Below, in pieces: positions 1-64,000 of a stretch of DNA of 64,000 bases (the first letter of the stretch is position 1; each line of letters opens with the position of its first letter). Source of the DNA: Candidatus Latescibacterota bacterium (GTDB taxonomy: Bacteria; Latescibacterota; UBA2968; GCA-2709665); contig OZ242358.1 in NCBI GenBank assembly GCA_965208835.1, forward strand, positions 1,856,001 through 1,920,000. The letters run 5' to 3'. Made by a program: the position numbers and the translations under genes. The notes beneath the pieces are model-generated. The model ran no database searches. It saw only the letters and a program-made list of their open reading frames with translations, and was not told where the DNA came from.

Positions 1-724
1 ACTGCCGGAAGATCTCGAAGGTTTCCTTCCATGCCTCCGCCCTGCCGAGAAGATGGTTGCGGATGTGGGCCGCGTAGATGCCCCCGTAGGACGCCGCCAC
101 TTTGCAGAGTGCGACCAGCTCGCGCAGGTCCGAATTCGCGCTCGGCTGGTAGTCCAGCCCCAGGCAGAGGCAGCCCGCGCCGGCTTCCATCCACTGCCGC
201 ACCAGGTCCGCCATCGCGTCGATCTGCGAATCGGAAGCCGGTCCGGGCGCCCAGCCGCAAACGTTGAGGCGCACCGCACAGTGGGGCACCTGCGGGTAGA
301 CGTTGCACGGGCTGTTGCCTGGAAAGAGGTTCAGGTAGTCTTCGATGGTTTCCCAGGTCAGGTCGATATCGGCCGTGCCGGCGATGAAGCGGGTGTATTC
401 CCACATCTGGCCGCGCAGGACCGGAGGCAGCGGGGCCCATCCGAATCCGTCCGGCGCGAGAAGCTGGGTGGTAATGCCCTGTACGACGCCCGCAAACCGG
501 TGCCTTCCGGCCAGCAGGGCGGGTTCGCAATGCACGTGGACGTCGATGAAGCCGGGGCAGACCGCGTGGCCCCGGGCATCGATCTCCCGGTCGGCTCGGG
601 CGTCCGCCAGGTCGCCCACGGCGGCGATACGGTCGCCCTGCACGGCGACGTCGGCGGAGAATGGTTCCCGGAGGCCGGTCCCGTCAACCACGAGGCCGTT
701 GCGGATGAGGACGTCGAAAGTCAT
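1..724 (-). CDS. N-acyl-D-amino-acid deacylase / amidohydrolase family protein (3' end runs off the window)
   Basis: Manual translation from ATG at 724: MTFDVLIRNGLVVDGTG...DVAVQGDRIAAVG...PGFIDVHVH...QGITT, a typical D-aminoacylase N-terminus. Absent from the ORF track because no stop lies in the window. Confidence 0.85.
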   Translation of the reverse strand, partial: MTFDVLIRNGLVVDGTGLREPFSADVAVQGDRIAAVGDLADARADREIDARGHAVCPGFIDVHVHCEPALLAGRHRFAGVVQGITTQLLAPDGFGWAPLPPVLRGQMWEYTRFIAGTADIDLTWETIEDYLNLFPGNSPCNVYPQVPHCAVRLNVCGWAPGPASDSQIDAMADLVRQWMEAGAGCLCLGLDYQPSANSDLRELVALCKVAASYGGIYAAHIRNHLLGRAEAWKETFEIFRQ

Positions 725-778
725 GGGCTTCGCCTTCCGGGATTCACAATACCGGTTGCATTGCATCGCCGCTTCTGA

Positions 779-966
779 GAAGCTGTTTTAAAATTACCGG
801 TGCGTTCCCGAGCGCGAGCGAAAAAGTGGCGGTCAAGGCGGGAAAATCCGCCCATATTCAATGTATCGTGGCTGCGCGCCCCTCGCCACTCTTGGGTGGA
901 TTTGACCAACGCCGACCGGCGCCTTTGCAGCCGCGCGAAGACCGCTGGGAATTTTAAGACAGCTTC
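779..966. mobile_element. MITE family A, copy 1 (188 bp)
   Basis: Terminal inverted repeats GAAGCTGTTTTAAAATT / AATTTTAAGACAGCTTC, flanked by TGA on both sides. Homologous copies at 4117, 21265 and 28225. Confidence 0.85.
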
Positions 967-1021
967 TGAGGCCAGAAGATAAATACGATTTGCTGGCGGC
1001 GCACCGGAATTGTGGCGACGC

Positions 1022-2989
1022 CTACCAGTCGTTCAGTTTGTGTCCGTCTCCGTTGAACCAGACGACATCCGCGATAACCCCCAGCCCGACGCCGGCAAGG
1101 TATCCCATGAACATCCCCAGAAACAGGGGCGCCATGCGTCTATAGCTGTTGAGGCCGCCGAATTTCATAATCAGGGCCTTGGTGAGCCATGTGATGAATA
1201 TGGAGGTGACGCTGCTTCTGAGCACGTTGGAGGCGGAAATGGTGAATCCGATGGGGTGGACCGGGAATCCCGGAAAGCGGTATCTCAGGAAGACGAGGAG
1301 GCCGGTGAACGCTGCGCCGATGGCGAAGAACCCGACGCGGTCCCAGCTCGTGCCGGCGGTCCCTTCCTGGATGCGGGCGGCCGTATATCGCCAGATGCCC
1401 ACGGCGCCGTCGCCGGAGCCGTTGAAGCTGACCACGCCGAAGTTGTAGCTGCCCACACCGTAATAGCCGTGGTAGAGGATGAAAGCGATGACGGAAAGGG
1501 CGCCACCCAGGGCGCCCAGGAGGACCCCGGGCGCCAGCAGGCGCCGCCGTTCCGGCCGCATGGCCATGCCGAGCCTCGGGATGTGGGCAAGGGCGGTGAT
1601 CGCCCAGGTCTTCGCGTCGCAGAAAAAGGTGTAGGTCAGGCCCAGAGCAACCGCGCTGTGCGCGCCCATTCCTGTAATGCCGAACAGGTGCCACGTGAAC
1701 GCCTGCGCCGTAATGGGCCCCCTCAGGTACACGAGGCCGCTTTCCACGATGATGCGAGCCAGGCCCAGGTAGAGTACGAGGGTGGCGAACCAGAAGGCGA
1801 GCAGGGGGCCGGCGGCCATCCCCGCACGGAAGAGCCACACGAGCAGGTAGGCGCAACCTGCCAGCAGAAGGTATACCGCCGCGCGGTAGGAGATGAGTTC
1901 GTTTGAGTCGTCGATATGGCCGACCCTTTCAACGCGGTTCGCATCCGCTGTACTCGAGAACGCTTTCCTGAATACGGCGGCCAGGTGGCTCCGCGCGACC
2001 CAGACCCCCCATCCGGCGAAGACGGTGAGGCCGCCGAAGCTCTGCCAGCCGATGGCGGGGTCGAAGGAACACCACATATCCGAACTGCCGATGCTGAAAC
2101 CCAGGCGATTGAAGACACCGACCTGCAGGATGGCCAGCAGGTGAAAGAGCCAGATGCTGAGCAGGACGCTGGATTCGGTGAAATACGCGAACGCGATCGT
2201 CATGGGATGAATGGAGAATGCAAAGTAGGGAAAACCCTGACCGATCCGGATGATCTTTCGGCTGAGGACGGTCATGGGCACGTCCAGGACGGGAATGGCT
2301 CTGACGAACCAGGTCGCGATGTTCCAGCAGAAGATGGCGACGATCAGCCAGAAACCGAATCGGAACAGACGCGACCGGACCAGGGTGGACAGGCTGCGCT
2401 CGGAACCGGAAACCCCCGTAAGTTCCAGCACGGCGGTGGCGATCGGAAACGTGAGGCGTTCGTTGTCCATCCACTGTTTCCGCAGAATCACGACCAGGCA
2501 GAAGCTGACTGTGAGCACCGATCCGAGGAATCCGGCCCACCAGAAAACCGGCGCCGCCCAGGCGCTCCAGGGAAATTCCTGGCCCTTGAACAGACTCTCG
2601 TAGAAGCCGGTGGTGGCCGCCGGTTCCGCGACAATGGTCCACGACGGGATTCTGGCAATCAGGTGGTCTGCCCATTGGTTTTCCGGCGTGGCGAAGTAGG
2701 TGGGCGCCGTGACCACGCCGAGCAGATATCCCGAGAGCCACTCTCCCTGCATCGTCGCGGCAACCATTCCGATACAGCAGATGGCCAGCAATTCCGAGGC
2801 CGAAAGCCCGCGGCCGCGTCGATACAGGGGGAGGTTGAGTCCGAGCAGGCAGATGAAGGGAATCAGGAGGCCTACCGACAAATGCGCGTAGTCGGCGCGC
2901 GAGGAATGCGCGATGAGGCTGGAGTAGGTGGGCCAGAGGTTGACCCAGACGGCCATGGCCAGGCCAAGGAAGAGCGCGCGCAGCGTCAT
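1022..2989 (-). CDS. DUF6785/DUF6784-like polytopic membrane protein (655 aa)
   Basis: Many TM helices, QWMDNERLTFP motif and C-terminal FPVHPIG; paralog of 55845..57851. Confidence 0.75.
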   Translation of the reverse strand: MTLRALFLGLAMAVWVNLWPTYSSLIAHSSRADYAHLSVGLLIPFICLLGLNLPLYRRGRGLSASELLAICCIGMVAATMQGEWLSGYLLGVVTAPTYFATPENQWADHLIARIPSWTIVAEPAATTGFYESLFKGQEFPWSAWAAPVFWWAGFLGSVLTVSFCLVVILRKQWMDNERLTFPIATAVLELTGVSGSERSLSTLVRSRLFRFGFWLIVAIFCWNIATWFVRAIPVLDVPMTVLSRKIIRIGQGFPYFAFSIHPMTIAFAYFTESSVLLSIWLFHLLAILQVGVFNRLGFSIGSSDMWCSFDPAIGWQSFGGLTVFAGWGVWVARSHLAAVFRKAFSSTADANRVERVGHIDDSNELISYRAAVYLLLAGCAYLLVWLFRAGMAAGPLLAFWFATLVLYLGLARIIVESGLVYLRGPITAQAFTWHLFGITGMGAHSAVALGLTYTFFCDAKTWAITALAHIPRLGMAMRPERRRLLAPGVLLGALGGALSVIAFILYHGYYGVGSYNFGVVSFNGSGDGAVGIWRYTAARIQEGTAGTSWDRVGFFAIGAAFTGLLVFLRYRFPGFPVHPIGFTISASNVLRSSVTSIFITWLTKALIMKFGGLNSYRRMAPLFLGMFMGYLAGVGLGVIADVVWFNGDGHKLNDW

Positions 2990-3038
2990 GGTGTCCGCCG
3001 TCGGATGTGCCGGAACGGGATGAGGCGCTGTATCCAGC

Positions 3039-4091
3039 CTACAAACTTCCGGATACCGCGATTTTTATGGCGTCCCTACCGTCCAGACGGTAGCTGCCCG
3101 CCAGGGAGTTGAAGCCTTCGGGCACGCGATCCAGCGCGATGGTGTGGCTGACCATATCGGCAAAGGGGAATTCGTTTTTTTCAAGGATGGGAAGGCCACG
3201 CACGAAGTGATCGGGGGAACTCGCCCAGACGGCTTCGAAGCGCAGGTTCTTTCGCATGAACATCCGGTTCGGGTTGCATTCGAAAGAACCGACGTCGACG
3301 AAATGGCCCATTTCAACGTAGGTGCCGTCCTGGCGAAGGTAGTCCAGACCTTCGGGCAGGGCCTGCAGAAAGCCGGCGCACTCGAACACAACGTCGGCCC
3401 CGGACCCTCGAGGCGTGCTGTCTCTAACCACTCGTTTTCGTTCTTCCGGGTCCGGGACTTCGGCGATGTCGACGGTGACGTCCGCGCCGATCTCGCGGGC
3501 GAGGTCCAGTCGTCCGGGTGGTCCCCCGACCATGATCAACCGGCCCGCGCCGCTGACTTTCGCGCAGATGAGGGTGACGAGGCCGATGGCGCCCGAACCC
3601 TGAACGACGACGGTGTCGCCAAATTGAATACCCGCCCGCATCACGCCGTGTACGCCGATTGTGAAGGGCTCCAGCAGGACGGCGACCTCGGCCGGCAGAT
3701 CGGTCTTGAAGAAAACGGTCTCCGGATTCCAGAGGTAGATGTATTCCCCAAATCCGCCCCGAAGATAGGGCTGTTCTCCGGCGGGGATGAATCCGTATGC
3801 GCCCTGAGACGTTCCGGGCACCAGGGCGATCCGGTCACCGGTTCTGACGGGGCGTCCCAGGTGGTCATGGGTCACGCCGTCGCCGAGTGTGTCGACGATT
3901 CCCACGTTTTCATGTCCCAGAATGACCTCGTCTTCCAGCCTCTGGTGTTCCCAGTTGTGCAGGTCGGTGCCGCAGATACCGGCCAGCTCCTGTCTCAACA
4001 GGACCGTACCGGGCGCCGGTTCGGGGACGGGGTACTCACGTATTTCAAAGCGTTCACCGACGATAACCGAGGCGCGACCGGTCCTGGGCAT
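3039..4091 (-). CDS. Zinc-binding (MDR family) alcohol dehydrogenase
   Basis: GICGTDLH, LGHE and GSGAIG motifs. Confidence 0.9.
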   Translation of the reverse strand: MPRTGRASVIVGERFEIREYPVPEPAPGTVLLRQELAGICGTDLHNWEHQRLEDEVILGHENVGIVDTLGDGVTHDHLGRPVRTGDRIALVPGTSQGAYGFIPAGEQPYLRGGFGEYIYLWNPETVFFKTDLPAEVAVLLEPFTIGVHGVMRAGIQFGDTVVVQGSGAIGLVTLICAKVSGAGRLIMVGGPPGRLDLAREIGADVTVDIAEVPDPEERKRVVRDSTPRGSGADVVFECAGFLQALPEGLDYLRQDGTYVEMGHFVDVGSFECNPNRMFMRKNLRFEAVWASSPDHFVRGLPILEKNEFPFADMVSHTIALDRVPEGFNSLAGSYRLDGRDAIKIAVSGSL

Positions 4092-4116
4092 GGGTAAGTC
4101 CCTCCCTCCGACTTTA

Positions 4117-4278
4117 GAAGCTGTCTTAAAACCCCCCTGCGGTCTTCGCGCGGCTGCAAAAGCGTCGGTCTGCGTTGGTCAAATCCACCCGTATACCCAA
4201 ATATGGGCGAATTCACCCGCCTTGACCGACACATTTTCGCGCGCGCTCGGGACTCACCAGGAATTTTAAAACAGCTTC
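4117..4278. mobile_element. MITE family A, copy 2 (inverted, internally deleted, 162 bp)
   Basis: GAAGCTGTCTTAAAA...TTTTAAAACAGCTTC flanked by TTA/TTA; reverse-complement match to 779..966. Confidence 0.85.
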
Positions 4279-4292
4279 TTAGGTCGGATGTG

Positions 4293-5093
4293 TCAGGATT
4301 GCGCGTAGAAACGTATATTCGGGATGTTTCCGATGCTGCCCGTTTCGTGTGCGTATCTGAAAAAAAGGTTCAGACCCTCCAGTTCGACCTCGCCAAAGTC
4401 GTAGCGGATCTTGTTGCCCATGAAGTCGGCATAGAATTCGGCCGAACCCGAATGGGACGTCGCGCATTTCGCCGCAATTGCGGGGATCTCACGGACACCC
4501 AGCGCCTTTGCCCGGATCAGCTGCCGGGTCTGCTCGGGATCCAGCGCGTCGGACCGACCCGCCCAGCAGGCGTAGACGAACGGAAGCCCCGTAAGCTCGG
4601 TCCAGGCTTCACCCAGGTCGATCACGCAACAGGACGTCGTATCCACGGCGAGCGCCGCGTCTCCGATGATGACGGCGGCATCTGCGCGATTCAGCATGCG
4701 TCCGGCGTCGGGAGGCATGTGGAGGACATTGGGCCTGCACCGGTATCTTTTCTGCAATAGAATTCGGCTGAGGACGGCGGAGGTCCGGGAGTTGACGTCC
4801 AGGGCGAGCGTCCGGATATCGGCAGGGTCTCTGCGGTGCAGGAGCAGTACGCTTCGGACCGGGCCCCGGGAGGAGATACTGACTTCGGGCACGATGCTGT
4901 ATGGAACGTCCCCGCGGGCGATTTCGATGGAGGGGATGAGGGCAGCGTCGGTTTCACCGCTGTGAAGCCGTTCCGCGCAGCGGGACGGCACGTCGTAGGC
5001 GAGATCGAAGTGGTGTTCGATTTGGCCGGTCTCCAGTGCATGCACCAGAGGACGGGTGTTCAGGAACGAGACCACGGCGAGGCGGGTTGCCAT
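4293..5093 (-). CDS. mqnA: Chorismate dehydratase MqnA (futalosine menaquinone pathway)
   Basis: VSFLNTRPL, SRTS and DLGEAW..LTGLPFVYA motifs; adjacent to mqnC and mqnE. Start set to ATG 5093. Confidence 0.88.
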   Translation of the reverse strand: MATRLAVVSFLNTRPLVHALETGQIEHHFDLAYDVPSRCAERLHSGETDAALIPSIEIARGDVPYSIVPEVSISSRGPVRSVLLLHRRDPADIRTLALDVNSRTSAVLSRILLQKRYRCRPNVLHMPPDAGRMLNRADAAVIIGDAALAVDTTSCCVIDLGEAWTELTGLPFVYACWAGRSDALDPEQTRQLIRAKALGVREIPAIAAKCATSHSGSAEFYADFMGNKIRYDFGEVELEGLNLFFRYAHETGSIGNIPNIRFYAQS

Positions 5094-5104
5094 TCGCACG
5101 GCTT

Positions 5105-6205
5105 TCAGTTCACCATTTCGTACCGGGTGTTGCGTCTCGCCGGCCGGTAGCCGGCGCCCCGGATGAGGCGTAACATCGTGGGAAGGGTCATTTCGTTTGT
5201 GTGGCTGGTGCCTGCGGCGGAGACGACGTTTTCCTCCATCATGGTGCTGCCGAAGTCGTTGACACCGTATTTGAGGCCGACCTGGGCGATCTTGGGACCT
5301 TGGGTCACCCACGAGGCTTGAAAACTTGGAATGTTGTCCAGAAACAGGCGGGAGACCGCAATGGTGCGCAGGTAATCGTATCCTGTGGCTATCCTGCCGT
5401 TCCAGCGGGCGTTGTCGGCGGCCAGATCGGTATCGTCCGGCTGGAAATTCCACGCGATGAACGCCGTCAGACCGCCGGTATCGTCCTGGAGGTCCCGGAT
5501 GTGTTTCAGGTGTTCGAGCCGCTGGTCGACGGATTCGACGTGGCCGTACATCATGGTGGCGGTGGTGTGCATGCCCAGTTCATGCGCGGCGCGATGCACG
5601 GCCAGCCATTCGTGCACGCGGTCCTTCCGAAAGCCGATGATATCCCGGACGTCGTCCGACAGGATCTCGGCCCCGGCCCCGGGAATGGAGTCCAGGCCGG
5701 CGTCCCGGAGTCGTCGAATGCAGTCCGGGATCGTCAGCCGCGAAATGTGCGCGACGTAGATGATTTCGGTGGCCGACAGGCAGTGCTGGTGGACCGACGG
5801 ATAGCGTTCCCGAATGCTGGAGAAGAGTTCTTCGTAGTAGTCGATGCGCAGCTTGGGATTCAGGCCGCCCTGCATGAGTATTTCATTGGACTTGGGAGTC
5901 TGCCCCCCCGCGGCCACCAGTTCGTCGATCTTCCGGAAGATCTGTTCCCGTGGCAGGACGTATCCCTCGCCGGATCCGGGCGGGCGGTAGAACGCGCAGA
6001 AATCGCATCGCACCCAGCAGACGTTGGTGTAGTTGATGTTGCGGCCGATGTTGTACGTGACCACGTCTTCGGGCCATCTGCGCCTTCGTACGGCGTCCGC
6101 AAGCATGCCCAGTTCCGTAACGTTGGGATGCGCCATCAGCCGCCGGGCGTCTTCTACCGTGATACGTTCTTCCGCGTCGACCTTTTCGGCGATATCGTCG
6201 ATCAT
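5105..6205 (-). CDS. mqnC: Cyclic dehypoxanthinyl futalosine synthase MqnC (radical SAM)
   Basis: NINYTNVCWVRCDFCAF, LMQGG, PGAGAEIL, QASWVTQG and DFGSTMMEENVV. Confidence 0.9.
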   Translation of the reverse strand: MIDDIAEKVDAEERITVEDARRLMAHPNVTELGMLADAVRRRRWPEDVVTYNIGRNINYTNVCWVRCDFCAFYRPPGSGEGYVLPREQIFRKIDELVAAGGQTPKSNEILMQGGLNPKLRIDYYEELFSSIRERYPSVHQHCLSATEIIYVAHISRLTIPDCIRRLRDAGLDSIPGAGAEILSDDVRDIIGFRKDRVHEWLAVHRAAHELGMHTTATMMYGHVESVDQRLEHLKHIRDLQDDTGGLTAFIAWNFQPDDTDLAADNARWNGRIATGYDYLRTIAVSRLFLDNIPSFQASWVTQGPKIAQVGLKYGVNDFGSTMMEENVVSAAGTSHTNEMTLPTMLRLIRGAGYRPARRNTRYEMVN

Positions 6206-6254
6206 CGATCCGTTCTCCGGGGCAGAATGAGCTTTTCCTCGAGTCGATAAATTA

Positions 6255-6333
6255 CAACCGTTTTATTGGCCACAAAAGGCGCAAGACGCACAAAAGGATT
6301 CGGTGCGAAACGACATGTGTCGTTACGCCGTGA
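6255..6333. repeat. Dispersed intergenic repeat family C, copy 1
   Basis: Reverse complement aligns with 20485..20554; contains GGCCACAAAAGGC and the palindrome AACGAC-ATGT-GTCGTT. Confidence 0.7.
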
Positions 6334-6354
6334 TCCTGCGGCCCCCGATAGGCT

Positions 6355-7506
6355 TCACGGAAGCACGGGCAGCTCGCCGGGAACGGCGACGGGTTCACCG
6401 TCTTCCGTGACGTCCGGCCCCGCGTGGAGTTCTTTGTAGAGATTGTCGCGTTCCGCCGGCTCCCGACCGGCTTCGATAATGCGTTCCACCAGTTGCTTCC
6501 GGGTGAGTACCTGACGGGTCTCCTCGTACGTGCGCCTGGTGATTTCGTATTCCTGGATGGTGCCGTCGATGTCGTCCGCGCCGTACCACAGGGCGACCTG
6601 TGAGATTTCGATGGTGTTCATGATCCAGAACGACTTGATATGCGGGAAGTTGTCCAGCATGAGGCGGGCGACGGCGATTTCGCGCAGGTCGGCTTCGCCG
6701 GTGGGTGCCGGAAGGTCTTCCAGTTCGGTGCGTTCGGGGTGAAAGGAAAGCGGGATGTAGGCCAGAAAACCGCGGGTCACGTCCTGGAGCTCACGCAGGC
6801 TGACCAGATGCCGGACCCGTTCGTCCGGATTTTCGATATGGCCGTAGAGCATCGTGGCGTTGGTGGGCAGGCCGACTTCGTGCGCGGTGCGGGCAACCCG
6901 CATCCATTCGTCGGAGTCGGCCTTGGTCCAGAACATCTCCGCCTGAACACGATCACTGAAGACTTCGGCGCCTCCGCCCGGGATCGACGAAACGCCCGCC
7001 GCCTTGAGTTCGAGCATGACCTCCCGGAGCGGTTTTTTGGCGGCTCTGGCAATCTGCACCCACTCGATCGCCGTAAAGGCCTTCACTGCGACGTCAGGAC
7101 GGATTTCCTTGACGGCCTGGACGATGTCGATATAGTAGGAATAGGGCAGCTTGGGGTTGATTCCCGCGACCATGTGGATTTCGGTGATGGGGATGTGCAG
7201 ATATTGTCTCACGCGTTCCTGAATGTCTTCGGGAGAGAGCACATATCCCCGACTGTCTTTCGGCGGCACGTAGAAGGAGCAGAATCTGCAGAGCTTGTTG
7301 CAGATGTTGGTGTAGTTGATGTGCTGGTTGCGCACGTACCAGGCCACGTTCCCGCATAGCCGCTCGCGGACGATATTGGCCATGTACCCCACCGCGTTCA
7401 GATTCGCCGTATCGTAAAGGCGCATGCCGTCACCGGCGGAAAGGCGTTCGCCTGCGATGACTTTCTCGTAGATGTCGTAGAGTTCGCCTGGAATCTTCGG
7501 TTCCAC
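6355..7506 (-). CDS. mqnE: Aminofutalosine synthase MqnE (radical SAM)
   Basis: HINYTNICNKLCRFCSF, KAFTAIE, PGGGAE, NATMLYGHIE and HIKSFW; GTG start at 7506 after a GGAG RBS. Confidence 0.88.
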   Translation of the reverse strand: MEPKIPGELYDIYEKVIAGERLSAGDGMRLYDTANLNAVGYMANIVRERLCGNVAWYVRNQHINYTNICNKLCRFCSFYVPPKDSRGYVLSPEDIQERVRQYLHIPITEIHMVAGINPKLPYSYYIDIVQAVKEIRPDVAVKAFTAIEWVQIARAAKKPLREVMLELKAAGVSSIPGGGAEVFSDRVQAEMFWTKADSDEWMRVARTAHEVGLPTNATMLYGHIENPDERVRHLVSLRELQDVTRGFLAYIPLSFHPERTELEDLPAPTGEADLREIAVARLMLDNFPHIKSFWIMNTIEISQVALWYGADDIDGTIQEYEITRRTYEETRQVLTRKQLVERIIEAGREPAERDNLYKELHAGPDVTEDGEPVAVPGELPVLP

Positions 7507-7564
7507 CGGGCACTCCTTCCGGTTGCGGCAGCGACCCGACCTGGACGGGCCCGCCGGCGGGCCT

Positions 7565-9265
7565 TCAATTCTGACTGAGCAGTTCGCGGGCGTGTTCCAT
7601 GGTAACGGCCGAGATTTTTTCTCCCCCCAGCAGCTTTGCAAGTTCACGGGCACGGTCTTCGTCGCCCAGGTGGATCACCCGCGTGACGGTTCGCCCGTTC
7701 GATACGTCCTTGTATACGGCCAGATGGGTGTCCGCCATCCTGGCGATCTGGGGGAGGTGGGTAATGCAGATGGTCTGGCGCGCGAGCGACAGGCTCTTGA
7801 GATTCCGTCCCACCACGTCCGCGATACGGCCGGATATGCCAATATCAATCTCGTCGAAGATGAGAACCTGGACCGGATCGGATTGGGAGAGCACGGATTT
7901 CAGGGCAAGCATGATCCGGGACACTTCGCCGCCGGAAGCCACCTTGACAAGCGGCCTGAGGGCCTCGCCGGGGTTCGTGGAGATGTGGAATTCCACGCGC
8001 TCGATGCCCTTCGGACCCGCACGATACTGTCGCCTGTCAATGTTTACCCAACCCTCGGGCGACTCTTCACGGATAAGCTCAACGTGGAACTTGGCCCCCG
8101 GAATCCCCAGATCGCCGAGCGCGTCCGTGGTTTCGCGGGAGAGGTCGCGGGCGGCGGCTTCACGGCCTCTTGAGAGCTCCGCGCACAGTTCCGCCAGGCT
8201 CGCGCGGGCGGCGTCGATTTCGCCCTGGATTTCCGCGATCGAACGGTCCAGAAGCTCCGATTGCGCGAGTTCCTCTTCCGCGTTCTCCCGGTATTCAAGC
8301 ACCGTCTGAATGCTGCCCCCGTATTTCGTCTTCAGATGTGTCAGGAGATCCAGGCGACCGGCGACCTCCGCCAGACGCTCCGGATTATGCTCGACGCCGC
8401 GCGCGTAGTCCGCGAAAAAACGGGCGAGTTCTTCGATCGCGTAACGCTGGCCGGCCAGTTCATCGGCTTGAGTGCCGAGCGATTCGTCCATCTGGACTGC
8501 GTCTTTCAGGAGTTGCTCTGCCGCACCCAGACGATCCACGATGGAGTCGTCCCCCTGGTAGAGCAGGGCTTCGAGATGCATGGCGGATTCGATCAGGCGT
8601 TCGGCATGGGTAAGCAGCGATCGTTCCTGAACGAGACGCTCGTCCTCGTCCGGCTCAGGGTCTGCCGCGGCGATTTCTTCAACCTGGAATTTCAGTAGTT
8701 CCCTCCGGTCCCGCGAGCGTCCGGCTTTGGCGTCGGCGCTCGCCTGCCTTTCCAGGAGGTCAGACAGACGACGGTGGGCCGCGCCGACCGACTCCCGGAT
8801 TTCTCCCAAACCGGCGAAACCGTCCAGGAAGTCGATATGCCGTTCGGTGTAGAGAAGAGACTGGTGATCGTGTTGTCCATGGAGGTCAACCAGGGCCCTT
8901 GCCAGGGTGAGCAGGCTGCGGAGGGGAACGGCGAAACCGTTGACGAAACAGCGGCTGCGGCCGCTCGCAACGACCTCCCTGCGCACGATAAGTTCACCCT
9001 GGTCGGCCTCAATGCCCATGGCGTCCAGGAGGGACAGACACCGGTGATCGGATTGCAGCTGAAAAACGGCCTCGACGAGACAACGCCTTTCGCTGGTTCG
9101 AATCACGTCCGGGCTCGCCCGCGTTCCGAGAACCAGGCCAAGGGCGCCAATGAGGATGGACTTGCCCGCGCCGGTCTCACCCGTGATAATGTTCAACCCG
9201 GGACGAAAATCGATTTCAACCCTGTCGATCAACGCGTAGTTGACCACCAGCAGACGGCAAAGCAC
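7565..9265 (-). CDS. recN: DNA repair protein RecN
   Basis: TGETGAGKS, LHGQHDHQ, ASGGEVSR, FDEID and ITHLPQIA. Confidence 0.97.
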   Translation of the reverse strand: MLCRLLVVNYALIDRVEIDFRPGLNIITGETGAGKSILIGALGLVLGTRASPDVIRTSERRCLVEAVFQLQSDHRCLSLLDAMGIEADQGELIVRREVVASGRSRCFVNGFAVPLRSLLTLARALVDLHGQHDHQSLLYTERHIDFLDGFAGLGEIRESVGAAHRRLSDLLERQASADAKAGRSRDRRELLKFQVEEIAAADPEPDEDERLVQERSLLTHAERLIESAMHLEALLYQGDDSIVDRLGAAEQLLKDAVQMDESLGTQADELAGQRYAIEELARFFADYARGVEHNPERLAEVAGRLDLLTHLKTKYGGSIQTVLEYRENAEEELAQSELLDRSIAEIQGEIDAARASLAELCAELSRGREAAARDLSRETTDALGDLGIPGAKFHVELIREESPEGWVNIDRRQYRAGPKGIERVEFHISTNPGEALRPLVKVASGGEVSRIMLALKSVLSQSDPVQVLIFDEIDIGISGRIADVVGRNLKSLSLARQTICITHLPQIARMADTHLAVYKDVSNGRTVTRVIHLGDEDRARELAKLLGGEKISAVTMEHARELLSQN

Positions 9266-9267
9266 GG

Positions 9268-10134
9268 TCAGGACTCCTGCAGCTCCCGCCGGTCGAGGCT
9301 CCAGTCCAGCTTGCGCCTGAGCAACTGATAGAAGGAAAGCCCCTGGAGGTTGATCAGGCGGGTGGTGTGGTCGGCCTGTCGGATGTGTACAGGTTCTTCG
9401 GGCTGGATGGGTGAGACGATCTGGCCATCGGCGGTTACCATGATATCGCTGTGTTCGGCGATTACCTGCACGGTGATCGACTGGTTGCCCGGGATGACTG
9501 CCGGGCGCAGGGAAAGAGAATGTGCGCAGATGGGCGTGACAATGAATGCCCGCATATCGGGGTGGAGGATCGGACCTCCCGCGGACAGGCTGTAGCTCGT
9601 GGACCCGGTCGGTGTGGATACGATGATGCCGTTCCCGAAAAAGGAACTGAACGGCGTATCGGAAATCCAGGTCTTCACCTGCACCAGCCTGGCGAGCACA
9701 GCCTTTTCGATGACGAATTCATTGAGCGCGAAAACCGAATTGTTACCGATTCTCGCCTCGAGGGCCATGCGTTCCTCCAGCTGGTATTCCCCCCGTTTCA
9801 GTCGGCCCAGACTCTCCCGCAACTCTTCGGGCGCGGCTCCGGCCAGAAAGCCCAGCCGGCCCAGATTGACACCCAGAATGGGCTTATGCGAAGATGCGAC
9901 CAGTTTGGCCGCCCGCAGTATGGTGCCGTCTCCGCCCATTGCAACGAGAATATCCGAGTGCCCGGCGAGCTCGGCGGCAGGACGGAAAGTGACCCCGCTG
10001 CAGACGCAGACATTCCTTAACGGTTCCTCCAGAATGAGCTCAATGTCCTGATCGTGAGCGAGTTGCACGAAATTCTGGATGATGGGACCGATGCCCTTCC
10101 GTTCGACATATGCAAGTATGCCAATGCGTCTCAT
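9268..10134 (-). CDS. nadK: NAD kinase
   Basis: GGDGT, NLGRLGFL, NE and TPTGSTSYSLSAGGP. Confidence 0.95.
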   Translation of the reverse strand: MRRIGILAYVERKGIGPIIQNFVQLAHDQDIELILEEPLRNVCVCSGVTFRPAAELAGHSDILVAMGGDGTILRAAKLVASSHKPILGVNLGRLGFLAGAAPEELRESLGRLKRGEYQLEERMALEARIGNNSVFALNEFVIEKAVLARLVQVKTWISDTPFSSFFGNGIIVSTPTGSTSYSLSAGGPILHPDMRAFIVTPICAHSLSLRPAVIPGNQSITVQVIAEHSDIMVTADGQIVSPIQPEEPVHIRQADHTTRLINLQGLSFYQLLRRKLDWSLDRRELQES

Positions 10135-10135
10135 A

Positions 10136-10275
10136 GACAGGATTAAGCAGGATTAAAAGGCAAAAACAGGCTCAGCACCGACGGAAGGATCAGTGCCAAG
10201 ACCCAACAGGATTAACGGCATTAGAACGAAAGAGCAAGATCAGAACCGACCAGGATTGACAGGATTAACAGGATC
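10136..10275. repeat. Clustered 9-mer (A)CAGGATTAA short repeats
   Basis: About six copies in three clusters: gacaggattaagcaggattaa, aacaggattaac and ccaggattgacaggattaacaggat. Confidence 0.7.
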
Positions 10276-10373
10276 GTGCAGGATAACAACCCGACAATCA
10301 CCGTTCTTCGTGGATATTTCACCCTGGCTGTATAAGCTAATGTAGCCTGAATACCTGGATCTCGCAATGGGTG

Positions 10374-10622
10374 TTACTCTGCCCGCTGTTCCTCGCCGGC
10401 GTCCAGATCGGTGAGCCTGAAGTCGCTTTCGCTCTCGGCTGCGAGGACTTCGACGCGCTGCTTCGCCTCTTCGAGGCGGGTGCGGCAAAGGTTCGACGCT
10501 CTCAGTCCCTCTTCAAAGAGACGGAGCGCGTCAGCGAGGGGCAGGTTTCCGGATTCCAGGGTTTCAACCGCGGCTTCCAGCTGTTTGAGCGCATCTTCGA
10601 ACGTGGGTTCACCTTCGGCCAT
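10374..10622 (-). CDS. xseB: Exodeoxyribonuclease VII small subunit
   Basis: TFEDALKQLE..V..LESG.LPL...L..FEEG; next to xseA. Confidence 0.95.
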   Translation of the reverse strand: MAEGEPTFEDALKQLEAAVETLESGNLPLADALRLFEEGLRASNLCRTRLEEAKQRVEVLAAESESDFRLTDLDAGEEQRAE

Positions 10623-10659
10623 ATGACTCCTCATGGGGTAACTCTAAACGTCCCCCGCT

Positions 10660-11871
10660 TCAACGATCCGCCGGGTTCCCGGCGAGAATTCCGTCGACCG
10701 TGCAGGTTATTTCGCCTTCCGACAGGCGGACGCGGACCCGATCGTCTTCGGTAAGGGATCCGGCGCTGGTGACCAGTTCATCGTTGTCCGCCCGGTGGGT
10801 CAGGCTGTACCCGCGGCTCAGGACAGAGAGCGGGCTCAGCGCCCCCAGTTCGCCGGTGTGCCGGCGGTATGACGCCAGACGCCTGTCGAATACGCGCCGC
10901 ACGCCGTTCTGAAGACCCTTCTGAAGTTCGTCTACAGCCTGAATGCTCTGGAAGATGTTGTCTTCAACTTTCCGCAATCCGTATCGGCCCAGATAGCTGT
11001 CGAGCAAGTCCTGGTTCTCTTTCAGGTAGCGATTGACTGCGCCGTAGGACCTCATTGCAAGGTTCTGAACCCGGGCGCGCAGTTCGCCGGCGTCGCGAAC
11101 GGCCAGTTCGGCAGCCGCGGATGGCGTCGGCGCCCTGCAATCCGCCGCGAGGTCTGCAAGCGTGACGTCGATTTCATGGCCTACGGCGGAAATCACCGGG
11201 ATTGCGGAGCCGCGGATGGCCCGGACGACGGTTTCGGTATTGAACGCGGCCAGGTCTTCCGCGGAACCCCCGCCGCGCCCCACGATCAGCACGTCGACCT
11301 TGCCGTATGCGTTCAGTTCGTCGATGGCCAGCGCGATGTCTTCAGGGGCGCCGACGCCCTGAACGAGGGTGGGCCTGAGTACGATGTTGACCCCGCGAAA
11401 CCGCCTTTCCAGTACGTGCAGAATATCCCGGATCGCCGCACCGGTGCGCGATGTGGCCACACCGATTGAAAGCGGGAACGCCGGCAGCGGGCGCTTCCGC
11501 GCCTCATCGAACAGACCTTCCTCCCGAAGTTTGAGTTTCAGCGCTTCCAGGGCGAGTTGCTGCTGCCCGCTGCCCGCCGGGAAGAGCTGGCTGACGTTCA
11601 ACTGGTACTCGCCGCTGCGTTCGTAGACCGTAATGCGTCCGCGGGCGAGCACCTTCGCGCCGGTCTCGGGCCTGAAGGCGGGTGTGGCGGACCGCCACAT
11701 CACGCAGCGTAGCTGACAGTTCTGATCTATAAGGGTGAAATAACGATGGCCTGAAGCCGCCTGGTTGTATTGCGAGATTTCACCGACGATCCAGAGGACG
11801 GGAAATTCCGTTTCCAGGTTCTGTCGAATTGCCTGCGTAATCTCTGTAACTGTGTATGGGCGCTCCGCCAC
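10660..11871 (-). CDS. xseA: Exodeoxyribonuclease VII large subunit
   Basis: GEIS...SGHRYF, RGGGS.EDL, SAVGHEID and APTPSAAA; GTG start at 11871. Confidence 0.95.
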   Translation of the reverse strand: MAERPYTVTEITQAIRQNLETEFPVLWIVGEISQYNQAASGHRYFTLIDQNCQLRCVMWRSATPAFRPETGAKVLARGRITVYERSGEYQLNVSQLFPAGSGQQQLALEALKLKLREEGLFDEARKRPLPAFPLSIGVATSRTGAAIRDILHVLERRFRGVNIVLRPTLVQGVGAPEDIALAIDELNAYGKVDVLIVGRGGGSAEDLAAFNTETVVRAIRGSAIPVISAVGHEIDVTLADLAADCRAPTPSAAAELAVRDAGELRARVQNLAMRSYGAVNRYLKENQDLLDSYLGRYGLRKVEDNIFQSIQAVDELQKGLQNGVRRVFDRRLASYRRHTGELGALSPLSVLSRGYSLTHRADNDELVTSAGSLTEDDRVRVRLSEGEITCTVDGILAGNPADR

Positions 11872-11873
11872 GT

Positions 11874-12662
11874 TCAGGGCTCCTGCCAATCGACGCGCAG
11901 TCGTTCGATGCGTGTCGCCTTTCCGGATTCGTCTTCGATTTCCACGACGACGCCGCAAAGCTTGATATCGTCTTCCGCCGGTTCAAACCGTACAGGCGTC
12001 CGGTCCAGAAAACGCTGGATCACGGCATCCTTGCGGGCCCCGATCACTGAGTCGTGGGGGCCGGTCATTCCAGCGTCGGATACATAGGCTGTACCGCCCG
12101 GGAGGATGCGTTCATCCGCGGTCTGCACGTGGGTATGCGTGCCAAGTACGGCGCTGGCACGGCCGTCCATAAACCATCCGTACGCGATTTTCTCGGAACT
12201 CGCTTCCGCGTGAAAATCGACGACGATCACCGGGGTCCGTTGTCTAAGGCGGTCCACGATATCCCTTCCAACGCGGAAGGGGCAGTCCAGGTCGAGCATG
12301 TTTACACGACCCTGCATGCAGACGACGCCTATCGCGGTGCCGTTTGAGGCGTTGAAGATGCCGTAACCGGCGCCGCCGACACTCTCCGGGAAATTGGCGG
12401 GACGCAGAACACGGTCGGCGCCGAATATGTACGGGATGGCGTCTTTTCGATCCCAGACGTGGTTTCCCGTGGTGATCACATCCGCTCCGTAGGCGAAGAG
12501 TTTCTTCGCGATGTTTTCGGTGATACCGAAACCGCCGGCGGCGTTTTCTCCGTTGGCTATGCAAAAATCGATACGGTGACTCTCCCTGAGCCGGGGAATC
12601 AGGTCCGCGGCCGCCTTTCTGCCGGGCCTGCCGTAGATATCGCCCACAAACAGGATATTCAA
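11874..12662 (-). CDS. ymdB: YmdB-like metallophosphoesterase (TIGR00282 type)
   Basis: GDIYG, NGENAAGGFG, TGNHVWD, DFHAEA and GTHTHVQT; directly downstream of rny. Confidence 0.92.
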   Translation of the reverse strand: MNILFVGDIYGRPGRKAAADLIPRLRESHRIDFCIANGENAAGGFGITENIAKKLFAYGADVITTGNHVWDRKDAIPYIFGADRVLRPANFPESVGGAGYGIFNASNGTAIGVVCMQGRVNMLDLDCPFRVGRDIVDRLRQRTPVIVVDFHAEASSEKIAYGWFMDGRASAVLGTHTHVQTADERILPGGTAYVSDAGMTGPHDSVIGARKDAVIQRFLDRTPVRFEPAEDDIKLCGVVVEIEDESGKATRIERLRVDWQEP

Positions 12663-12797
12663 ATCGACACCCGCGAAAAGCAGTCAACGATTGGAGGCGC
12701 GCAAACCACGGGGCGGCGGACAGTTTGGCGCCGCGAGAAGGACGGTAAGTGCCGAGCGGACGTTCGCCAGGGAGGGGCAGGAATCGCGCCGGCCGGA

Positions 12798-14384
12798 TCA
12801 GCGCGCGAAGTCCACCGAACGCGTTTCTCTGATGACGGTGACCTTGACCGGGCCCGGGCAGGTGGCGTCCTCTGTGAGCCGGGAAACGATCTGCGTAGCC
12901 AGGCGTTCCGTGTCCGCGTCGCTCATCATGTCGGAGTCCGCGACCACACGGACTTCCTGTCCTGCCTTGATGGCGAAGACCGATTCCACGCCCTGTACCA
13001 TCTTGGCGATGGACTCCAGACGTTCCAACCGCCGGACGTAATTCTCGATCTGCTCACGCTGCGCGCCCGGCCGGGACCGGGAAATGGAATCGGCGGCGTC
13101 AACAAGTACGGCAACCGGAGAAATGGGGTCCGAATCTCCGTGATGGGCCTCGATCGCGTTTATCACCATTGCGTCTTCGCCGTATTTGCGCGCCAGGTCG
13201 GCGCCATTCTCCCCGTACGTGCCCTCGGCTTCGTGCGCCAACCCTTTTCCGATGTCGTGAAGCAATCCCGCGCGTTTGGCCAACTGGGCGTCGAGGCCGA
13301 GCGACGTGGCCATCATGCCGGTAAGGAAGGCCACTTCTTTACTGTGATTCAGCACGTTCTGGCCGTAGCTCGTCCGGTATTTCAGGCGGCCGAGGCAGGC
13401 GACGAGGCGATCGTGCAGGCCCGGTACGCCAGCGTCGAACGCCGCTTGAACGCCGGCGTCGTGCATGACTTCCTGAATGGACTCCCGCGATTTCTGAACG
13501 ATTTCCTCGATCCGGCCCGGGTGGATGCGTCCGTCGAGAATCAGTTGCTCCATGGCGATCTGGGCGATGGCGCGGCGTATGGGATCGAACCCTGACAGGA
13601 TGACCGCTTCCGGTGTATCGTCGATCGTGACATCCACGCCCGTTGCCATTTCAAAGGCGCGGATGTTTCGCCCCTCTCGGCCGATAATTCGCCCTTTCAT
13701 TTCATCGGAAGGAAGCCGTACGACCGCGACGGTGGATTCTATGGTGTGGTCAGCGGCCAATCGCTGGATCGCTCCGGCGATGATCTCCCGAGCCTCGTCG
13801 TTGGCGCGGACGAGCGCGTCGTCGCGGATTTCCTTGAGACGCCATTCCGCATCCCGTTCCGCCTCGTCTTCCATATTGGCCATCAGAACGCGTTTTGCCT
13901 CATCCTTCGTGAGTCCGGCAATCTGTTCCAGGCGCCTGTTCTGCATCAGCCTGCTCTGTTCGAGTTGCCGTTCCCGACCGGAGAGTTGCTCTTCCAGCAT
14001 CCGGAGTTGCTCGTTTTTCTCAGTTGCCACCTTCTCCTTGTCGTTCAACAGATCCGCACGCTTGTCAAGCTGCCTCCTTAGACTGCTCAGCTTCAGTTCG
14101 TCCCTTGCGGACCGATCGCGTTTTTCTTCGAGTTCCTGTTCAAACCGGAGCTGCTCCTGCTGTATCCTGTCCTTGGCTTCCAGGACCGCCGTGCGCTTCA
14201 TTGCGTCCGCTTCGGTCTGGGCGTCTTCAAGAATCCTTTCCGCGGAGAGCTCGGCACGATGGATCTTGCTCTGCGCAATCTTGCCGCTGATCAGCCATCC
14301 AAGGATAAATCCCAGTATAAGCAGCCCGGCCGACAGCATGATAACGGTCACGACTTCCACGGTCGTGTCTATCGGCAGGTTCAT
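12798..14384 (-). CDS. rny: Ribonuclease Y
   Basis: N-terminal TM, coiled coil, KH motif KGRIIGREGRNIR and HD motif LLHDIGK. Confidence 0.95.
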   Translation of the reverse strand: MNLPIDTTVEVVTVIMLSAGLLILGFILGWLISGKIAQSKIHRAELSAERILEDAQTEADAMKRTAVLEAKDRIQQEQLRFEQELEEKRDRSARDELKLSSLRRQLDKRADLLNDKEKVATEKNEQLRMLEEQLSGRERQLEQSRLMQNRRLEQIAGLTKDEAKRVLMANMEDEAERDAEWRLKEIRDDALVRANDEAREIIAGAIQRLAADHTIESTVAVVRLPSDEMKGRIIGREGRNIRAFEMATGVDVTIDDTPEAVILSGFDPIRRAIAQIAMEQLILDGRIHPGRIEEIVQKSRESIQEVMHDAGVQAAFDAGVPGLHDRLVACLGRLKYRTSYGQNVLNHSKEVAFLTGMMATSLGLDAQLAKRAGLLHDIGKGLAHEAEGTYGENGADLARKYGEDAMVINAIEAHHGDSDPISPVAVLVDAADSISRSRPGAQREQIENYVRRLERLESIAKMVQGVESVFAIKAGQEVRVVADSDMMSDADTERLATQIVSRLTEDATCPGPVKVTVIRETRSVDFAR

Positions 14385-14400
14385 TCTGGTCTCTCCGTAT

Positions 14401-14552
14401 TAACTGCCCGTTGGAAAAGTCCATCCAGTCTAAGGCCGGCCCTTGCGGTCGAAATACTGCGTTGCGCTCCCTCGCCGAATCGCCGGATGGGACTCGGTCG
14501 CGCGCCTTGTCTTCGGCCTCGCCTGCGGAGCGACTCTATCAACGGTCTGTTA
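14401..14552. mobile_element. MITE-like repeat family B, copy 1 (152 bp)
   Basis: Imperfect TIR TAACTGCCCGTTGGAAAA / TCTATCAACGGTCTGTTA; colinear same-length copy at 41913..42064. Confidence 0.8.
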
Positions 14553-14566
14553 TGGGAACCACACAT

Positions 14567-14706
14567 AAAAAAACCCGCTTGCATTCATCCGGTTCCGTAC
14601 ATCCCGTCCGGGTTGGAGTGTCCGCTCCGGATGGTTACAGATGAACGCAGCAGGCAACACCGGAATCGTTGATCCGGCAGGGGTGCCCGCGATTGCAGGC
14701 ACGCCC
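14567..14706 (-). ncRNA. Candidate structured RNA at the zapA-rny (6S RNA) syntenic position
   Basis: Minus-strand CCTGCTGCGTTCATC pairs with GATGAATGCAAGCGGG and is followed by a U-tract; two further hairpins lie upstream. Shorter than a canonical 6S RNA. Confidence 0.45.
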
Positions 14707-14725
14707 TTTCTGTTCGAGGTTGTCT

Positions 14726-15010
14726 CTACGCGATCCGATTTGTGAAAGACGCCAGATTGTGGGTCTGTTCGGTCAGGGTCTCTCCCATCTTCCGACTGGC
14801 TTCTTCCTCATTGAGCAGTTCGTGCGCGAGATTCACGGCCGCTACGACTGCGATTTTGGCAACCGAACGAAGTGAAATGTAGTTCGCGACATCACGCATT
14901 TTCCGGTCCACGTATTGTGCGACGGCCCGGGCATGGTCCGGGTCGCCTTCCGCGTGGATGCTGTATTCGGTGCCGAAGATCTGGACGCGTATTGCCGGTT
15001 GTTCAGACAT
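14726..15010 (-). CDS. zapA: Cell division protein ZapA
   Basis: VQIFGTEYSI...VAQYVDRKM...KIAVVAAVNLAHEL; upstream of rny. Confidence 0.9.
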   Translation of the reverse strand: MSEQPAIRVQIFGTEYSIHAEGDPDHARAVAQYVDRKMRDVANYISLRSVAKIAVVAAVNLAHELLNEEEASRKMGETLTEQTHNLASFTNRIA

Positions 15011-15077
15011 GAGTCCTCTAGACATCCGGAGACGCTGTGAAACGATGTGGTTCCGAGTGGATGTCGGCGGTGCTGTT

Positions 15078-15641
15078 TTACGCTGTATTCACTGAATCCA
15101 GACGCGAGATCATGGTTTCGATTTTGCGTTGGATCTCCTCCTTGTTCTCAATGAGGGAAGCATTGTTGTCGTAAATGGACCGGAGACGTTCCCGATCGGC
15201 CTGCAATCCGTTGATAACCTGATCCTTGTCTTCCAGCTGCTGCCGGAGTTCCCCGTTTCGCTGCTCGAGTCCGGCGATTTCCTCTCGTAACTGCCGGATA
15301 ATGTCGACAGCGCGATCGATCTCGCCAATAAGCAGATCCAGCTGATCGGAAACGAAGTTTTCCGACGCCAGCCGGTCGTCTTCCCCTTCGTCGGCCTCCG
15401 GCTCTTCGTCTGCCCGATCCTCCAGTTCAAACCGCGGGTCTTCCGGAACATCAGATTCCTGAGATTCGTCCGTCTCCTCGGGGGATTGGAAGGAACTGTC
15501 ATGCTGATCCTGCAGATCGAGTTGCCCGTCTTCCGGACCTTCCGATTCCGCCTGTTCTTCCGGTTCATTGACGTATTCGAAGTGTGCGTCGTCGCTGGCT
15601 TTCGACTCAAGTTGTTCGTTTACCGGTTCTTGCGTTTCCAT
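15078..15641 (-). CDS. ZapB-like coiled-coil protein with long acidic N-terminal extension
   Basis: C-terminal coiled coil (LDLLIGEIDRAVDII..L....IETMISRL) directly upstream of zapA; N-terminal half is very D/E-rich. Confidence 0.65.
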   Translation of the reverse strand: METQEPVNEQLESKASDDAHFEYVNEPEEQAESEGPEDGQLDLQDQHDSSFQSPEETDESQESDVPEDPRFELEDRADEEPEADEGEDDRLASENFVSDQLDLLIGEIDRAVDIIRQLREEIAGLEQRNGELRQQLEDKDQVINGLQADRERLRSIYDNNASLIENKEEIQRKIETMISRLDSVNTA

Positions 15642-15726
15642 TTTCTCACCCTTTCCTTGCTGACACAATTCCCAGAAAATTTGTGCAGTGAGGCGCCAAT
15701 ACAACGTCCGTGTAGCCCTACTACGC

Positions 15727-15755
15727 AATGTAACACGTCCCTGGTGTAAAGTCAA
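15727..15755 (-). promoter_or_regulatory. Sigma70-type promoter for the zapB-like/zapA/rny unit
   Basis: TTGACT-N17-TACATT on the minus strand. Confidence 0.6.
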
Positions 15756-15849
15756 GGACGGGATACCGGACGCAAGGGCGGCTGGAATGGAATCGGAGTT
15801 GATTCGAGGGGACGCTATTGCGATGGATTCCGTTGACCTGGCGGGCGAA

Positions 15850-16203
15850 TTAGAGGTGTTGGCGGGCCTGCTGGGCCAACGCGGAGAACGCCGTTGGATC
15901 CGTGACGGCGAGGTTGGCCAGAACCTTCCTGTCTACGGAAATGTCGGCCTTTTTCAGGCCGTTTATCAGACTGCTGTAAGAGAGTCCGTTAAGCCGGGCA
16001 GCTGCGTTGATTCGGACGATCCACAAAGAGCGAAAATTTCTCTTTTTCTGACGACGGTCCCTGTACGCATAGGAAAGCGCGCGATTGACGGCGTCGTCCG
16101 CGGTGCGATAAAGCTTGCTTCGTCCTCCACGATACCCGCGTGCGGCCTTCAGGACTTTCTTTCGTCTGCGTCTCGAAGCGACGCTGTTCGTCGTTCTTGG
16201 CAT
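15850..16203 (-). CDS. rplT: 50S ribosomal protein L20
   Basis: [16 protein letters not shown]...[14 protein letters not shown]. Confidence 0.98.
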
Positions 16204-16324
16204 GTCGATGGTCTCCTGGTAGCGCCCGGCAGTGTGCGGGCCGTGTCTGCCTCCGGTCCGGCGCGGCCTGAATGTGAAAGCCACGGCAGGATGGCGGGCC
16301 CCACCGGAAATCGGTTTCGGACCG

Positions 16325-16519
16325 TCAGTTGGGAAGCAGGCGCTGAACCCGGTCCTGGTCGGATTTATGCACCACGGCGGGTTTTCGAAGGTGCATCTTG
16401 CGTTTGCTGCTCTTTCTTGCCAGATTATGCGTGACCGTTGACTTCTTACGTCCAATCACACCGGATTTCCGGCGTTTGAACCGTTTCGCGGCTCCTCGGT
16501 GGGTCTTCATTTTTGGCAC
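16325..16519 (-). CDS. rpmI: 50S ribosomal protein L35
   Basis: (V)[14 protein letters not shown]; AGGAG RBS upstream of GTG. Confidence 0.97.
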
Positions 16520-16659
16520 GTTCAACTCCTTGGCAAAGCTCGTTTTCAGCGTACACGGGGTATTGAAACCGGAACCCTGACAGGCACAACGGGCGGCATC
16601 CGGTATTTCCTGCGAGTGCCGCGTGCCGATGGCGTGTGCGCCGCTGCCGTCGGCGGACG

Positions 16660-17196
16660 TTACTTCGGCGCAATGATCACGACGATGTTGCGGCCCTCGT
16701 CCTTGATGGGCATTTCGGCCGCACCGACCTCCCGAAGGTCTTCCTCGGCCCGTTCCAGCAGTTCTCTGCCCTGCATTCGATACATATTCTGTCGGCCGCG
16801 AAATTCCACGGAGATTCTGACCTTGTGCCGGTGCTTCAGGAAGTTCTCGGCGTGGCGAATCTTGAATTCGTAGTCGTGATCGCTGATTCTGGGTCCGAGG
16901 CGGATTTCCTTCAGTTGCGATGCGGTCTTCTTGCCTTTCTTCTGCTTCTTGCTCTGCTCGTACCGGTACTTGCCATAGTTCATGATACGGCAGACCGGCG
17001 GTCGGGCATTGGGAGCGACTTCGACCAGGTCGAGGTCGGCTTCCATCGCCATTTCCATCGCCTTTCTGGTTTCTACGATCCCGACCTGCTCGCCGTCTTT
17101 GTCGACCAGTCGGATCTGGGGAATGCGGATCTGTTCGTTGACGCGGGGCGCTCTTTCCTGTTTTCGATCTCTGAAAACTCTTGGACCTCTGTTGAT
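16660..17196 (-). CDS. infC: Translation initiation factor IF-3 (probable ATC start)
   Basis: RVNEQIR, LDLVEVAPNARPPVCRIM and LKEIRL; GGAGG 8 nt before an in-frame ATC, with no suitably spaced ATG/GTG. Confidence 0.93.
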   Translation of the reverse strand: MNRGPRVFRDRKQERAPRVNEQIRIPQIRLVDKDGEQVGIVETRKAMEMAMEADLDLVEVAPNARPPVCRIMNYGKYRYEQSKKQKKGKKTASQLKEIRLGPRISDHDYEFKIRHAENFLKHRHKVRISVEFRGRQNMYRMQGRELLERAEEDLREVGAAEMPIKDEGRNIVVIIAPK

Positions 17197-17245
17197 ACCG
17201 ATCACCTCCGAAGTTGATCCGGGCCGCTTGCGGGCCTGATTGGAT

Positions 17246-19183
17246 TTACGCGACGCTTTTCGTCTCGACTTCCTTCTGCATACGGGCGATAAGGTCCATT
17301 GTGGACATGCCACCGAGGTCGCCGGCGCCATGCCTGCGTACTGAAATGGACTGTGCGGCCACTTCCTGCTTGCCCACAATCACCATATAGGGAATCTTCC
17401 GGACTTCAGCCTCGCGAATTTTGAAACCGAGCTTGGCGTCCTGTGGGTCCACTTCGGCGCGGAGACCCGCGCTGTTGAGCTGGCTGGCAACCTCGCCGGC
17501 ATAGCCTGCAAACGGATCTGATACCGGAAGTACGACAGCCTGTACCGGAGCCAGCCAGAGCGGGAAATTTCCCGCGTAATGTTCGATAAGCAGGCCGAAG
17601 AACCGTTCCATTGCACCCAGAAGGGCGCGATGGACCATATACGGACGATGGAATTTTCCGTCTGACCCCACAAAGCTGAGGTCGAACCGTTCCGGAAGGT
17701 TAAAGTCGAACTGGATCGTGGTGCACTGCCACTCCCTGTTCAGGGCATCGTTGATGGTCACGTCGATCTTCGGGCCGTAGAAGGCGCCCGACCCTTCGTC
17801 GATACGATACGGCAGCTTTTGTGCGTCAACGGCCCGCTTGAGTGCGTCCGTGGCTCGTTGCCAGTCGGCCGGATCTCCAACCGCCTTCTCGGGCCGGGTT
17901 GAGATGTAGACGTTGAAGTCTTCAAAGCCGAACGACTTCAGGATGAACAGCGTGAAGTCGATCACCCGGGACACTTCGTCCTCCACCTGATCCGGTCGAC
18001 AGAAGATATGGGCGTCGTCCTGGGTGAATCCGCGCACCCGTAAGAGTCCGTGCAGCGTGCCGACCATTTCGTAGCGGTAGACGGTGCCCATTTCGGCCCA
18101 GCGCAAGGGAAGCTCTCTATAGCTGCGCCTGCGGGACTTGTAGATGAGGCTGTGGAACGGACAATTCATCGGTTTGGCGAAATAGGCCTGCCCGTCGATA
18201 TCCATTGGGGGGTACATGTTCTCAAGGAAGAAATCCAGATGTCCGCTGGTTTCCCAGAGACGGGAGCGACCGATGTGGGGCGAACCCACCAGGTCATAGC
18301 CGCCGTCGTAATGCGCTTCGCGCCAGAAATCTTCAATCTGGTTCCTGATTCGCGCGCCATTGGGATGCCAGAGAACCAGACCGGGTCCCGCGGTATCGTT
18401 GATTGAGAAGAGATCGAGCTGTACGCCGAGGGTACGGTGGTCCCGGTTCCTGGCTTCTTCCAGGTACTCGAGATAGGCGTTGAGGTCTTTCTTTCCCGGA
18501 AAGGAGATGCCGTAGATGCGCTGGAGCATCACGTTGTTTTCGTCGCCCCGCCAGTATGCGCCCGAAGAACTCAGCAATTTGACGGCCTTGATGCAGCCGG
18601 TGTCGGGAACGTGCGGCCCCCGGCAGAGGTCCAGCCACTTGCCGGCATTCTCGTAGATGCTGATGGTTTCGCCGGGTTCGATTTCCTCCAGGATTTCCAG
18701 CTTATATGTCTCGCCGCGTTCCCTGAACAGATCGATCGCGGCCTCCCGGGTGATTTCCCTGCGCTCGAAGGTCTGGGCTTCCGCGATGAGTTCCCGCATC
18801 CTGACTTCGATTCTGCGCAATTCGTCCGGCGTGAATGGTTTTTCCCGATCGAAGTCGTAATAAAAGCCATTTTCGATGGGTGGGCCCAGCGTGACTTTGA
18901 CGTCCGGAAACAGGTCCTGCACGGCCTGCGCCATGATATGGGCGGTGCTGTGCCAGTACACTTCCTTGCCGGCGTCGCTGGAAAAGGTGAGGATTTCCAG
19001 GTCGACGTCGCCGTCCAGCGCACAGCTTAGATCCACGGCCCGGCCGTTGACCTTTCCGGCCAGCGCGGCGCGCGCGAGGCCCGAACCGATGGACTCGGCC
19101 ACCTGCAGGATGGTGACGCCCGCACGGAAGTCCTTTCGGGAGCCGTCCGGCAGGGTGACGGTTATGTTGCCGTTTCGGGGCAT
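17246..19183 (-). CDS. thrS: Threonine--tRNA ligase
   Basis: TGS domain, HSTAH, DLCRGPH, KPMNCP, GAFYGPKID, HRALLG and PLWLAP. Confidence 0.98.
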   Translation of the reverse strand: MPRNGNITVTLPDGSRKDFRAGVTILQVAESIGSGLARAALAGKVNGRAVDLSCALDGDVDLEILTFSSDAGKEVYWHSTAHIMAQAVQDLFPDVKVTLGPPIENGFYYDFDREKPFTPDELRRIEVRMRELIAEAQTFERREITREAAIDLFRERGETYKLEILEEIEPGETISIYENAGKWLDLCRGPHVPDTGCIKAVKLLSSSGAYWRGDENNVMLQRIYGISFPGKKDLNAYLEYLEEARNRDHRTLGVQLDLFSINDTAGPGLVLWHPNGARIRNQIEDFWREAHYDGGYDLVGSPHIGRSRLWETSGHLDFFLENMYPPMDIDGQAYFAKPMNCPFHSLIYKSRRRSYRELPLRWAEMGTVYRYEMVGTLHGLLRVRGFTQDDAHIFCRPDQVEDEVSRVIDFTLFILKSFGFEDFNVYISTRPEKAVGDPADWQRATDALKRAVDAQKLPYRIDEGSGAFYGPKIDVTINDALNREWQCTTIQFDFNLPERFDLSFVGSDGKFHRPYMVHRALLGAMERFFGLLIEHYAGNFPLWLAPVQAVVLPVSDPFAGYAGEVASQLNSAGLRAEVDPQDAKLGFKIREAEVRKIPYMVIVGKQEVAAQSISVRRHGAGDLGGMSTMDLIARMQKEVETKSVA

Positions 19184-19326
19184 CGGATCTGGTGTTTCAG
19201 AATTGACGAGAAGAATCGGCGGAGACGTCTATCACAATAAACAGGCGTTTTACATGGCCGGGAGCGTTATCGGCGCATCCCAGGCACAGGTGCGATCGAG
19301 AGTGTCGGACTTCGCTTTCGAGTAAT

Positions 19327-19358
19327 AAAAAAACGCGCGACCTTTCTACTTGCGCGTC
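19327..19358 (-). terminator. Intrinsic terminator-like hairpin within the thrS leader
   Basis: GACGCGC-N13-GCGCGTT followed by a U-tract, between the promoter and thrS. Confidence 0.55.
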
Positions 19359-19449
19359 GAATTCAGAAAAACTCCCGGTGACAAACGATCCGTTCCGTTG
19401 ACACTCCTCCGCAAGTAGGTTGATGGGCATATACTTACATCATCAGATC

Positions 19450-19478
19450 AATTTATATTATCCTGAAAGGGTTGTCAA
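19450..19478 (-). promoter_or_regulatory. Sigma70 promoter of the thrS-infC-rpmI-rplT region
   Basis: TTGACA-N17-TAAATT. Confidence 0.7.
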
Positions 19479-19595
19479 GCGAAAACTCCTGTTTCTGCGG
19501 TGCGATTCAGCGCGATTCTGCCTCGCGGAAAAAGGCTGCCGGTACCTTCGGCCCGTGAACCTCCAAGCCGGTATTTTCCGGCGCCTGCGCTGCCG

Positions 19596-20228
19596 TTACG
19601 GGAGGTCGAGGATTTTGTGGATCCTGCAGGACAGCCGCCACGCGGGGTGCCGTTTGAGGATGTCGAGGGTCTTCGCGATATATTCAGGTTTGCTCGACTC
19701 GGGTTGGAGGTAGACATAACGGGCGCGGTCCTCTCTTACCATGCCTTCCTCAAAGTGTTTCCCTACCACGTATTTGAGCTCAGTAATGTCCCTGAGGCCA
19801 CTCGCGATGGATTTTCTCTTGGGAGAGACGGTCCAGTGTTCGATGAGGTCGTAAAGGTCCGGGTCCGGATCGATCGCGCCGTTGGTCTCGATATGGATGC
19901 GGTAGTCGAAGGACCGGAGTTCGCGGCAAAGCGGTCCGATGTTCTGGCCGAGGGGTTCTCCGCCGGTCAGGCAGACCCAGGAGGCGGTGTGGCGGCCGAC
20001 TTCGGCCACAATTTCGGCGATATCGAGTTCGGTGTACGTATCGAATTCGGTGTCGCAGAAGAAGCAGCGCAGATTGCATCTCGCGAGCCGCACGAAAGTG
20101 GTGGGCTGGCCGACGCGCAGGCCTTCGCCTTCTATGGAGTAGAAGATCTCGTTAATCTGCAGCGTCCGGCCGTCTTCGCGCCAGAGCGGCATCCGATCGA
20201 CGGGCGCGCGAGGGATGCCTTCCAGCAT
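19596..20228 (-). CDS. queE: 7-carboxy-7-deazaguanine synthase QueE (radical SAM)
   Basis: EIFYSIEGEG, RLARCNLRCFFCDT, LTGGEP, ETNG, TVSPK and YLQP. Confidence 0.88.
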   Translation of the reverse strand: MLEGIPRAPVDRMPLWREDGRTLQINEIFYSIEGEGLRVGQPTTFVRLARCNLRCFFCDTEFDTYTELDIAEIVAEVGRHTASWVCLTGGEPLGQNIGPLCRELRSFDYRIHIETNGAIDPDPDLYDLIEHWTVSPKRKSIASGLRDITELKYVVGKHFEEGMVREDRARYVYLQPESSKPEYIAKTLDILKRHPAWRLSCRIHKILDLP

Positions 20229-20484
20229 GTCGGGGTCTCTGGGGGACAATACGTGCTCCGGGCAGTCGGCGCGGCGGGACAGGACACCAGATCGAATACA
20301 TTTGAAATAATGGTAAACCGGGACCTGAGACAAGGAAAATCCTTGACATCCTCAACCGACCCTTCAATATTGTCGACCGTTCGGGGCATGCACAATGGTT
20401 ACGCTCCGTTTTTTTTTGGTTTAATCGCGCGGCTTACCTGTGCCCCGCGGGCGCGCCGGCGGACGATTCGCGTCAGCGGCAGAG

Positions 20485-20554
20485 TCTCGGCGTTACGACA
20501 CGCGTCGTTTCACGCCGATACCTTCTGTGCCTTTTGTGGCCGATTTAACGGTTG
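20485..20554. repeat. Dispersed intergenic repeat family C, copy 2
   Basis: Inverted homolog of 6255..6333 with a 9-bp indel. Confidence 0.7.
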
Positions 20555-20578
20555 ACTATTCCGGGTTGAGGTTAACGG

Positions 20579-21259
20579 GTGACAGATCGAACCTTTGATG
20601 CCGTGATATTCGACGTGGACGGCGTGATCGTGGATTCAGAAGCAGTCTACTGCGAGACGTTCAACGCGACGCTGGGAGATTACGGCGAAGGGATGAGCCG
20701 GGCGGACTATGCGGTATGCGTGGGCCATCCCGTCGAGGAAAACAGTGCGTACGCCGTGGACCGATACCGGTTGGACGTGACGCCTGCCGCATTCCGCGAG
20801 ATCTGGATGGATCGTTTCGAGAAAGCGGTCTCGAATCCCGACCGGGTGTCTCTGATGCCGGAGATTCTGGAACTGATGGCACACGTCCGGGCACGCGGAT
20901 GTCCGCTGGCGGTGGCGTCGTCCACGCAGCGGGACCGGATGATGAAGACGCTGAACAGCGGCCTGCTGTCCAGATTGGACGGCGTGCGTGACCTGGCCGA
21001 GGTGTTCGATGTGATGCTGTCCGGCAGCGACGTGAAACGGCTGAAACCGGCGCCGGACATCTATCTGATGGCCGCCGCGAGATTGAACGTCGAACCGGAT
21101 CGGTGTGCGGTTATCGAGGATAGCGAGGCGGGTGTCAAGGCCGGCAAGGCCGCGGGGATGACGGTGTTCGCGGTGCCGAATTTCTTCACCCGACGCCAGC
21201 GACACGGCGAGGCCGATTTCATTCTGGGCGGGCTGTCGGAAGCGAAACGGCATCTTTGA
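20579..21259 (+). CDS. HAD-superfamily phosphatase (beta-PGM-like)
   Basis: FDVDGVIVDSE, ASST, KPAPD and IEDS..G motifs. Confidence 0.9.
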   Translation: MTDRTFDAVIFDVDGVIVDSEAVYCETFNATLGDYGEGMSRADYAVCVGHPVEENSAYAVDRYRLDVTPAAFREIWMDRFEKAVSNPDRVSLMPEILELMAHVRARGCPLAVASSTQRDRMMKTLNSGLLSRLDGVRDLAEVFDVMLSGSDVKRLKPAPDIYLMAAARLNVEPDRCAVIEDSEAGVKAGKAAGMTVFAVPNFFTRRQRHGEADFILGGLSEAKRHL

Positions 21260-21264
21260 AACCG

Positions 21265-21304
21265 GCAGCCGCGTGAAAACCGCCGGGAGTTTTGCGACAG
21301 CTTC
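21265..21304. mobile_element. MITE family A, truncated right-end remnant
   Basis: GCAGCCGCGTGAAAACCGCCGGGAGTTTTGCGACAGCTTC matches the last 40 bp of 779..966 and abuts TCA, the stop codon of the next gene. Confidence 0.7.
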
Positions 21305-22027
21305 TCAGGCGTAGCTCTCCGAGTTGTCTTCGGGAGCGTATCCAAGTTCCTCGCGTGCGTTTCGGAGGTCCCAGTACGCGCGGGTATTGTTCGAAATGCC
21401 GTAATAGATGCCGAAATGGACGTCGGTTTCGATGCTGCACCGCACGAGTTGGACGGTATCGCGGTGGCTGAGCCAGGACGCGAGGATCCGGTCGCTCGTG
21501 CGGTTGATGACCGAGTCGGCCGGCTGAAAGGAGCCGATCCGCAGACAGATCACCGAGAGCCCGAATGCGTCCGCGTAGTACCGCCCCAGGTCTTCTCCGT
21601 AGGCCTTGCTGGCGCCGTAGAAACTGTCCGGCCGCGCGTTCACCTCGGTCGTGGTACCGATGCCGTTTTTTTCGTAATATCCGGTAACATGGTTGCTGCT
21701 GGCGAATACGACGCGGTGGACGTCTGACCGCCGGGCCGCCTCGTAGACGGTGTATGTTCCGCGGATGTTCGCCTCCAGGATATCTTCGAAGGAAGCGTTC
21801 CCGTTTGGATTCCCGGCCATGTGGACCACGGCGTCCACACCCTTCGCCGCCGCAATAACCCTGTTCATGTCGGTAATGCTTGAAACATGCACGTCTTCGC
21901 CGGGACGGGCCGGCAGGATGGTGTTGTGATACAGCAGGCTGAGGCGGTAGTCGTCCTTCAATCCCTCTCGCAGTACGCGCCCTATTCTGCCCGCGGCGCC
22001 TGTGATGAGGATTTTCTTTTGCTGCAC
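21305..22027 (-). CDS. NAD-dependent epimerase/dehydratase (uronate dehydrogenase-like)
   Basis: ITGAAGRIG, ASSNH, YGASK, LRIGS and WLSHRD. Confidence 0.85.
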   Translation of the reverse strand: MQQKKILITGAAGRIGRVLREGLKDDYRLSLLYHNTILPARPGEDVHVSSITDMNRVIAAAKGVDAVVHMAGNPNGNASFEDILEANIRGTYTVYEAARRSDVHRVVFASSNHVTGYYEKNGIGTTTEVNARPDSFYGASKAYGEDLGRYYADAFGLSVICLRIGSFQPADSVINRTSDRILASWLSHRDTVQLVRCSIETDVHFGIYYGISNNTRAYWDLRNAREELGYAPEDNSESYA

Positions 22028-22176
22028 GTTAAGCCTTTCGTCTAACGGTCCGTTGATCGAGTCGCTCTGCATGCATCGGCCGATGGCAGCCCGGATGGGC
22101 GTTTTCAGCGGGCTGCCAGGTTTTGAGTCGTGATCGGTTGTCAGCCCGACGGGAGGTGCGCCCGCCGGGCTGACAC

Positions 22177-23013
22177 TCACAGGGGCTTGACACCGGCCCA
22201 TTCGGGAAGGAGCCGGGCGGCATTATTCCAGAGTATGTCTTTTCTGGTTGCTTCGGAAAGATCGGCGCCCAGTGTTTTTCCGAGACATTGGCCGAAGAGG
22301 CGGACCGGCAGGTCCGAACCGAAGACGACGCGACGGCCTCCCAGCGCGTCCACGGCGGTTTCGACGATTCCGGCCTCGGGGTCGCCGCCGCCGGTGTCCG
22401 CCACCAGGTTCGGGCAGTCCGCGACATGCTCGATGCCCCGGAGCCCGCACCCGTTGAGGTGGGCCATGATGATTTTGGCGCCGGGGTGCCTGCGCGCGAG
22501 TTGGGCCACGTCCTGTGGAAAGGACTCGCCCGGCAGGTTGCCGGTGGTCTTGTCCCACGCGTGCTGCAGAACGGGCACGTCGAGTTCAGCGGCACGCTGC
22601 ATGATCGGGTCCAGCCCGGCATCGGTGGCCCGGCGCGCCACCCACAGCTTGATTCCGCACATGCGCTCTTCAACGATGCACCGGTTAATCTCGTCGACGG
22701 ACGCTTCGGGACAGGCGGGATTGACGTAGCAGAACGGAAGAAAGGCCTCAGGCGCCCGATCGCGCATCCGCAGATTGTAGTCGTTCCCGTCCCGGCAGTG
22801 TCGCATCGCGGGGTCATGGAGAGGGCTGCCGGCGCCCGATTCGGGATGCAGCAGAAAGATGCACATCTTCGTGATTCCCGCGCGTCCGGCGGCCTCCAGG
22901 ATCCTCCTGGCGTCGGTCTCTACGGATGCTGCGCCGGTACCGAGCGGGTGGACATGCACGTCCAGCACGTCGCAGGGTGGCTTGAGTCTCTCTCTCAACG
23001 TGTTCAGGTTCAC
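22177..23013 (-). CDS. Amidohydrolase_2 family metal-dependent hydrolase
   Basis: DVHVH, GIKL, LQH, MAH and FGSD; paralog of 23853..24689. Confidence 0.85.
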   Translation of the reverse strand: MNLNTLRERLKPPCDVLDVHVHPLGTGAASVETDARRILEAAGRAGITKMCIFLLHPESGAGSPLHDPAMRHCRDGNDYNLRMRDRAPEAFLPFCYVNPACPEASVDEINRCIVEERMCGIKLWVARRATDAGLDPIMQRAAELDVPVLQHAWDKTTGNLPGESFPQDVAQLARRHPGAKIIMAHLNGCGLRGIEHVADCPNLVADTGGGDPEAGIVETAVDALGGRRVVFGSDLPVRLFGQCLGKTLGADLSEATRKDILWNNAARLLPEWAGVKPL

Positions 23014-23025
23014 CGCAACCCTCCG

Positions 23026-23778
23026 CTACCAGTTGACGATTCGCTCGGCGTTTCCTCCCAGGATTGCGGCGGCATCGTCGTCGGAGAGATCGGTGGCGAC
23101 CCGCGAAAGGGCTGAGTAGGGGATGAAGAGCGGCGCGTGAGAGCCGAACAGCAGTTTGTCCCTCAGGCCGTCTTCGACCAGCACCTTTACCGCATCCATC
23201 CCGTCCGACTGGGAGACGTCCGCGTAGAGGTTGGGGAGACCCAGAATCCTGTCTCGAAGTCCCCTGACTTCAGCCGTGCGCGGCCCGCCGATGATAGTGA
23301 GAAGACCCGGGTGGCGTTCTGCGGCATCCGCGATTTCGGCTGCGGGTACGTCGGGTACCTGGGCGAGGGGATGCTGCCTGCGGGGGTCTTCGAGCCGTGT
23401 CTGCACGATGACGCCGAGCCCGGCGCACGCAAGGGCCGCGAACAGGTCGGACGCGGAACTCAGATCGTAGCCGCAATAGGCGGGCAGGAGTTTGACCAGG
23501 CGGACCCGGGGCTGCGCTTCCGCCCGCTGGAGTTCGTCGCGCCAGGTGGCGATGGTCGGATCCAGAACGGGTACGGGCCAGACGTCGTCCGTCACGACCG
23601 ATGCGGCGTAGAGACTGTCGTTGAACCGGTGCGGGTTGCGGCACCACGCGGCGTCCAGGGGCGAAACGCACATGCGTTCCACGCCGTATTCCCTGAGGGA
23701 GGCGCGAACGGAGTCAAGGGCCCCTTCGACGGGATGGGAGGGCCAGTGTCCGGTGTAGGCGTTGATGTCGATAATCAT
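23026..23778 (-). CDS. Amidohydrolase-fold protein with degenerate metal ligands
   Basis: IDINAY replaces DxHxH and LFGSH replaces FGSD; lies between two amidohydrolases. Confidence 0.75.
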   Translation of the reverse strand: MIIDINAYTGHWPSHPVEGALDSVRASLREYGVERMCVSPLDAAWCRNPHRFNDSLYAASVVTDDVWPVPVLDPTIATWRDELQRAEAQPRVRLVKLLPAYCGYDLSSASDLFAALACAGLGVIVQTRLEDPRRQHPLAQVPDVPAAEIADAAERHPGLLTIIGGPRTAEVRGLRDRILGLPNLYADVSQSDGMDAVKVLVEDGLRDKLLFGSHAPLFIPYSALSRVATDLSDDDAAAILGGNAERIVNW

Positions 23779-23852
23779 GCAGTTCTCCCTGGCGCATGTC
23801 GATTTCGATTCGCGCGATTCAGGCACGCCGTTTTGGACCCTGGCGCGATCGG

Positions 23853-24689
23853 TCAGAGGGTCCGCACGCCGGACCACGCCGGCAGGAGGCGGGCGGTGTT
23901 GTTCCAGAGGATCTCTCTCTTGACGGCCTCCGGAAGCTCGGTTCCGAGCGTCTTGCCGAGTTGCACGCCGAAATGGCGGATCGGAGCGTCGGAACCGTAG
24001 ACGATGCGATCGGGTCCGATGGTCGATACGGCCGCTTCGACGATGCCGCTGTCCGGGTCTCCTCCGGAGGTATCGACGTAGATGTTCGGACAGTCCGCCA
24101 CGTCTTCCATACCGGCAAGCCCGCAGCCATTCATGTGAGCCATGATGATGTTCGCGTCAGGGTGGCGCCGCGCCAGGTGAGCCACGTCGGCCGGAAAGGA
24201 CTCGCCCACAAGATTGCCGTCCGTCTTGATCCACGCGTGCTGCAGCACCGGAACACCGAAATGTACCGCGCGTTCCAGGATGGGGTCCAGGCCCGGATCG
24301 GTGGCGCGGCGGGCGACCCACAGCTTGATCCCGCCCATACGCTCGCATTCGATGCAGCGGTCGATTTCCGAAACGGACTCAGCGGGGTACATTGGATTGA
24401 CGTAACAGAAGGGGATGAAGACGTCCGGCGCGACGTCCCGCATGGAGAGGGCGTAGTCGTTTGCCTGCCTGAACGCTTCAACCGACGGCTCTCTCGGGCA
24501 GGTGGTGTATAACGAGAAGAGGCACATCTTTTCCACGCCCGCGCGTGCGGCGGACTCGATAATGAGGCGCGCGTCCTCCCTGGCATCGGCGATCCTGTAA
24601 AGACCGAAGCAGTCCAGCGGATGCACGTGGACGTCGAGGGCGGGGCAAGCCGGCTTCAGGCGGTCCGTCACTTCGGATGGCGTCATCAC
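23853..24689 (-). CDS. Amidohydrolase_2 family metal-dependent hydrolase
   Basis: DVHVH, GIKLWVARRATD, MAH and YGSD. Confidence 0.85.
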   Translation of the reverse strand: MMTPSEVTDRLKPACPALDVHVHPLDCFGLYRIADAREDARLIIESAARAGVEKMCLFSLYTTCPREPSVEAFRQANDYALSMRDVAPDVFIPFCYVNPMYPAESVSEIDRCIECERMGGIKLWVARRATDPGLDPILERAVHFGVPVLQHAWIKTDGNLVGESFPADVAHLARRHPDANIIMAHMNGCGLAGMEDVADCPNIYVDTSGGDPDSGIVEAAVSTIGPDRIVYGSDAPIRHFGVQLGKTLGTELPEAVKREILWNNTARLLPAWSGVRTL

Positions 24690-24757
24690 ACGTCTCCAGT
24701 ATAAAGCACATCACACATGCACGATACCGTCGGCACGGGGTTTTTCCGGATAATTCC

Positions 24758-24786
24758 TTGCCCCTGCAATCCATCATATATATAAT
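24758..24786 (+). promoter_or_regulatory. Sigma70 promoter upstream of the nucleotidyltransferase
   Basis: TTGCCC-N17-TATAAT. Confidence 0.6.
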
Positions 24787-24968
24787 TAACCAGGGCCTGA
24801 ATGTCAGCAGATTTCCGCCCGGCCGGTGACGAAACGGTTTGGGATGCCCAACCGCACGCCCGGGAAACGCAGCGCCTTTCGCAGTGCGGTTACACATTGA
24901 TCCTGTCGCCGTCGCAATCGTAATGCCGGAAAGTTTTCCTTGCTTATTCGAATTCCTGAATGGGGAGG

Positions 24969-25727
24969 ATGATGAAAGCGATCGTCATCGCGGCGGGTTA
25001 CGCCACCCGGCTATACCCCCTGACCCTGAACTTCCCGAAGGGGCTCCTCGAGGTGGGCGGGCGCGCGATCGTGGACTATCTGATGGACCAGATCGAGTCC
25101 GTTCCGGATGTAGATGAGGTCTATCTTGTAACCAACAGCCGGTTCGCCGGTCATTTCGAGCGCTGGGCGGCCGGGTGGAACGGTCGGCTGGACATCGACG
25201 TGATCGACGACGGGACGACGACCAATGACAACCGGCTGGGCGCGGTCGGGGACATCCGGTTCGCTATCGGTTCGCGGGCGATTACCGACGACATCCTGGT
25301 ATGCGGGTCGGACAATCTGCTCGAATTTCGTCTGAAGGATCTGGTGGCGGACTACCGCGCCAATCCTGTGGCCCACATTTGCGTATGTTACGTGGACGAC
25401 CCGGCTGACCGCCGGCGCCGCGGCATCGCAGTGCTGAACGCGGACAACCGTGTGGTAAAGTTTGAAGAAAAGCCCGACCAGCCGGAATCGTACTGGGGCT
25501 CCGCTGCCATTTACGTATACCCCGCGACCACGCTGAAGCGGTTCGACGAATATGTAGAGAGCGGTCGGACGCCGGATGCGCCGGGGCACTTCGTCGAGTG
25601 GCTCTGCCAGGTCGAGCCCGTATACGCGCACAGAATTCAGGGCTCGGCGATCGATATCGGAAATCCCGAGACCCTGGAGCAGGCGAGGCGTGAATACGGG
25701 GATGAGGCTCGCAACGCACATAAGTAA
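24969..25727 (+). CDS. Sugar-phosphate nucleotidyltransferase family protein
   Basis: IAAGYATRLYPLT..PK, FEEKP and DIG. Confidence 0.88.
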   Translation: MMKAIVIAAGYATRLYPLTLNFPKGLLEVGGRAIVDYLMDQIESVPDVDEVYLVTNSRFAGHFERWAAGWNGRLDIDVIDDGTTTNDNRLGAVGDIRFAIGSRAITDDILVCGSDNLLEFRLKDLVADYRANPVAHICVCYVDDPADRRRRGIAVLNADNRVVKFEEKPDQPESYWGSAAIYVYPATTLKRFDEYVESGRTPDAPGHFVEWLCQVEPVYAHRIQGSAIDIGNPETLEQARREYGDEARNAHK

Positions 25728-25770
25728 CCGCACTTGGCCTGCATCGCGAGCATTTCCATGAGTTTGTAAT

Positions 25771-25882
25771 TCCTGAGCCGCTCCCTGAGCCTGTCGAAGG
25801 GTCGGCGAAGGGATCGCAAACACGGGCATTTCGACATTTCGACAAGCTCAATGCAGGCATGCTCAATGACCACGTTTCGACA
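25771..25882. repeat. REP-like palindromic repeats (CCTGAGCCTGTCGAAG / TTCGACAAGCTCA type)
   Basis: ccctgagcctgtcgaaggg, ttcgacaagctcaatg and ttcgacagg; related motifs at about 50950-51000. Confidence 0.6.
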
Positions 25883-25912
25883 GGTCCTGGAAATTGAACT
25901 CATAGTTTGGGG

Positions 25913-27367
25913 ATGAGAATGCCCCGTAACTTCCCCCGCACCGCGACGTTTCTCCTGTTGATTCCCATTGCCGTGTCCGCGCACAGTCTTGGGGCGGATT
26001 TCGACGGGGACGGCGTCGTGGGGTTCCCGGATTTCCTGCTTTTCGCCGAAGCGTACGGGTCCAATAACGTCCGGTTCGACCTGAACGACGACGGCCAGGT
26101 GGACTTCAACGACTTTCTGCTGTTTGCCGGGGACTTCGGCAAGGTGACCCACGAGGAAGGAGAGACAGACGTCGCAGGCGTCCGCTCCACGTTCGAGGCA
26201 ATACAGGACCATATCTTCAACGAAAGCTGCATCAGCAGTTCCTGCCACAGTTCAGCTTGGGCGGCAGCCGGACTTTCACTTGAACCGGACGTGGCGTACG
26301 CGCAACTCGTGGGCCGGGTGCCGCAGAACGCGAAGGCGCGGGAAGAAGGGATGCTGCTGGTCAAGGCAGGGGATCCCGGAGAGAGTTTTCTGATGACGAA
26401 GCTGACCGGGTCCGGTGTGGGGTACGGCGACCGGATGCCGAGGTCGTACTCCAGTCTGAGCGGCGTCGCAATCGACGCGATCCGGGCATGGATTGCGGCC
26501 GGGGCGCCCCGCGACAGCGTGGTGCCGGATGCGCCCGACCTGGACCGGGTCCTGCACAACACGGAGTTCTATTTCCAGCCGCCCGCGAAGCCCCAACGGG
26601 GCATACAGCTCCACCTGAGTCCCTTCGCGGTCCCGCCGCGTTCGGAGCGGGAAATCTTCTCGACGACCCGGCTGGGGGTCGCGGAAGACCTGATGGTGAA
26701 CAAGATCGAAGTGGTGCAGCCGGAGGGTAGCCACCACTTCATTCTCTATCAGTCGACGGACGAAAACCCGCCCCCGCCGGGAATTCGCGATCTGGATCCG
26801 ATCGAGGCGCTCGGTATTTTCCGGAAACGGTTCATCGTGGGCAGCCAGTCGCCGGTGGCGGTGTTCGATTTCCCTGAAGGCATCGCGATTCCGATGCCTG
26901 CCGATGCGGTCTACGAACTGAACTCTCATTTCGTGAACACCTCGGGTGAGAATACGCTCATAGGCGAGGTGTACGTCAATCTGCACTCAATGCCCGCCGA
27001 CAGCGTCAGGGAGGCTGTAAAGCCCATCTTTGAGAGCTTTTTCGCCATCAAGGTTCCGCCGGGTCAGACTGTGACCGCCGGCCGCGACTGGACGCTGCGG
27101 CGCGACGTCAACCTTGTCATGCTGTCATCGCACATGCATCGCCACGGTCGGCGGTTCGATATCTTCCTGGACGATGAAAGGATCTACCGCAGCGAAGAGT
27201 GGGACGAACCTGTGACAAATCTGTACAATCCTGCGCTCGAAGTCAGGGCTGGACAAACCCTGCGATTCGAATGCACCCACGAAAACGACGACAAAGACTT
27301 CACCATCCGGTTCGGATTTACGGCCGAGAACGACGAGATGTGCATCATGCTGGGGTATTATTATTGA
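25913..27367 (+). CDS. Secreted EF-hand/dockerin-like + cytochrome c-like + copper type II monooxygenase-like fusion
   Basis: Signal peptide; DFDGDGVVGFPDFLLF and DLNDDGQVDFNDFLLF repeats; CISSSCH...RMP...WIAAGA; HHF, NSH, HMH and EMC copper-site motifs. Confidence 0.7.
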   Translation: MRMPRNFPRTATFLLLIPIAVSAHSLGADFDGDGVVGFPDFLLFAEAYGSNNVRFDLNDDGQVDFNDFLLFAGDFGKVTHEEGETDVAGVRSTFEAIQDHIFNESCISSSCHSSAWAAAGLSLEPDVAYAQLVGRVPQNAKAREEGMLLVKAGDPGESFLMTKLTGSGVGYGDRMPRSYSSLSGVAIDAIRAWIAAGAPRDSVVPDAPDLDRVLHNTEFYFQPPAKPQRGIQLHLSPFAVPPRSEREIFSTTRLGVAEDLMVNKIEVVQPEGSHHFILYQSTDENPPPPGIRDLDPIEALGIFRKRFIVGSQSPVAVFDFPEGIAIPMPADAVYELNSHFVNTSGENTLIGEVYVNLHSMPADSVREAVKPIFESFFAIKVPPGQTVTAGRDWTLRRDVNLVMLSSHMHRHGRRFDIFLDDERIYRSEEWDEPVTNLYNPALEVRAGQTLRFECTHENDDKDFTIRFGFTAENDEMCIMLGYYY

Positions 27368-27437
27368 GAAAGCCGGAATCGCGTTTTTCCGGGAGGCATG
27401 CGTTCCAGACGTAGACGTCGATGAATTGCACGTGAAA

Positions 27438-28208
27438 CTATGCGATGCTCCGCATTACCTCATCGAACAGAACCCCGTTCGTGGAAATGGCGTTGCCGCC
27501 CCGAATGGTCGGGTTTCCGCTCCAGTCGGTAAACGTGCCGCCCGCTTCTTCCAGAATGGGCTGCAGCGCGGCGCAGTCCCACACGGCCATCACGGGGTCC
27601 AGCATGATTTCCGCACGGCCCGTGGCAACAAGGATGTGCCCGTAACAGTCGCCCCATCCCCGGCAGTATGCGACCCTTCCCGCGAGGTTGCGGTACGCGC
27701 CGTCCCGGCCGAACTCGGCGAACGATTCGAAGTCGGTGGCACAGAGGAGCGCGTCTTCCAGGCGCGAGACCGTGGAGACGCTCGCCGGTCGGCCGTTCCA
27801 CGTACATCCCGATCCCCTGGCGGCGCATACCATCTCGTTCATGGCGGGGAGGTGAACCACGCCAACGGACGGAACGCCGTCTATTTCCACGCAGATCATC
27901 ACCCCGTAGAGCGGTACGCCGTGAACGAAGGACTTCGTACCGTCGATCGGGTCGATAATCCAGCGGCGGGGGGTCCGGCCGGTCCGGTCGCCGAACTCTT
28001 CTCCGACGATGGCATCCTCCGGAAAGCGGTCCTGTATCAGCCCGGCGATCCTTCGCTCAGCTGAGCGGTCGGCTTCGGTAACGGGGCTGTCGTCGGATTT
28101 CGTTTCGACCTGGACGCCGGTCTGAAAGTACCGCAGGGTAATGCGTCCGGCCTGCCAGGCCGCGTTGGTGCTGAAAGACAGAAGATCCTGGAGAGAAGGC
28201 TCTGCCAT
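27438..28208 (-). CDS. hisN: Inositol monophosphatase family protein, probable histidinol-phosphatase
   Basis: SPVTEADR, GEEFG, WIIDPIDGTKSF, GWGDCYG and WDCAA. Confidence 0.75.
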   Translation of the reverse strand: MAEPSLQDLLSFSTNAAWQAGRITLRYFQTGVQVETKSDDSPVTEADRSAERRIAGLIQDRFPEDAIVGEEFGDRTGRTPRRWIIDPIDGTKSFVHGVPLYGVMICVEIDGVPSVGVVHLPAMNEMVCAARGSGCTWNGRPASVSTVSRLEDALLCATDFESFAEFGRDGAYRNLAGRVAYCRGWGDCYGHILVATGRAEIMLDPVMAVWDCAALQPILEEAGGTFTDWSGNPTIRGGNAISTNGVLFDEVMRSIA

Positions 28209-28224
28209 GGGCGTCCCTTTCTCA

Positions 28225-28412
28225 GAAGTTGATACAAAATTACCGGTAAGTTCCCGAGCGCGAGCGAAAAAGTGGCGGTCCAGGCGGGAAAAGCCGCCCA
28301 TATCCAATGTATCGTGGCTGTGCGCCCCTCGCCATTCTTGGGTGGACTTAACCAACGCCGACCGGCGCTTTTGCAGCCGTGCGAAGTCCACTGGGAATAT
28401 TAAGACAGCTTC
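28225..28412. mobile_element. MITE family A, copy 3 (188 bp)
   Basis: Colinear with 779..966; flanks are TCA/TTA; inserted 16 bp upstream of the hisN-like start. Confidence 0.85.
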
Positions 28413-28498
28413 TTAATTCCGCAAATGTGCAATGCCTCAATGTCTTCGTCTGTCACCGCACGGCGCAGATTCAGCGGCCACAGTCCTGTGGAGGCCCG

Positions 28499-28527
28499 AA
28501 TGTATGCAGGAGATCGAAGGTTGTCAA
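28499..28527 (-). promoter_or_regulatory. Sigma70 promoter directed toward the hisN-like gene
   Basis: TTGACA-N17-TACATT. Confidence 0.6.
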
Positions 28528-28556
28528 GTTCACGCCGGCAATGCTCCGAGTTCCGC

Positions 28557-28585
28557 TTGCGTTTTCATTCTGGAATGCTTATATT
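28557..28585 (+). promoter_or_regulatory. Sigma70 promoter preceding the structured RNA and PhyH gene
   Basis: TTGCGT-N17-TATATT. Confidence 0.55.
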
Positions 28586-28591
28586 TACTCA

Positions 28592-28732
28592 CGGAGGCTG
28601 GATCCCCAGGGTTCAACCTCTAAAAGTGCCTTGAATCTACGTAAGGGTGACCCAACCGGAAGTTATTCCACAGGTTACTGTGGAACTTCGTCAATAATTT
28701 TCGGCACCTGGTAGGTTAGGCGCTTTTTTTTT
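28592..28732 (+). ncRNA. Candidate ~140-nt highly base-paired RNA ending in a U9 tract
   Basis: 5' hairpin, then nested helices AAAAGTGCCT/AGGCGCTTTT, AATCTAC/GTAGGTT, GGGTG/CACCT, CCGGAAGTTATT/AATAATTTTCGG and CCACAG/CTGTGG. Confidence 0.55.
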
Positions 28733-28816
28733 CAGACTTCGTTTGTGAGACTTGCGGCGGCACAGGGTCCGTGGATCCTCGCCGGATCCGCCCATAACAG
28801 TCGAAGGGGCATACAG

Positions 28817-29590
28817 ATGCTGGACGTCGAGATTGTGAAACCGTCGGAAGTGGAGAAGGCGGTGCGAATCTTTCATCGGGACGGACTTGTCGTGATGCGA
28901 GATGCACTGACGGCACAGCAACTGGCTTACGCACGGTCCGGGGCGGACCGGGTGATCATGCAGCAGACGGAGGCGATTCCATTGGAGGATGCGAACCGCG
29001 GTTACGCGCGCTATTCCTTCGGCCAGCAGATTCGCCACCCGGAGTGGGCCCAGCTGATTGATCTGCAGACGGTTTTACCAGTCCTGGAAGCGATCTGGAA
29101 AAGCAGTGATTTCCACTGCTGGGGCGCCGGAGGAGATTACTCGCTGCCCGGCGCAAGGATCCAGAAGCTGCACGCGGATATCACGGATATGCTCCTCGAC
29201 CCCCAGGGGCGGGTGAACGTATTCGACCTGCCAACGCCGGTAATCGTGGTGAATTTTCCTATGGTGGATTTTAAGGAGATTAACGGTGCGACACGGTTTG
29301 TGCCCGGCACCCACCGCAATCGGGATCCGGCGCCCGGGCTGGAGGAGGAGCCGGACTGGATGAAGCGGTCGATCGTATGCGGGCCTGCAGGAGGAGCGGT
29401 TATCCGTGACATACGTTGCTGGCACGGGGGCACGGCCAACCGGTCGGATGAGATTCGTGCAATGACGAGCGTGGGTTATTCGGCTCCGTGGTTCGTATGG
29501 CTCAGAAAGGAACACCCCTTGCCCCGTTCCTTGTTCGATTCCCTTTCGGATCGGGCGAAAGACCTGACCCGATTTATCGTAGACGTCTGA
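28817..29590 (+). CDS. Phytanoyl-CoA dioxygenase (PhyH) family Fe/2OG dioxygenase
   Basis: QKLHAD, NGATRFVPGTH and WHGGTAN.S...R. Confidence 0.85.
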   Translation: MLDVEIVKPSEVEKAVRIFHRDGLVVMRDALTAQQLAYARSGADRVIMQQTEAIPLEDANRGYARYSFGQQIRHPEWAQLIDLQTVLPVLEAIWKSSDFHCWGAGGDYSLPGARIQKLHADITDMLLDPQGRVNVFDLPTPVIVVNFPMVDFKEINGATRFVPGTHRNRDPAPGLEEEPDWMKRSIVCGPAGGAVIRDIRCWHGGTANRSDEIRAMTSVGYSAPWFVWLRKEHPLPRSLFDSLSDRAKDLTRFIVDV

Positions 29591-29740
29591 GTGGCAGGCA
29601 ACCGGGACGCGGTCCGGCGATGAAAGGGTAGCAGCGCATGGCGATACGATTGGACCCTCAATGGGGAGACTGATTCAGGCCACATTGATGTGAGCCGCAA
29701 TCGAGGGGCGCAACGAGAGTTGCGTCCCTCGTGTTTTTTG

Positions 29741-30760
29741 TCAGGGCACGTATCCGACGTCCTGCAGCGGGATCTGCCTTCCTGCATTGTGTGCTTTGAC
29801 CGCCGCGGTGGAAACCGCGACGCTTTCCAGGATTTCAGGGTACGGGACCGGCGGCTGACGGGTATCAACCATCTTCCTGATCAGCTTGATGTTTTCGTAC
29901 GCGCCGTACGGAAAGACGTAGTCGCCGAGAGGCGGGGAATGTATATCGCCCATGTTCCCGTAAGCACTGGCGTAGAAGGCGCAGTGGTAGGTGTCGCCCG
30001 TGTCGCAGCTGAGCAGGGCGCCGCATCGTGGAAAGCGGGGTTCGTCCGGGTAGACCAGTCGCATGAAGCCGCCCGTGTTTTCGCCCATGGATTCCACGGC
30101 GCGCACGCCGGATCCGAAGAAGTTCTGCGCCAGGCAGATGGCGTGTATCTGACCCGCCAGGGAGGGGCCTCCCCCCCGGATGGAGACGAATTCCAGGTTG
30201 CCAACTTCCGGAAAGCGGGCGGCGAATTGCCTCGCCTGAGGGAGCGTGTTCAGGATGGAACGTGAAAGCAGGGGGGCATTATGTTTCCGCGCCAGGCCGA
30301 CGATGGCATTCGCGTTGTCCAGATTGTTCGCGAGCGGTTTGTCGATAAAGGTAGGTACTCCCTTTTCCAGTCCGGGCCTGGCCAGTTCCATGTGGTCGGC
30401 GCCGTCGTAATTGCAGTCGGCCACCAGAACGAGGTCTACGTCGTCCGAGACTTCGTGAACATGCTCGCACACCTGCGGTCTGGAGGTGAAGACCCGCGCA
30501 AAGACATCGCCGACGCCGGGATGTTCGTCCCATACGCGAGCGATTTCGAATTCGTGCAGGAACGGAACCGTCATGCGGGTGGGGTCGCTGTAGAATGTGT
30601 AGAAATAAAAGTGCGCCCCGCCGCTCATCCAGGAGTATGGCGCGCCGGCGCCGTTATCCATGGGTTTCTGAAGTCGCAGGGGCGCATGGTCGGCCATCAG
30701 CGCGCCATAATACATACCGTGCATATCGCAGCGGACCAGTCCGACACGTATTTTTTCCAT
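29741..30760 (-). CDS. Gfo/Idh/MocA family oxidoreductase
   Basis: KIRVGLV, DLVLV, H...A...LE.G.PTFIDKPLA. Confidence 0.75.
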   Translation of the reverse strand: MEKIRVGLVRCDMHGMYYGALMADHAPLRLQKPMDNGAGAPYSWMSGGAHFYFYTFYSDPTRMTVPFLHEFEIARVWDEHPGVGDVFARVFTSRPQVCEHVHEVSDDVDLVLVADCNYDGADHMELARPGLEKGVPTFIDKPLANNLDNANAIVGLARKHNAPLLSRSILNTLPQARQFAARFPEVGNLEFVSIRGGGPSLAGQIHAICLAQNFFGSGVRAVESMGENTGGFMRLVYPDEPRFPRCGALLSCDTGDTYHCAFYASAYGNMGDIHSPPLGDYVFPYGAYENIKLIRKMVDTRQPPVPYPEILESVAVSTAAVKAHNAGRQIPLQDVGYVP

Positions 30761-30877
30761 CGCAATTCTCCCGGAAGACACCATCACAGAAACATCCGAC
30801 GCAGAATACTGGAACCTCCCTGCGGTACCGAGGGCGAAAAGTATGAAAAAAAACTCACCGGAACAAGAAGTTTCTAC

Positions 30878-30906
30878 TTGAATACTGAACATATGTTCAG
30901 TATATT
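30878..30906 (+). promoter_or_regulatory. Sigma70 promoter with an overlapping perfect 22-bp palindrome (SOS/LexA-box-like operator)
   Basis: TTGAAT-N17-TATATT; ATACTGAACATATGTTCAGTAT at 30882..30903 contains GAAC-N4-GTTC and CTG-N10-CAG. Confidence 0.75.
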
Positions 30907-30993
30907 TTAGTGTACTGGAGAACAATACATTCCAGCAGGGTGCGTAATCAATTCTCAATCGGTCGGGTTACTTCAGTTCTCGGAGGATTGTCG

Positions 30994-31848
30994 ATGTTTG
31001 CCGGAACGTACGAAGGTCGTGTTGCGTGTGAAGACAGATCGTTGAAACACTACTTCAGAGAGGTCGATCGACATCCGCGGATCGATTCGGACGAAGAGCG
31101 GGCACTCGCCGCCAGGGTCGAGGCGGGGGATGAAGCCGCAATAGCGGCGCTTGTCAATGCGAATCTTCGCTTTGTCATACATATCGCCAGAGGATATCAG
31201 AATCAGGGTCTGCCGCTGGGAGACCTCATCAACGAGGGCAATTGCGGGTTGTTTACCGCTGCCCGAAAATTTGACCGGAGCAAGGGTTGCAGGTTTATTA
31301 CGTACGCGGTCTGGTGGATCCGGCAGCACATTCTGAAAGCATTGGACGTTCAGACACGGACCGTCCGTGTGCCTGCAAGCGTATTAAACGATATCGGCCG
31401 ATTGAAAAAGACGGAAGATCGTCTCATGCAGCGCCTTGAACGCAGTCCCGCGCTGGAGGAAGTCGCCGCGCAATCCGGTTTGCCGCTGAAGAGGCTCAAC
31501 CGCTGTCTGGATGGAGGCGCAAACGCCGTCTCGCTCGACTCCGCTGGTGCTGAAGGCCGCCTGAGTCTTTCGGAGACGCTTTCAGACCGGCGCCTCGCGT
31601 CGGCGGAAGAGACGCTCGTCGAAGCGTGCCGAATCCGAGCCGTAGAGGAAACTCTGGATCTGCTTTCAGATCGTCACAGGAAAATACTCAGTCTCTATTT
31701 TGGTATGCACGGCCAGGAACCGACGACGTACCAGGAGATCGGACGCCGTCTTGGGATCAGTCGTGAACGGGTGAGGCAATTGAAGGAAGACGCATTCGTA
31801 AAGTTGAGGCAGCCGTCGGTACGGAAGCGTCTTGAGGCGTTTCTGTAA
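30994..31848 (+). CDS. RpoD/RpoS-family (group 2-like) sigma factor lacking region 1.1
   Basis: LVNANLRFV, DLINEGN.GL, RFITYAVWWIRQ and EIG..LGISRERVRQ. Confidence 0.9.
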   Translation: MFAGTYEGRVACEDRSLKHYFREVDRHPRIDSDEERALAARVEAGDEAAIAALVNANLRFVIHIARGYQNQGLPLGDLINEGNCGLFTAARKFDRSKGCRFITYAVWWIRQHILKALDVQTRTVRVPASVLNDIGRLKKTEDRLMQRLERSPALEEVAAQSGLPLKRLNRCLDGGANAVSLDSAGAEGRLSLSETLSDRRLASAEETLVEACRIRAVEETLDLLSDRHRKILSLYFGMHGQEPTTYQEIGRRLGISRERVRQLKEDAFVKLRQPSVRKRLEAFL

Positions 31849-31861
31849 CGCGGCTTCGAGC

Positions 31862-32027
31862 TAGTGTTCTGTCCCGGAAATAAGTTGCCTGAATTCGACC
31901 GCCGAGTCGCCCGTCTCGCAAGGCGCCTGAGCGCAGGCGACCTGGGTAAGGTCGGCGAGCGAGGGGAACGTAGCGAGAAGGGATGAATCGGCGGTCGAAT
32001 GGTGAGGAATTTTGGGACAGAACACTA
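31862..32027. mobile_element. MITE family D (TA-flanked, IS630/Tc1-like ends)
   Basis: Perfect 14-bp TIR TAGTGTTCTGTCCC / GGGACAGAACACTA (including the TA flanks) plus an inner 13-bp IR ATTCGACCGCCGA / TCGGCGGTCGAAT. Confidence 0.75.
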
Positions 32028-32243
32028 TGTCCCCGTGCAGGACAGTAGGTTCCAACGTCAACCGGTACGGGTCGCGGCGTCGCCGCGTCCCGTATTTTTC
32101 TGTCGGTCAATTGCACTGGAATTGCCGTTCGTTTCATACGCTGCCAGAGATTTCCGGACGTTTGCTCTTGACGAAACAGGGCAAATGCTTCAATTTATAT
32201 CCGTTCCCACTCCTTTGAACCGGATTCTTGAGGCCATCTGCCC

Positions 32244-33029
32244 GTGCAGGTCGTTTTTTTTTCGATTTTAGGCGCCCTGGTATTGATATGGGGCGGGGTC
32301 TTTGCGCTCATCCATTGGGTGAAACCGCTGTCGCAGAAGCACCTGCTGGGCTTTGCCGGCTATGTGAGCGTCGTGTCCGGCCTGATGGTCTTTCTTGTGA
32401 CACAAACGGCACTCCAGCAGCAGGACGCGGCGATGAAGGACACCCGCGAACGACTGGACAGAACGGTGGAAACCTTTCGCGAGAAGCTGGACGAGCAGGG
32501 CGCGAAACTGCTGGACCGGACACTGGAAAAGGTTGACCTGACCAGGTCCGAATGGGAAGTACGGGCGGACCTGAAGGAAGAGCGGTCGCGCCATGCGCGC
32601 ACGAAAGCCGATCTCAAGGAGATGCGCGACCGGCTTCGGCAGACACAGGCGGTGTTGGCAGAAGAGGCAAACGCCCGCGACGCCTATTCGGACAGCCTGA
32701 ATACCGAACGCGCGCTCAGCCGGGAATCCCGGACACGCCTCGCGCTGGAGGAGGCGCGCCACAGGAAGACCCTCGAGAATCTCGCCCGTACGCGCGAAAA
32801 CCTGGCGGGTGTGGAGGCGCGCGCCGACCGGCAGAAGAAAGAAACGGCCCTGCTGCGCGCGACCCTTCTGCGCGCGGAGCAGCGGGCTCAGCAGGCGCTG
32901 AAGAACGCGGCTGCCGCGCAGAATGAACTCATCGACGCAATGATCAGGCATGGCAGGGCGTCTGAGACCCTGCAGGCCGCGGTCGACTCCATCTACGGCA
33001 AGGTGATGAAACGCCCGCGGAATCCGTAG
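32244..33029 (+). CDS. Membrane protein with two N-terminal TM helices and a long coiled coil
   Basis: Hydrophobic N-terminus followed by a heptad-rich R/E/A region; start codon uncertain. Confidence 0.7.
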   Translation: MQVVFFSILGALVLIWGGVFALIHWVKPLSQKHLLGFAGYVSVVSGLMVFLVTQTALQQQDAAMKDTRERLDRTVETFREKLDEQGAKLLDRTLEKVDLTRSEWEVRADLKEERSRHARTKADLKEMRDRLRQTQAVLAEEANARDAYSDSLNTERALSRESRTRLALEEARHRKTLENLARTRENLAGVEARADRQKKETALLRATLLRAEQRAQQALKNAAAAQNELIDAMIRHGRASETLQAAVDSIYGKVMKRPRNP

Positions 33030-33109
33030 CCGGAAACCTGGCGCAACAACCATACTGGCGCATCATCGCGGTTCACCCGGCGTGTATCCGCAATTTTGGG
33101 AGGTGGCTC

Positions 33110-33976
33110 GTGAACAAACGATCCGATCCATCCGGCGACAAGAAGCGTATCGTTATCGTCGTCGGGTTTCTGGCGGCATTGCTGGTTGTTCTGTTTTTGA
33201 CGGTCTGGAAGCCGGACACCGTTCCGGAAGTCGACCCGCAGGTTGCGCAACTGGAGAGCGATATCGCGCTATATACCGGCCAGATCGATTCGTTGAACGC
33301 GCTGGTTGATGAAATGGACTCTCGGATAGACGCTATGCGCGCCCATGTAGACAGCGCGAGAGTGTCCAACCGGAAGCTCCTGACATCGCTGCACAGGGTT
33401 ACGAGCGAGATGAGGGAGTATCAGGCGCTGTATAGAAAACAACAGGCGATGAACGGGAAGCTGGTTGCGGAACTCAAACTGCTGAGGGGTGAGAAGGACC
33501 AGGCGACCGCGGCTGTCCGGACGTTGAAAATCGAAGTCGACACGCTGAACAAGCTGCTGCACGACAAGACAACCCGGCTGATCAGGTTGGAGTCCAGCCT
33601 GAAGGAAGCCGTCGCGCAGGCGCAGACCATGCAGGAAACCGCAACCTCCGTGCTGGTCTACGTTGGAACGGAAGCCAGGCTGAAAGAGGCCGGGTATCTG
33701 AAGACGTCGCGGGGCATTACAATCAGGAAGAATTACAAGCTCGTGGGTTTTCCCGACGTTACGGATGAGCGGAACCTGGATTCGATCAAGAGGGTGCCGG
33801 TTGGCGAGACCATCGCGGTACCGGGCGAACTGGCGGCGCTTTGCGATCGGCACGGCAAGCTGAGCAAACGAAAGGAATACCGGGCCAGCAAGGGGCCCGC
33901 GGGGCAGACGATGGTCACCTTCTGGGACTCAACGCTGATGGGTCAGCGCGTGCTGGCGGTGATTAAGGAGAAGTAG
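33110..33976 (+). CDS. Membrane-anchored coiled-coil protein with C-terminal globular domain
   Basis: One TM, about 130 aa of coiled coil and a VYVGTEARLKEAGYL motif; GGAGG RBS. Confidence 0.75.
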   Translation: MNKRSDPSGDKKRIVIVVGFLAALLVVLFLTVWKPDTVPEVDPQVAQLESDIALYTGQIDSLNALVDEMDSRIDAMRAHVDSARVSNRKLLTSLHRVTSEMREYQALYRKQQAMNGKLVAELKLLRGEKDQATAAVRTLKIEVDTLNKLLHDKTTRLIRLESSLKEAVAQAQTMQETATSVLVYVGTEARLKEAGYLKTSRGITIRKNYKLVGFPDVTDERNLDSIKRVPVGETIAVPGELAALCDRHGKLSKRKEYRASKGPAGQTMVTFWDSTLMGQRVLAVIKEK

Positions 33977-34002
33977 ACTCAGCAAATAAAGATCCTTCAA
34001 GG

Positions 34003-34034
34003 CCGGCCGTCCTTTGAGGCGGCCGGATTTTTTT
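34003..34034 (+). terminator. Intrinsic terminator
   Basis: CCGGCCGTC-CTTTGA-GGCGGCCGG followed by a T-tract. Confidence 0.7.
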
Positions 34035-34130
34035 GTACTCGAATCCTCCAATGTCGCCGCTGTGCCGGCTTCGGCGCCGTGCCGCGGATTGCCAATTCGC
34101 GGTACCAGATCACGCGGCCACGTTGCCCGT

Positions 34131-34155
34131 TTAGGGGCGTCCCTTGTGGGCGCCC
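34131..34155. repeat. Single REP-like palindrome (TAGGGGCGTCCCTTGTGGGCGCCC)
   Basis: GGGCGTCC/GGGCGCCC hairpin with a (G)TAG-like foot in an intergenic region. Confidence 0.45.
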
Positions 34156-34166
34156 GCGCCAAGAGA

Positions 34167-34589
34167 TTACCACATATGGACAAACACGGCGGGTCGGACT
34201 TTCTTGCCCGTCGGGGCAGTGGAGAGGAGAGAATCTGCGTAGGCGGCGTGTCTAACCATGAAGTCCCGGCTGCCGCCGCGGAGGAAGAGGTGGAGATTGC
34301 GGTCGGGCTGGGCGATAAGCCCGGCGGTGAGGCGTTCGAATTCCCCCGTCTGCAGGAGACGGTCTACGGATTTCCCGTCGCTCGAAAGCCCGGCGCCCTT
34401 TGCCGTGTAGATGAGGACCAGGTCCTCGGACCGTGGGTCGTGGTGATGCACCCGCCAGACCGGTTGCGCGACGTTCAGGATCATAATGCCCAGCGTGAGC
34501 ATGAGCATCATGATTCCAAGGAACAGTTCCTTGCTGACGTCGTGTTCTTCCGCCTGCGTGGCGGCGCGCTGCATGAATCGGCTTCTCAA
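34167..34589 (-). CDS. Single-TM protein, possible divergent ExbD/TolR-like partner
   Basis: TM ELFLGIMMLMLTLGIMIL; overlaps the stop of the upstream MotA/ExbB-like gene by 4 bp. Confidence 0.5.
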   Translation of the reverse strand: MRSRFMQRAATQAEEHDVSKELFLGIMMLMLTLGIMILNVAQPVWRVHHHDPRSEDLVLIYTAKGAGLSSDGKSVDRLLQTGEFERLTAGLIAQPDRNLHLFLRGGSRDFMVRHAAYADSLLSTAPTGKKVRPAVFVHMW

Positions 34590-35383
34590 CTTGATTCGCT
34601 CCCCGGGTCATCTCTCATTGCCAGCCACGCCCGTTCGAGGGCGCCGACCCGTCCAATCAGAATGTCGATGCACTTTCTCAACGGCAGGTAGGCCAGCAGG
34701 GCAATCAGCGTGGTCTTGAAGGCCAGCGTCAATCCATCGGCCATATCGCGGAGCACTTTGAACGTCTCGGTGGCTTCGTCCAGCCGGCTGAGTTCCTGCG
34801 CCATGAGCAGGATGCCGCAGACCGTGCCGAGATAGCCGTAGAAGGGTATACGGCTCAGGGCGCGATGGCCGGACAGCAGCCGCTCGCCGATAACCCCGAT
34901 CAGATCTGTGATCAGTTCGTCGTCCCTGGCCTTCAGATCCGTGAATGAGTCCGATTCGGTCCTGAGGTCTCTCAGACCGGCCTGCCTGCACGCAAGCAGG
35001 GTTAGTGCCTCTGAGGCGGATGGCGTGGAACCCAGGGCCTCCTCTTCGACGCGAATCCGCCTCCATGCGTGGACAATGACGGAAAGGTGCGCGGTCGAGG
35101 CGGCCAGGATGAGCGCGTATGCAGAGCGGCCCACCCATTCGATCCAGCTTTCCGGCAGGGCAACGTAAAGGTAGTAGTAAATGCCCAATGCGGCGACGCC
35201 GAACCCCGCAAACCCGCCCAAAACGCCGCTCGTGAGCCTCGCGTGGTTCGCCGGCAGCCCGTACCGCAACTCTTCGCGGCAGATTGAGACGATCTCCTGG
35301 ATCAGTGTAAGCGCGCCTGCCATGGCGCACGCGGAGGCGAAGACAACCACAATCAGAATCTCAAACCAGGCTAGATGCGCCAC
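34586..35383 (-). CDS. MotA/TolQ/ExbB proton channel family protein
   Basis: IPFYGYLGTVCGI...GLTLAFKTTLIAL. Confidence 0.75.
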   Translation of the reverse strand: MAHLAWFEILIVVVFASACAMAGALTLIQEIVSICREELRYGLPANHARLTSGVLGGFAGFGVAALGIYYYLYVALPESWIEWVGRSAYALILAASTAHLSVIVHAWRRIRVEEEALGSTPSASEALTLLACRQAGLRDLRTESDSFTDLKARDDELITDLIGVIGERLLSGHRALSRIPFYGYLGTVCGILLMAQELSRLDEATETFKVLRDMADGLTLAFKTTLIALLAYLPLRKCIDILIGRVGALERAWLAMRDDPGSESS

Positions 35384-35407
35384 GACCCGTCCTCCCGTTA
35401 ATAGCGG

Positions 35408-36655
35408 TCAGATTCGCAATCCATCCGTTCCTTTCGAAACGATGTACCAGATATAGGCGGCGAGGATGATGCTGGGAAAAAGCAGCCCCGCACGCGACCC
35501 GCGCCCGCTGCTCCCCCCGAATCCTCCGCGTCTGCCGGATTCGGCTGCCGCGGATCTGCCTTCCCTGCCGCTCCTTTGAGAAACTTCCTGTTCACCGGTT
35601 GACCGTTCGTTGGGCGGGCGGTAGGCGTCCCTGCGGTCTCCGTGTTCCTTACCGGTCGCCGCCCGTCTCGCGGCCGAAATCGCGGCGTCTTCACCCTTAA
35701 GTGCGCGTTTTTCCGGGTAGACGAGGCGCTTTTCCGCCTCGGCCAGCTTTTCCGCCCACGATTCGACTTCCTTTGCGAAGGTGAGTGACGCCTCTTCCTT
35801 GAGCGGTCCTGCCTTGCCCAGGGTGAAGCTGACCTCCGGATTCCGATGGCCCGTATATGCGGTATGAAAGTCGGGATCCGTGGTTTCCAGTAGCTGGCGC
35901 TTGATGCGGGCGCGTGTTTCCTGCAGGGAAATCAGATTCTGCAGAAAGCCATGGTAATCCATGCGTTTCTGCCGCGTCTTTGGCGCTTGCGCACGCGACG
36001 GCTTCGACAGGGCCGCTTCGATTTCCCGGCGATCGAAACGCTTCATGAATTCCGCCTGGCCGAAGAGGCGGGTTTGCCAGATGACCCGCGCGGAGGGGAT
36101 ATCCGGCACGGGATGCGCATAGGTGATTTCGAGGGCCTGGCCGTCAGTCGTGCGCCACGAATCGTCGGAGACGAGAATGGGGCGCAGCGCGCCGCCTGCG
36201 TCCTTCAGGTAAAGGCCGAACAGGAATCCGCTTTCCACGTGATCGGTGTCCCAGCATCGGACGCGGATCTGATTCCTGCCTTTCAGATAAAGATGGGGGA
36301 TTTCAATCTCTACAGGTGTGAGGCGGGTTTCACCGACCAGGAAGTCGTTAATCCACACGCGGGCCTCGTCATCGGCCCAGAAGATGCACACAACCGAGGT
36401 TCCTTTCGGAAGGCGCAGGACATCGGTTGACCCGGGCAGGCGTTTCTTGTCGATGACTGTCGGGTCCGCCGCGCTCATCACGCGAATCAGGCTGTCGATC
36501 CGGGCAGAGACCGCGTTGAACTCCTGGCGAATGGATAGCGGACCGCGGGGGGTTGGGGCGGTCGGGTCATCCGCGCTGCCCGATACGTCTGGTGTAACCC
36601 ACTGGAAGGCTGCCAGTGTGAACACCGCCAGAATGCGAGTACGAGACCGGTGCAT
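35408..36655 (-). CDS. Hypothetical exported protein with beta-rich domain and C-terminal TM anchor
   Basis: Signal peptide; ADDEARVWIND..VG...L.GRNQI (jelly-roll-like); Gly/Arg-rich linker; C-terminal TM. Confidence 0.7.
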   Translation of the reverse strand: MHRSRTRILAVFTLAAFQWVTPDVSGSADDPTAPTPRGPLSIRQEFNAVSARIDSLIRVMSAADPTVIDKKRLPGSTDVLRLPKGTSVVCIFWADDEARVWINDFLVGETRLTPVEIEIPHLYLKGRNQIRVRCWDTDHVESGFLFGLYLKDAGGALRPILVSDDSWRTTDGQALEITYAHPVPDIPSARVIWQTRLFGQAEFMKRFDRREIEAALSKPSRAQAPKTRQKRMDYHGFLQNLISLQETRARIKRQLLETTDPDFHTAYTGHRNPEVSFTLGKAGPLKEEASLTFAKEVESWAEKLAEAEKRLVYPEKRALKGEDAAISAARRAATGKEHGDRRDAYRPPNERSTGEQEVSQRSGREGRSAAAESGRRGGFGGSSGRGSRAGLLFPSIILAAYIWYIVSKGTDGLRI

Positions 36656-36714
36656 CGGGGTGGTCTCCTCAGTGCAGGGAGTCCGTTGATCGGCGTTTTC
36701 CGGTGCTTCAACTG

Positions 36715-37839
36715 CTAAAAGTCCGCGAAGGACCCGTCTTCCTCCGAGCGCCACATGCCGCGGAAGCGAAAGCGTTCGTCCCGCATGGCATCGAGGGCGT
36801 CGTCGTCAATCTCGAATCCGAGACCCGGCCGCGTGGGAAGTTCGATGAATCCGCCATTGAACGTGAGCGGCGGCGTCAGAAGACCGTCGCCCCGAGTGGT
36901 GCCGCCCTCGCAGATGAGAAAATTGGGGACCGTGGCCATGGTATGGACGGACGCTGCGACACCGATGGGACCGGCCGCGTTGTGTGGCGCCAGGGCAATG
37001 TCTCTGATTTCCGCCAGTGTGGCGATCTTCTTCATTTCCGAAATGCCTCCCACGTGCCGGATATCCGGCTGCAGAACGGCGCAGGCCTGCTTTTCCACGA
37101 TGTCCCAGAAACTCCAGCGGGTGAGGTGGCGCTCGCCGGTCGCGATGGGGGTGGCGGTCGAGCGGAAAAGGTTCAGCAGGGCGTCGTTGTTCTCGGGATG
37201 GCAGGGTTCTTCCGCGAACAGCAGATGATAGGGTTCGAGCGCCTTGACCGTGATGACGGCCATCTGCGGGCTGAGCCGGCGGTGCAGGTCGACCGCGATG
37301 TCGACGTCGTCGCCCACGGCTTCCCGGACGGCGGCCACCCGGGCGACCATTTCGTCGACCGCTCTCGCCGTATCCACGAAACGGACGGGCCTGACGGTGC
37401 CGCCCATCTTGATGGCCGTGAACCCGTCGGCGACCCGCTTGCGCGCCGCTTCCGCACAGGATTCCGGCGTGTCCCCTCCGGCGTGGGCGTAGACCCGGAC
37501 CCGGTCCCGAACCGAGCCCCCGAGAAGCTTCCACACGGGAACGCCCAGGACTTTGCCCATGATGTCCCACATCGCCATATCCACGCCGCTGAGCGCACCA
37601 ATGATGATTGGCATGCTGCGGCTGTACGTGGAGCGAAAAAAAGTCTGCCAGTGGTCTTCGATCTGGAGCGGATCCTTGCCGATGAGGTATTCGGCCAGGT
37701 CGTCAATGGCGCGCGCGACGATTCGCCAGTGCGTATAGTCCAGGGGTTCGCCATAGCCGACGACGCCCTCGTCAGTGTGCATTTTCAGCACGAGGAACCG
37801 CTGTGCAACAGGGATGCATTCAAGGCGCGTGATTTTCAT
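36715..37839 (-). CDS. Mandelate racemase/enolase-superfamily dehydratase (galactonate dehydratase-like)
   Basis: GYGE, DMAMWDI.GK, AIK, VDLH, EEP, TGER, QPD and APHN. Confidence 0.88.
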   Translation of the reverse strand: MKITRLECIPVAQRFLVLKMHTDEGVVGYGEPLDYTHWRIVARAIDDLAEYLIGKDPLQIEDHWQTFFRSTYSRSMPIIIGALSGVDMAMWDIMGKVLGVPVWKLLGGSVRDRVRVYAHAGGDTPESCAEAARKRVADGFTAIKMGGTVRPVRFVDTARAVDEMVARVAAVREAVGDDVDIAVDLHRRLSPQMAVITVKALEPYHLLFAEEPCHPENNDALLNLFRSTATPIATGERHLTRWSFWDIVEKQACAVLQPDIRHVGGISEMKKIATLAEIRDIALAPHNAAGPIGVAASVHTMATVPNFLICEGGTTRGDGLLTPPLTFNGGFIELPTRPGLGFEIDDDALDAMRDERFRFRGMWRSEEDGSFADF

Positions 37840-37954
37840 CGGGATTGACCTCTAAACAGATTCCAACGCAGGGACTATCGGGTGCAGGCGTCCGTGCCCG
37901 AGTTACGGGTGAGCGATTCTCCCGTCCGCGGAAGCCGTGCCGAAACCGGGCGGT

Positions 37955-38824
37955 TCAACGACGGTTTTCTCCACTCCCGGATGAAGTCCGGCCGGCGGAT
38001 GCAATAACGGGTGCGATCTTGTCCGCAAAACGGATCAGGCTGTTGTCGTCCGGTTCGTAGCCGATGAGCTTGCGGGCGTTGGCGATGCTCCAGAAATTGT
38101 GGCTGTTTCCGCTGATGCCGTAGAAGATCTGAAAAGGGATGCCGTTTTCGTCTTCGATGTTTTCGGTTTCGATGCTCTTGACGAAAAGCTGGGTCTGGTC
38201 CCGTGCGCTCAGGTAGGCCCCGAGGCTGCGGTGCATGGCTGCCGGGTTTTCAGGCCTGAGGTTGTCGGCGACGTTTTCGCGAGGCCCGCCGATGCGCAGC
38301 TGGATATTCTGAAGCTTTCTTCCGTTTCCGACCCTGCCCGCGGCATAGGCGAACCCCAGCAGTTCGTACGCGGCCTTCGCCCAGCCGTAGAAGTTGTCGG
38401 ATAGCGGGCGCATTTCCGGTGTCACGAATTCCATGCGTCCGGACCAGATGAGCGTCTCGTAGAAGTCGGTGGCATGGTTGGAACTGATGACGATCACCCT
38501 GCGGACATTTTCTTCGAGGCAAGTCTGGTAGATGTTGTAGGCCATGGTGATATTGTCGGATTCCGCCCAGAACTGGTCTTCAGGTGCGTTCGCACGGGTG
38601 AAGCCGCAATGAATCACGGCGTCCGTGTCCGCGAAATGTCGCCGATACGCATTCCGGTCCCTGTTGAGAAGGTCGGTCTGGACGATACCCTCCACCTCGT
38701 TGCCGTTTCTGTCCGTCGTGCGGACGTCCAGAAGGCCCAGGTTGTAGCGCTCTCTGAGGGCAGGCAGACTCCGTCCGGCGATATACCCGGCCGCGCCGGT
38801 GATGACAACCCTGCGTTTCGCCAT
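37955..38824 (-). CDS. NAD-dependent epimerase/dehydratase
   Basis: ITGAAGYIA, SSNH, YGWAK, LRIG and YLSARD. Confidence 0.85.
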   Translation of the reverse strand: MAKRRVVITGAAGYIAGRSLPALRERYNLGLLDVRTTDRNGNEVEGIVQTDLLNRDRNAYRRHFADTDAVIHCGFTRANAPEDQFWAESDNITMAYNIYQTCLEENVRRVIVISSNHATDFYETLIWSGRMEFVTPEMRPLSDNFYGWAKAAYELLGFAYAAGRVGNGRKLQNIQLRIGGPRENVADNLRPENPAAMHRSLGAYLSARDQTQLFVKSIETENIEDENGIPFQIFYGISGNSHNFWSIANARKLIGYEPDDNSLIRFADKIAPVIASAGRTSSGSGENRR

Positions 38825-38835
38825 CGTAATTCTCG

Positions 38836-39597
38836 CTATGGCATTGGAAATGGTGCGGGGATGCGGGGATGATGCGTATATCGGTTCTCGCCGCGCATCA
38901 GAATGGGTCGCCAGTCCTGGCCGATCGAGTTGGATTCGACCTGTCTGGCTTCGGGCGGGATAAAGCGGACGGTAAGACCGCAACGCCGCCTGTTCGAGGT
39001 ATTGGGCATGCTCGCGTGGAAAAGCTGGCCGTGATGGACCGACATCTGGCCGGCGCTGAGTTCCAGGTCGATCGCACGGCTGGTGTCGACGAGTTCGTCC
39101 GGGATTTCCTGGTTGATGCTCAACAGATTCCCCTCCCGTTCCGACGTGCCGTGGGTGACGATCCCGCTCTCGTGGGAGCCCGGGATGACGCGCATGCAGC
39201 CGTTTTCAACGTCGCTGTCGTCGATGGCGATCCAGGCCGTATGCGCCAGCGGCGGCTTTAGACCCCAGTAGGTGACGTCCTGGTGCCACGCCACAAAGTG
39301 TTCTTCGTCCCCGGCAGGGTATTTGCAGAAAAAGTGCGTGGCCAGCAGAAGGATATCTTCACCCATGGCCTTTTCCATGACGTCCAGAAGGCGCGCGTCG
39401 GTGGCCAGCCGCCAGATGAATTCCTCGTCGAAGTGCCGGGACTGCAGGCCCACCTGGCAGACGTCTCTGCCCTCTCTGGCTTCGAGTTCGTCGAACTGTG
39501 ACCTGAATGCGCTGATCTCGGATTCGGAGAATACGTCGATTCGAGGCATTACGCCATTGACTTCGTAGGTTTCGCTCAGGTTTTCGACGGCGGGCAT
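38836..39597 (-). CDS. PhyH family dioxygenase
   Basis: VAWHQD, ENGCMRVIPGSH and LFHAS.PN.S..RR. Confidence 0.9.
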   Translation of the reverse strand: MPAVENLSETYEVNGVMPRIDVFSESEISAFRSQFDELEAREGRDVCQVGLQSRHFDEEFIWRLATDARLLDVMEKAMGEDILLLATHFFCKYPAGDEEHFVAWHQDVTYWGLKPPLAHTAWIAIDDSDVENGCMRVIPGSHESGIVTHGTSEREGNLLSINQEIPDELVDTSRAIDLELSAGQMSVHHGQLFHASMPNTSNRRRCGLTVRFIPPEARQVESNSIGQDWRPILMRGENRYTHHPRIPAPFPMP

Positions 39598-39822
39598 TGC
39601 GGCATCTCCGGTTCAAGACCGTCTTCAGGTCCAATGCAGGTCGCGGATAATCTACGGTGAACGCAGTGCCGGTGCAACCCGTTTCTGGTGCCGGCAGTGG
39701 ATCCCCCGCATGGGGATTGACAGGCCGAATCAGGCTGGGTATCATGCGAGACCGGGAACCATCTTCCACGCGCGAATGTCCCGGTTTGGATTGCGCCCGA
39801 ATTCGATGATCGGAGAGTTGAA

Positions 39823-40935
39823 ATGAAAATCACGCGTGTAACCGCAATGGTGCTGAGGCTGCCCCACGTCACCGATGCCTGCGACGGTACGCAGGATACC
39901 TGTCTGATCAAGGTCGAAACCGACGCCGGACTCACGGGTTGGGGAGAGGTGGATTCCTGTCCGACCGCGGTTAAGGCCGTCGTGGATGCGCCGCTGTCGC
40001 ACCAGATCTGCAACGGACTGGCAAACGCCCTTGACCATGAGGACCCGCTGGCGGTGGAAGCGTGTATGCAGCGAATGACGGACGCGGCGAACTACTATGG
40101 CGGTGACGGCGTGGGGCTGCACGCCATGGCGGGCGTCAATCAGGCGCTCTGGGATATCGCGGGCAGGGCCCGCGACGTGCCGGTCTACCGGCTTCTGGGC
40201 GGGCCATTCAGGAAGCGTTTCCGGGCGTATTGTTCGATTCTGTTCGGTGATTCACCGGCACAGACCGGAGAACTCGGACGGATGTTTGCTGGAGAGGGCT
40301 TTACGGCGGTCAAGTTCGGCTGGGGGCCGATGGGGGAGGACGAGGAGACCGATATCGCACTGGTACGGGAGGCGCGTCGAGGCGTCGGAGACGGGGTGGA
40401 CGTGCTGATCGACGCGGGACAGGTCTGGGACTGGAAGACAGCACTGAAGCGGGCTCGCCAGTTCGCTGAGTTCCGTCCGTTCTGGCTCGAGGAACCCCTG
40501 CATCCGTCCGACCTGCGCGGTTACGCTAAGCTGGCGGCGGAAAGCCCCGTACCCATAGCGGCGGGTGAAGCGGAGGCGAGGTTGGACGCATTCGAGCGAC
40601 TGGTGGCGGAAGCCGGGCTGGACTGGGTACAGCCTGACCCGGGACGGTGCGGTATTTCGACCATGGTGGAGGTTGGAAGGATGGCGCACCGCTGCCATGC
40701 AAGGGTCGTGAACCACAGTTTCAAGAGCGGGATAACAATCGCCGCGTCGCTTCACGCGCTCGCCGCGGTACCCGGCGGGGAGATGTTCGAGTATTGCATG
40801 TCGGAATCCCCGCTGCGCCACGAACTGACGCACGAACGCTTCGAAGTCGTCGACGGGCACGTGGCGGTGCCGGAGGGCCCCGGCCTTGGCGTGACGGTCA
40901 ACGAAGAGACGCTGGAGAAGTACCGGGTGGCATAG
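39823..40935 (+). CDS. Mandelate racemase/muconate lactonizing enzyme family protein
   Basis: GWGE, ALWDIAG, AVKFG, LIDAG, WLEEP, AGE and QPD. Confidence 0.9.
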   Translation: MKITRVTAMVLRLPHVTDACDGTQDTCLIKVETDAGLTGWGEVDSCPTAVKAVVDAPLSHQICNGLANALDHEDPLAVEACMQRMTDAANYYGGDGVGLHAMAGVNQALWDIAGRARDVPVYRLLGGPFRKRFRAYCSILFGDSPAQTGELGRMFAGEGFTAVKFGWGPMGEDEETDIALVREARRGVGDGVDVLIDAGQVWDWKTALKRARQFAEFRPFWLEEPLHPSDLRGYAKLAAESPVPIAAGEAEARLDAFERLVAEAGLDWVQPDPGRCGISTMVEVGRMAHRCHARVVNHSFKSGITIAASLHALAAVPGGEMFEYCMSESPLRHELTHERFEVVDGHVAVPEGPGLGVTVNEETLEKYRVA

Positions 40936-40946
40936 GAAATTTCGCC

Positions 40947-41843
40947 TTACCCGCTGGCGTCAACCCGGTTGTCGTCTCTAAGTTCCCTGACGAAGGCCGG
41001 ACTCATGGCGCCCTGTGCGACCTCCGCGACCGGTCCCTTCATGGTAAGGTGGAAACGTGGGTCCACGGCGACGTGGAGGGCGCCTCCCGGTGCGTTGACG
41101 GTTACCGGAGAAGTCACCAGCCCCATCCGGACGGCCGCGCTCGCCGCCGCGCAGGATGAGGACCCGGACGCCTGCGTCTCGCCGGCGCCGCGTTCCCAGA
41201 TGAGAATGAAGATCTCCTTAGGACCCGTGGGTACGGCCAGCTGCACGTTGATGCGATTGGGAAAGAGTTCGTGATACTCCAGGAGGGGGCCGAGTTCGAG
41301 CAGGTCGTCCCGCGACCAGGCCTCGTGTTGGGGTTTGAAGATGACGCAGTGCGGGTTTCCCACGCTCACGCCAGTGAACTTCAGTTCGCGCCCGGCGGCG
41401 GTTATCGGCCGATCGATAAGCTCGCCTCCCGGCAACGTGCATGGCAGCGCGCCGGGATTGAAGTCGGCCTGTCCCATCTCGACGGTCGCGAGGCTGGCAT
41501 CGCCGTGACGGTCCAGGTGCACCTGGATTTCAACGCGGCCGCCAATCGTGTCCACCGTGAAGTTACGCTTGCGCGTCCGGCGGGTGGCGTGGAGGAAGCG
41601 GGCGAAAATACGCAGGCCGTTGCCCGACTTTTCGGCCTCGCTTCCGTCGGGATTCAGGATGCGCAGGCCGAAGTCGGCTCCGTTTGCGGGTTCCAGGGTG
41701 AGGATGCCATCGCTGCCGATGCCGCGGTTGCGATCACAGATGGTGCGAATGTTCTCGGGCGTGAGTTCAAATTCCAGTTCGGCCGGATCCATGACGATGT
41801 AGTCGTTTCCGAGACCGTGGCCCTTATAGAAACCGTTTTTCAC
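40947..41843 (-). CDS. dapF: Diaminopimelate epimerase-like protein with Ser at both catalytic Cys positions
   Basis: KGHGLGNDY, GIGSDG, NPDGSEAEKSGNG, GNPH and WERGAGETQASGS. Confidence 0.85.
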   Translation of the reverse strand: MKNGFYKGHGLGNDYIVMDPAELEFELTPENIRTICDRNRGIGSDGILTLEPANGADFGLRILNPDGSEAEKSGNGLRIFARFLHATRRTRKRNFTVDTIGGRVEIQVHLDRHGDASLATVEMGQADFNPGALPCTLPGGELIDRPITAAGRELKFTGVSVGNPHCVIFKPQHEAWSRDDLLELGPLLEYHELFPNRINVQLAVPTGPKEIFILIWERGAGETQASGSSSCAAASAAVRMGLVTSPVTVNAPGGALHVAVDPRFHLTMKGPVAEVAQGAMSPAFVRELRDDNRVDASG

Positions 41844-41912
41844 AAATCCTCCGGGTAACGACAGGCGGGCGTTGGGTGCGGTAAGCCGGCATTTTCCGGA
41901 TGCGGCGGCCCG

Positions 41913-42064
41913 TAAACGCCCGTTGAAAAAACCCATCCGGTGTGCGGCAGGCCCTCGCGGTCTAAATACTGCGTTGCGCTCCCTCGCCGAATCGTTGGAT
42001 GGGACTCGGTGGCGCGCCTTGTCTTCGGCCTCGCCTGCAGAGCGACTTTATCAACGGACTGTTA
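41913..42064. mobile_element. MITE-like repeat family B, copy 2 (152 bp)
   Basis: Colinear with 14401..14552; ends TAAACGCCCGTTGAAAAA / TTTATCAACGGACTGTTA. Confidence 0.8.
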
Positions 42065-42067
42065 ACC

Positions 42068-43036
42068 TCACTTCCAGACAAGAACGACGCCCATCGTCTC
42101 GCCCAGGCGCGTATACAACAGGTCGAAAGCCTCTGCCGCATCCTGGAAGGGAAATCGGTGGGAGATCATCTCTTCTGCGCGGATCTTTCTTTGGGCAAGA
42201 AGCTGCAGGGCGCGGTCGGAACCTGAAGTGCGTTTGCCGCCGTCCGAATACCCGCCAACAATCCGCCGGCCCTGGATCTTTCCGGAGTCGAGCGGCAGGG
42301 GCTCGTCCTCATAAAGGCCGATAACCTGGATCAGGCCCCTTCGTTTCACCATATCCTGCGCCTGTGCGAACGCTGCCGCCCCCGCGCGCCCGCCCACCGC
42401 CTCCACCACGATTTCCACGCCCCCGCCGCCCGTCAGGCTCTTGACCGCCCTGACGGGATCTTCACGCGACGCATCCACCACGTGGTCCGCCCCCAGACGT
42501 CCGGCCAGTTCGCAACGGAGGGGCAGCGCGTCGACCGCGATCACCCGGGGATCCACTTCCGCGTTCAGCGTCTGCATGCAGATGGAGCCGACGAGGCCCT
42601 GACCCAGAATGGCCACCGTGTCTTCCTTGCGGGCCTCGATTTCCCGCATCCAGAGAACGGAACTGGTACTCAGCGGCCAGAACGTCGCGGCTTCCGAGGA
42701 GACCGCGTCCGGAAGATGCACAACCGGGGCCCGGTGGGGTGAGTCCACGACTTCGACGGCCACGTACTCCGCGTGCGGCGCAAGAGCCGCCACACGGTCG
42801 CCGATGGAGAAGCCGTCCACGCGGACGCCGACCTCGACAACGTCTCCCACGAACGAGTACCCCATGGCTTGATGGTCGATGGCTTCGGGACGGATGTAAC
42901 GCCGCCAGATCTCGGAACCGCGGCTGATCAGACTGCACTCCGCCCGGATCAGCACTTCCGTGGGCAAGACTTCAGGTACGGAGACATCCTCGATGACGAT
43001 ATTGTACTCGCCTTCCGGCTTTGCGACCCGTTTCAT
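42068..43036 (-). CDS. MDR-family (zinc-binding-like) dehydrogenase
   Basis: SLISRGSE, MGYS.VG, GQGLVG, VEAVG and ISHRF. Confidence 0.85.
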   Translation of the reverse strand: MKRVAKPEGEYNIVIEDVSVPEVLPTEVLIRAECSLISRGSEIWRRYIRPEAIDHQAMGYSFVGDVVEVGVRVDGFSIGDRVAALAPHAEYVAVEVVDSPHRAPVVHLPDAVSSEAATFWPLSTSSVLWMREIEARKEDTVAILGQGLVGSICMQTLNAEVDPRVIAVDALPLRCELAGRLGADHVVDASREDPVRAVKSLTGGGGVEIVVEAVGGRAGAAAFAQAQDMVKRRGLIQVIGLYEDEPLPLDSGKIQGRRIVGGYSDGGKRTSGSDRALQLLAQRKIRAEEMISHRFPFQDAAEAFDLLYTRLGETMGVVLVWK

Positions 43037-43148
43037 GATGGGGTTCCCTGATTTGGAGTAGTGGCGACTTGAGGCTCGGACATATCGGATAATGAGGATC
43101 GGAGCCGCCCAACCTGTGCTCTGCAGCCGGACGCAACGGAAGTACCGC

Positions 43149-43886
43149 TCAGTTAATCCGCGCGAGGTCCTGGATGTCGCGGCGAAATACCCATGTGCCC
43201 TCTCTTACATAGTGGATCGCGAATGCAAGCCGGGGCCTTCCCCTGGACCGGTTCGCGTATGAGCCGTGAATGGTTCTGCCGGTAAAGAAGACGCCCGATC
43301 CTCGCGGAACCGTAAGGAAAGTGAGTTCATCGCGGCTGACGCCGGCGACTTCGTGCGAGTGCATGGTTTCGGTCCACTTTCTGCCGTCGGGCGCCCGCAT
43401 GGCGTATTCTTTCACCCAGGAGGCATGTTCGCTGCCGTCTTGCGGGGGTCGGGTATTCCGGAGGGGGGCCAGGTGGCTGCCGGCGGCGACGCAAAGACCG
43501 CCGTTGTCCACGTCGGTATCGCTGAGTGCGAGCCAGCACGCCATAAGCGTGCCCGGTTCGTTCCGGATATAATGAGCGTCCTGGTGAAGCGCGATGCCGG
43601 CGCCGCCGCGCGGCGCCTTCGCCATGTACATGGTCTGGACGATCATTGGAGGTCCGTCCAGCAGTTGGGACGCGATGCCGGAGACACGGGGATGCGACGC
43701 CAGGTAACGCCACTGAGGGTCCGCGGTGTGCCTGCGCAGGCCGAGTTCAAGGACTTCCGGAGCCACCGTTTCCGCCTGCGCTTCCAGGAAGGTGTTGATT
43801 TCAGGCGGCGTCAGCAGGTCTGGAACCTGAACGAAACCGTCCATGCGGTACGCGGCCAATTGCTCCTTTGTCAGGAAGGGTCCCAT
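43149..43886 (-). CDS. PhyH family dioxygenase
   Basis: ALHQD, NGGLCVAAGSH and IHGSYANRS..R; start set to ATG 43886. Confidence 0.88.
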   Translation of the reverse strand: MGPFLTKEQLAAYRMDGFVQVPDLLTPPEINTFLEAQAETVAPEVLELGLRRHTADPQWRYLASHPRVSGIASQLLDGPPMIVQTMYMAKAPRGGAGIALHQDAHYIRNEPGTLMACWLALSDTDVDNGGLCVAAGSHLAPLRNTRPPQDGSEHASWVKEYAMRAPDGRKWTETMHSHEVAGVSRDELTFLTVPRGSGVFFTGRTIHGSYANRSRGRPRLAFAIHYVREGTWVFRRDIQDLARIN

Positions 43887-43897
43887 CGTGGCGCAGG

Positions 43898-44842
43898 TCA
43901 GGTGAGGTCGAACGGGTTGGACCAGGCTTTTGTACCGTCCACTCCGATGACTTCGAATCGGACCCACCGCGCGCCCGGCCGCAGCGTAAAGGTGGCGCTC
44001 GTGAAGGGTTTTCCGGATCCTCTGTATTCGGTTCCGAAAGTATCGCAAATCGCCAGGACACACAGGGATTCGGAGCATTCAAGGGTGGCTTCGACCGGTT
44101 GTTTCTCTCCTTCGTTTCTCTGAAGGGTGATGTTTCGAATCTCGGTGCCGGTACTCGAGTAGCTCGCGCCCCGTTCCAGCGCATCGAGAATGGCCCCCGG
44201 AGACCGTTCCTTCACGCGTGCCATGGTCCAACCGCCGTACGTGTCGCGGTTATCCGATTCGAGGGCGTGGGAGTCGTCGTTGGCCAGGGCGGGATACAAC
44301 CTGTTTTCCAGGTCCATCCAGTCGTCCCAGTGAACGCCGGATTCCCCCCGGCCCGCGCATCGGCACGTTGTGTTGAATACCTCCACGCCGGCGAATCCCG
44401 TGAGCGGCGCGGTGTCTCTCAGGATATTGACCGAACTCCAGTACGGGTGGGCCAGCCACGTGCTGCCTCCCTGGTCCCGGACAGCGTCGATCACGTGCTG
44501 AGGCGGCATGCGCTCCGAGTCGATGTCTTCGTGGACGTTCAGGCAGAGAAAATGGTGTTTCTGTCCGCCGAACGGATTGTCCGGGTGCAGTTCGGCGCCC
44601 TGAATGAGTACAAAGTCGTCCGGACGAGCCACGGAATCGATTCGGGTGATCCTGTAGTGGTCCGAGAGACAGAGAAAGTCGTACCCCTGGCCGACGTACC
44701 CGTCCAGGCGTTCCTGGGGCGACGCTCTGCCGTCGGAGTTCGTCGTGTGGGAGTGGAGGTTGCCTTTCAGCCAGACGTAACCGTCGTCGGCATCCAGGCT
44801 GAATGGATTCACGAGGTCGTGCCGCGGCGCGTTTTCAGCCAT
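43898..44842 (-). CDS. PHP-domain (CehA/McbA-like) metallohydrolase
   Basis: WLKGNLHSHTTNSDG, LSDH, LAHP, EVFN and DDSH. Confidence 0.85.
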   Translation of the reverse strand: MAENAPRHDLVNPFSLDADDGYVWLKGNLHSHTTNSDGRASPQERLDGYVGQGYDFLCLSDHYRITRIDSVARPDDFVLIQGAELHPDNPFGGQKHHFLCLNVHEDIDSERMPPQHVIDAVRDQGGSTWLAHPYWSSVNILRDTAPLTGFAGVEVFNTTCRCAGRGESGVHWDDWMDLENRLYPALANDDSHALESDNRDTYGGWTMARVKERSPGAILDALERGASYSSTGTEIRNITLQRNEGEKQPVEATLECSESLCVLAICDTFGTEYRGSGKPFTSATFTLRPGARWVRFEVIGVDGTKAWSNPFDLT

Positions 44843-44920
44843 GGAGGTTCTCCGTTGAGGATTTCAGATGATGTAATCATGGCGGATTTCGTGTATCGCT
44901 CGGTGAAACTGCTCGTCGCG

Positions 44921-46090
44921 TCAGGTCCGGTCTACAATCGATGGCAGATGGGTTACCGGACAGGCACGCGCCCCCTTGACGTCGTAACCCATGTCCTTTA
45001 AGATGCAGCTGATCTGGGATTCGAGCTTGAGGAGATATTCCCTTTCCTCGTCGCTCATGGTCTGCCGTGGCGGGCCGACGTCGAAGCCGCGGACGGCAAC
45101 GCCGGTCTTGAAGCCCTCGGGGAAGTTCACACCCAGCAGCATGAGGTTGATGAGGTCCAGGATTCGGTATTGCATGTTGCGCGCGTCCTCGATATCCCCC
45201 GCCAGCGTCTTTTCGTAAATATCCACGATGACTTCGGGAATGATGCCGGAAGTCGCGATCGTGCCGCCGCTGGCGCCCATCATGATGGAAGGGCAGAGGA
45301 TTTCCTCGCATCCCACAAGGACCACATAGTCCGGGCGCTGTGCGCGCAGTCGATGCATGGTGTTGATCAGCCTGGGCATGTCCCTGCTGGAATCCTTCGT
45401 GCCCATAATGCGATCGAACGGCAGCAACTGCTCCATGATTTCCAGCGTAAGTTCCTGCGTGAACTGGGGGATATTGTACAACAGGACGTCGAGAGGGGTC
45501 TGTCTTGCGATTTCGGCAAAGTACTCGAAGAGGCTGGTGTCCGAGATCTCGTAATAGTAGGGGGGAACCAGAGAGATGGCGTCGACGTCGATGCCCGCGT
45601 AATATTCGCTCATTCTAAGTACGTCGCGGAGGTTGGCTTCGCTGGCGCCGGCCAGAACGGGCACGCGCCCCTGGTTGACGTTCGTGACGAGGCGCACGAC
45701 CTCCTTGCGCTCGTCGCTGGACAGGCGCACGAATTCGCCGGTGCTGCCATTGGGGTACAACCCGTGGATGCCGGCTTCGATGAGCCAGTTGACGTAGCGC
45801 TCCATCTCCCTGTAGTTGATGCGGTCATTGCTGTCGAAAATGACGATGTTAGGGCAGAAGATGCCCTTGAATTCCCGTCTGGCGCCGGGGTTGCGGCGCG
45901 GGGACGGCGTTGTCGTCTGCCGGCCGCCGGTTGCCGCCTCTTTTCTGGAAACCTCTACCCGGTTGGCCGCCAGGTAGTCCAGAGCCAGCGGCGTCAGCTT
46001 CGCCCTCGGGCAGATTTCGACCTCTCGCCCTGTGCCCAGCTTTTCCTTGAGCAGCTGTTCGGTAACCACCGGATCGTCAATACGGACCAT
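44921..46090 (-). CDS. DapA/NAL-family Schiff-base aldolase with N-terminal BMC-associated domain and C-terminal amphipathic tail
   Basis: GSTGE, LYNIP and GTKDSS; N-terminal VVTEQ..LTPLALDYL segment; directly downstream of the BMC genes. Confidence 0.85.
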   Translation of the reverse strand: MVRIDDPVVTEQLLKEKLGTGREVEICPRAKLTPLALDYLAANRVEVSRKEAATGGRQTTTPSPRRNPGARREFKGIFCPNIVIFDSNDRINYREMERYVNWLIEAGIHGLYPNGSTGEFVRLSSDERKEVVRLVTNVNQGRVPVLAGASEANLRDVLRMSEYYAGIDVDAISLVPPYYYEISDTSLFEYFAEIARQTPLDVLLYNIPQFTQELTLEIMEQLLPFDRIMGTKDSSRDMPRLINTMHRLRAQRPDYVVLVGCEEILCPSIMMGASGGTIATSGIIPEVIVDIYEKTLAGDIEDARNMQYRILDLINLMLLGVNFPEGFKTGVAVRGFDVGPPRQTMSDEEREYLLKLESQISCILKDMGYDVKGARACPVTHLPSIVDRT

Positions 46091-46110
46091 CAATCTCCTC
46101 GGGCGGCCGA

Positions 46111-47271
46111 TCAGTGTATCAGCCGTTCTTCCAGTGCGGGAAACGGGTGGGGAATAAGATGGGCGGACACCAGTTCGCCGTACCTCTCCGCTTCTGCGGC
46201 GCCGACGTTCAGGGCGGCGCGCACCGCGCCGACGTCTCCCCTGACAACGCTTGCAGTGAGAAAGTACCCGACCTTGTACCGGCCCTCGTATTCCACGTCT
46301 GCGGACTTCAGCATCTGATCCACGGCCTTGACCAGGGCCACGGTGCTGCGCGTTTCGATCAGCCCCATCGCCTGATTGCGGCTCGTGGCATTCCTGGACA
46401 GGCTCCCGCCAAAACAGGCCATGACTTCGGAAGATGGACGGGAAACGACACAGGATGCATTCAATTCCCCGGCTTCCCGCGCGCCATCGACGCCGGCTTC
46501 CACGGCAGCCTGGACGGCGTCAAGGGCGCCACTCACCAGCGCGTCGACCCGGCCTCCGCTGGCGATGACGAGGCGCACGAGGTCAACGTCGGCCGCCTTG
46601 ACCATCGCGTCGGACCCGCCGACAGCGCTCACATAGCCCGTTGTTTCAAGAATACCCAGCGCGCCGATGTCTGCCTGCGGAGCGTTCGATTTCGGCGTAT
46701 CGGGGAGCATTGGCGCGATGCCCGGCTCAGGGCTCGGAATCGCCAGGGTCGCGTAAACTTCCCCTACCTCATCCGCACACGCGATTCCGGCCTGCAGGGC
46801 AGCCTGGACCGATGAAATATCGCCCCGAACCACAAGATGAACCAGCGCACCGCCGACGGACGTCCAGCCTGCGACGTGGACGGGCGCGCTCTTGACCATG
46901 GCGTCGGCGCCACGGATGAGGGGTACCATGCCACGCGTTTCGAGGATGCCCATTGCCTGCGCGCCAACCGGTCTTGCCGTACCCGCGTCCGCCCTGTGCG
47001 GCATGGATTCGAGGGCGCCCGGGGCAGGCCCCGCGATGACGTCCGCGGTAATCAGGTCACCGTGGTTCCCGGCCTCGGACCGCCCGACCCGAAGGGCGGC
47101 CTCCACGTCCGAAACGGCGCCTTCGATCACAACGGTCAGCCAGCCGGAACCCACGCCGTGACGCCCCAGAACCCGGACGTCCACGGTCTTCAGCATGGCG
47201 TCGAGCGCCGCGACAAGCGCGGTCATGCCGCGGGTCTCCAGAATTCCCAGGGCATGGTTTCCTGCGGCCAC
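46111..47271 (-). CDS. Bacterial microcompartment shell protein with four tandem BMC domains
   Basis: Four repeats of A(L/M)G(I/L)(L/I)ET...D(A/Q)M(L/V)K...V.G....V.AA...G, each about 95 aa. Confidence 0.9.
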   Translation of the reverse strand: MAAGNHALGILETRGMTALVAALDAMLKTVDVRVLGRHGVGSGWLTVVIEGAVSDVEAALRVGRSEAGNHGDLITADVIAGPAPGALESMPHRADAGTARPVGAQAMGILETRGMVPLIRGADAMVKSAPVHVAGWTSVGGALVHLVVRGDISSVQAALQAGIACADEVGEVYATLAIPSPEPGIAPMLPDTPKSNAPQADIGALGILETTGYVSAVGGSDAMVKAADVDLVRLVIASGGRVDALVSGALDAVQAAVEAGVDGAREAGELNASCVVSRPSSEVMACFGGSLSRNATSRNQAMGLIETRSTVALVKAVDQMLKSADVEYEGRYKVGYFLTASVVRGDVGAVRAALNVGAAEAERYGELVSAHLIPHPFPALEERLIH

Positions 47272-47279
47272 GGCGGCGC

Positions 47280-47837
47280 TCAGGGGCCGAATGCCCGCAG
47301 CACGTCGGGCAAGGGTTTGGGGATGAGGGCGGCGCCGAGGAAATTTTCTCCGGTCTCGACGCTCGCGCGACCCACGGACAGGGCCTCGGTCACGGAAGCG
47401 ACGTCGCCAAGAATAAGTGAGCAGACCACCCGGTTGTGTACAGTAAGTACGTTATAAACCTGGACGTCGGCCGCCTTCACCATTCTGTCATTGGCGGTGA
47501 CGTGAGCGCCGTAACCTCTTGTTTCGATCAGACCCAGGGCGCCGGACGGTGTCCGCCGCTCCGTAGCGATTGCATTCGAAACGTATTCCCGGCAGGCGGG
47601 TTCGGGGTGCGTCATCGGCGCCGCAACCACGCGGTCCACCACCTCTCTGGCCGCTCGTTCGCCGCTCTTGAGCGCCGTTTCAACCCTGCTGATGGATCCA
47701 CCGAGAAAAACGGTGGTGAATCCGCCGATGGACTCCCAGCCCAGGAGGTCCACGCCAGCGGCTTTACCGGCGGCGTCCGACGCGAGGATAATCCCGGCGA
47801 CGCCTTCGACTTCGATCATTCCGATCGCGGCTGACAT
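47280..47837 (-). CDS. Bacterial microcompartment shell protein with two tandem BMC domains
   Basis: AIGMIEVEG..DAAGKAA and ALGLIETRG..DRMVKAA repeats. Confidence 0.88.
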   Translation of the reverse strand: MSAAIGMIEVEGVAGIILASDAAGKAAGVDLLGWESIGGFTTVFLGGSISRVETALKSGERAAREVVDRVVAAPMTHPEPACREYVSNAIATERRTPSGALGLIETRGYGAHVTANDRMVKAADVQVYNVLTVHNRVVCSLILGDVASVTEALSVGRASVETGENFLGAALIPKPLPDVLRAFGP

Positions 47838-47893
47838 GCCCCGGTCCAGGTGTCTTGATATCGCACGGTACGGATCCGATAATTCAATCCGAC

Positions 47894-47922
47894 ATAATAG
47901 ATGCCGGTCGGAACAAAGTCAA
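47894..47922 (-). promoter_or_regulatory. Sigma70 promoter of the BMC operon
   Basis: TTGACT-N17-TATTAT, 56 bp upstream of the first ATG. Confidence 0.65.
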
Positions 47923-48060
47923 GGGCTAACCATGATTCCTAAGTGTTCATGGACGTTAATTCGAATATGAGCCAGTTAATAAAGGCGATTAGAAGACGGA
48001 TTACCAGGATACACCAGGTCACTGGACGTGTTCGTGACCTCTCCTCCCATCCCCTCGGAA

Positions 48061-48192
48061 GCGGGTAGACGGGAGACGGTAGACGGGAGAGTTTTCCTGC
48101 CCTGTGGAGTCGCTTCTTCTGCCGGAGGCAAGAAGGAATAAAGGATCGGGCAAGGGTTTCTTCTACCGTCTTCCCTCTACCCTCTACCCGCA
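48061..48192. repeat. Heptamer-repeat arms forming an inverted repeat
   Basis: GCGGGTAGACGGGAGACGGTAGACGGGAGA versus TTCTACCGTCTTCCCTCTACCCTCTACCCGC. Confidence 0.65.
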
Positions 48193-48334
48193 TTCAGGCT
48201 TTTTGAGGCCAATTTGACTGTAGTCTTCTTATGAATTGATGCTAACGTGCGATACAGGCTCGGAATGTGGTGCGGACATTCCTGTCTGCTCACGTCCCCC
48301 GAGTTTCCGCAAGAGATCGAAACCGGCTTGATTT

Positions 48335-48371
48335 CAAAACAGCAGGAGCAGGATTCAAACCTGCTCCTGCT
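48335..48371 (-). terminator. Intrinsic terminator after the OPT-like transporter gene
   Basis: Perfect 12-bp stem AGCAGGAGCAGG/CCTGCTCCTGCT followed by GTTTTG on the minus strand. Confidence 0.7.
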
Positions 48372-48410
48372 TCATCGACAATCGGTTGAGCGCGGTGGAG
48401 AAGCCGATCC

Positions 48411-50831
48411 TCAGAACAACAGTACCGAGACCGCCTTCTGAATCATGGCAATGGAGACGGAAGCCATGCCAACCAGGGACATGCCCACCGAAAACCCCAC
48501 ATAGAGTACGGCGGCGTAGAGGCGCCATTGCTGTTTGCCGAAACGCTTCCAGAAATAGTACCGCGCGAGAAGCGCCCCGATGATCTCGGTGATCATGATG
48601 TGGGGAATGTTGGTCAGACTCCGTATGTATCCGAAGATGAGCAGGACCGGCAGGCCCAGGACGGACAGAACCACGAACGAAACCAGGCCGACTGCGAGTC
48701 CGATGACGATCACCACAGGCTTGATGGCTTCGAAGAGGATGGGCTCGTCGTCCGAACTCTGCAGAAAGGAACCGTCGAAAGAGGGTACCTGGTCCACTTC
48801 GAACTGGTACACGAGTTCACGGTCCTCGGGGTCCAGGGCCGCGAGGACGACCAGGTCGGGGTTGGGGTTGTCCGCGTGGCTCCCGTCATCGGGACTGCGC
48901 AAGACGGGCGCCGAAGGCAGACCCAGCCGGAGGGCCTCGGAAATATCGGGTTTCGACCGATCCACCGGGAGCGGCGGTACAAGCGGCTTGTCGGGACTTT
49001 TGAAGTTCGTATAAAAATACCCGACTCGGGACCAGGGCCCGTAGGCGCGCTGCTCGTGGTCATCTATGTGTACGTCGGCGGAGGCACGGGCACGCCAGTA
49101 CCACCAGTTGCCGTCGGGCAGATTGCTCGGCTGGAAGGATACGGTACCGGCGGACGGTTCGTGCTCCACCTCACCCTGCATGGTGCCGGTGTACCAGACG
49201 CTGCTCTGGAGCGCCCGCAGCGGCCACATCATCTGGACGTAGGGGTAGGAGGACGAGGGAATGGGCGCCAGTTTCCAGATATAGGACCAGTACATGAAAC
49301 TGGTCAGGAGGATCAGCGGGATCATGAACACCTCAGCCTTCAGGATCCCGGTGAATTTCGAGCCCGTGAGCTCGATCTGACGGAATGTTTCGGCCTGTGC
49401 GCCCCAGTTGGCCAGGGGGAAGGGCACGAACCAGATTTCGATACCCCTGAACCCGCTCAGAAAGATCGTGGCTTCCTTGATGTAGGGGATATTGACGTTC
49501 TGCCCGACCAAGCCGTCCAGCCGGGCGTTGACGAAGGAGATCAGCGGCGTGTAGACAAACGCGAAGATGAAGAAGAAGGCGAGCAGGAAGGTACTCACGA
49601 GGTCAGGGAAGAGGACCTTGGCAAGGATTATGGTATAAAGGCTCGCAAGACAGAAGAGTACGATGCAGATCCAGATCCGGAAGTCTCCCCGGCCGGGCGG
49701 CGGCGTCCAGCTTCCCGTTTCCTTCTTCTCCACGCGCGCTGTACGGACCCCGGTCCAGACCTGGTAGAAACCGATCACTGCAATGGCGAAGGTGATGCCG
49801 ATCCCGAAGCTCATCCAGAAATCGATGCCCGTGACGAAGTGGGTCATGATGGTATCCATGCCCATGTACCAGTTTGGCATATACCCGTAGGAATACAGGA
49901 TGGGGCCCGCCGCAGTGTGGATGACGACGCCGATGAATGCGCCCATAACCGCCCAGAAGGGCGCCAGCAGCCCGGCAAAGATGGGAGCCAGGTGCAGCGT
50001 GAAGCCCAGCGGCGTGGCCGGCAGGAAATAACCCGTGTACTGGGTGAAATCCACCCACGGGATGGGAATGAGCTGAAGCGGGCTCTCCATGAACGCGCCG
50101 GTTATGGCGGGTACTGCCACGTAAACGGAGCCGAATACCACTCCGATAACGGCGCCGATGCTGAAGACCCTCCAGCGCCAGCTGTATTGGCCGCTGCTTT
50201 CTTCGGCAAGCGCCATCGCGCCCTGGGCGTTGATTGGCGCGAACGGAAAGGGCAGGCGTTCGTAATCTGAGGTGATACGGAAGAGTACGTAGCTGGCTGT
50301 GAACCACTGGATGCGCCCCATGATCATCCCGAGTACGAGCAGGGAGATGGGCAGCAGCCAGTCCTGATGCAGGAAGGTGCGGTCGATCAACGCAGGAGAA
50401 TCGGGCGGGGGCGCCCACCAGCGGGGGATGAGGTGGGAGATGCCGAACTGCTTGGCGGCAGGAGACTGCACATAGTACTGCTGCCAGAGCAGCCCTTCGA
50501 ACATGCCGGTTTCACGGGCGACCAGGGCGCTGGTGACGTAGTAAAGCAGATATAGTTCCTGCTTTTTGAGCACCGTGAACGAGCGCTTGGCCAGCTCAAG
50601 GAACAGGATGATGGTCACCCACTGCGCGGCGGCGCCTACGGAATGCCCCACCATGAGTTCCAGGTAGATGTTGCCCGGAACCATGATGACGGAAACGAAG
50701 AGAGCGCCGAGAATGGTCTTGGAGTTGAAGCCCTCTTCGAATTCCTCGGGGACTTCAAGCAGATCCCGGTATTCTTCGATTTCCTCGTACGGATTGGTAT
50801 TCCGCCTGCGAATGCGATCCAGAAAGGCCAT
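48411..50831 (-). CDS. OPT-like 'peptide transporter' membrane protein with inserted FN3/Ig-like soluble domain
   Basis: Many TM helices; FEEGF, AAQWVT, ERLPFP and PIPSSSYP; hydrophilic insert containing WYWRARA. Confidence 0.7.
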   Translation of the reverse strand: MAFLDRIRRRNTNPYEEIEEYRDLLEVPEEFEEGFNSKTILGALFVSVIMVPGNIYLELMVGHSVGAAAQWVTIILFLELAKRSFTVLKKQELYLLYYVTSALVARETGMFEGLLWQQYYVQSPAAKQFGISHLIPRWWAPPPDSPALIDRTFLHQDWLLPISLLVLGMIMGRIQWFTASYVLFRITSDYERLPFPFAPINAQGAMALAEESSGQYSWRWRVFSIGAVIGVVFGSVYVAVPAITGAFMESPLQLIPIPWVDFTQYTGYFLPATPLGFTLHLAPIFAGLLAPFWAVMGAFIGVVIHTAAGPILYSYGYMPNWYMGMDTIMTHFVTGIDFWMSFGIGITFAIAVIGFYQVWTGVRTARVEKKETGSWTPPPGRGDFRIWICIVLFCLASLYTIILAKVLFPDLVSTFLLAFFFIFAFVYTPLISFVNARLDGLVGQNVNIPYIKEATIFLSGFRGIEIWFVPFPLANWGAQAETFRQIELTGSKFTGILKAEVFMIPLILLTSFMYWSYIWKLAPIPSSSYPYVQMMWPLRALQSSVWYTGTMQGEVEHEPSAGTVSFQPSNLPDGNWWYWRARASADVHIDDHEQRAYGPWSRVGYFYTNFKSPDKPLVPPLPVDRSKPDISEALRLGLPSAPVLRSPDDGSHADNPNPDLVVLAALDPEDRELVYQFEVDQVPSFDGSFLQSSDDEPILFEAIKPVVIVIGLAVGLVSFVVLSVLGLPVLLIFGYIRSLTNIPHIMITEIIGALLARYYFWKRFGKQQWRLYAAVLYVGFSVGMSLVGMASVSIAMIQKAVSVLLF

Positions 50832-50914
50832 GGCAGGTCGATACGTTTTAACGTCTTACAGTGAGACTACGGCGCACTTTCGTGCATGTCTGATCATGGT
50901 GTTTGCATTCGGCA

Positions 50915-51037
50915 TGGTGCTGCAATCCCCCCACCGCATCAGCCGTCGCCGGCCCTTCGACAACCCTTCGGCAGGCTCAGGACGACGGCTCAGGGGTCGG
51001 CTCGGCTTCTGCGACTCCCCCTGAAGGGGGGAGTGAT
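50915..51037. repeat. Composite REP-like element
   Basis: CCCTTCGACAACCCTTCGGCAGGCTCAGG nested next to the palindrome CTCCCCCTGAAGGGGGGAG. Confidence 0.55.
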
Positions 51038-51213
51038 TGTTTCATCAAACGGCCGCGCGAATTTCCTGCCACCAGATTGGTTGCGGCTGAGCAAAGCGAA
51101 GACGCGCTAGGGGTAAAGACCTGAAAAATACAATCAAAGAGTGATTTTGCAAAGCCAAATTCCGTATAGCGATGTCTGGAAAACGAATCAGTTCAGCTTC
51201 GCCGGGTCGTCTC

Positions 51214-54200
51214 TCAGACCCGCTTCGCCACCTGTGCGTCCGATACGAGTATTCGCATGCCTTTTTCCCTGTATGCGGCTTTTTCCGCGGGGTCGACGGT
51301 TCTCCAGATGAGAAACTGTTTGCGGAGGGTATTCATGAAACCCTGGTTGACGCGCCGCCATGACGCGACTTCGCCCGATCGTCGCTTGAGGGTGAGCGTG
51401 AGGGTATAGATATCGAATTGGCCGGTGGGTTCCGCCTCAAAGCGAAGCTCCTCGCTCACGCCCAGATCGAAGGGCGCCAGCCACAGGGTCGTGCGGATGG
51501 CGTATCCGCTCTCACCGCCGCCGCCCTTCCCGTACAGATGGGCGCCGTCCGTGTAGAACGCCCCCATCGCTTCGCCGCTGTGGGAGTCAAAGTAGTCCGT
51601 CAGGAACACACAGAGCCCGAATACGTCGTTTCCGCCAACCGTAAACGGAAATTCGAAACGCCAGTCGTCTCCCTCCGGCTCGGGGATTTTCCAGCGCCGG
51701 GACACGTCCGGCACGGCCATCAGGGATGCCTGCCTGGCAGGATAGAGGGTGGACAGGATGACGACGGCCATAACGAGAGCGGACGAGACAACGGCCGACT
51801 GGGCGGAATAGTTGACCGTGACGCCTGAGAGCCAGCCCTGCCAGAGAAGCAGCTTGGCGACCGCCTGGCCCAGCATGTAGCCGCTCACCGTACCGAGGAC
51901 GGCGTATACGCAGGCTTCCGCGATAAACAGAAAAGCGACGTGGACCGGCGCCAGGCCCACCGCGGAATAGACGCCGATTTCCCGAAACCGTTCGTACACG
52001 GAACCCATCATGGTATTCAGCACGATGAGCGAGGCGATGAGGATGGGGATAAAGAGATCGCTCATCCCGCGTCTCGACGTGTCGCCCAGCGAACTGAAAA
52101 TGGAGACGTTTACGCGACCGTCCGCGTCTGGAAGCCCCGCGAACAGTACGACCGAGAGGCGTGACAGAAGCTCCTTGACATTGCCCTCCACGTCTGATCC
52201 GGCGTCGAATCGGAGGGCGACCGACTGGAGCGGGCTGCCCACCTGGCGCAGGAACGCGTACGGGACGATCAGGACGTCGTCGGGGTTGATGTGCTCGAAG
52301 GGCATTATTTCGACTTCAGGTTGTTCCAGGCCCTGTTTTTCCCGCGTTTCCTGGGTGGTCATCTGCTCGATGGCTTCCTCATCGGTCAGCTTGAAGTCCG
52401 CGGGACTGAGGGGTTCCTCATCGAGGTCCTTGAGCTCGCTGAACGCCCCGGCGTCGATCAGGCCGATCACCGGCAGCGATTCCCCGAACACCCGGACGCG
52501 TGACGCCTCAAGGCGGCCCGGATCCACGCCAAGGAGTTCCGCTATCTTTTCGGGCAGGATGCACGCGGATTCTCCCGGACGGAACCACCTGCCGACCTTC
52601 AGCGTCTTGTGGACGCCGGTCACGTCAGCCTCCTCAGGCGTCATTCCCAGAACGCCGAGTACGTGTGTTGAGCTGTTTTCGGACTCGACCGGGATAATCT
52701 TTTTCTCCCGCGTATAGTACCAGCTTCTTGGGGCCGTTATCGCGGATTCCCCGAAGTGCGTGACGGCGTAATCGTAGACGACGTCTTCCAGCGGGCCCCA
52801 GAACTTGCTGCGGATGAGCATACCTGGGTACGGACCCTCGGTGCCTATGGGAATCCGGCGAAATTCGAGAGCCGTTTTGATGGACGTAAACGAGAGAACC
52901 GTAAATGTGAGGAGCAGGAGCGTGGTGAACGTAAGCACGGTGCGCAATTTTCGGCGTTTCATGTTTGCGATACCGAGCTGAAAGGCCGCCAGGGAGGCGG
53001 AGATTCGACCCACGTCGGTTTCATGCAAACGCACTTCCGGGACCCGCAGCCGGCGCATGGTTTCGTTGAAACGATTGAATACGAGGGAAATCACGAACAC
53101 CGCGAGCGCCAGAATGACGAAGGCGAGCAGCACGACCACGGGATTGGAGATCTCGAACGCCGGATGCACGTTTGAAAGAAAGAGCCAGATGAGCACGAAA
53201 ATACCGATAAATCCCGCGATCTGCCGCCGGATATCCACGGCGGTGAAGATGAGGCGTTCGGCGAAGAACGCGCACGGGATGACCAGGGCCATGAAAAAGA
53301 CAACGCCGCGCACCACGTCGTTCTGCGTGTCCTTGACGTCCGGATAGGCGCGGGACTCGATGCCGAGGGCCGCGCGGGTATGTTTCATGAAAACGTCCCA
53401 GCGACTTTGGGACATCGCGGCTTCGGCCATATCCAGGTGGAGGCGGGCCCGGCCGTGCAGCATGTTCAGACGCTGGTTTTCGATGGCGTATTTCTGCATC
53501 TCCTGCTTCCGCGCTTCGTTCAGGGTCCACATGTCACGCGCGGCCAGAAAGGAGGTACGCGCAAACGACCCGTGGGTGAGCGTGGGGTAACCCGTGCCCC
53601 TGGCGATTTCTTCACTCTCGGCGCTCGTCGCATTCAGCAGCAGGAATCGGATGCCGATGTCGCCGGAGCCCGCCGCGACGCCGCCGGCCCTCATGGCGAC
53701 CTTGATTCTCTCGCCAGGACGCGTGAACAGGGTGCCCACGGGTTCCGTCGGGCCGAAGCCGATCGCGTACCCGTATTCCTGCGGCGTGACGTTGCCGATT
53801 CCGTAGACGCTGATCTGGGAGAGCTTGGTGAGGAAACGCGGATCGACCGTATCGTAGAAATCGGTGGCGATACAGGGAAAGAGGATGATATTTCTCTTGG
53901 AGATCCACCAGTCCATGTCGAAGTCGCCGCGGTAGATCCGCGCCTGCTGCCCGTAGTTTGGCGCGTATGTAATCTCACCGGTCTCCGGATCCTGAAAGTA
54001 GGCGCTGACGGAGACGCGGCGTTCGGCGATTCCCGGCATGTAGAATTCGCCGTTCTCGTCGGCAAGGTCGTAATAGATGCGCCGGACGCCCTTGACCGAT
54101 TTGTCGATGCCCATCCTGAGCGCGGCGACGGCGCCCGCCTTGGGCCGGTCGGGTACGATGCTCCGCCTGGGAAAGGTACGTACGAATCCCTTCAGGCCTC

Positions 54201-55749
54201 GCATCCTGTCATCGGGATTGAGTCGATAATCAGGGATGAGCGTAGGGTCGTTCAGGGCAATGTCGAGCACACCCGTAATCAGGCGGACCTGTTTTGCGAG
54301 ATTGTCGAAGTTTACCCCTTCCGGTCTGTCCAGGGGCGTATCGACCCGGAAGCGGGCATCGTTCAGCGTGACCAGAGACAGGGCAAGCGTGCCGGCTTCG
54401 AGAACGACTTCGCCGTCGGTCTTCAGGTTCGCGCCGGGGATGAACATATCCCAGGTCATTCCGCCCGTGGGATTGATGCCGTCCAGCAGCGCCAGATCGG
54501 GGTCGAGGCCGAAGGCGGGTGCGATCGCCTGCGAGATGCGGACGAATTTCTTTCCGAAGGGTGTGAAGAACCGGTTGTAGTAGAAGTTGCGCGTGCTGTT
54601 CCAGACGCCTATTTGAGCGGTCTGGCTCGACAGGTCCAGGCCGATGAAGAGTCGAATGTCGATGGGGTCGGTCATCAGGGCCGCGAAATGCCTTTCCTTT
54701 CTGGCGTGGCGGCCCAGAAAATCGCAGATTCCGCGAAAGCCCAGGTGGTGGGCCGAAGTGGCCAGAAAGAGTACCGTGCGCCCCGGGGGATATCGTTTGA
54801 AGTAATTGACCAGTTCCAGCAGGGCGACGGCACCGCTGGCCATCTCGGCGCCGGGGGCCAGTGCCGGGACGACGGACATGGCGTCGTAGTACGCGTTGAT
54901 CACGACGATCTGTTCCTTCAGTATCGGATCCGAGCCCGGAAGGAAGCCCAGGATATTGTGGGCGGTGTGTTTCTCCCACTCCATTCTGGCATGCAGTTCG
55001 ATTTCAAGTTCGCCGCGTTGTTCGAGCAATGTCTTCAGAGCCTGCCCCGACTCTTTATCGATCCAGAATCGTTCAACACTGTTGGGCACCTGCAGGAATT
55101 TCTGCTCGGCTTCGGTATAGAAAGTTGAATCCGGTTCGATGAAGATGATCTGTTCCGCCCCCAGCGTGGCCGCGTTCAGCCAGTTGTTCCGGGTATTGAA
55201 ATCCATGAGAACGGCCGTCCCCTCGAGCACGTGACCGTTGAAGTCGGCGAATTCCCCGGTTGCGCCGTAGATCAATCGCGTGCGGACCCCTTCCCGCGGC
55301 AGGGTGGAGGTCTTGACGAGGTTCGGCCAGATCGCGTTGATGGGAAACGTGACATTGTCCCGCAAAAGCGTCAGGCTGCCGCCCTGATCGACGGGCGAGG
55401 TGACGTCGAACGGCTCGGCGCGGACGTCCTTGAGACCGGCGTTTTCGAAACTGCGCCGGATGTAATCGGCGGCGGCCGCGTGTCCGGGGTATCCGGGAAC
55501 TCGAGACCGGCGCTCCGTAAAGCGGGACACGTGCGTTTTCACGCTGGCGTCCGATACGGTATCGAGTACGCGAACCGAAGTGGCGCTCGCTTCCGGAACA
55601 GACGGAAGCGGCGTGGAAACGGGCGCTTTCAGCCCAAGCATGGCGGCGAGGTATGGGTTGACGCGTTCCGGCCCCAGGGCCAGACCGGTGAAGGCCGCGG
55701 CGGCGAAGACGAGCGTAAGTGCCAGTCCGATGTGTCGCGGGTTTTTCAT
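51214..55749 (-). CDS. Large FtsX/MacB-type permease with N-terminal PA + M28-peptidase-like domain (1511 aa)
   Basis: N-terminal TM, SRVPGYPG, HNILGFLPG, NAYYD, TM bundle, NMKRRKLRT and VYERFREIG..SAVGLAP. Start is probably ATG 55749; the longer ORF-track frame overlaps the upstream gene. Confidence 0.85.
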   Translation of the reverse strand: MKNPRHIGLALTLVFAAAAFTGLALGPERVNPYLAAMLGLKAPVSTPLPSVPEASATSVRVLDTVSDASVKTHVSRFTERRSRVPGYPGHAAAADYIRRSFENAGLKDVRAEPFDVTSPVDQGGSLTLLRDNVTFPINAIWPNLVKTSTLPREGVRTRLIYGATGEFADFNGHVLEGTAVLMDFNTRNNWLNAATLGAEQIIFIEPDSTFYTEAEQKFLQVPNSVERFWIDKESGQALKTLLEQRGELEIELHARMEWEKHTAHNILGFLPGSDPILKEQIVVINAYYDAMSVVPALAPGAEMASGAVALLELVNYFKRYPPGRTVLFLATSAHHLGFRGICDFLGRHARKERHFAALMTDPIDIRLFIGLDLSSQTAQIGVWNSTRNFYYNRFFTPFGKKFVRISQAIAPAFGLDPDLALLDGINPTGGMTWDMFIPGANLKTDGEVVLEAGTLALSLVTLNDARFRVDTPLDRPEGVNFDNLAKQVRLITGVLDIALNDPTLIPDYRLNPDDRMRGLKGFVRTFPRRSIVPDRPKAGAVAALRMGIDKSVKGVRRIYYDLADENGEFYMPGIAERRVSVSAYFQDPETGEITYAPNYGQQARIYRGDFDMDWWISKRNIILFPCIATDFYDTVDPRFLTKLSQISVYGIGNVTPQEYGYAIGFGPTEPVGTLFTRPGERIKVAMRAGGVAAGSGDIGIRFLLLNATSAESEEIARGTGYPTLTHGSFARTSFLAARDMWTLNEARKQEMQKYAIENQRLNMLHGRARLHLDMAEAAMSQSRWDVFMKHTRAALGIESRAYPDVKDTQNDVVRGVVFFMALVIPCAFFAERLIFTAVDIRRQIAGFIGIFVLIWLFLSNVHPAFEISNPVVVLLAFVILALAVFVISLVFNRFNETMRRLRVPEVRLHETDVGRISASLAAFQLGIANMKRRKLRTVLTFTTLLLLTFTVLSFTSIKTALEFRRIPIGTEGPYPGMLIRSKFWGPLEDVVYDYAVTHFGESAITAPRSWYYTREKKIIPVESENSSTHVLGVLGMTPEEADVTGVHKTLKVGRWFRPGESACILPEKIAELLGVDPGRLEASRVRVFGESLPVIGLIDAGAFSELKDLDEEPLSPADFKLTDEEAIEQMTTQETREKQGLEQPEVEIMPFEHINPDDVLIVPYAFLRQVGSPLQSVALRFDAGSDVEGNVKELLSRLSVVLFAGLPDADGRVNVSIFSSLGDTSRRGMSDLFIPILIASLIVLNTMMGSVYERFREIGVYSAVGLAPVHVAFLFIAEACVYAVLGTVSGYMLGQAVAKLLLWQGWLSGVTVNYSAQSAVVSSALVMAVVILSTLYPARQASLMAVPDVSRRWKIPEPEGDDWRFEFPFTVGGNDVFGLCVFLTDYFDSHSGEAMGAFYTDGAHLYGKGGGGESGYAIRTTLWLAPFDLGVSEELRFEAEPTGQFDIYTLTLTLKRRSGEVASWRRVNQGFMNTLRKQFLIWRTVDPAEKAAYREKGMRILVSDAQVAKRV

Positions 55750-55844
55750 TGAAATATCCCGATGACCGTTCCGGCGGATCTGTGTAACGTCAAGGGTGTC
55801 GGGGTTGCGACCCCTGCCGCTGAACGAACCAGGGCGGCTTCCGA

Positions 55845-57851
55845 TCAGAAGCGATGCACGCTGTGGCCCCGCTCCGGGAACCAGAGGACGTCGATAAAGG
55901 CCGAGAGTGCGACGCCGAGTATATAGCCGGCGAGCAGGCCGATGAACAATGGACGGGATTTTCTGTAAACGGATGGTCCGCCCATCTTCAGCATGACCAG
56001 TTTGACCAGCCAGGCCATTAATATGGTCAGACTGGTTCGCCGGGCAAGGTACGAACCGGATATGGCCAGTCCGACGGGGTGCAGCGGCCACCAGACGAAG
56101 CGATGCCGGAGGAAGATCAGCAGAAGCGTGGCCACGCCGCCCAGGCCGAAGAACGCCACGTAGTCCGGATGTTCCCGGTAGACGGGCGGATCTGGTGGTT
56201 TTGTAAGGAAGTTCTTGACGGAAGTCGCGGTACCATCGAAATGTTTGGGCCCCGCGCGCACGATTTCCCACGAATTGAAGTTGTACGCGCCGTCCTTGTA
56301 TCCCAGTTGGATGGTGAGCACCACGCTCGCGATCCAACTTACCAGAAAGGCCAGTACGACGGCATACATGAGACGTCGACGGTCGCCGCGTACACCCTCC
56401 GCAACGCGTCCGGCGTGTGCGAGCGCGGGCAGGAAGAGCCCTTTGAAGTGGGAGGTGATCCTGGACGCGAACCGGAGGGCGACCCGTGTGCTTTCGTTGA
56501 CGGCCGATCCCCCGAGGAAGGGCTGCACGAGACCCCACGGACCGGCGGGTACATTGGTGTAGGGCATGCCGGTCTCCGCGAGAATCTTGGCCAGGCCGAC
56601 GTAGGTCAGGATGACTGCCGGAAGGAGCAGGGCCGCCAGGAGCGGATCCATACCGATTCGCCAGAGCCAGAGCCACATGAACCCGAGCCCCACGAACGCC
56701 GCGATCACCGCGGTCCGATACGAAAGCGGTTCGTCCCTGTCGTCCAGGGGATCGTGCCTGCGCCAGGCTTTACGGAGCACGTCCCTCAGGTGGCGTCTGG
56801 CGACCCAGAAGACCGAGGCGGCCAGCATGGCAAACGCGCCCTTGGTTTGCCAGTAATAGACGCCGCGGTAATAATACGGCGATATGGCCGTGAACCCCCG
56901 GCGGTGCAGCCAGCCGCCTTCGACGATGAACAGCAGGTCGAAGAACCAGATGCTGAACAGAACGTCGAGACTGGCGAAATAGGAGAAGAAAATGGTGAAC
57001 AGACCAATGAAGAAATACCCGGGCGGATGCTGGCGGTCGAGCCAGAGCCACCTGCCGCGATAGACCGGAAACCTCGGAAAGCCGGGCAGGAAATAGTTGA
57101 TGCAGTTCCAGGCGATCATCCCGAAGGCCAGCCCGAAGCCGATCCAGAACAGGTAATTCTTCGTGAAATCAGGGAGTGCGAATTTACCGCTTCCGGGTTC
57201 TTCCGCCATGTGAATCAGGGGCGCCATCGCCGGAAATGCCAGTCGTTCGTTCTGCACCCACTGTCTGCGAAAGACGACGGCCACGCAGCCGAGGACCACG
57301 AATGCAGCGACGATGAACGTGGTCCACCACAACAGCGGAAGCACCCAGGCATCCCATGGGATCTGCGCGCCTTTGGGAGCGCCTTCGAAGAACCAGGTGA
57401 CCGCCTTGTTTTCGTCTGAAGGGATCAGCCACGGATTGACATAAGGATGGAGGTAGATATGCCATTCGTTGACTTCGGTCGCGAAATAGTACGGGGATGC
57501 GATGTACCCAAGCAGATATCCGCTCAAGCCGAAGCCGGGTACAGCGGCGCCGACGACGCCCATGGCCAGAATGGTGTGCCATTCCGCGGGTGAAAGCTTC
57601 CACCGGGAAAAACGCGCGATGAGCGCGCCTGCCATGATCATCAGCGTGAACACGATGAGCATGGCCATCGGTACGTGGCTGTACGTCATCAGCGAGCCGT
57701 GCACCACGTACCTGAGATGGATCGCCAGGGCGTCGAGACCGAGGACCAGAACCAGGCCGGAAACCACGGATCGGACCGTGACGCCGCTGGCCGATTTTGC
57801 GAAGGCTGCATCCGTTTCGGCAGTTTCTGCTGTTCGTTCAGGGCTGGCCAT
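55845..57851 (-). CDS. DUF6785/DUF6784-like polytopic membrane protein (668 aa)
   Basis: QWVQNERLAFP, WWPLHPVG and PLFIGL; many TM helices. Confidence 0.78.
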   Translation of the reverse strand: MASPERTAETAETDAAFAKSASGVTVRSVVSGLVLVLGLDALAIHLRYVVHGSLMTYSHVPMAMLIVFTLMIMAGALIARFSRWKLSPAEWHTILAMGVVGAAVPGFGLSGYLLGYIASPYYFATEVNEWHIYLHPYVNPWLIPSDENKAVTWFFEGAPKGAQIPWDAWVLPLLWWTTFIVAAFVVLGCVAVVFRRQWVQNERLAFPAMAPLIHMAEEPGSGKFALPDFTKNYLFWIGFGLAFGMIAWNCINYFLPGFPRFPVYRGRWLWLDRQHPPGYFFIGLFTIFFSYFASLDVLFSIWFFDLLFIVEGGWLHRRGFTAISPYYYRGVYYWQTKGAFAMLAASVFWVARRHLRDVLRKAWRRHDPLDDRDEPLSYRTAVIAAFVGLGFMWLWLWRIGMDPLLAALLLPAVILTYVGLAKILAETGMPYTNVPAGPWGLVQPFLGGSAVNESTRVALRFASRITSHFKGLFLPALAHAGRVAEGVRGDRRRLMYAVVLAFLVSWIASVVLTIQLGYKDGAYNFNSWEIVRAGPKHFDGTATSVKNFLTKPPDPPVYREHPDYVAFFGLGGVATLLLIFLRHRFVWWPLHPVGLAISGSYLARRTSLTILMAWLVKLVMLKMGGPSVYRKSRPLFIGLLAGYILGVALSAFIDVLWFPERGHSVHRF

Positions 57852-58025
57852 GGTTCGGCTTCGGAAAATACAGGGTGGGCGCGTATGTGGAAAGGTGGCG
57901 TTTCGGCCGGATGTTCAGCCTCGATCTGCACGGGAAACCGGTCAGACGTTGGTGCAGATTCAATGTTTGCGGATTTTCCGGATCCGGCGGCCCGGTCCTG
58001 CCCCTCGCAGCCAATCCCAACTATC

Positions 58026-58054
58026 TTGACATCCGCGGGTGGTTTTGTTAGATT
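58026..58054 (+). promoter_or_regulatory. Sigma70 promoter of tRNA-Phe
   Basis: TTGACA-N17-TAGATT. Confidence 0.7.
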
Positions 58055-58103
58055 TTCGCCTTTGTCGCACAGACGGGAACGATGCATTCTCCCGTGGAAT
58101 GGA

Positions 58104-58179
<76 letters not shown>

Positions 58180-58283
58180 TTTGTTTTCGTAAAATCGTCC
58201 GACCGAACTTACACCTGCCTTCGAACCGCGGGTCGCCGGTTCGGCATGGAAACGAAACGCCTCAACGGCGCCGGAGCAAGACG

Positions 58284-58475
58284 ATGGCCGTTCCCGAACT
58301 CATAGTCAGTCGCGACCGCCTGATTGAACTGGTACAGGATGGACGGACACCCGAACAGATTGCCGGGATGTTTCGCGTGGACACCGCCATTATTCGCGAA
58401 ATGATCCGTCGACTCGAGCAGAACGGGTACTACGACCTGCTTTACGGGCCGGCGGTCGATCGGACAGCGGAATGA
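58284..58475 (+). CDS. Small (63 aa) helix-turn-helix-like protein
   Basis: GGAG RBS; LIELVQDGRTPEQIAGMFRVD..IIREMIRRL HTH pattern. Confidence 0.6.
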   Translation: MAVPELIVSRDRLIELVQDGRTPEQIAGMFRVDTAIIREMIRRLEQNGYYDLLYGPAVDRTAE

Positions 58476-58526
58476 CTCCCTGACCGGCTGCAAGAATCGC
58501 TTCAGGAATCCAGAGTGATATATATG

Positions 58527-58561
58527 AGAAGGCGTCCGTCGGCCCGACGGACGCCTTCTTT
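58527..58561. terminator. Bidirectional terminator hairpin between convergent genes
   Basis: AGAAGGCGTCCGTCG-GCC-CGACGGACGCCTTCT. Confidence 0.75.
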
Positions 58562-58581
58562 ATGATTCAAACGGCAGAATA

Positions 58582-59370
58582 TCAGTTGCTCAGTTCTTCA
58601 ATATCCAGCCCTTCGATCCGGCCCTCCTGAATGTCGATTTCGTCCCGCCTGCGTACCAGTTCCACCTGTCCGTCGCGCAGGTCCACGACCCGGTCGGATG
58701 CAACCAGCATCTTGTGGTCGTGCGTGTTGGTGACGATGGTGACGCCGCTGTCGGACTGGAGTCTCTGCAGCAACTCGATGATTTCCTGGCCGGTCTTGAG
58801 GTCCAGGTTGCCCGTCGGCTCATCCGCCAGTACCAGGTCCGGATCATTCGCGATGGCGCGGGCGATCGCCACGCGTTGCTGCTGGCCTCCCGAGAGTTCG
58901 TAGGGGTTGTGCTTCAGGCGTTCGCCCAGACCCACCTGCGTGAGTTTGTGAGCGGCCTTGTCTTCGTATTCCGACTTTTTCATTCCCGAGAAAACCATGG
59001 GAAGCGCGACGTTTTCCAGGGCGGTCATCACAGGGATCAGGTTGAAGCTCTGGAAAATATAACCGATATTGTGACAGCGGAGATAGGCGATCTGCGCCTG
59101 GCTCAGGCTGCCCATTTCGATCGCATTGACGACGACCGTTCCCCTGGAGGGGCGATCCAGGGCGCCAACCATGTTGAAAAGCGTTGTCTTTCCCGAGCCA
59201 GAGGGACCCATAATTGAGAGGTACTCGCCCCGTATAACATTCAGGGAGACGCCGCGAAGCGCGTGGACTTCCTGGTCTCCCATTGAATAGGTTTTCCAAA
59301 CGTCATGCACCTCGATGATGTGATCTTCATTCTCCGGACTCGCGGATCGGGCATTGGGCGCCGACGCCAT
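58582..59370 (-). CDS. ABC transporter ATP-binding protein (LolD/MacB-type)
   Basis: GPSGSGKT, IGYIFQSFNL, LSGGQQQRV, LADEPTGNLD and TH. Confidence 0.95.
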   Translation of the reverse strand: MASAPNARSASPENEDHIIEVHDVWKTYSMGDQEVHALRGVSLNVIRGEYLSIMGPSGSGKTTLFNMVGALDRPSRGTVVVNAIEMGSLSQAQIAYLRCHNIGYIFQSFNLIPVMTALENVALPMVFSGMKKSEYEDKAAHKLTQVGLGERLKHNPYELSGGQQQRVAIARAIANDPDLVLADEPTGNLDLKTGQEIIELLQRLQSDSGVTIVTNTHDHKMLVASDRVVDLRDGQVELVRRRDEIDIQEGRIEGLDIEELSN

Positions 59371-59410
59371 AACGGCTTCTCCTGTACGTTTTCCTTGGAA
59401 TTTGAAGATA

Positions 59411-59447
59411 GCCCGATTATGTTAGAGAATATCGGGCCTTCTGTCAA
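59411..59447 (-). promoter_or_regulatory. Sigma70 promoter of the ABC ATPase with overlapping inverted repeat
   Basis: TTGACA-N17-TAACAT; GCCCGAT-N13-ATCGGGC spans the -10 element. Confidence 0.55.
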
Positions 59448-59531
59448 GGATTTTGTCAGCGCCGAACTGTTGCGGAATCCGGCCCGGCCGTGGCGCCCCG
59501 TTTGTGTTCCCGAACCCTGGAGGTATCGGCT

Positions 59532-60359
59532 ATGAAACTTGCGGTCTGCAACGAGTTTTTCGAAGGCTGGGAGATCGAGCGGGTATTCGACTATGCCGCG
59601 CGGATCGGATGCGACGGGGTGGAGATCGCGCCGTTCACCCTGGCGGAGAGCGTCAACGACATTTCATCGGGCAGTCGACGGGACATCAGACAGGCGGCGG
59701 AAGCGGCGGGGGTGGAGATCGTGGGGCTGCACTGGCTGCTCGTAAAGCCCGCGGGTCTGTATATCAACCATCCGGACGGCCGGGTGCGGCAACGCACGCA
59801 GGATTACGTGAAGGCGCTGATCGATTTCTGCGGCGACCTCGGGGGACGCGTGATGATTCACGGCTCTCCCCAACAGCGGAACATCCAGGAGGGGTGGAAC
59901 GCGGACGACTGTTTTGCCCGCGCCGCCGAGTTGTTTGCCGGGTGCGTCGATCTGATGGCCCAGAGAGACGTTACCTATTGCATCGAGCCGCTTACGAATC
60001 AGGAGACCAATTTCGTGACCAGTGTGGCCGAAGCGCTGAAGCTGGTCAAAGCCGTCGGGCATCCGAATTTTCAGACCATGGTGGACTGTCGCGCCGCATC
60101 CGCCGAGGCCGGGTCCCATTCCGAGGTTATCGTCCAGGCGAGAGGAGCGATGCGGCACGTTCACGTAAACGACCCCAATCTGCGGGGACCCGGATTTGGA
60201 GAGCTTCGTTTCGCCCCCATTCTGAAGACGCTCAGTGAATTGCGCTACAGCGGATATGTATCGGTTGAAGTGTTCGATTTCGAACCCGACCCGGAGACGA
60301 TCGCCGCACGAAGCATCGGCTACCTGAAGGGGATTCTCGAGGGTCTGGCCGAGGGTTGA
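59532..60359 (+). CDS. Sugar phosphate isomerase/epimerase (ketose 3-epimerase-like TIM barrel)
   Basis: GVEIAP, IEPL...ET, D, HVHVND, PGFG and SVEVF. Confidence 0.85.
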   Translation: MKLAVCNEFFEGWEIERVFDYAARIGCDGVEIAPFTLAESVNDISSGSRRDIRQAAEAAGVEIVGLHWLLVKPAGLYINHPDGRVRQRTQDYVKALIDFCGDLGGRVMIHGSPQQRNIQEGWNADDCFARAAELFAGCVDLMAQRDVTYCIEPLTNQETNFVTSVAEALKLVKAVGHPNFQTMVDCRAASAEAGSHSEVIVQARGAMRHVHVNDPNLRGPGFGELRFAPILKTLSELRYSGYVSVEVFDFEPDPETIAARSIGYLKGILEGLAEG

Positions 60360-60412
60360 GACGCGAGGGCTTCCGCGGGACCGGCGATCGGTTCCGGTGA
60401 TGTCTGCCGGAA

Positions 60413-61849
60413 TCAGAACTCGTCCGTGTCGTCAGGCCCGATCGGCGTCAGGCGAAGTACGGTACCTGGATTGTTCAAAACGACGTAGATGGCGCCGTCG
60501 GGTCCGCTCGCAACGTCGCGCACGCGACCGGCATTCTTGAGAATGGTTTCCTGGTAGATTACGCGGTCGTTCTCAATTGTGAGGAGACGGACCTCCTCAA
60601 ACGCGAGGGCGCCCACGAGCAGCCGGTTCTTCCACCGGGGGAAGAGGGCGCCGCGATAGAAGTCGATGCCGCAGACGGCGATGGAGGGCCGCCAGAACAG
60701 GACGGGCTGTTCCAGGCCCGGCTTGCGTTCGAACTCCGAGACGAGGGTCCCGTTGTAGTTCCGGCCATAGGAGATCGTCGGCCAGCCGTAGTTGATCCCG
60801 GCCCGGATCAGATTGATCTCATCTCCGCCCATCGGTCCGTGCTCGCTCTCCCATAAATCGTCTGTAACAGGGTGCACGGCCAGGCCCTGCGGGTTTCGCT
60901 GGCCAAAGCTGTAGATGCTAGGAAGCGCGCCTTTCCGTTCCAGGAAGGGGTTGTCGTGGGGAATCCGGCCGTCCCGGTGGATGCGGTGGATTTTGCCGCC
61001 GGGGTGTCCCAGGTCTTGTGCGTACCGGGGAATTCCCCGGTCCCCGACGGGGAAATAGAGATACCCCGCACGATCGAAAACGATGCGGCATCCGTAATGG
61101 TGGCGGGTTCGGCCATAGGTCTCGTGCGGCGCTTCGTAGATGACCTGCTGATCGGTCCAGGCGTTGTTCTTCAGCCGCCCCCGTACAAGGCGCGTCATTG
61201 CGGGCGGGCGGTCGCTGCCGGCCGTGTCGCTGAGCGCGTGGCTGTAAGACAGGTAGATCCAGCCGTTTTCCTGATAGGCGGGATCGATGGCCGCGTCCAT
61301 CAGGCCGCCTTGCCCCTGGTGCAGAACGGTTGGCGTATCTGAAACGGGATCGGGCTGCAGTTCGCCGTTCTTCACCACGCGAAGCCTCCCGGGTCGCTCG
61401 GTGATGAGTGCCGTGGCGGCATCCGGGAACGCGATCGACCAGGGGAGCCGGAGACCCTCAACCCAGCGTTCGACGCGGATGGGATAGTCGTAGGTGTCGA
61501 GTGTGTCGGGGATGGGCGGTTTTGTGGCGCCCGCGGTTTTTTCGGCCGCCCGGATGTATGCGGAGATGGCGTTGATCTGGGTCCGCGTGAGCGCTTCTCC
61601 GAACGCCGGCATCCCCTGCTGGACGATACCGAACATGATGTTGCGGGCGATGTTTCCGCGTCCGCCGTAAATCCAGACGCCGTCGATCAGACTCGGCGCC
61701 GTGACGCCCTCCAGGTTCTGCCCGTGACAGGTCGCGCAATACTGGCCATAGAGTGCGCGGCCGTCCGTCGATGGTTCGCCGGCAGCGGGAAGCGGGCCGC
61801 AAAGGGCGGACAGGGCGTATAACAGGTAGCCGGCCGGCAATCGTGCCAT
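60413..61849 (-). CDS. Cytochrome c domain + PQQ-dependent sugar dehydrogenase (GSDH) fusion
   Basis: CATCHG..MPAF, then ITERPGRL, GQGGLMD, RNPQG, EHGP.GGDE.N and NYGWP. Confidence 0.9.
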   Translation of the reverse strand: MARLPAGYLLYALSALCGPLPAAGEPSTDGRALYGQYCATCHGQNLEGVTAPSLIDGVWIYGGRGNIARNIMFGIVQQGMPAFGEALTRTQINAISAYIRAAEKTAGATKPPIPDTLDTYDYPIRVERWVEGLRLPWSIAFPDAATALITERPGRLRVVKNGELQPDPVSDTPTVLHQGQGGLMDAAIDPAYQENGWIYLSYSHALSDTAGSDRPPAMTRLVRGRLKNNAWTDQQVIYEAPHETYGRTRHHYGCRIVFDRAGYLYFPVGDRGIPRYAQDLGHPGGKIHRIHRDGRIPHDNPFLERKGALPSIYSFGQRNPQGLAVHPVTDDLWESEHGPMGGDEINLIRAGINYGWPTISYGRNYNGTLVSEFERKPGLEQPVLFWRPSIAVCGIDFYRGALFPRWKNRLLVGALAFEEVRLLTIENDRVIYQETILKNAGRVRDVASGPDGAIYVVLNNPGTVLRLTPIGPDDTDEF

Positions 61850-61933
61850 AAAACCTCCTGATTGCGCGTCGAAGCAAGTTCGCGGGAATGTGCGAGTCTT
61901 GCTGACATCGCGCGACGAACGAACAACACTCCA

Positions 61934-62974
61934 ATGAATCCAATGGCGGAAGTACCGGTACAACCCGTAGACACTGCCGTAATCGGACCCGGCAGAATGG
62001 GCGGGCTCTATGCCCGAATCCTCGATCAGTCGGCACTGACGAGGCTGGTGGCCGTATGCGGCGAGGGGGATGTCACCGCCCGAAACGTGGCGATGGCGTT
62101 GGATGTGCCGTTCTATACCGGCGCCCGTTACTGCGACATGCTCGCCGACCACCCGCAGATTGAAGCGGTCGTCGTTGCCACGTCGGAGTGGGCGCACGCC
62201 GGCCCGGTTGGCGCCTGCCTGGAATCCGGGAAGCATGTCCTGGTTGAAAAGCCGATGGCGACGTCTCCTTCAGACGCGGTCCGGATGGTTCGCGAGGCGG
62301 ACCGGGCCGGCGTGCATCTCATGGTATGTCACAGCCTGCGTTTCGACCCCCGTTTCGCCTCGATGCGGCAGGCCGTCGCCCGCGGGGACATCGGCGAGGT
62401 CCTCCACACGTACAGCCGCAGGACATCGCAGCCCGAAGCCGCGGACAGGGTACTCGGCCGTTTTCCCCTGGCATACTGGTTGCTCCCCCACGACATCGAT
62501 CTGGCGCTGTGGACGTCCGGAAGCGCGGTCGATCGGGTCAGGGCCTACGCCCGGTCCGGTGGCAGCCGCCGGCAGGATCTCATCGTCGTCGTGCTGACCT
62601 TCGAATGCGGTGCGCTCGCGGTCCTCGAAAACGTATGGGGTTCGCCGACACGGTCAGGACGGCCGCAGAACCAGCTGTTCACCATACGCGGCACGACCGG
62701 TGCGGTGGAGGTGCTTCCGTACGAAACCGGCGTTGCTGTTTACCGCGGCGCCGATGTCGCGTATCCGGACACATCCGTCGCGCCGGATGTCCACGGCCAG
62801 ACGGTGGGCATGTCGCGCTCGCTGATCCGTCACTTCGCGGGCGTGGTTCGCGACCTGTGGAAGCCGCTGATCACGCCGGGGGACGGGCTGGCGGTGGTTC
62901 AAGTGGCATCCGCCGTCGACGCGTCACTGAAGCAGGGCCGCGAAATCACCATGTCAACGATGAGGGACGTATGA
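61934..62974 (+). CDS. Gfo/Idh/MocA family oxidoreductase
   Basis: IGPGRMG, GKHVLVEKP, RFDP and HDID. Confidence 0.9.
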   Translation: MNPMAEVPVQPVDTAVIGPGRMGGLYARILDQSALTRLVAVCGEGDVTARNVAMALDVPFYTGARYCDMLADHPQIEAVVVATSEWAHAGPVGACLESGKHVLVEKPMATSPSDAVRMVREADRAGVHLMVCHSLRFDPRFASMRQAVARGDIGEVLHTYSRRTSQPEAADRVLGRFPLAYWLLPHDIDLALWTSGSAVDRVRAYARSGGSRRQDLIVVVLTFECGALAVLENVWGSPTRSGRPQNQLFTIRGTTGAVEVLPYETGVAVYRGADVAYPDTSVAPDVHGQTVGMSRSLIRHFAGVVRDLWKPLITPGDGLAVVQVASAVDASLKQGREITMSTMRDV

Positions 62975-63354
62975 TCCGATCGATCGAGCATATCGCGATT
63001 GCAGCTGCCGATTCCGGAACGCTCGCCAGGTGGTACTGCGACATCCTCGGCTTTGAGATGATCCTTGAAAACGAAGATAGCCGGACGTATTTCGTGCGCC
63101 TGCCGGGAGGAGGTATTCTGGAATTCCTGCCGTCAAACGACCGGGCGCCCGTGGTCTGCGCCGCCGACGACGCGGGCATACGGCACATCGCGCTGAAGGT
63201 GGATGACTTCGATTCGGCGTGCAGGACGCTGGAAGAACGCGGCGCCGCATTTGTGGGGCCGTATCGGGAGACGCCCGCAGGGACGCGATTCAACTTCGTT
63301 GCGGATCCGGAAGGCAATCTGCTGCAGATTGTCTACCGGCCGGAGCCATTATGA
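62971..63354 (+). CDS. VOC/glyoxalase family protein
   Basis: IEHIAI..WYCDILGF, GIRHIAL.VDD and DPEGNLLQI; 4-bp overlap with the upstream stop. Confidence 0.88.
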   Translation: MIRSIEHIAIAAADSGTLARWYCDILGFEMILENEDSRTYFVRLPGGGILEFLPSNDRAPVVCAADDAGIRHIALKVDDFDSACRTLEERGAAFVGPYRETPAGTRFNFVADPEGNLLQIVYRPEPL

Positions 63355-63411
63355 CCCGAGGTCTCCCCCTATTCGCGGAGGTGCCTGATCCACAGCGGGG
63401 CCGACGTCGCT

Positions 63412-64000
63412 CTACCGCTGGTATCTCGGCTCCCGCGGCGGCCTGTCTCTCTGCAGGCGGTACCCGCTGCCGCTGATTGGCAGCGTCACCCTTGCCCCGC
63501 CCAGGACGTGCGACTCGACAAACGCAAAGATGAGCTCGGTATTGGCGCGCGCGATCCTGACGCCGCCGCGCGGCGGTTCTCCGGTGTCCAGCGACCGGAC
63601 GAGGTCTTCGATCAGCCTGACGGTTGAGCTGGCCCGCTCGAATGCCGGGAATTCCCCCGGCACCAGCACGGACCGGCCGCGATGGTCCCGGGCGCCGTGT
63701 TCGCGCACGTGCCACTCGTTGCCGTTTCGCATGCCCGTGACCACGCCCGCGTCGCCCACCGCCTCCACTTCCATGCCCCGCCCTGAATTGAGCGCGTACG
63801 CGGTGACGCCGTTCTCAAACTGCAGGATCCCGTGTCCGACCGGGTCCTCGGTCAGGCGTTGGCCGTCGATAATCCGGTCTCCGTTCGGAAGATGGGCCTG
63901 GACCCACGCGACGGGACTGTCGCTGTTGAGTCTCATCAGCAGGTCGAAGCTGTGGCTGGCGCCATTGAACAGCGGGCCGGTCTGATGCACGATCAGCGAC
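63412..64000 (-). CDS. Gfo/Idh/MocA-type oxidoreductase, C-terminal part (5' end outside the window)
   Basis: SHSFDL, GILQFENGV, A..ELIFA..ES...G.RV.LP C-terminal pattern. Confidence 0.65.
   Translation of the reverse strand, partial: SLIVHQTGPLFNGASHSFDLLMRLNSDSPVAWVQAHLPNGDRIIDGQRLTEDPVGHGILQFENGVTAYALNSGRGMEVEAVGDAGVVTGMRNGNEWHVREHGARDHRGRSVLVPGEFPAFERASSTVRLIEDLVRSLDTGEPPRGGVRIARANTELIFAFVESHVLGGARVTLPISGSGYRLQRDRPPREPRYQR

Follow-up and report, generated by a model that had tools for sequence, protein, structure and literature searches.

Adjacent two- and four-domain BMC shell proteins in Latescibacterota: a possible asymmetric six-domain tile

A Candidatus Latescibacterota genome encodes two neighbouring BMC shell proteins, one with two tandem domains (T) and one with four (Q). 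The six domains belong to six distinct and conserved lineages. The two genes are inherited together across the phylum, and gene context places them in a real metabolosome. The best reading is that T and Q assemble 1:1 into a single six-domain ring without symmetry, and we give this a slightly better than even chance. No published description of a 4+2 pair as a way of building shells was found. The features of the T-Q region lie in a window of 64,000 nucleotides (contig OZ242358.1, positions 1,856,001 to 1,920,000); their positions in the window are listed in Table 1.

Table 1. Features of the T-Q region, in window coordinates
Feature	Position	Strand	Details
T, two-domain BMC shell protein	47280..47837	minus	185 aa, 19.1 kDa, ATG start; PF00936 x2 (whole-genome scan: T1 47625-47828, T2 47313-47540)
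Q, four-domain BMC shell protein	46111..47271	minus	386 aa, 39.1 kDa, GTG start; PF00936 x4 (whole-genome scan: Q1 47026-47253, Q2 46729-46956, Q3 46435-46662, Q4 46144-46371)
DHDPS/NAL-family class I aldolase	44921..46093	minus	390 aa; PF00701, E 8.9e-56, residues 75-362
Promoter-like site	47894..47922	minus	10/12 consensus positions; in 573-bp gap upstream of T
CehA/McbA-family metallohydrolase-like protein	43898..44842	minus	314 aa; NCBIfam NF038032, 89.5 bits (cut-off 80)
PhyH-family dioxygenase	43149..44078	minus	PF05721, E 1e-25; syntenic in L012-L025
Zinc-type alcohol/sugar dehydrogenase	42068..43036	minus	PF00107 and PF08240
Enolase-superfamily (MR_MLE) sugar-acid dehydratase-like enzyme	39823..40935	plus	PF13378 and PF02746

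Two coupled genes and six distinct domains

T is the first gene of a putative operon, and 8 bases separate its TGA stop from the start codon of Q. The initial annotation had described two BMC genes 8 bp apart with two and four domains; the ORF list and the Pfam counts bear this out. The PF00936 HMM check that it had proposed returns two stretches in T (E 8.4e-32, 109 bits) and four in Q (E 1e-76, 253 bits). Both proteins score above the curated cut-off of 24.5 bits and are thus members of the BMC shell superfamily. Their combined mass is 58.2 kDa by computation, and the earlier estimate of about 58 kDa for a 1:1 ring is correct. The best domain stretches span profile positions 1-75 of 75 and are colinear with the profile, which identifies them as canonical domains; the circular permutation that marks BMC-H(p), BMC-T(sp) and BMC-T(dp) is absent from T and Q. 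In AF2 models, the order of strands and helices is identical in all six domains. By the definition of BMC-T(s) as exactly two canonical PF00936 domains per chain, T qualifies and Q, with four, does not. Domain starts are evenly spaced at 96-99 residues (98-99 for the repeats of Q). After each domain comes a short segment of similar make-up, Pro-x-Pro and a helix, and both proteins end just past it.

The edge motifs reported earlier (DAAGK, DRMVK, DAMLK, DAMVK, DAMVK and DQMLK) and the pore-loop strings (ESIGG, LTVHN, HGVGSG, TSVGGA, VIASGG and YKVGYF) are all present in the translations. Across 70 genomes the D-x-x-x-K edge motif is found in all six domains, with D and K conserved at 90% or more at each position. 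In solved shells, the lysine of this motif serves tile-to-tile contacts. Each of the six positions also has its own pore loop, which is largely conserved in the same 70 genomes (many residues at 90% or more).

In a domain tree of 19 genomes, T1, T2, Q1, Q2 and Q3 are each monophyletic (support 0.73-1.0), and T1 and T2 form long, separate branches. Q4 groups in one clade with the single-domain BMC-H proteins of the loci, to which it is closest (47% identity). Orthologous domains share 56-68% identity; paralogous domains inside one genome share 25-43%. The claim that the six domains are all different therefore stands, as tree, identities and pore-loop conservation agree on six separate lineages. 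Q2-Q3-Q4 is colinear with a neighbouring pair of two-domain and one-domain genes, at about 39-44% identity. A plain duplication of a two-domain gene was considered as the origin of Q and rejected: neither Q1 and Q3 nor Q2 and Q4 pair in the tree or in the identity matrix.

A two-domain ORF ends directly upstream of the four-domain ORF in all 69 related loci. The distance from the T stop to the first BMC residue of Q is -1 to 28 nt in 68 loci; in the remaining one it is 191 nt. Among 168 genomes of the phylum, 83 have Q and 84 have a T orthologue (at least 45% identity); 83 of these 84 also have Q, and in the only other genome a 2050-bp contig ends within T. Whether four-domain genes consistently adjoin two-domain genes, as the initial annotation had asked, is thus answered in the affirmative. 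A second two-domain gene, common in most relatives, is missing from the source genome, which keeps T and Q. The adjacency and co-inheritance of the two genes are no artefact. Shell genes frequently neighbour one another and still make no mixed rings; at these loci a two-domain gene also abuts a one-domain one.

The four-domain ORF is no artefact either. A fusion introduced by assembly or gene calling, or a gene in decay, would be an alternative explanation of its length, and one related locus (L077) does have a frameshift after the third domain of Q. However, the ORF is intact in 69 other assemblies, many of which are single-contig chromosomes, and its conservation is strong and specific to position. 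Contigs of two other studies, spanning 45900-47562 and 46102-47900, cross Q without insertions or deletions; an assembly fusion, which had been named as a finding that would overturn the proposal, is excluded by these unbroken contigs. The ESM Atlas holds a cluster of 457 members with a representative of 382 aa. We regard artefact or decay as having a negligible chance of being the explanation. Chance similarity is excluded by the E-values of the domains and by the conservation in the 69 other assemblies.

A metabolosome and its candidate DHDPS-family aldolase

In relatives, genes for aldehyde dehydrogenase, BMC-P, PduL-type phosphotransacylase, BMC-T and BMC-H lie beside T-Q, and in most of them T-Q-aldolase sits inside a full metabolosome locus. 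The source genome has its shell genes at two sites, 1.90 Mb and 4.13-4.14 Mb, and 2.2 Mb of sequence separates T-Q-aldolase from the rest of them. The site at 4.13 Mb holds two BMC-H genes (single-domain PF00936), three BMC-P genes (PF03319, 4.133-4.136 Mb), and genes for aldehyde dehydrogenase, PduL-type phosphotransacylase and acetate kinase. Pentamer genes, hexamer genes and a metabolosome core are thus all present in one genome. The BMC-P triplet and the distribution of shell genes over several sites agree with the FRAG type of Sutter et al. 2021.

In 65 of the 69 loci, the gene after Q encodes a homologue of the aldolase. It is absent after Q in three loci with intact flanks (L026, L051 and L065), so the link between tile and aldolase is not obligatory. 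The protein has the motifs GSTGE, YN-x-P and G-x-K-D-S at residues 116, 206 and 231; these are motifs of the DHDPS/NAL family, for which a Schiff-base lysine is assigned as well. Among proteins of solved structure, the aldolase matches E. coli YagE best (E 1.6e-36), and YagE acts on 2-keto-3-deoxy sugar acids as an aldolase. All NCBIfam matches fall below cut-off, and no equivalog cut-off is reached. The aldolase is a candidate for the signature enzyme that produces the aldehyde. An N-terminal domain of about 50 aa, conserved in 70 sequences, is joined to the catalytic domain by a variable Pro/Ala-rich linker. Up to E 10, neither Pfam nor a 19-sequence profile run against PDB sequences gives a match for this domain; it may be a targeting or docking domain.

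Other enzymes are encoded nearby. The gene for the CehA/McbA-like protein, which has no Pfam match, is next after the aldolase in the putative operon and is syntenic in loci L012-L025. The start of the PhyH ORF is probably over-extended, since the ORF overlaps the previous gene. The zinc-type dehydrogenase keeps its syntenic place in 12 of the 13 loci that are closest (L012-L024), the exception being L016, where the contig ends earlier. The MR_MLE gene is syntenic in the closest loci as well; its product resembles galactonate, arabinonate and rhamnonate dehydratases, all below NCBIfam cut-offs, and could supply a 2-keto-3-deoxy acid to the aldolase. The region holds four promoter-like sites against 1.7 +/- 1.4 in shuffles, each a match to the consensus only.

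The initial annotation had allowed for a stand-alone enzyme scaffold, that is, a platform of T and Q outside any shell that organises the aldolase and its neighbouring enzymes. The distance of 2.2 Mb to the other shell genes suits such a platform, as does the extra N-terminal domain of the aldolase with no assigned role. Yet most relatives hold T-Q-aldolase within a locus that also encodes BMC-P, BMC-H, aldehyde dehydrogenase and phosphotransacylase, and the source genome has shell and core genes at its second site. All six domains keep the lysine used between tiles. Satellite loci that combine a shell protein with a signature enzyme are, in passages of PMC8217296, a described pattern. The scaffold proposal finds no support in this context, and we consider it very improbable.

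Assembly of T and Q

Four domains cannot close a six-fold ring, so Q needs more than itself to make a single one. Under the favoured 1:1 reading, T and Q would be made in equal amounts from their abutting genes and would pair into a flat ring with the order T1-T2-Q1-Q2-Q3-Q4, giving a hexagonal tile of about 58 kDa that lacks internal symmetry. Its place would be in the facets of a metabolosome that handles aldehydes, next to ordinary BMC-H hexamers and BMC-P pentamers, and the edge lysines of all six domains would hold it there. Its central opening would be custom-made, because every pore loop differs and each is conserved. T1, Q1, Q2 and Q3 would contribute small Gly/Ser hairpin tips; T2 (His-Asn-Arg) and Q4 (Tyr-Phe) would contribute bulky or charged tips that flank T1 across the junction of the chains. 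Such a tile may be a dedicated passage or docking place for the downstream aldolase, which, inside the compartment, would cleave a 2-keto-3-deoxy sugar acid (the presumed substrate) to pyruvate and an aldehyde.

The AF2 models have pLDDT 93.5 and pTM 0.90 for T, and 89.1 and 0.88 for Q. In each model, two consecutive domains superpose on the fused in-ring neighbours of a solved shell, 6NER, a synthetic fused BMC-H pair from Haliangium ochraceum, with TM 0.80-0.92. This is the best fold match and also the best sequence match (E 3.7e-35 for Q, 1.8e-23 for T). Against the natural BMC-T chains PduT, HO BMC-T1 and 3NWG, the models give TM 0.40-0.45 and an rmsd of about 15 A over two domains; that they do not superpose on solved BMC-T(s) chains is, for predictions, a caution and not proof. 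The pattern of TM-scores may mean that the chains run around the ring in the sense opposite to natural BMC-T.

The predicted T+Q complex scores 0.56 (runs 0.46, 0.56 and 0.72), and the best of three controls with unrelated proteins scores 0.00. Of 80 solved complexes, 58 reach the mark for a pass, as do 2 of 110 mismatched pairs; at scores of 0.60 or less, only 7 of the 80 solved complexes pass, along with both of these mismatches. The tool itself describes the band that includes 0.56 as more often wrong than right unless there is a strong prior. The runs share at least 91% of contacts, with partner pLDDT of at least 85. Solved structures include BMC rings in good number, so the pass may mirror mere likeness.

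Two other assemblies keep both proteins in the shell. In the first, they would assemble separately: T as homotrimers, and Q as trimers of twelve domains making up two rings, either stacked face to face as a tied double-layer BMC-T or side by side with linkers that bridge the tiles. Twelve is the smallest common multiple of four and six, and the model of T resembles the fused pair in 6NER, a known trimer, so homotrimers of T, which would weigh 57.3 kDa, are possible. Adjacency of shell genes is common in itself, and no six-domain fusion was seen among the matches listed. On the other hand, T never occurs without Q in the 168 genomes, bar the case at a contig end, and the source genome drops the other two-domain gene yet keeps T with Q. 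All four domains of Q retain the edge lysine. The uniform repeats of 98-99 residues include no special linker between Q2 and Q3, unlike what a crossover from ring to ring would lead one to expect. Known double-layer BMC trimers use permuted domains, which T and Q do not have. The complex prediction, which places T on Q consistently, lends weak support in the same direction. Separate assembly is unlikely in our judgement.

In the second, Q would be an open arc of four domains that various partners close (T, the other two-domain protein or two BMC-H), giving a mixture of tiles. The closeness of Q4 to the BMC-H proteins of the loci and the colinearity of Q2-Q3-Q4 with the neighbouring gene pair fit this, and mixed hexamers of BMC-H paralogues are known from Klebsiella shell proteins (PMC12058022). 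Strict adjacency to and co-inheritance with one specific partner speak against it; so do the long separate branches and conserved pore loops of T1 and T2, which point to a dedicated role. We find an open arc more doubtful still than separate assembly.

Natural BMC proteins also divide six domains in other ways. Complete three-domain proteins form 14 clusters, and in one metagenome locus two three-domain genes are adjacent (3+3). A six-domain single chain is absent from the best 120 of at least 305 Q homologues (212-676 aa) and from the listed matches of 677-2000 aa; chains with more than four BMC domains are absent from the best 150 of 5322 representatives. For the 1:1 ring this is a counterargument of little weight. 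A bolder form of the 1:1 reading takes T-Q to be an obligate heterodimer and the first natural tile with six genetically fixed asymmetric positions, with a composite pore or face of Q4-T1-T2 that the aldolase would have to itself as a gate or docking site. It would include the three-domain proteins in a rule of six domains per ring however they are split (6x1, 3x2, 2x3 or 4+2). This form is tentative, and we put its chances somewhat short of even.

Relation to known shell proteins, and significance

BMC-T(s) proteins such as PduT resemble T and Q in their canonical, non-permuted PF00936 domains, linkers of about 20 residues and edge lysine, and PduT is among the best sequence matches to T and to Q3-Q4. 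The BMC-T(s) tile is a pseudo-hexagon of six domains, as is proposed for T+Q. It differs in that two domains alternate around the ring instead of six different ones; Q has four domains per chain, and its homotrimer cannot make a single ring. The pore cysteine of PduT carries an iron-sulfur cluster; it has no counterpart in the pore loops of T and Q. The 6NER protein demonstrates that in-ring neighbours chained covalently can build shells. However, it is an engineered homotrimer with two identical domains, whereas T and Q are natural and have six distinct domains on two chains, both of which would be needed.

CcmK3 and CcmK4 form mixed BMC-H hexamers, and so do Klebsiella shell proteins (PMC12058022). 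Such rings contain more than one kind of domain and have an altered pore make-up, as proposed for T+Q. They differ in being statistical mixtures of single-domain subunits whose stoichiometry is not fixed by the genes; composition and order in T+Q would be fixed by the two chains.

In passages of PMC8217296, EutL is reported with an EutABC module in which a signature enzyme has its own BMC-T and which may lie apart from the main locus. EutL and T-Q-aldolase are alike in that a special tile is encoded with the enzyme whose substrate it supposedly admits, and T-Q-aldolase likewise varies in position, as most relatives have it in the main locus and the source genome has it as a satellite. EutL, in contrast, is a permuted two-domain trimer and its enzyme is ethanolamine ammonia-lyase; T-Q has 4+2 canonical domains and a class I aldolase. 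Metabolosomes of the FRAG and PVM kind, as presented in parts of PMC8217296, share with T-Q a BMC-P triplet, an aldehyde dehydrogenase, a phosphotransacylase and scattered shell genes; the same source reports FRAG types in Gemmatimonadetes. The PVM aldolase is given there as class II (pfam00596), unlike the DHDPS-family enzyme of the source locus.

The initial annotation knew of no characterised four-domain class, and the literature searched agrees: it yielded no account of BMC proteins that exceed two domains, though the supplementary locus diagrams of PMC8217296 may show such genes. The main text of this 2021 catalogue, in the portions drawn on here, names no shell protein above two domains; the corresponding portions of the 2014 and 2021 (PMC8217296) surveys and of MCPdb define only one- and two-domain classes.

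The T-Q family is not rare. At least 305 homologues are similar to Q in length. Of the genomes sampled in one phylum, about half carry the family, sponge-associated and marine lineages among them.

Textbook shell tiles are homo-oligomers of one- or two-domain proteins, and their pores are consequently three- or six-fold symmetric. If a fixed 4+2 ring is real, its six pore and edge positions could be tuned independently, by evolution or by engineers. The tile would have a defined orientation in the lattice and could offer binding sites that are impossible for symmetric tiles. The family also points to an uncharacterised type of metabolosome, the likely signature enzyme of which is a DHDPS-family aldolase. 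Such a metabolosome could explain how these bacteria handle the aldehydes released from sugar acids.

The two- and four-domain genes and their homologues

T and Q, neighbouring genes for bacterial microcompartment (BMC) proteins with two and four shell domains, form a pair that is real, conserved and unusual; an artefact is excluded. The domain counts of the initial annotation stand. PF00936, the BMC shell domain, matches T in two stretches (E 8.4e-32) and Q in four (E 1e-76) in Pfam, and the domains are canonical rather than permuted because the best stretches span the entire 75-position profile. All six of the D-x-x-x-K edge motifs and all six of the pore-loop strings that had been read from the DNA are present in the translations. 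The genes are 8 bases apart, and their products have a combined mass of 58.2 kDa. The positions of the six domains (T1, T2 and Q1-Q4) come from a genome-wide domain scan, which finds no multi-domain BMC gene in the source genome besides T and Q.

Features of the T-Q region and of related loci
Feature	Location	Strand	Description
T	47280-47837	minus	ORF, 185 aa, two PF00936 stretches
Q	46111-47271	minus	ORF, 386 aa, GTG start, four PF00936 stretches
DHDPS-family aldolase	44921-46093		downstream of Q; PF00701, residues 75-362
Aldolase N-terminal domain	45941-46093		first ~50 codons; invariant L-T-P-x-A-x-D core
Multi-pass membrane protein	48411-50831	minus	806 aa, no Pfam match, upstream of operon
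Very long ORF	51214-56676	minus	listed as 1820 aa, upstream of operon
Second two-domain gene and BMC-H (hexamer shell protein) gene	L044 (a relative's locus): 6707-7543		186 aa and 87 aa; most loci from other genera have counterparts
ORFs without significant Pfam match	L090 (main BMC locus of the source genome, 4124001-4144000): 6943-8400, 11594-12328, 16333-16695		485, 244 and 120 aa

Homologues of Q with a similar length number at least 305. Among the best 120, lengths are 366-424 aa and identities 51-91%; the few that bear names are called 'BMC domain-containing protein', 'CcmO' or 'CcmL/EutN' and nothing more specific, and their labelled sources are metagenome-assembled genomes (MAGs) assigned to Gemmatimonadota or Candidatus Latescibacterota. 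A scan of relatives, one genome per species, found 142 and kept 78 loci; when domains are counted with an HMM made from the window's six domains, 69 of the 78 contain a four-domain ORF. Contig ends cut the ORF in L078, L082, L083 and L085. L086 carries a distant two-domain gene (36% identity), and L087-L089 are Cytobacillus single-domain genes. In L077, from one related MAG, Q is frameshifted after domain 3 (3258-4431); this 3+1 split could be sequencing error or decay. Assembly fusion, which the initial annotation had raised as a possible source of the four-domain ORF, is rejected: contigs from two other studies traverse Q with zero insertions or deletions.

No BMC protein with three or four domains is described in the literature searched (full text, mostly outside subscription journals), in agreement with the earlier statement that no characterised four-domain class was known. 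The classes given in passages from the 2014 taxonomy (PMC4207490), the 2021 catalogue and preprint (PMC8217296) and MCPdb (PMC8007038) are single-domain, tandem two-domain and permuted, and no others.

Linkage of T and Q

Q is immediately preceded by a two-domain ORF in all 69 loci. In 68 of them the T stop falls -1 to 28 nt from the first BMC residue of Q; the remaining locus has 191 nt. Such spacing means that the two genes touch or overlap, as is usual for subunits produced in equal amounts. Within the window's phylum, Q is found in 83 of 168 genomes (15/21, 65/76 and 2/31 in three families; 0/39 in the other eleven). T orthologues (at least 45% identity) occur in 84 genomes and are accompanied by Q in 83; the one exception has T on a 2050-bp contig whose end truncates it. 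That case apart, none of the 168 genomes has T without Q or Q without T. Four-domain genes thus consistently adjoin two-domain genes, and the possibility that they usually occur without such a partner is contradicted by both the loci (69/69) and the genomes (83/84).

The aldolase gene, which directly follows Q in 65 of the 69 loci, is less closely bound. In three lineages (L026, L051 and L065) it is absent and a FAD-oxidoreductase-like gene comes next after Q, with T-Q intact; T and Q are thus more tightly coupled to each other than to the aldolase. In L059, the fourth locus without it, the contig ends 531 nt past Q. Set beside the co-inheritance of T and Q, separate assemblies, with T as trimers and Q in two rings, are an unlikely reading.

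In most relatives, a further two-domain gene and a BMC-H gene lie some hundreds of bases upstream of T. The source genome has T-Q but no ordinary gene resembling BMC-T (the two-domain trimer protein); T is thus retained with Q even there. That the arc of Q is completed promiscuously by several partners is less probable still than separate assemblies.

Proposed ring geometry and the six domains

AF2 models Q with pLDDT 89.1 and pTM 0.88 and T with pLDDT 93.5 and pTM 0.90; so high a pTM in a four-domain chain means that the model is confident of the relative domain placement. In Foldseek comparisons, two consecutive domains of either model resemble the chains of 6NER, an engineered fusion of two adjacent BMC-H subunits whose structure was determined inside a shell (TM 0.80-0.92), whereas the same pairs are unlike every natural two-domain BMC-T chain (TM 0.40-0.45, rmsd ~15 Å). 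This contrast suggests that T and Q may chain in-ring neighbours in the opposite rotational sense to solved BMC-T. The PDB sequence matches of T and Q include no solved chain with more than two BMC domains.

Complex prediction for Q and T, each with its own alignment, scores 0.56 (runs 0.46, 0.56 and 0.72; graded as weak support), and the best of three controls 0.00. The controls are all unrelated proteins, and predictors of this kind know BMC rings well; the predicted complex shows compatibility, not specificity. Of 80 solved complexes, 58 reach the mark for this score, as do 2 of 110 mismatched pairs; only seven of the 80, but both of the passing mismatches, do so at 0.60 or below. Contact agreement among the T-Q runs is at least 91% and partner pLDDT at least 85. 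The best explanation, somewhat more probable than not, is a ring in which T and Q, paired 1:1, supply six different domains, the 4+2 arrangement of the initial annotation, serving as an asymmetric metabolosome shell tile and probably tied to the adjacent aldolase.

Tiles would need six domains however these are split among chains, and three-domain proteins fit this rule. An exhaustive HMMER search gives 5322 matches; among the best 150, one has four domains, 21 have three, 65 two and 63 one. Of these 21, seven are pieces of Q-type proteins, which leaves 14 complete natural three-domain BMC proteins (283-330 aa), in 14 small clusters at 50% identity (representatives P0131-P0135, P0138, P0141-P0143, P0146, P0151, P0157, P0158 and P0177) labelled Elusimicrobiota, Dehalococcoidia or 'CcmO'. 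In the metagenome contigs L091-L097 the three-domain gene is the sole BMC gene of the recovered locus, where only L093-L097 have flanks of several kb. In L102, 3 nt separate two neighbouring genes of this kind, which encode proteins of 290 and 313 aa; L106 is a second recovery of this region with the first gene disrupted.

A tree of 167 domains, taken from the window and 18 loci, recovers T1, T2, Q1, Q2 and Q3 as separate monophyletic groups (19 sequences apiece, support 0.73-1.0) and puts Q4 in a clade with the single-domain BMC-H of the loci. The same position is 56-68% identical across genomes, whereas different positions inside one genome are 25-43% identical; recent duplication of a two-domain gene is therefore rejected as the source of Q. 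Q2-Q4 are colinear with the upstream two-domain and one-domain gene pair (~39-44% identity), which hints at an origin of Q by gene fusion. These two genes adjoin each other ~450 nt upstream of T in L044 and its equivalents, and a 148-aa ORF without Pfam match lies between them and T. Across 70 genomes each position has a distinct, largely conserved pore loop (many residues at least 90%), and the edge lysine is kept at all six. Hairpin tips, assigned from the secondary structure of the models, are Gly-Gly (T1), His-Asn-Arg (T2), Gly-Ser-Gly (Q1), Gly-Gly (Q2), Ser-Gly-Gly (Q3) and Gly-Tyr-Phe (Q4).

The aldolase and its metabolic setting

Among solved proteins, the best match to the window aldolase is E. 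coli YagE, an aldolase of 2-keto-3-deoxy sugar acids; no NCBIfam match reaches the cut-off. The motifs of the DHDPS family stand at residues 116, 206 and 231. In 70 sequences a conserved N-terminal domain of ~50 residues is followed by a variable Pro/Ala-rich linker and then the DHDPS fold. Neither Pfam nor the PDB yields a match to this domain, which may serve in targeting or docking.

L044, a typical relative's locus, has the order rhamnose mutarotase-like, FAH-family hydrolase, aldehyde dehydrogenase, BMC-P (pentamer shell protein), PduL-type phosphotransacylase, two-domain BMC, BMC-H, 148-aa ORF, T, Q, aldolase, FAD oxidoreductase and second DHDPS-like gene. In the source genome the T-Q-aldolase set is a satellite of the main locus at 4.13 Mb, which encodes a phosphotransacylase, two BMC-H, three BMC-P, an aldehyde dehydrogenase and acetate kinase. 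The ORFs of 485, 244 and 120 aa are interspersed among these metabolosome genes. The 2021 catalogue describes fragmented BMC loci with BMC-P triplets in Gemmatimonadetes (PMC8217296).

Genes for a metallohydrolase-like protein, a PhyH dioxygenase and a zinc dehydrogenase lie 3' of the window aldolase, and a gene resembling enolase-superfamily sugar-acid dehydratases faces the set. The membrane protein gene is conserved in position across the 14 closest loci (L012-L025); the start of the 1820-aa ORF is probably over-extended.

The T-Q-aldolase set and the main locus together show the pattern of an aldehyde-processing metabolosome, and in this setting a role of T-Q as a non-shell scaffold is highly improbable. 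Published work connects Latescibacteria BMCs with the utilisation of fucose and rhamnose (PMC4454575). The signature enzyme that produces the aldehyde could be the aldolase: dehydration of a sugar acid would give a 2-keto-3-deoxy acid, which the aldolase would split into pyruvate and an aldehyde.
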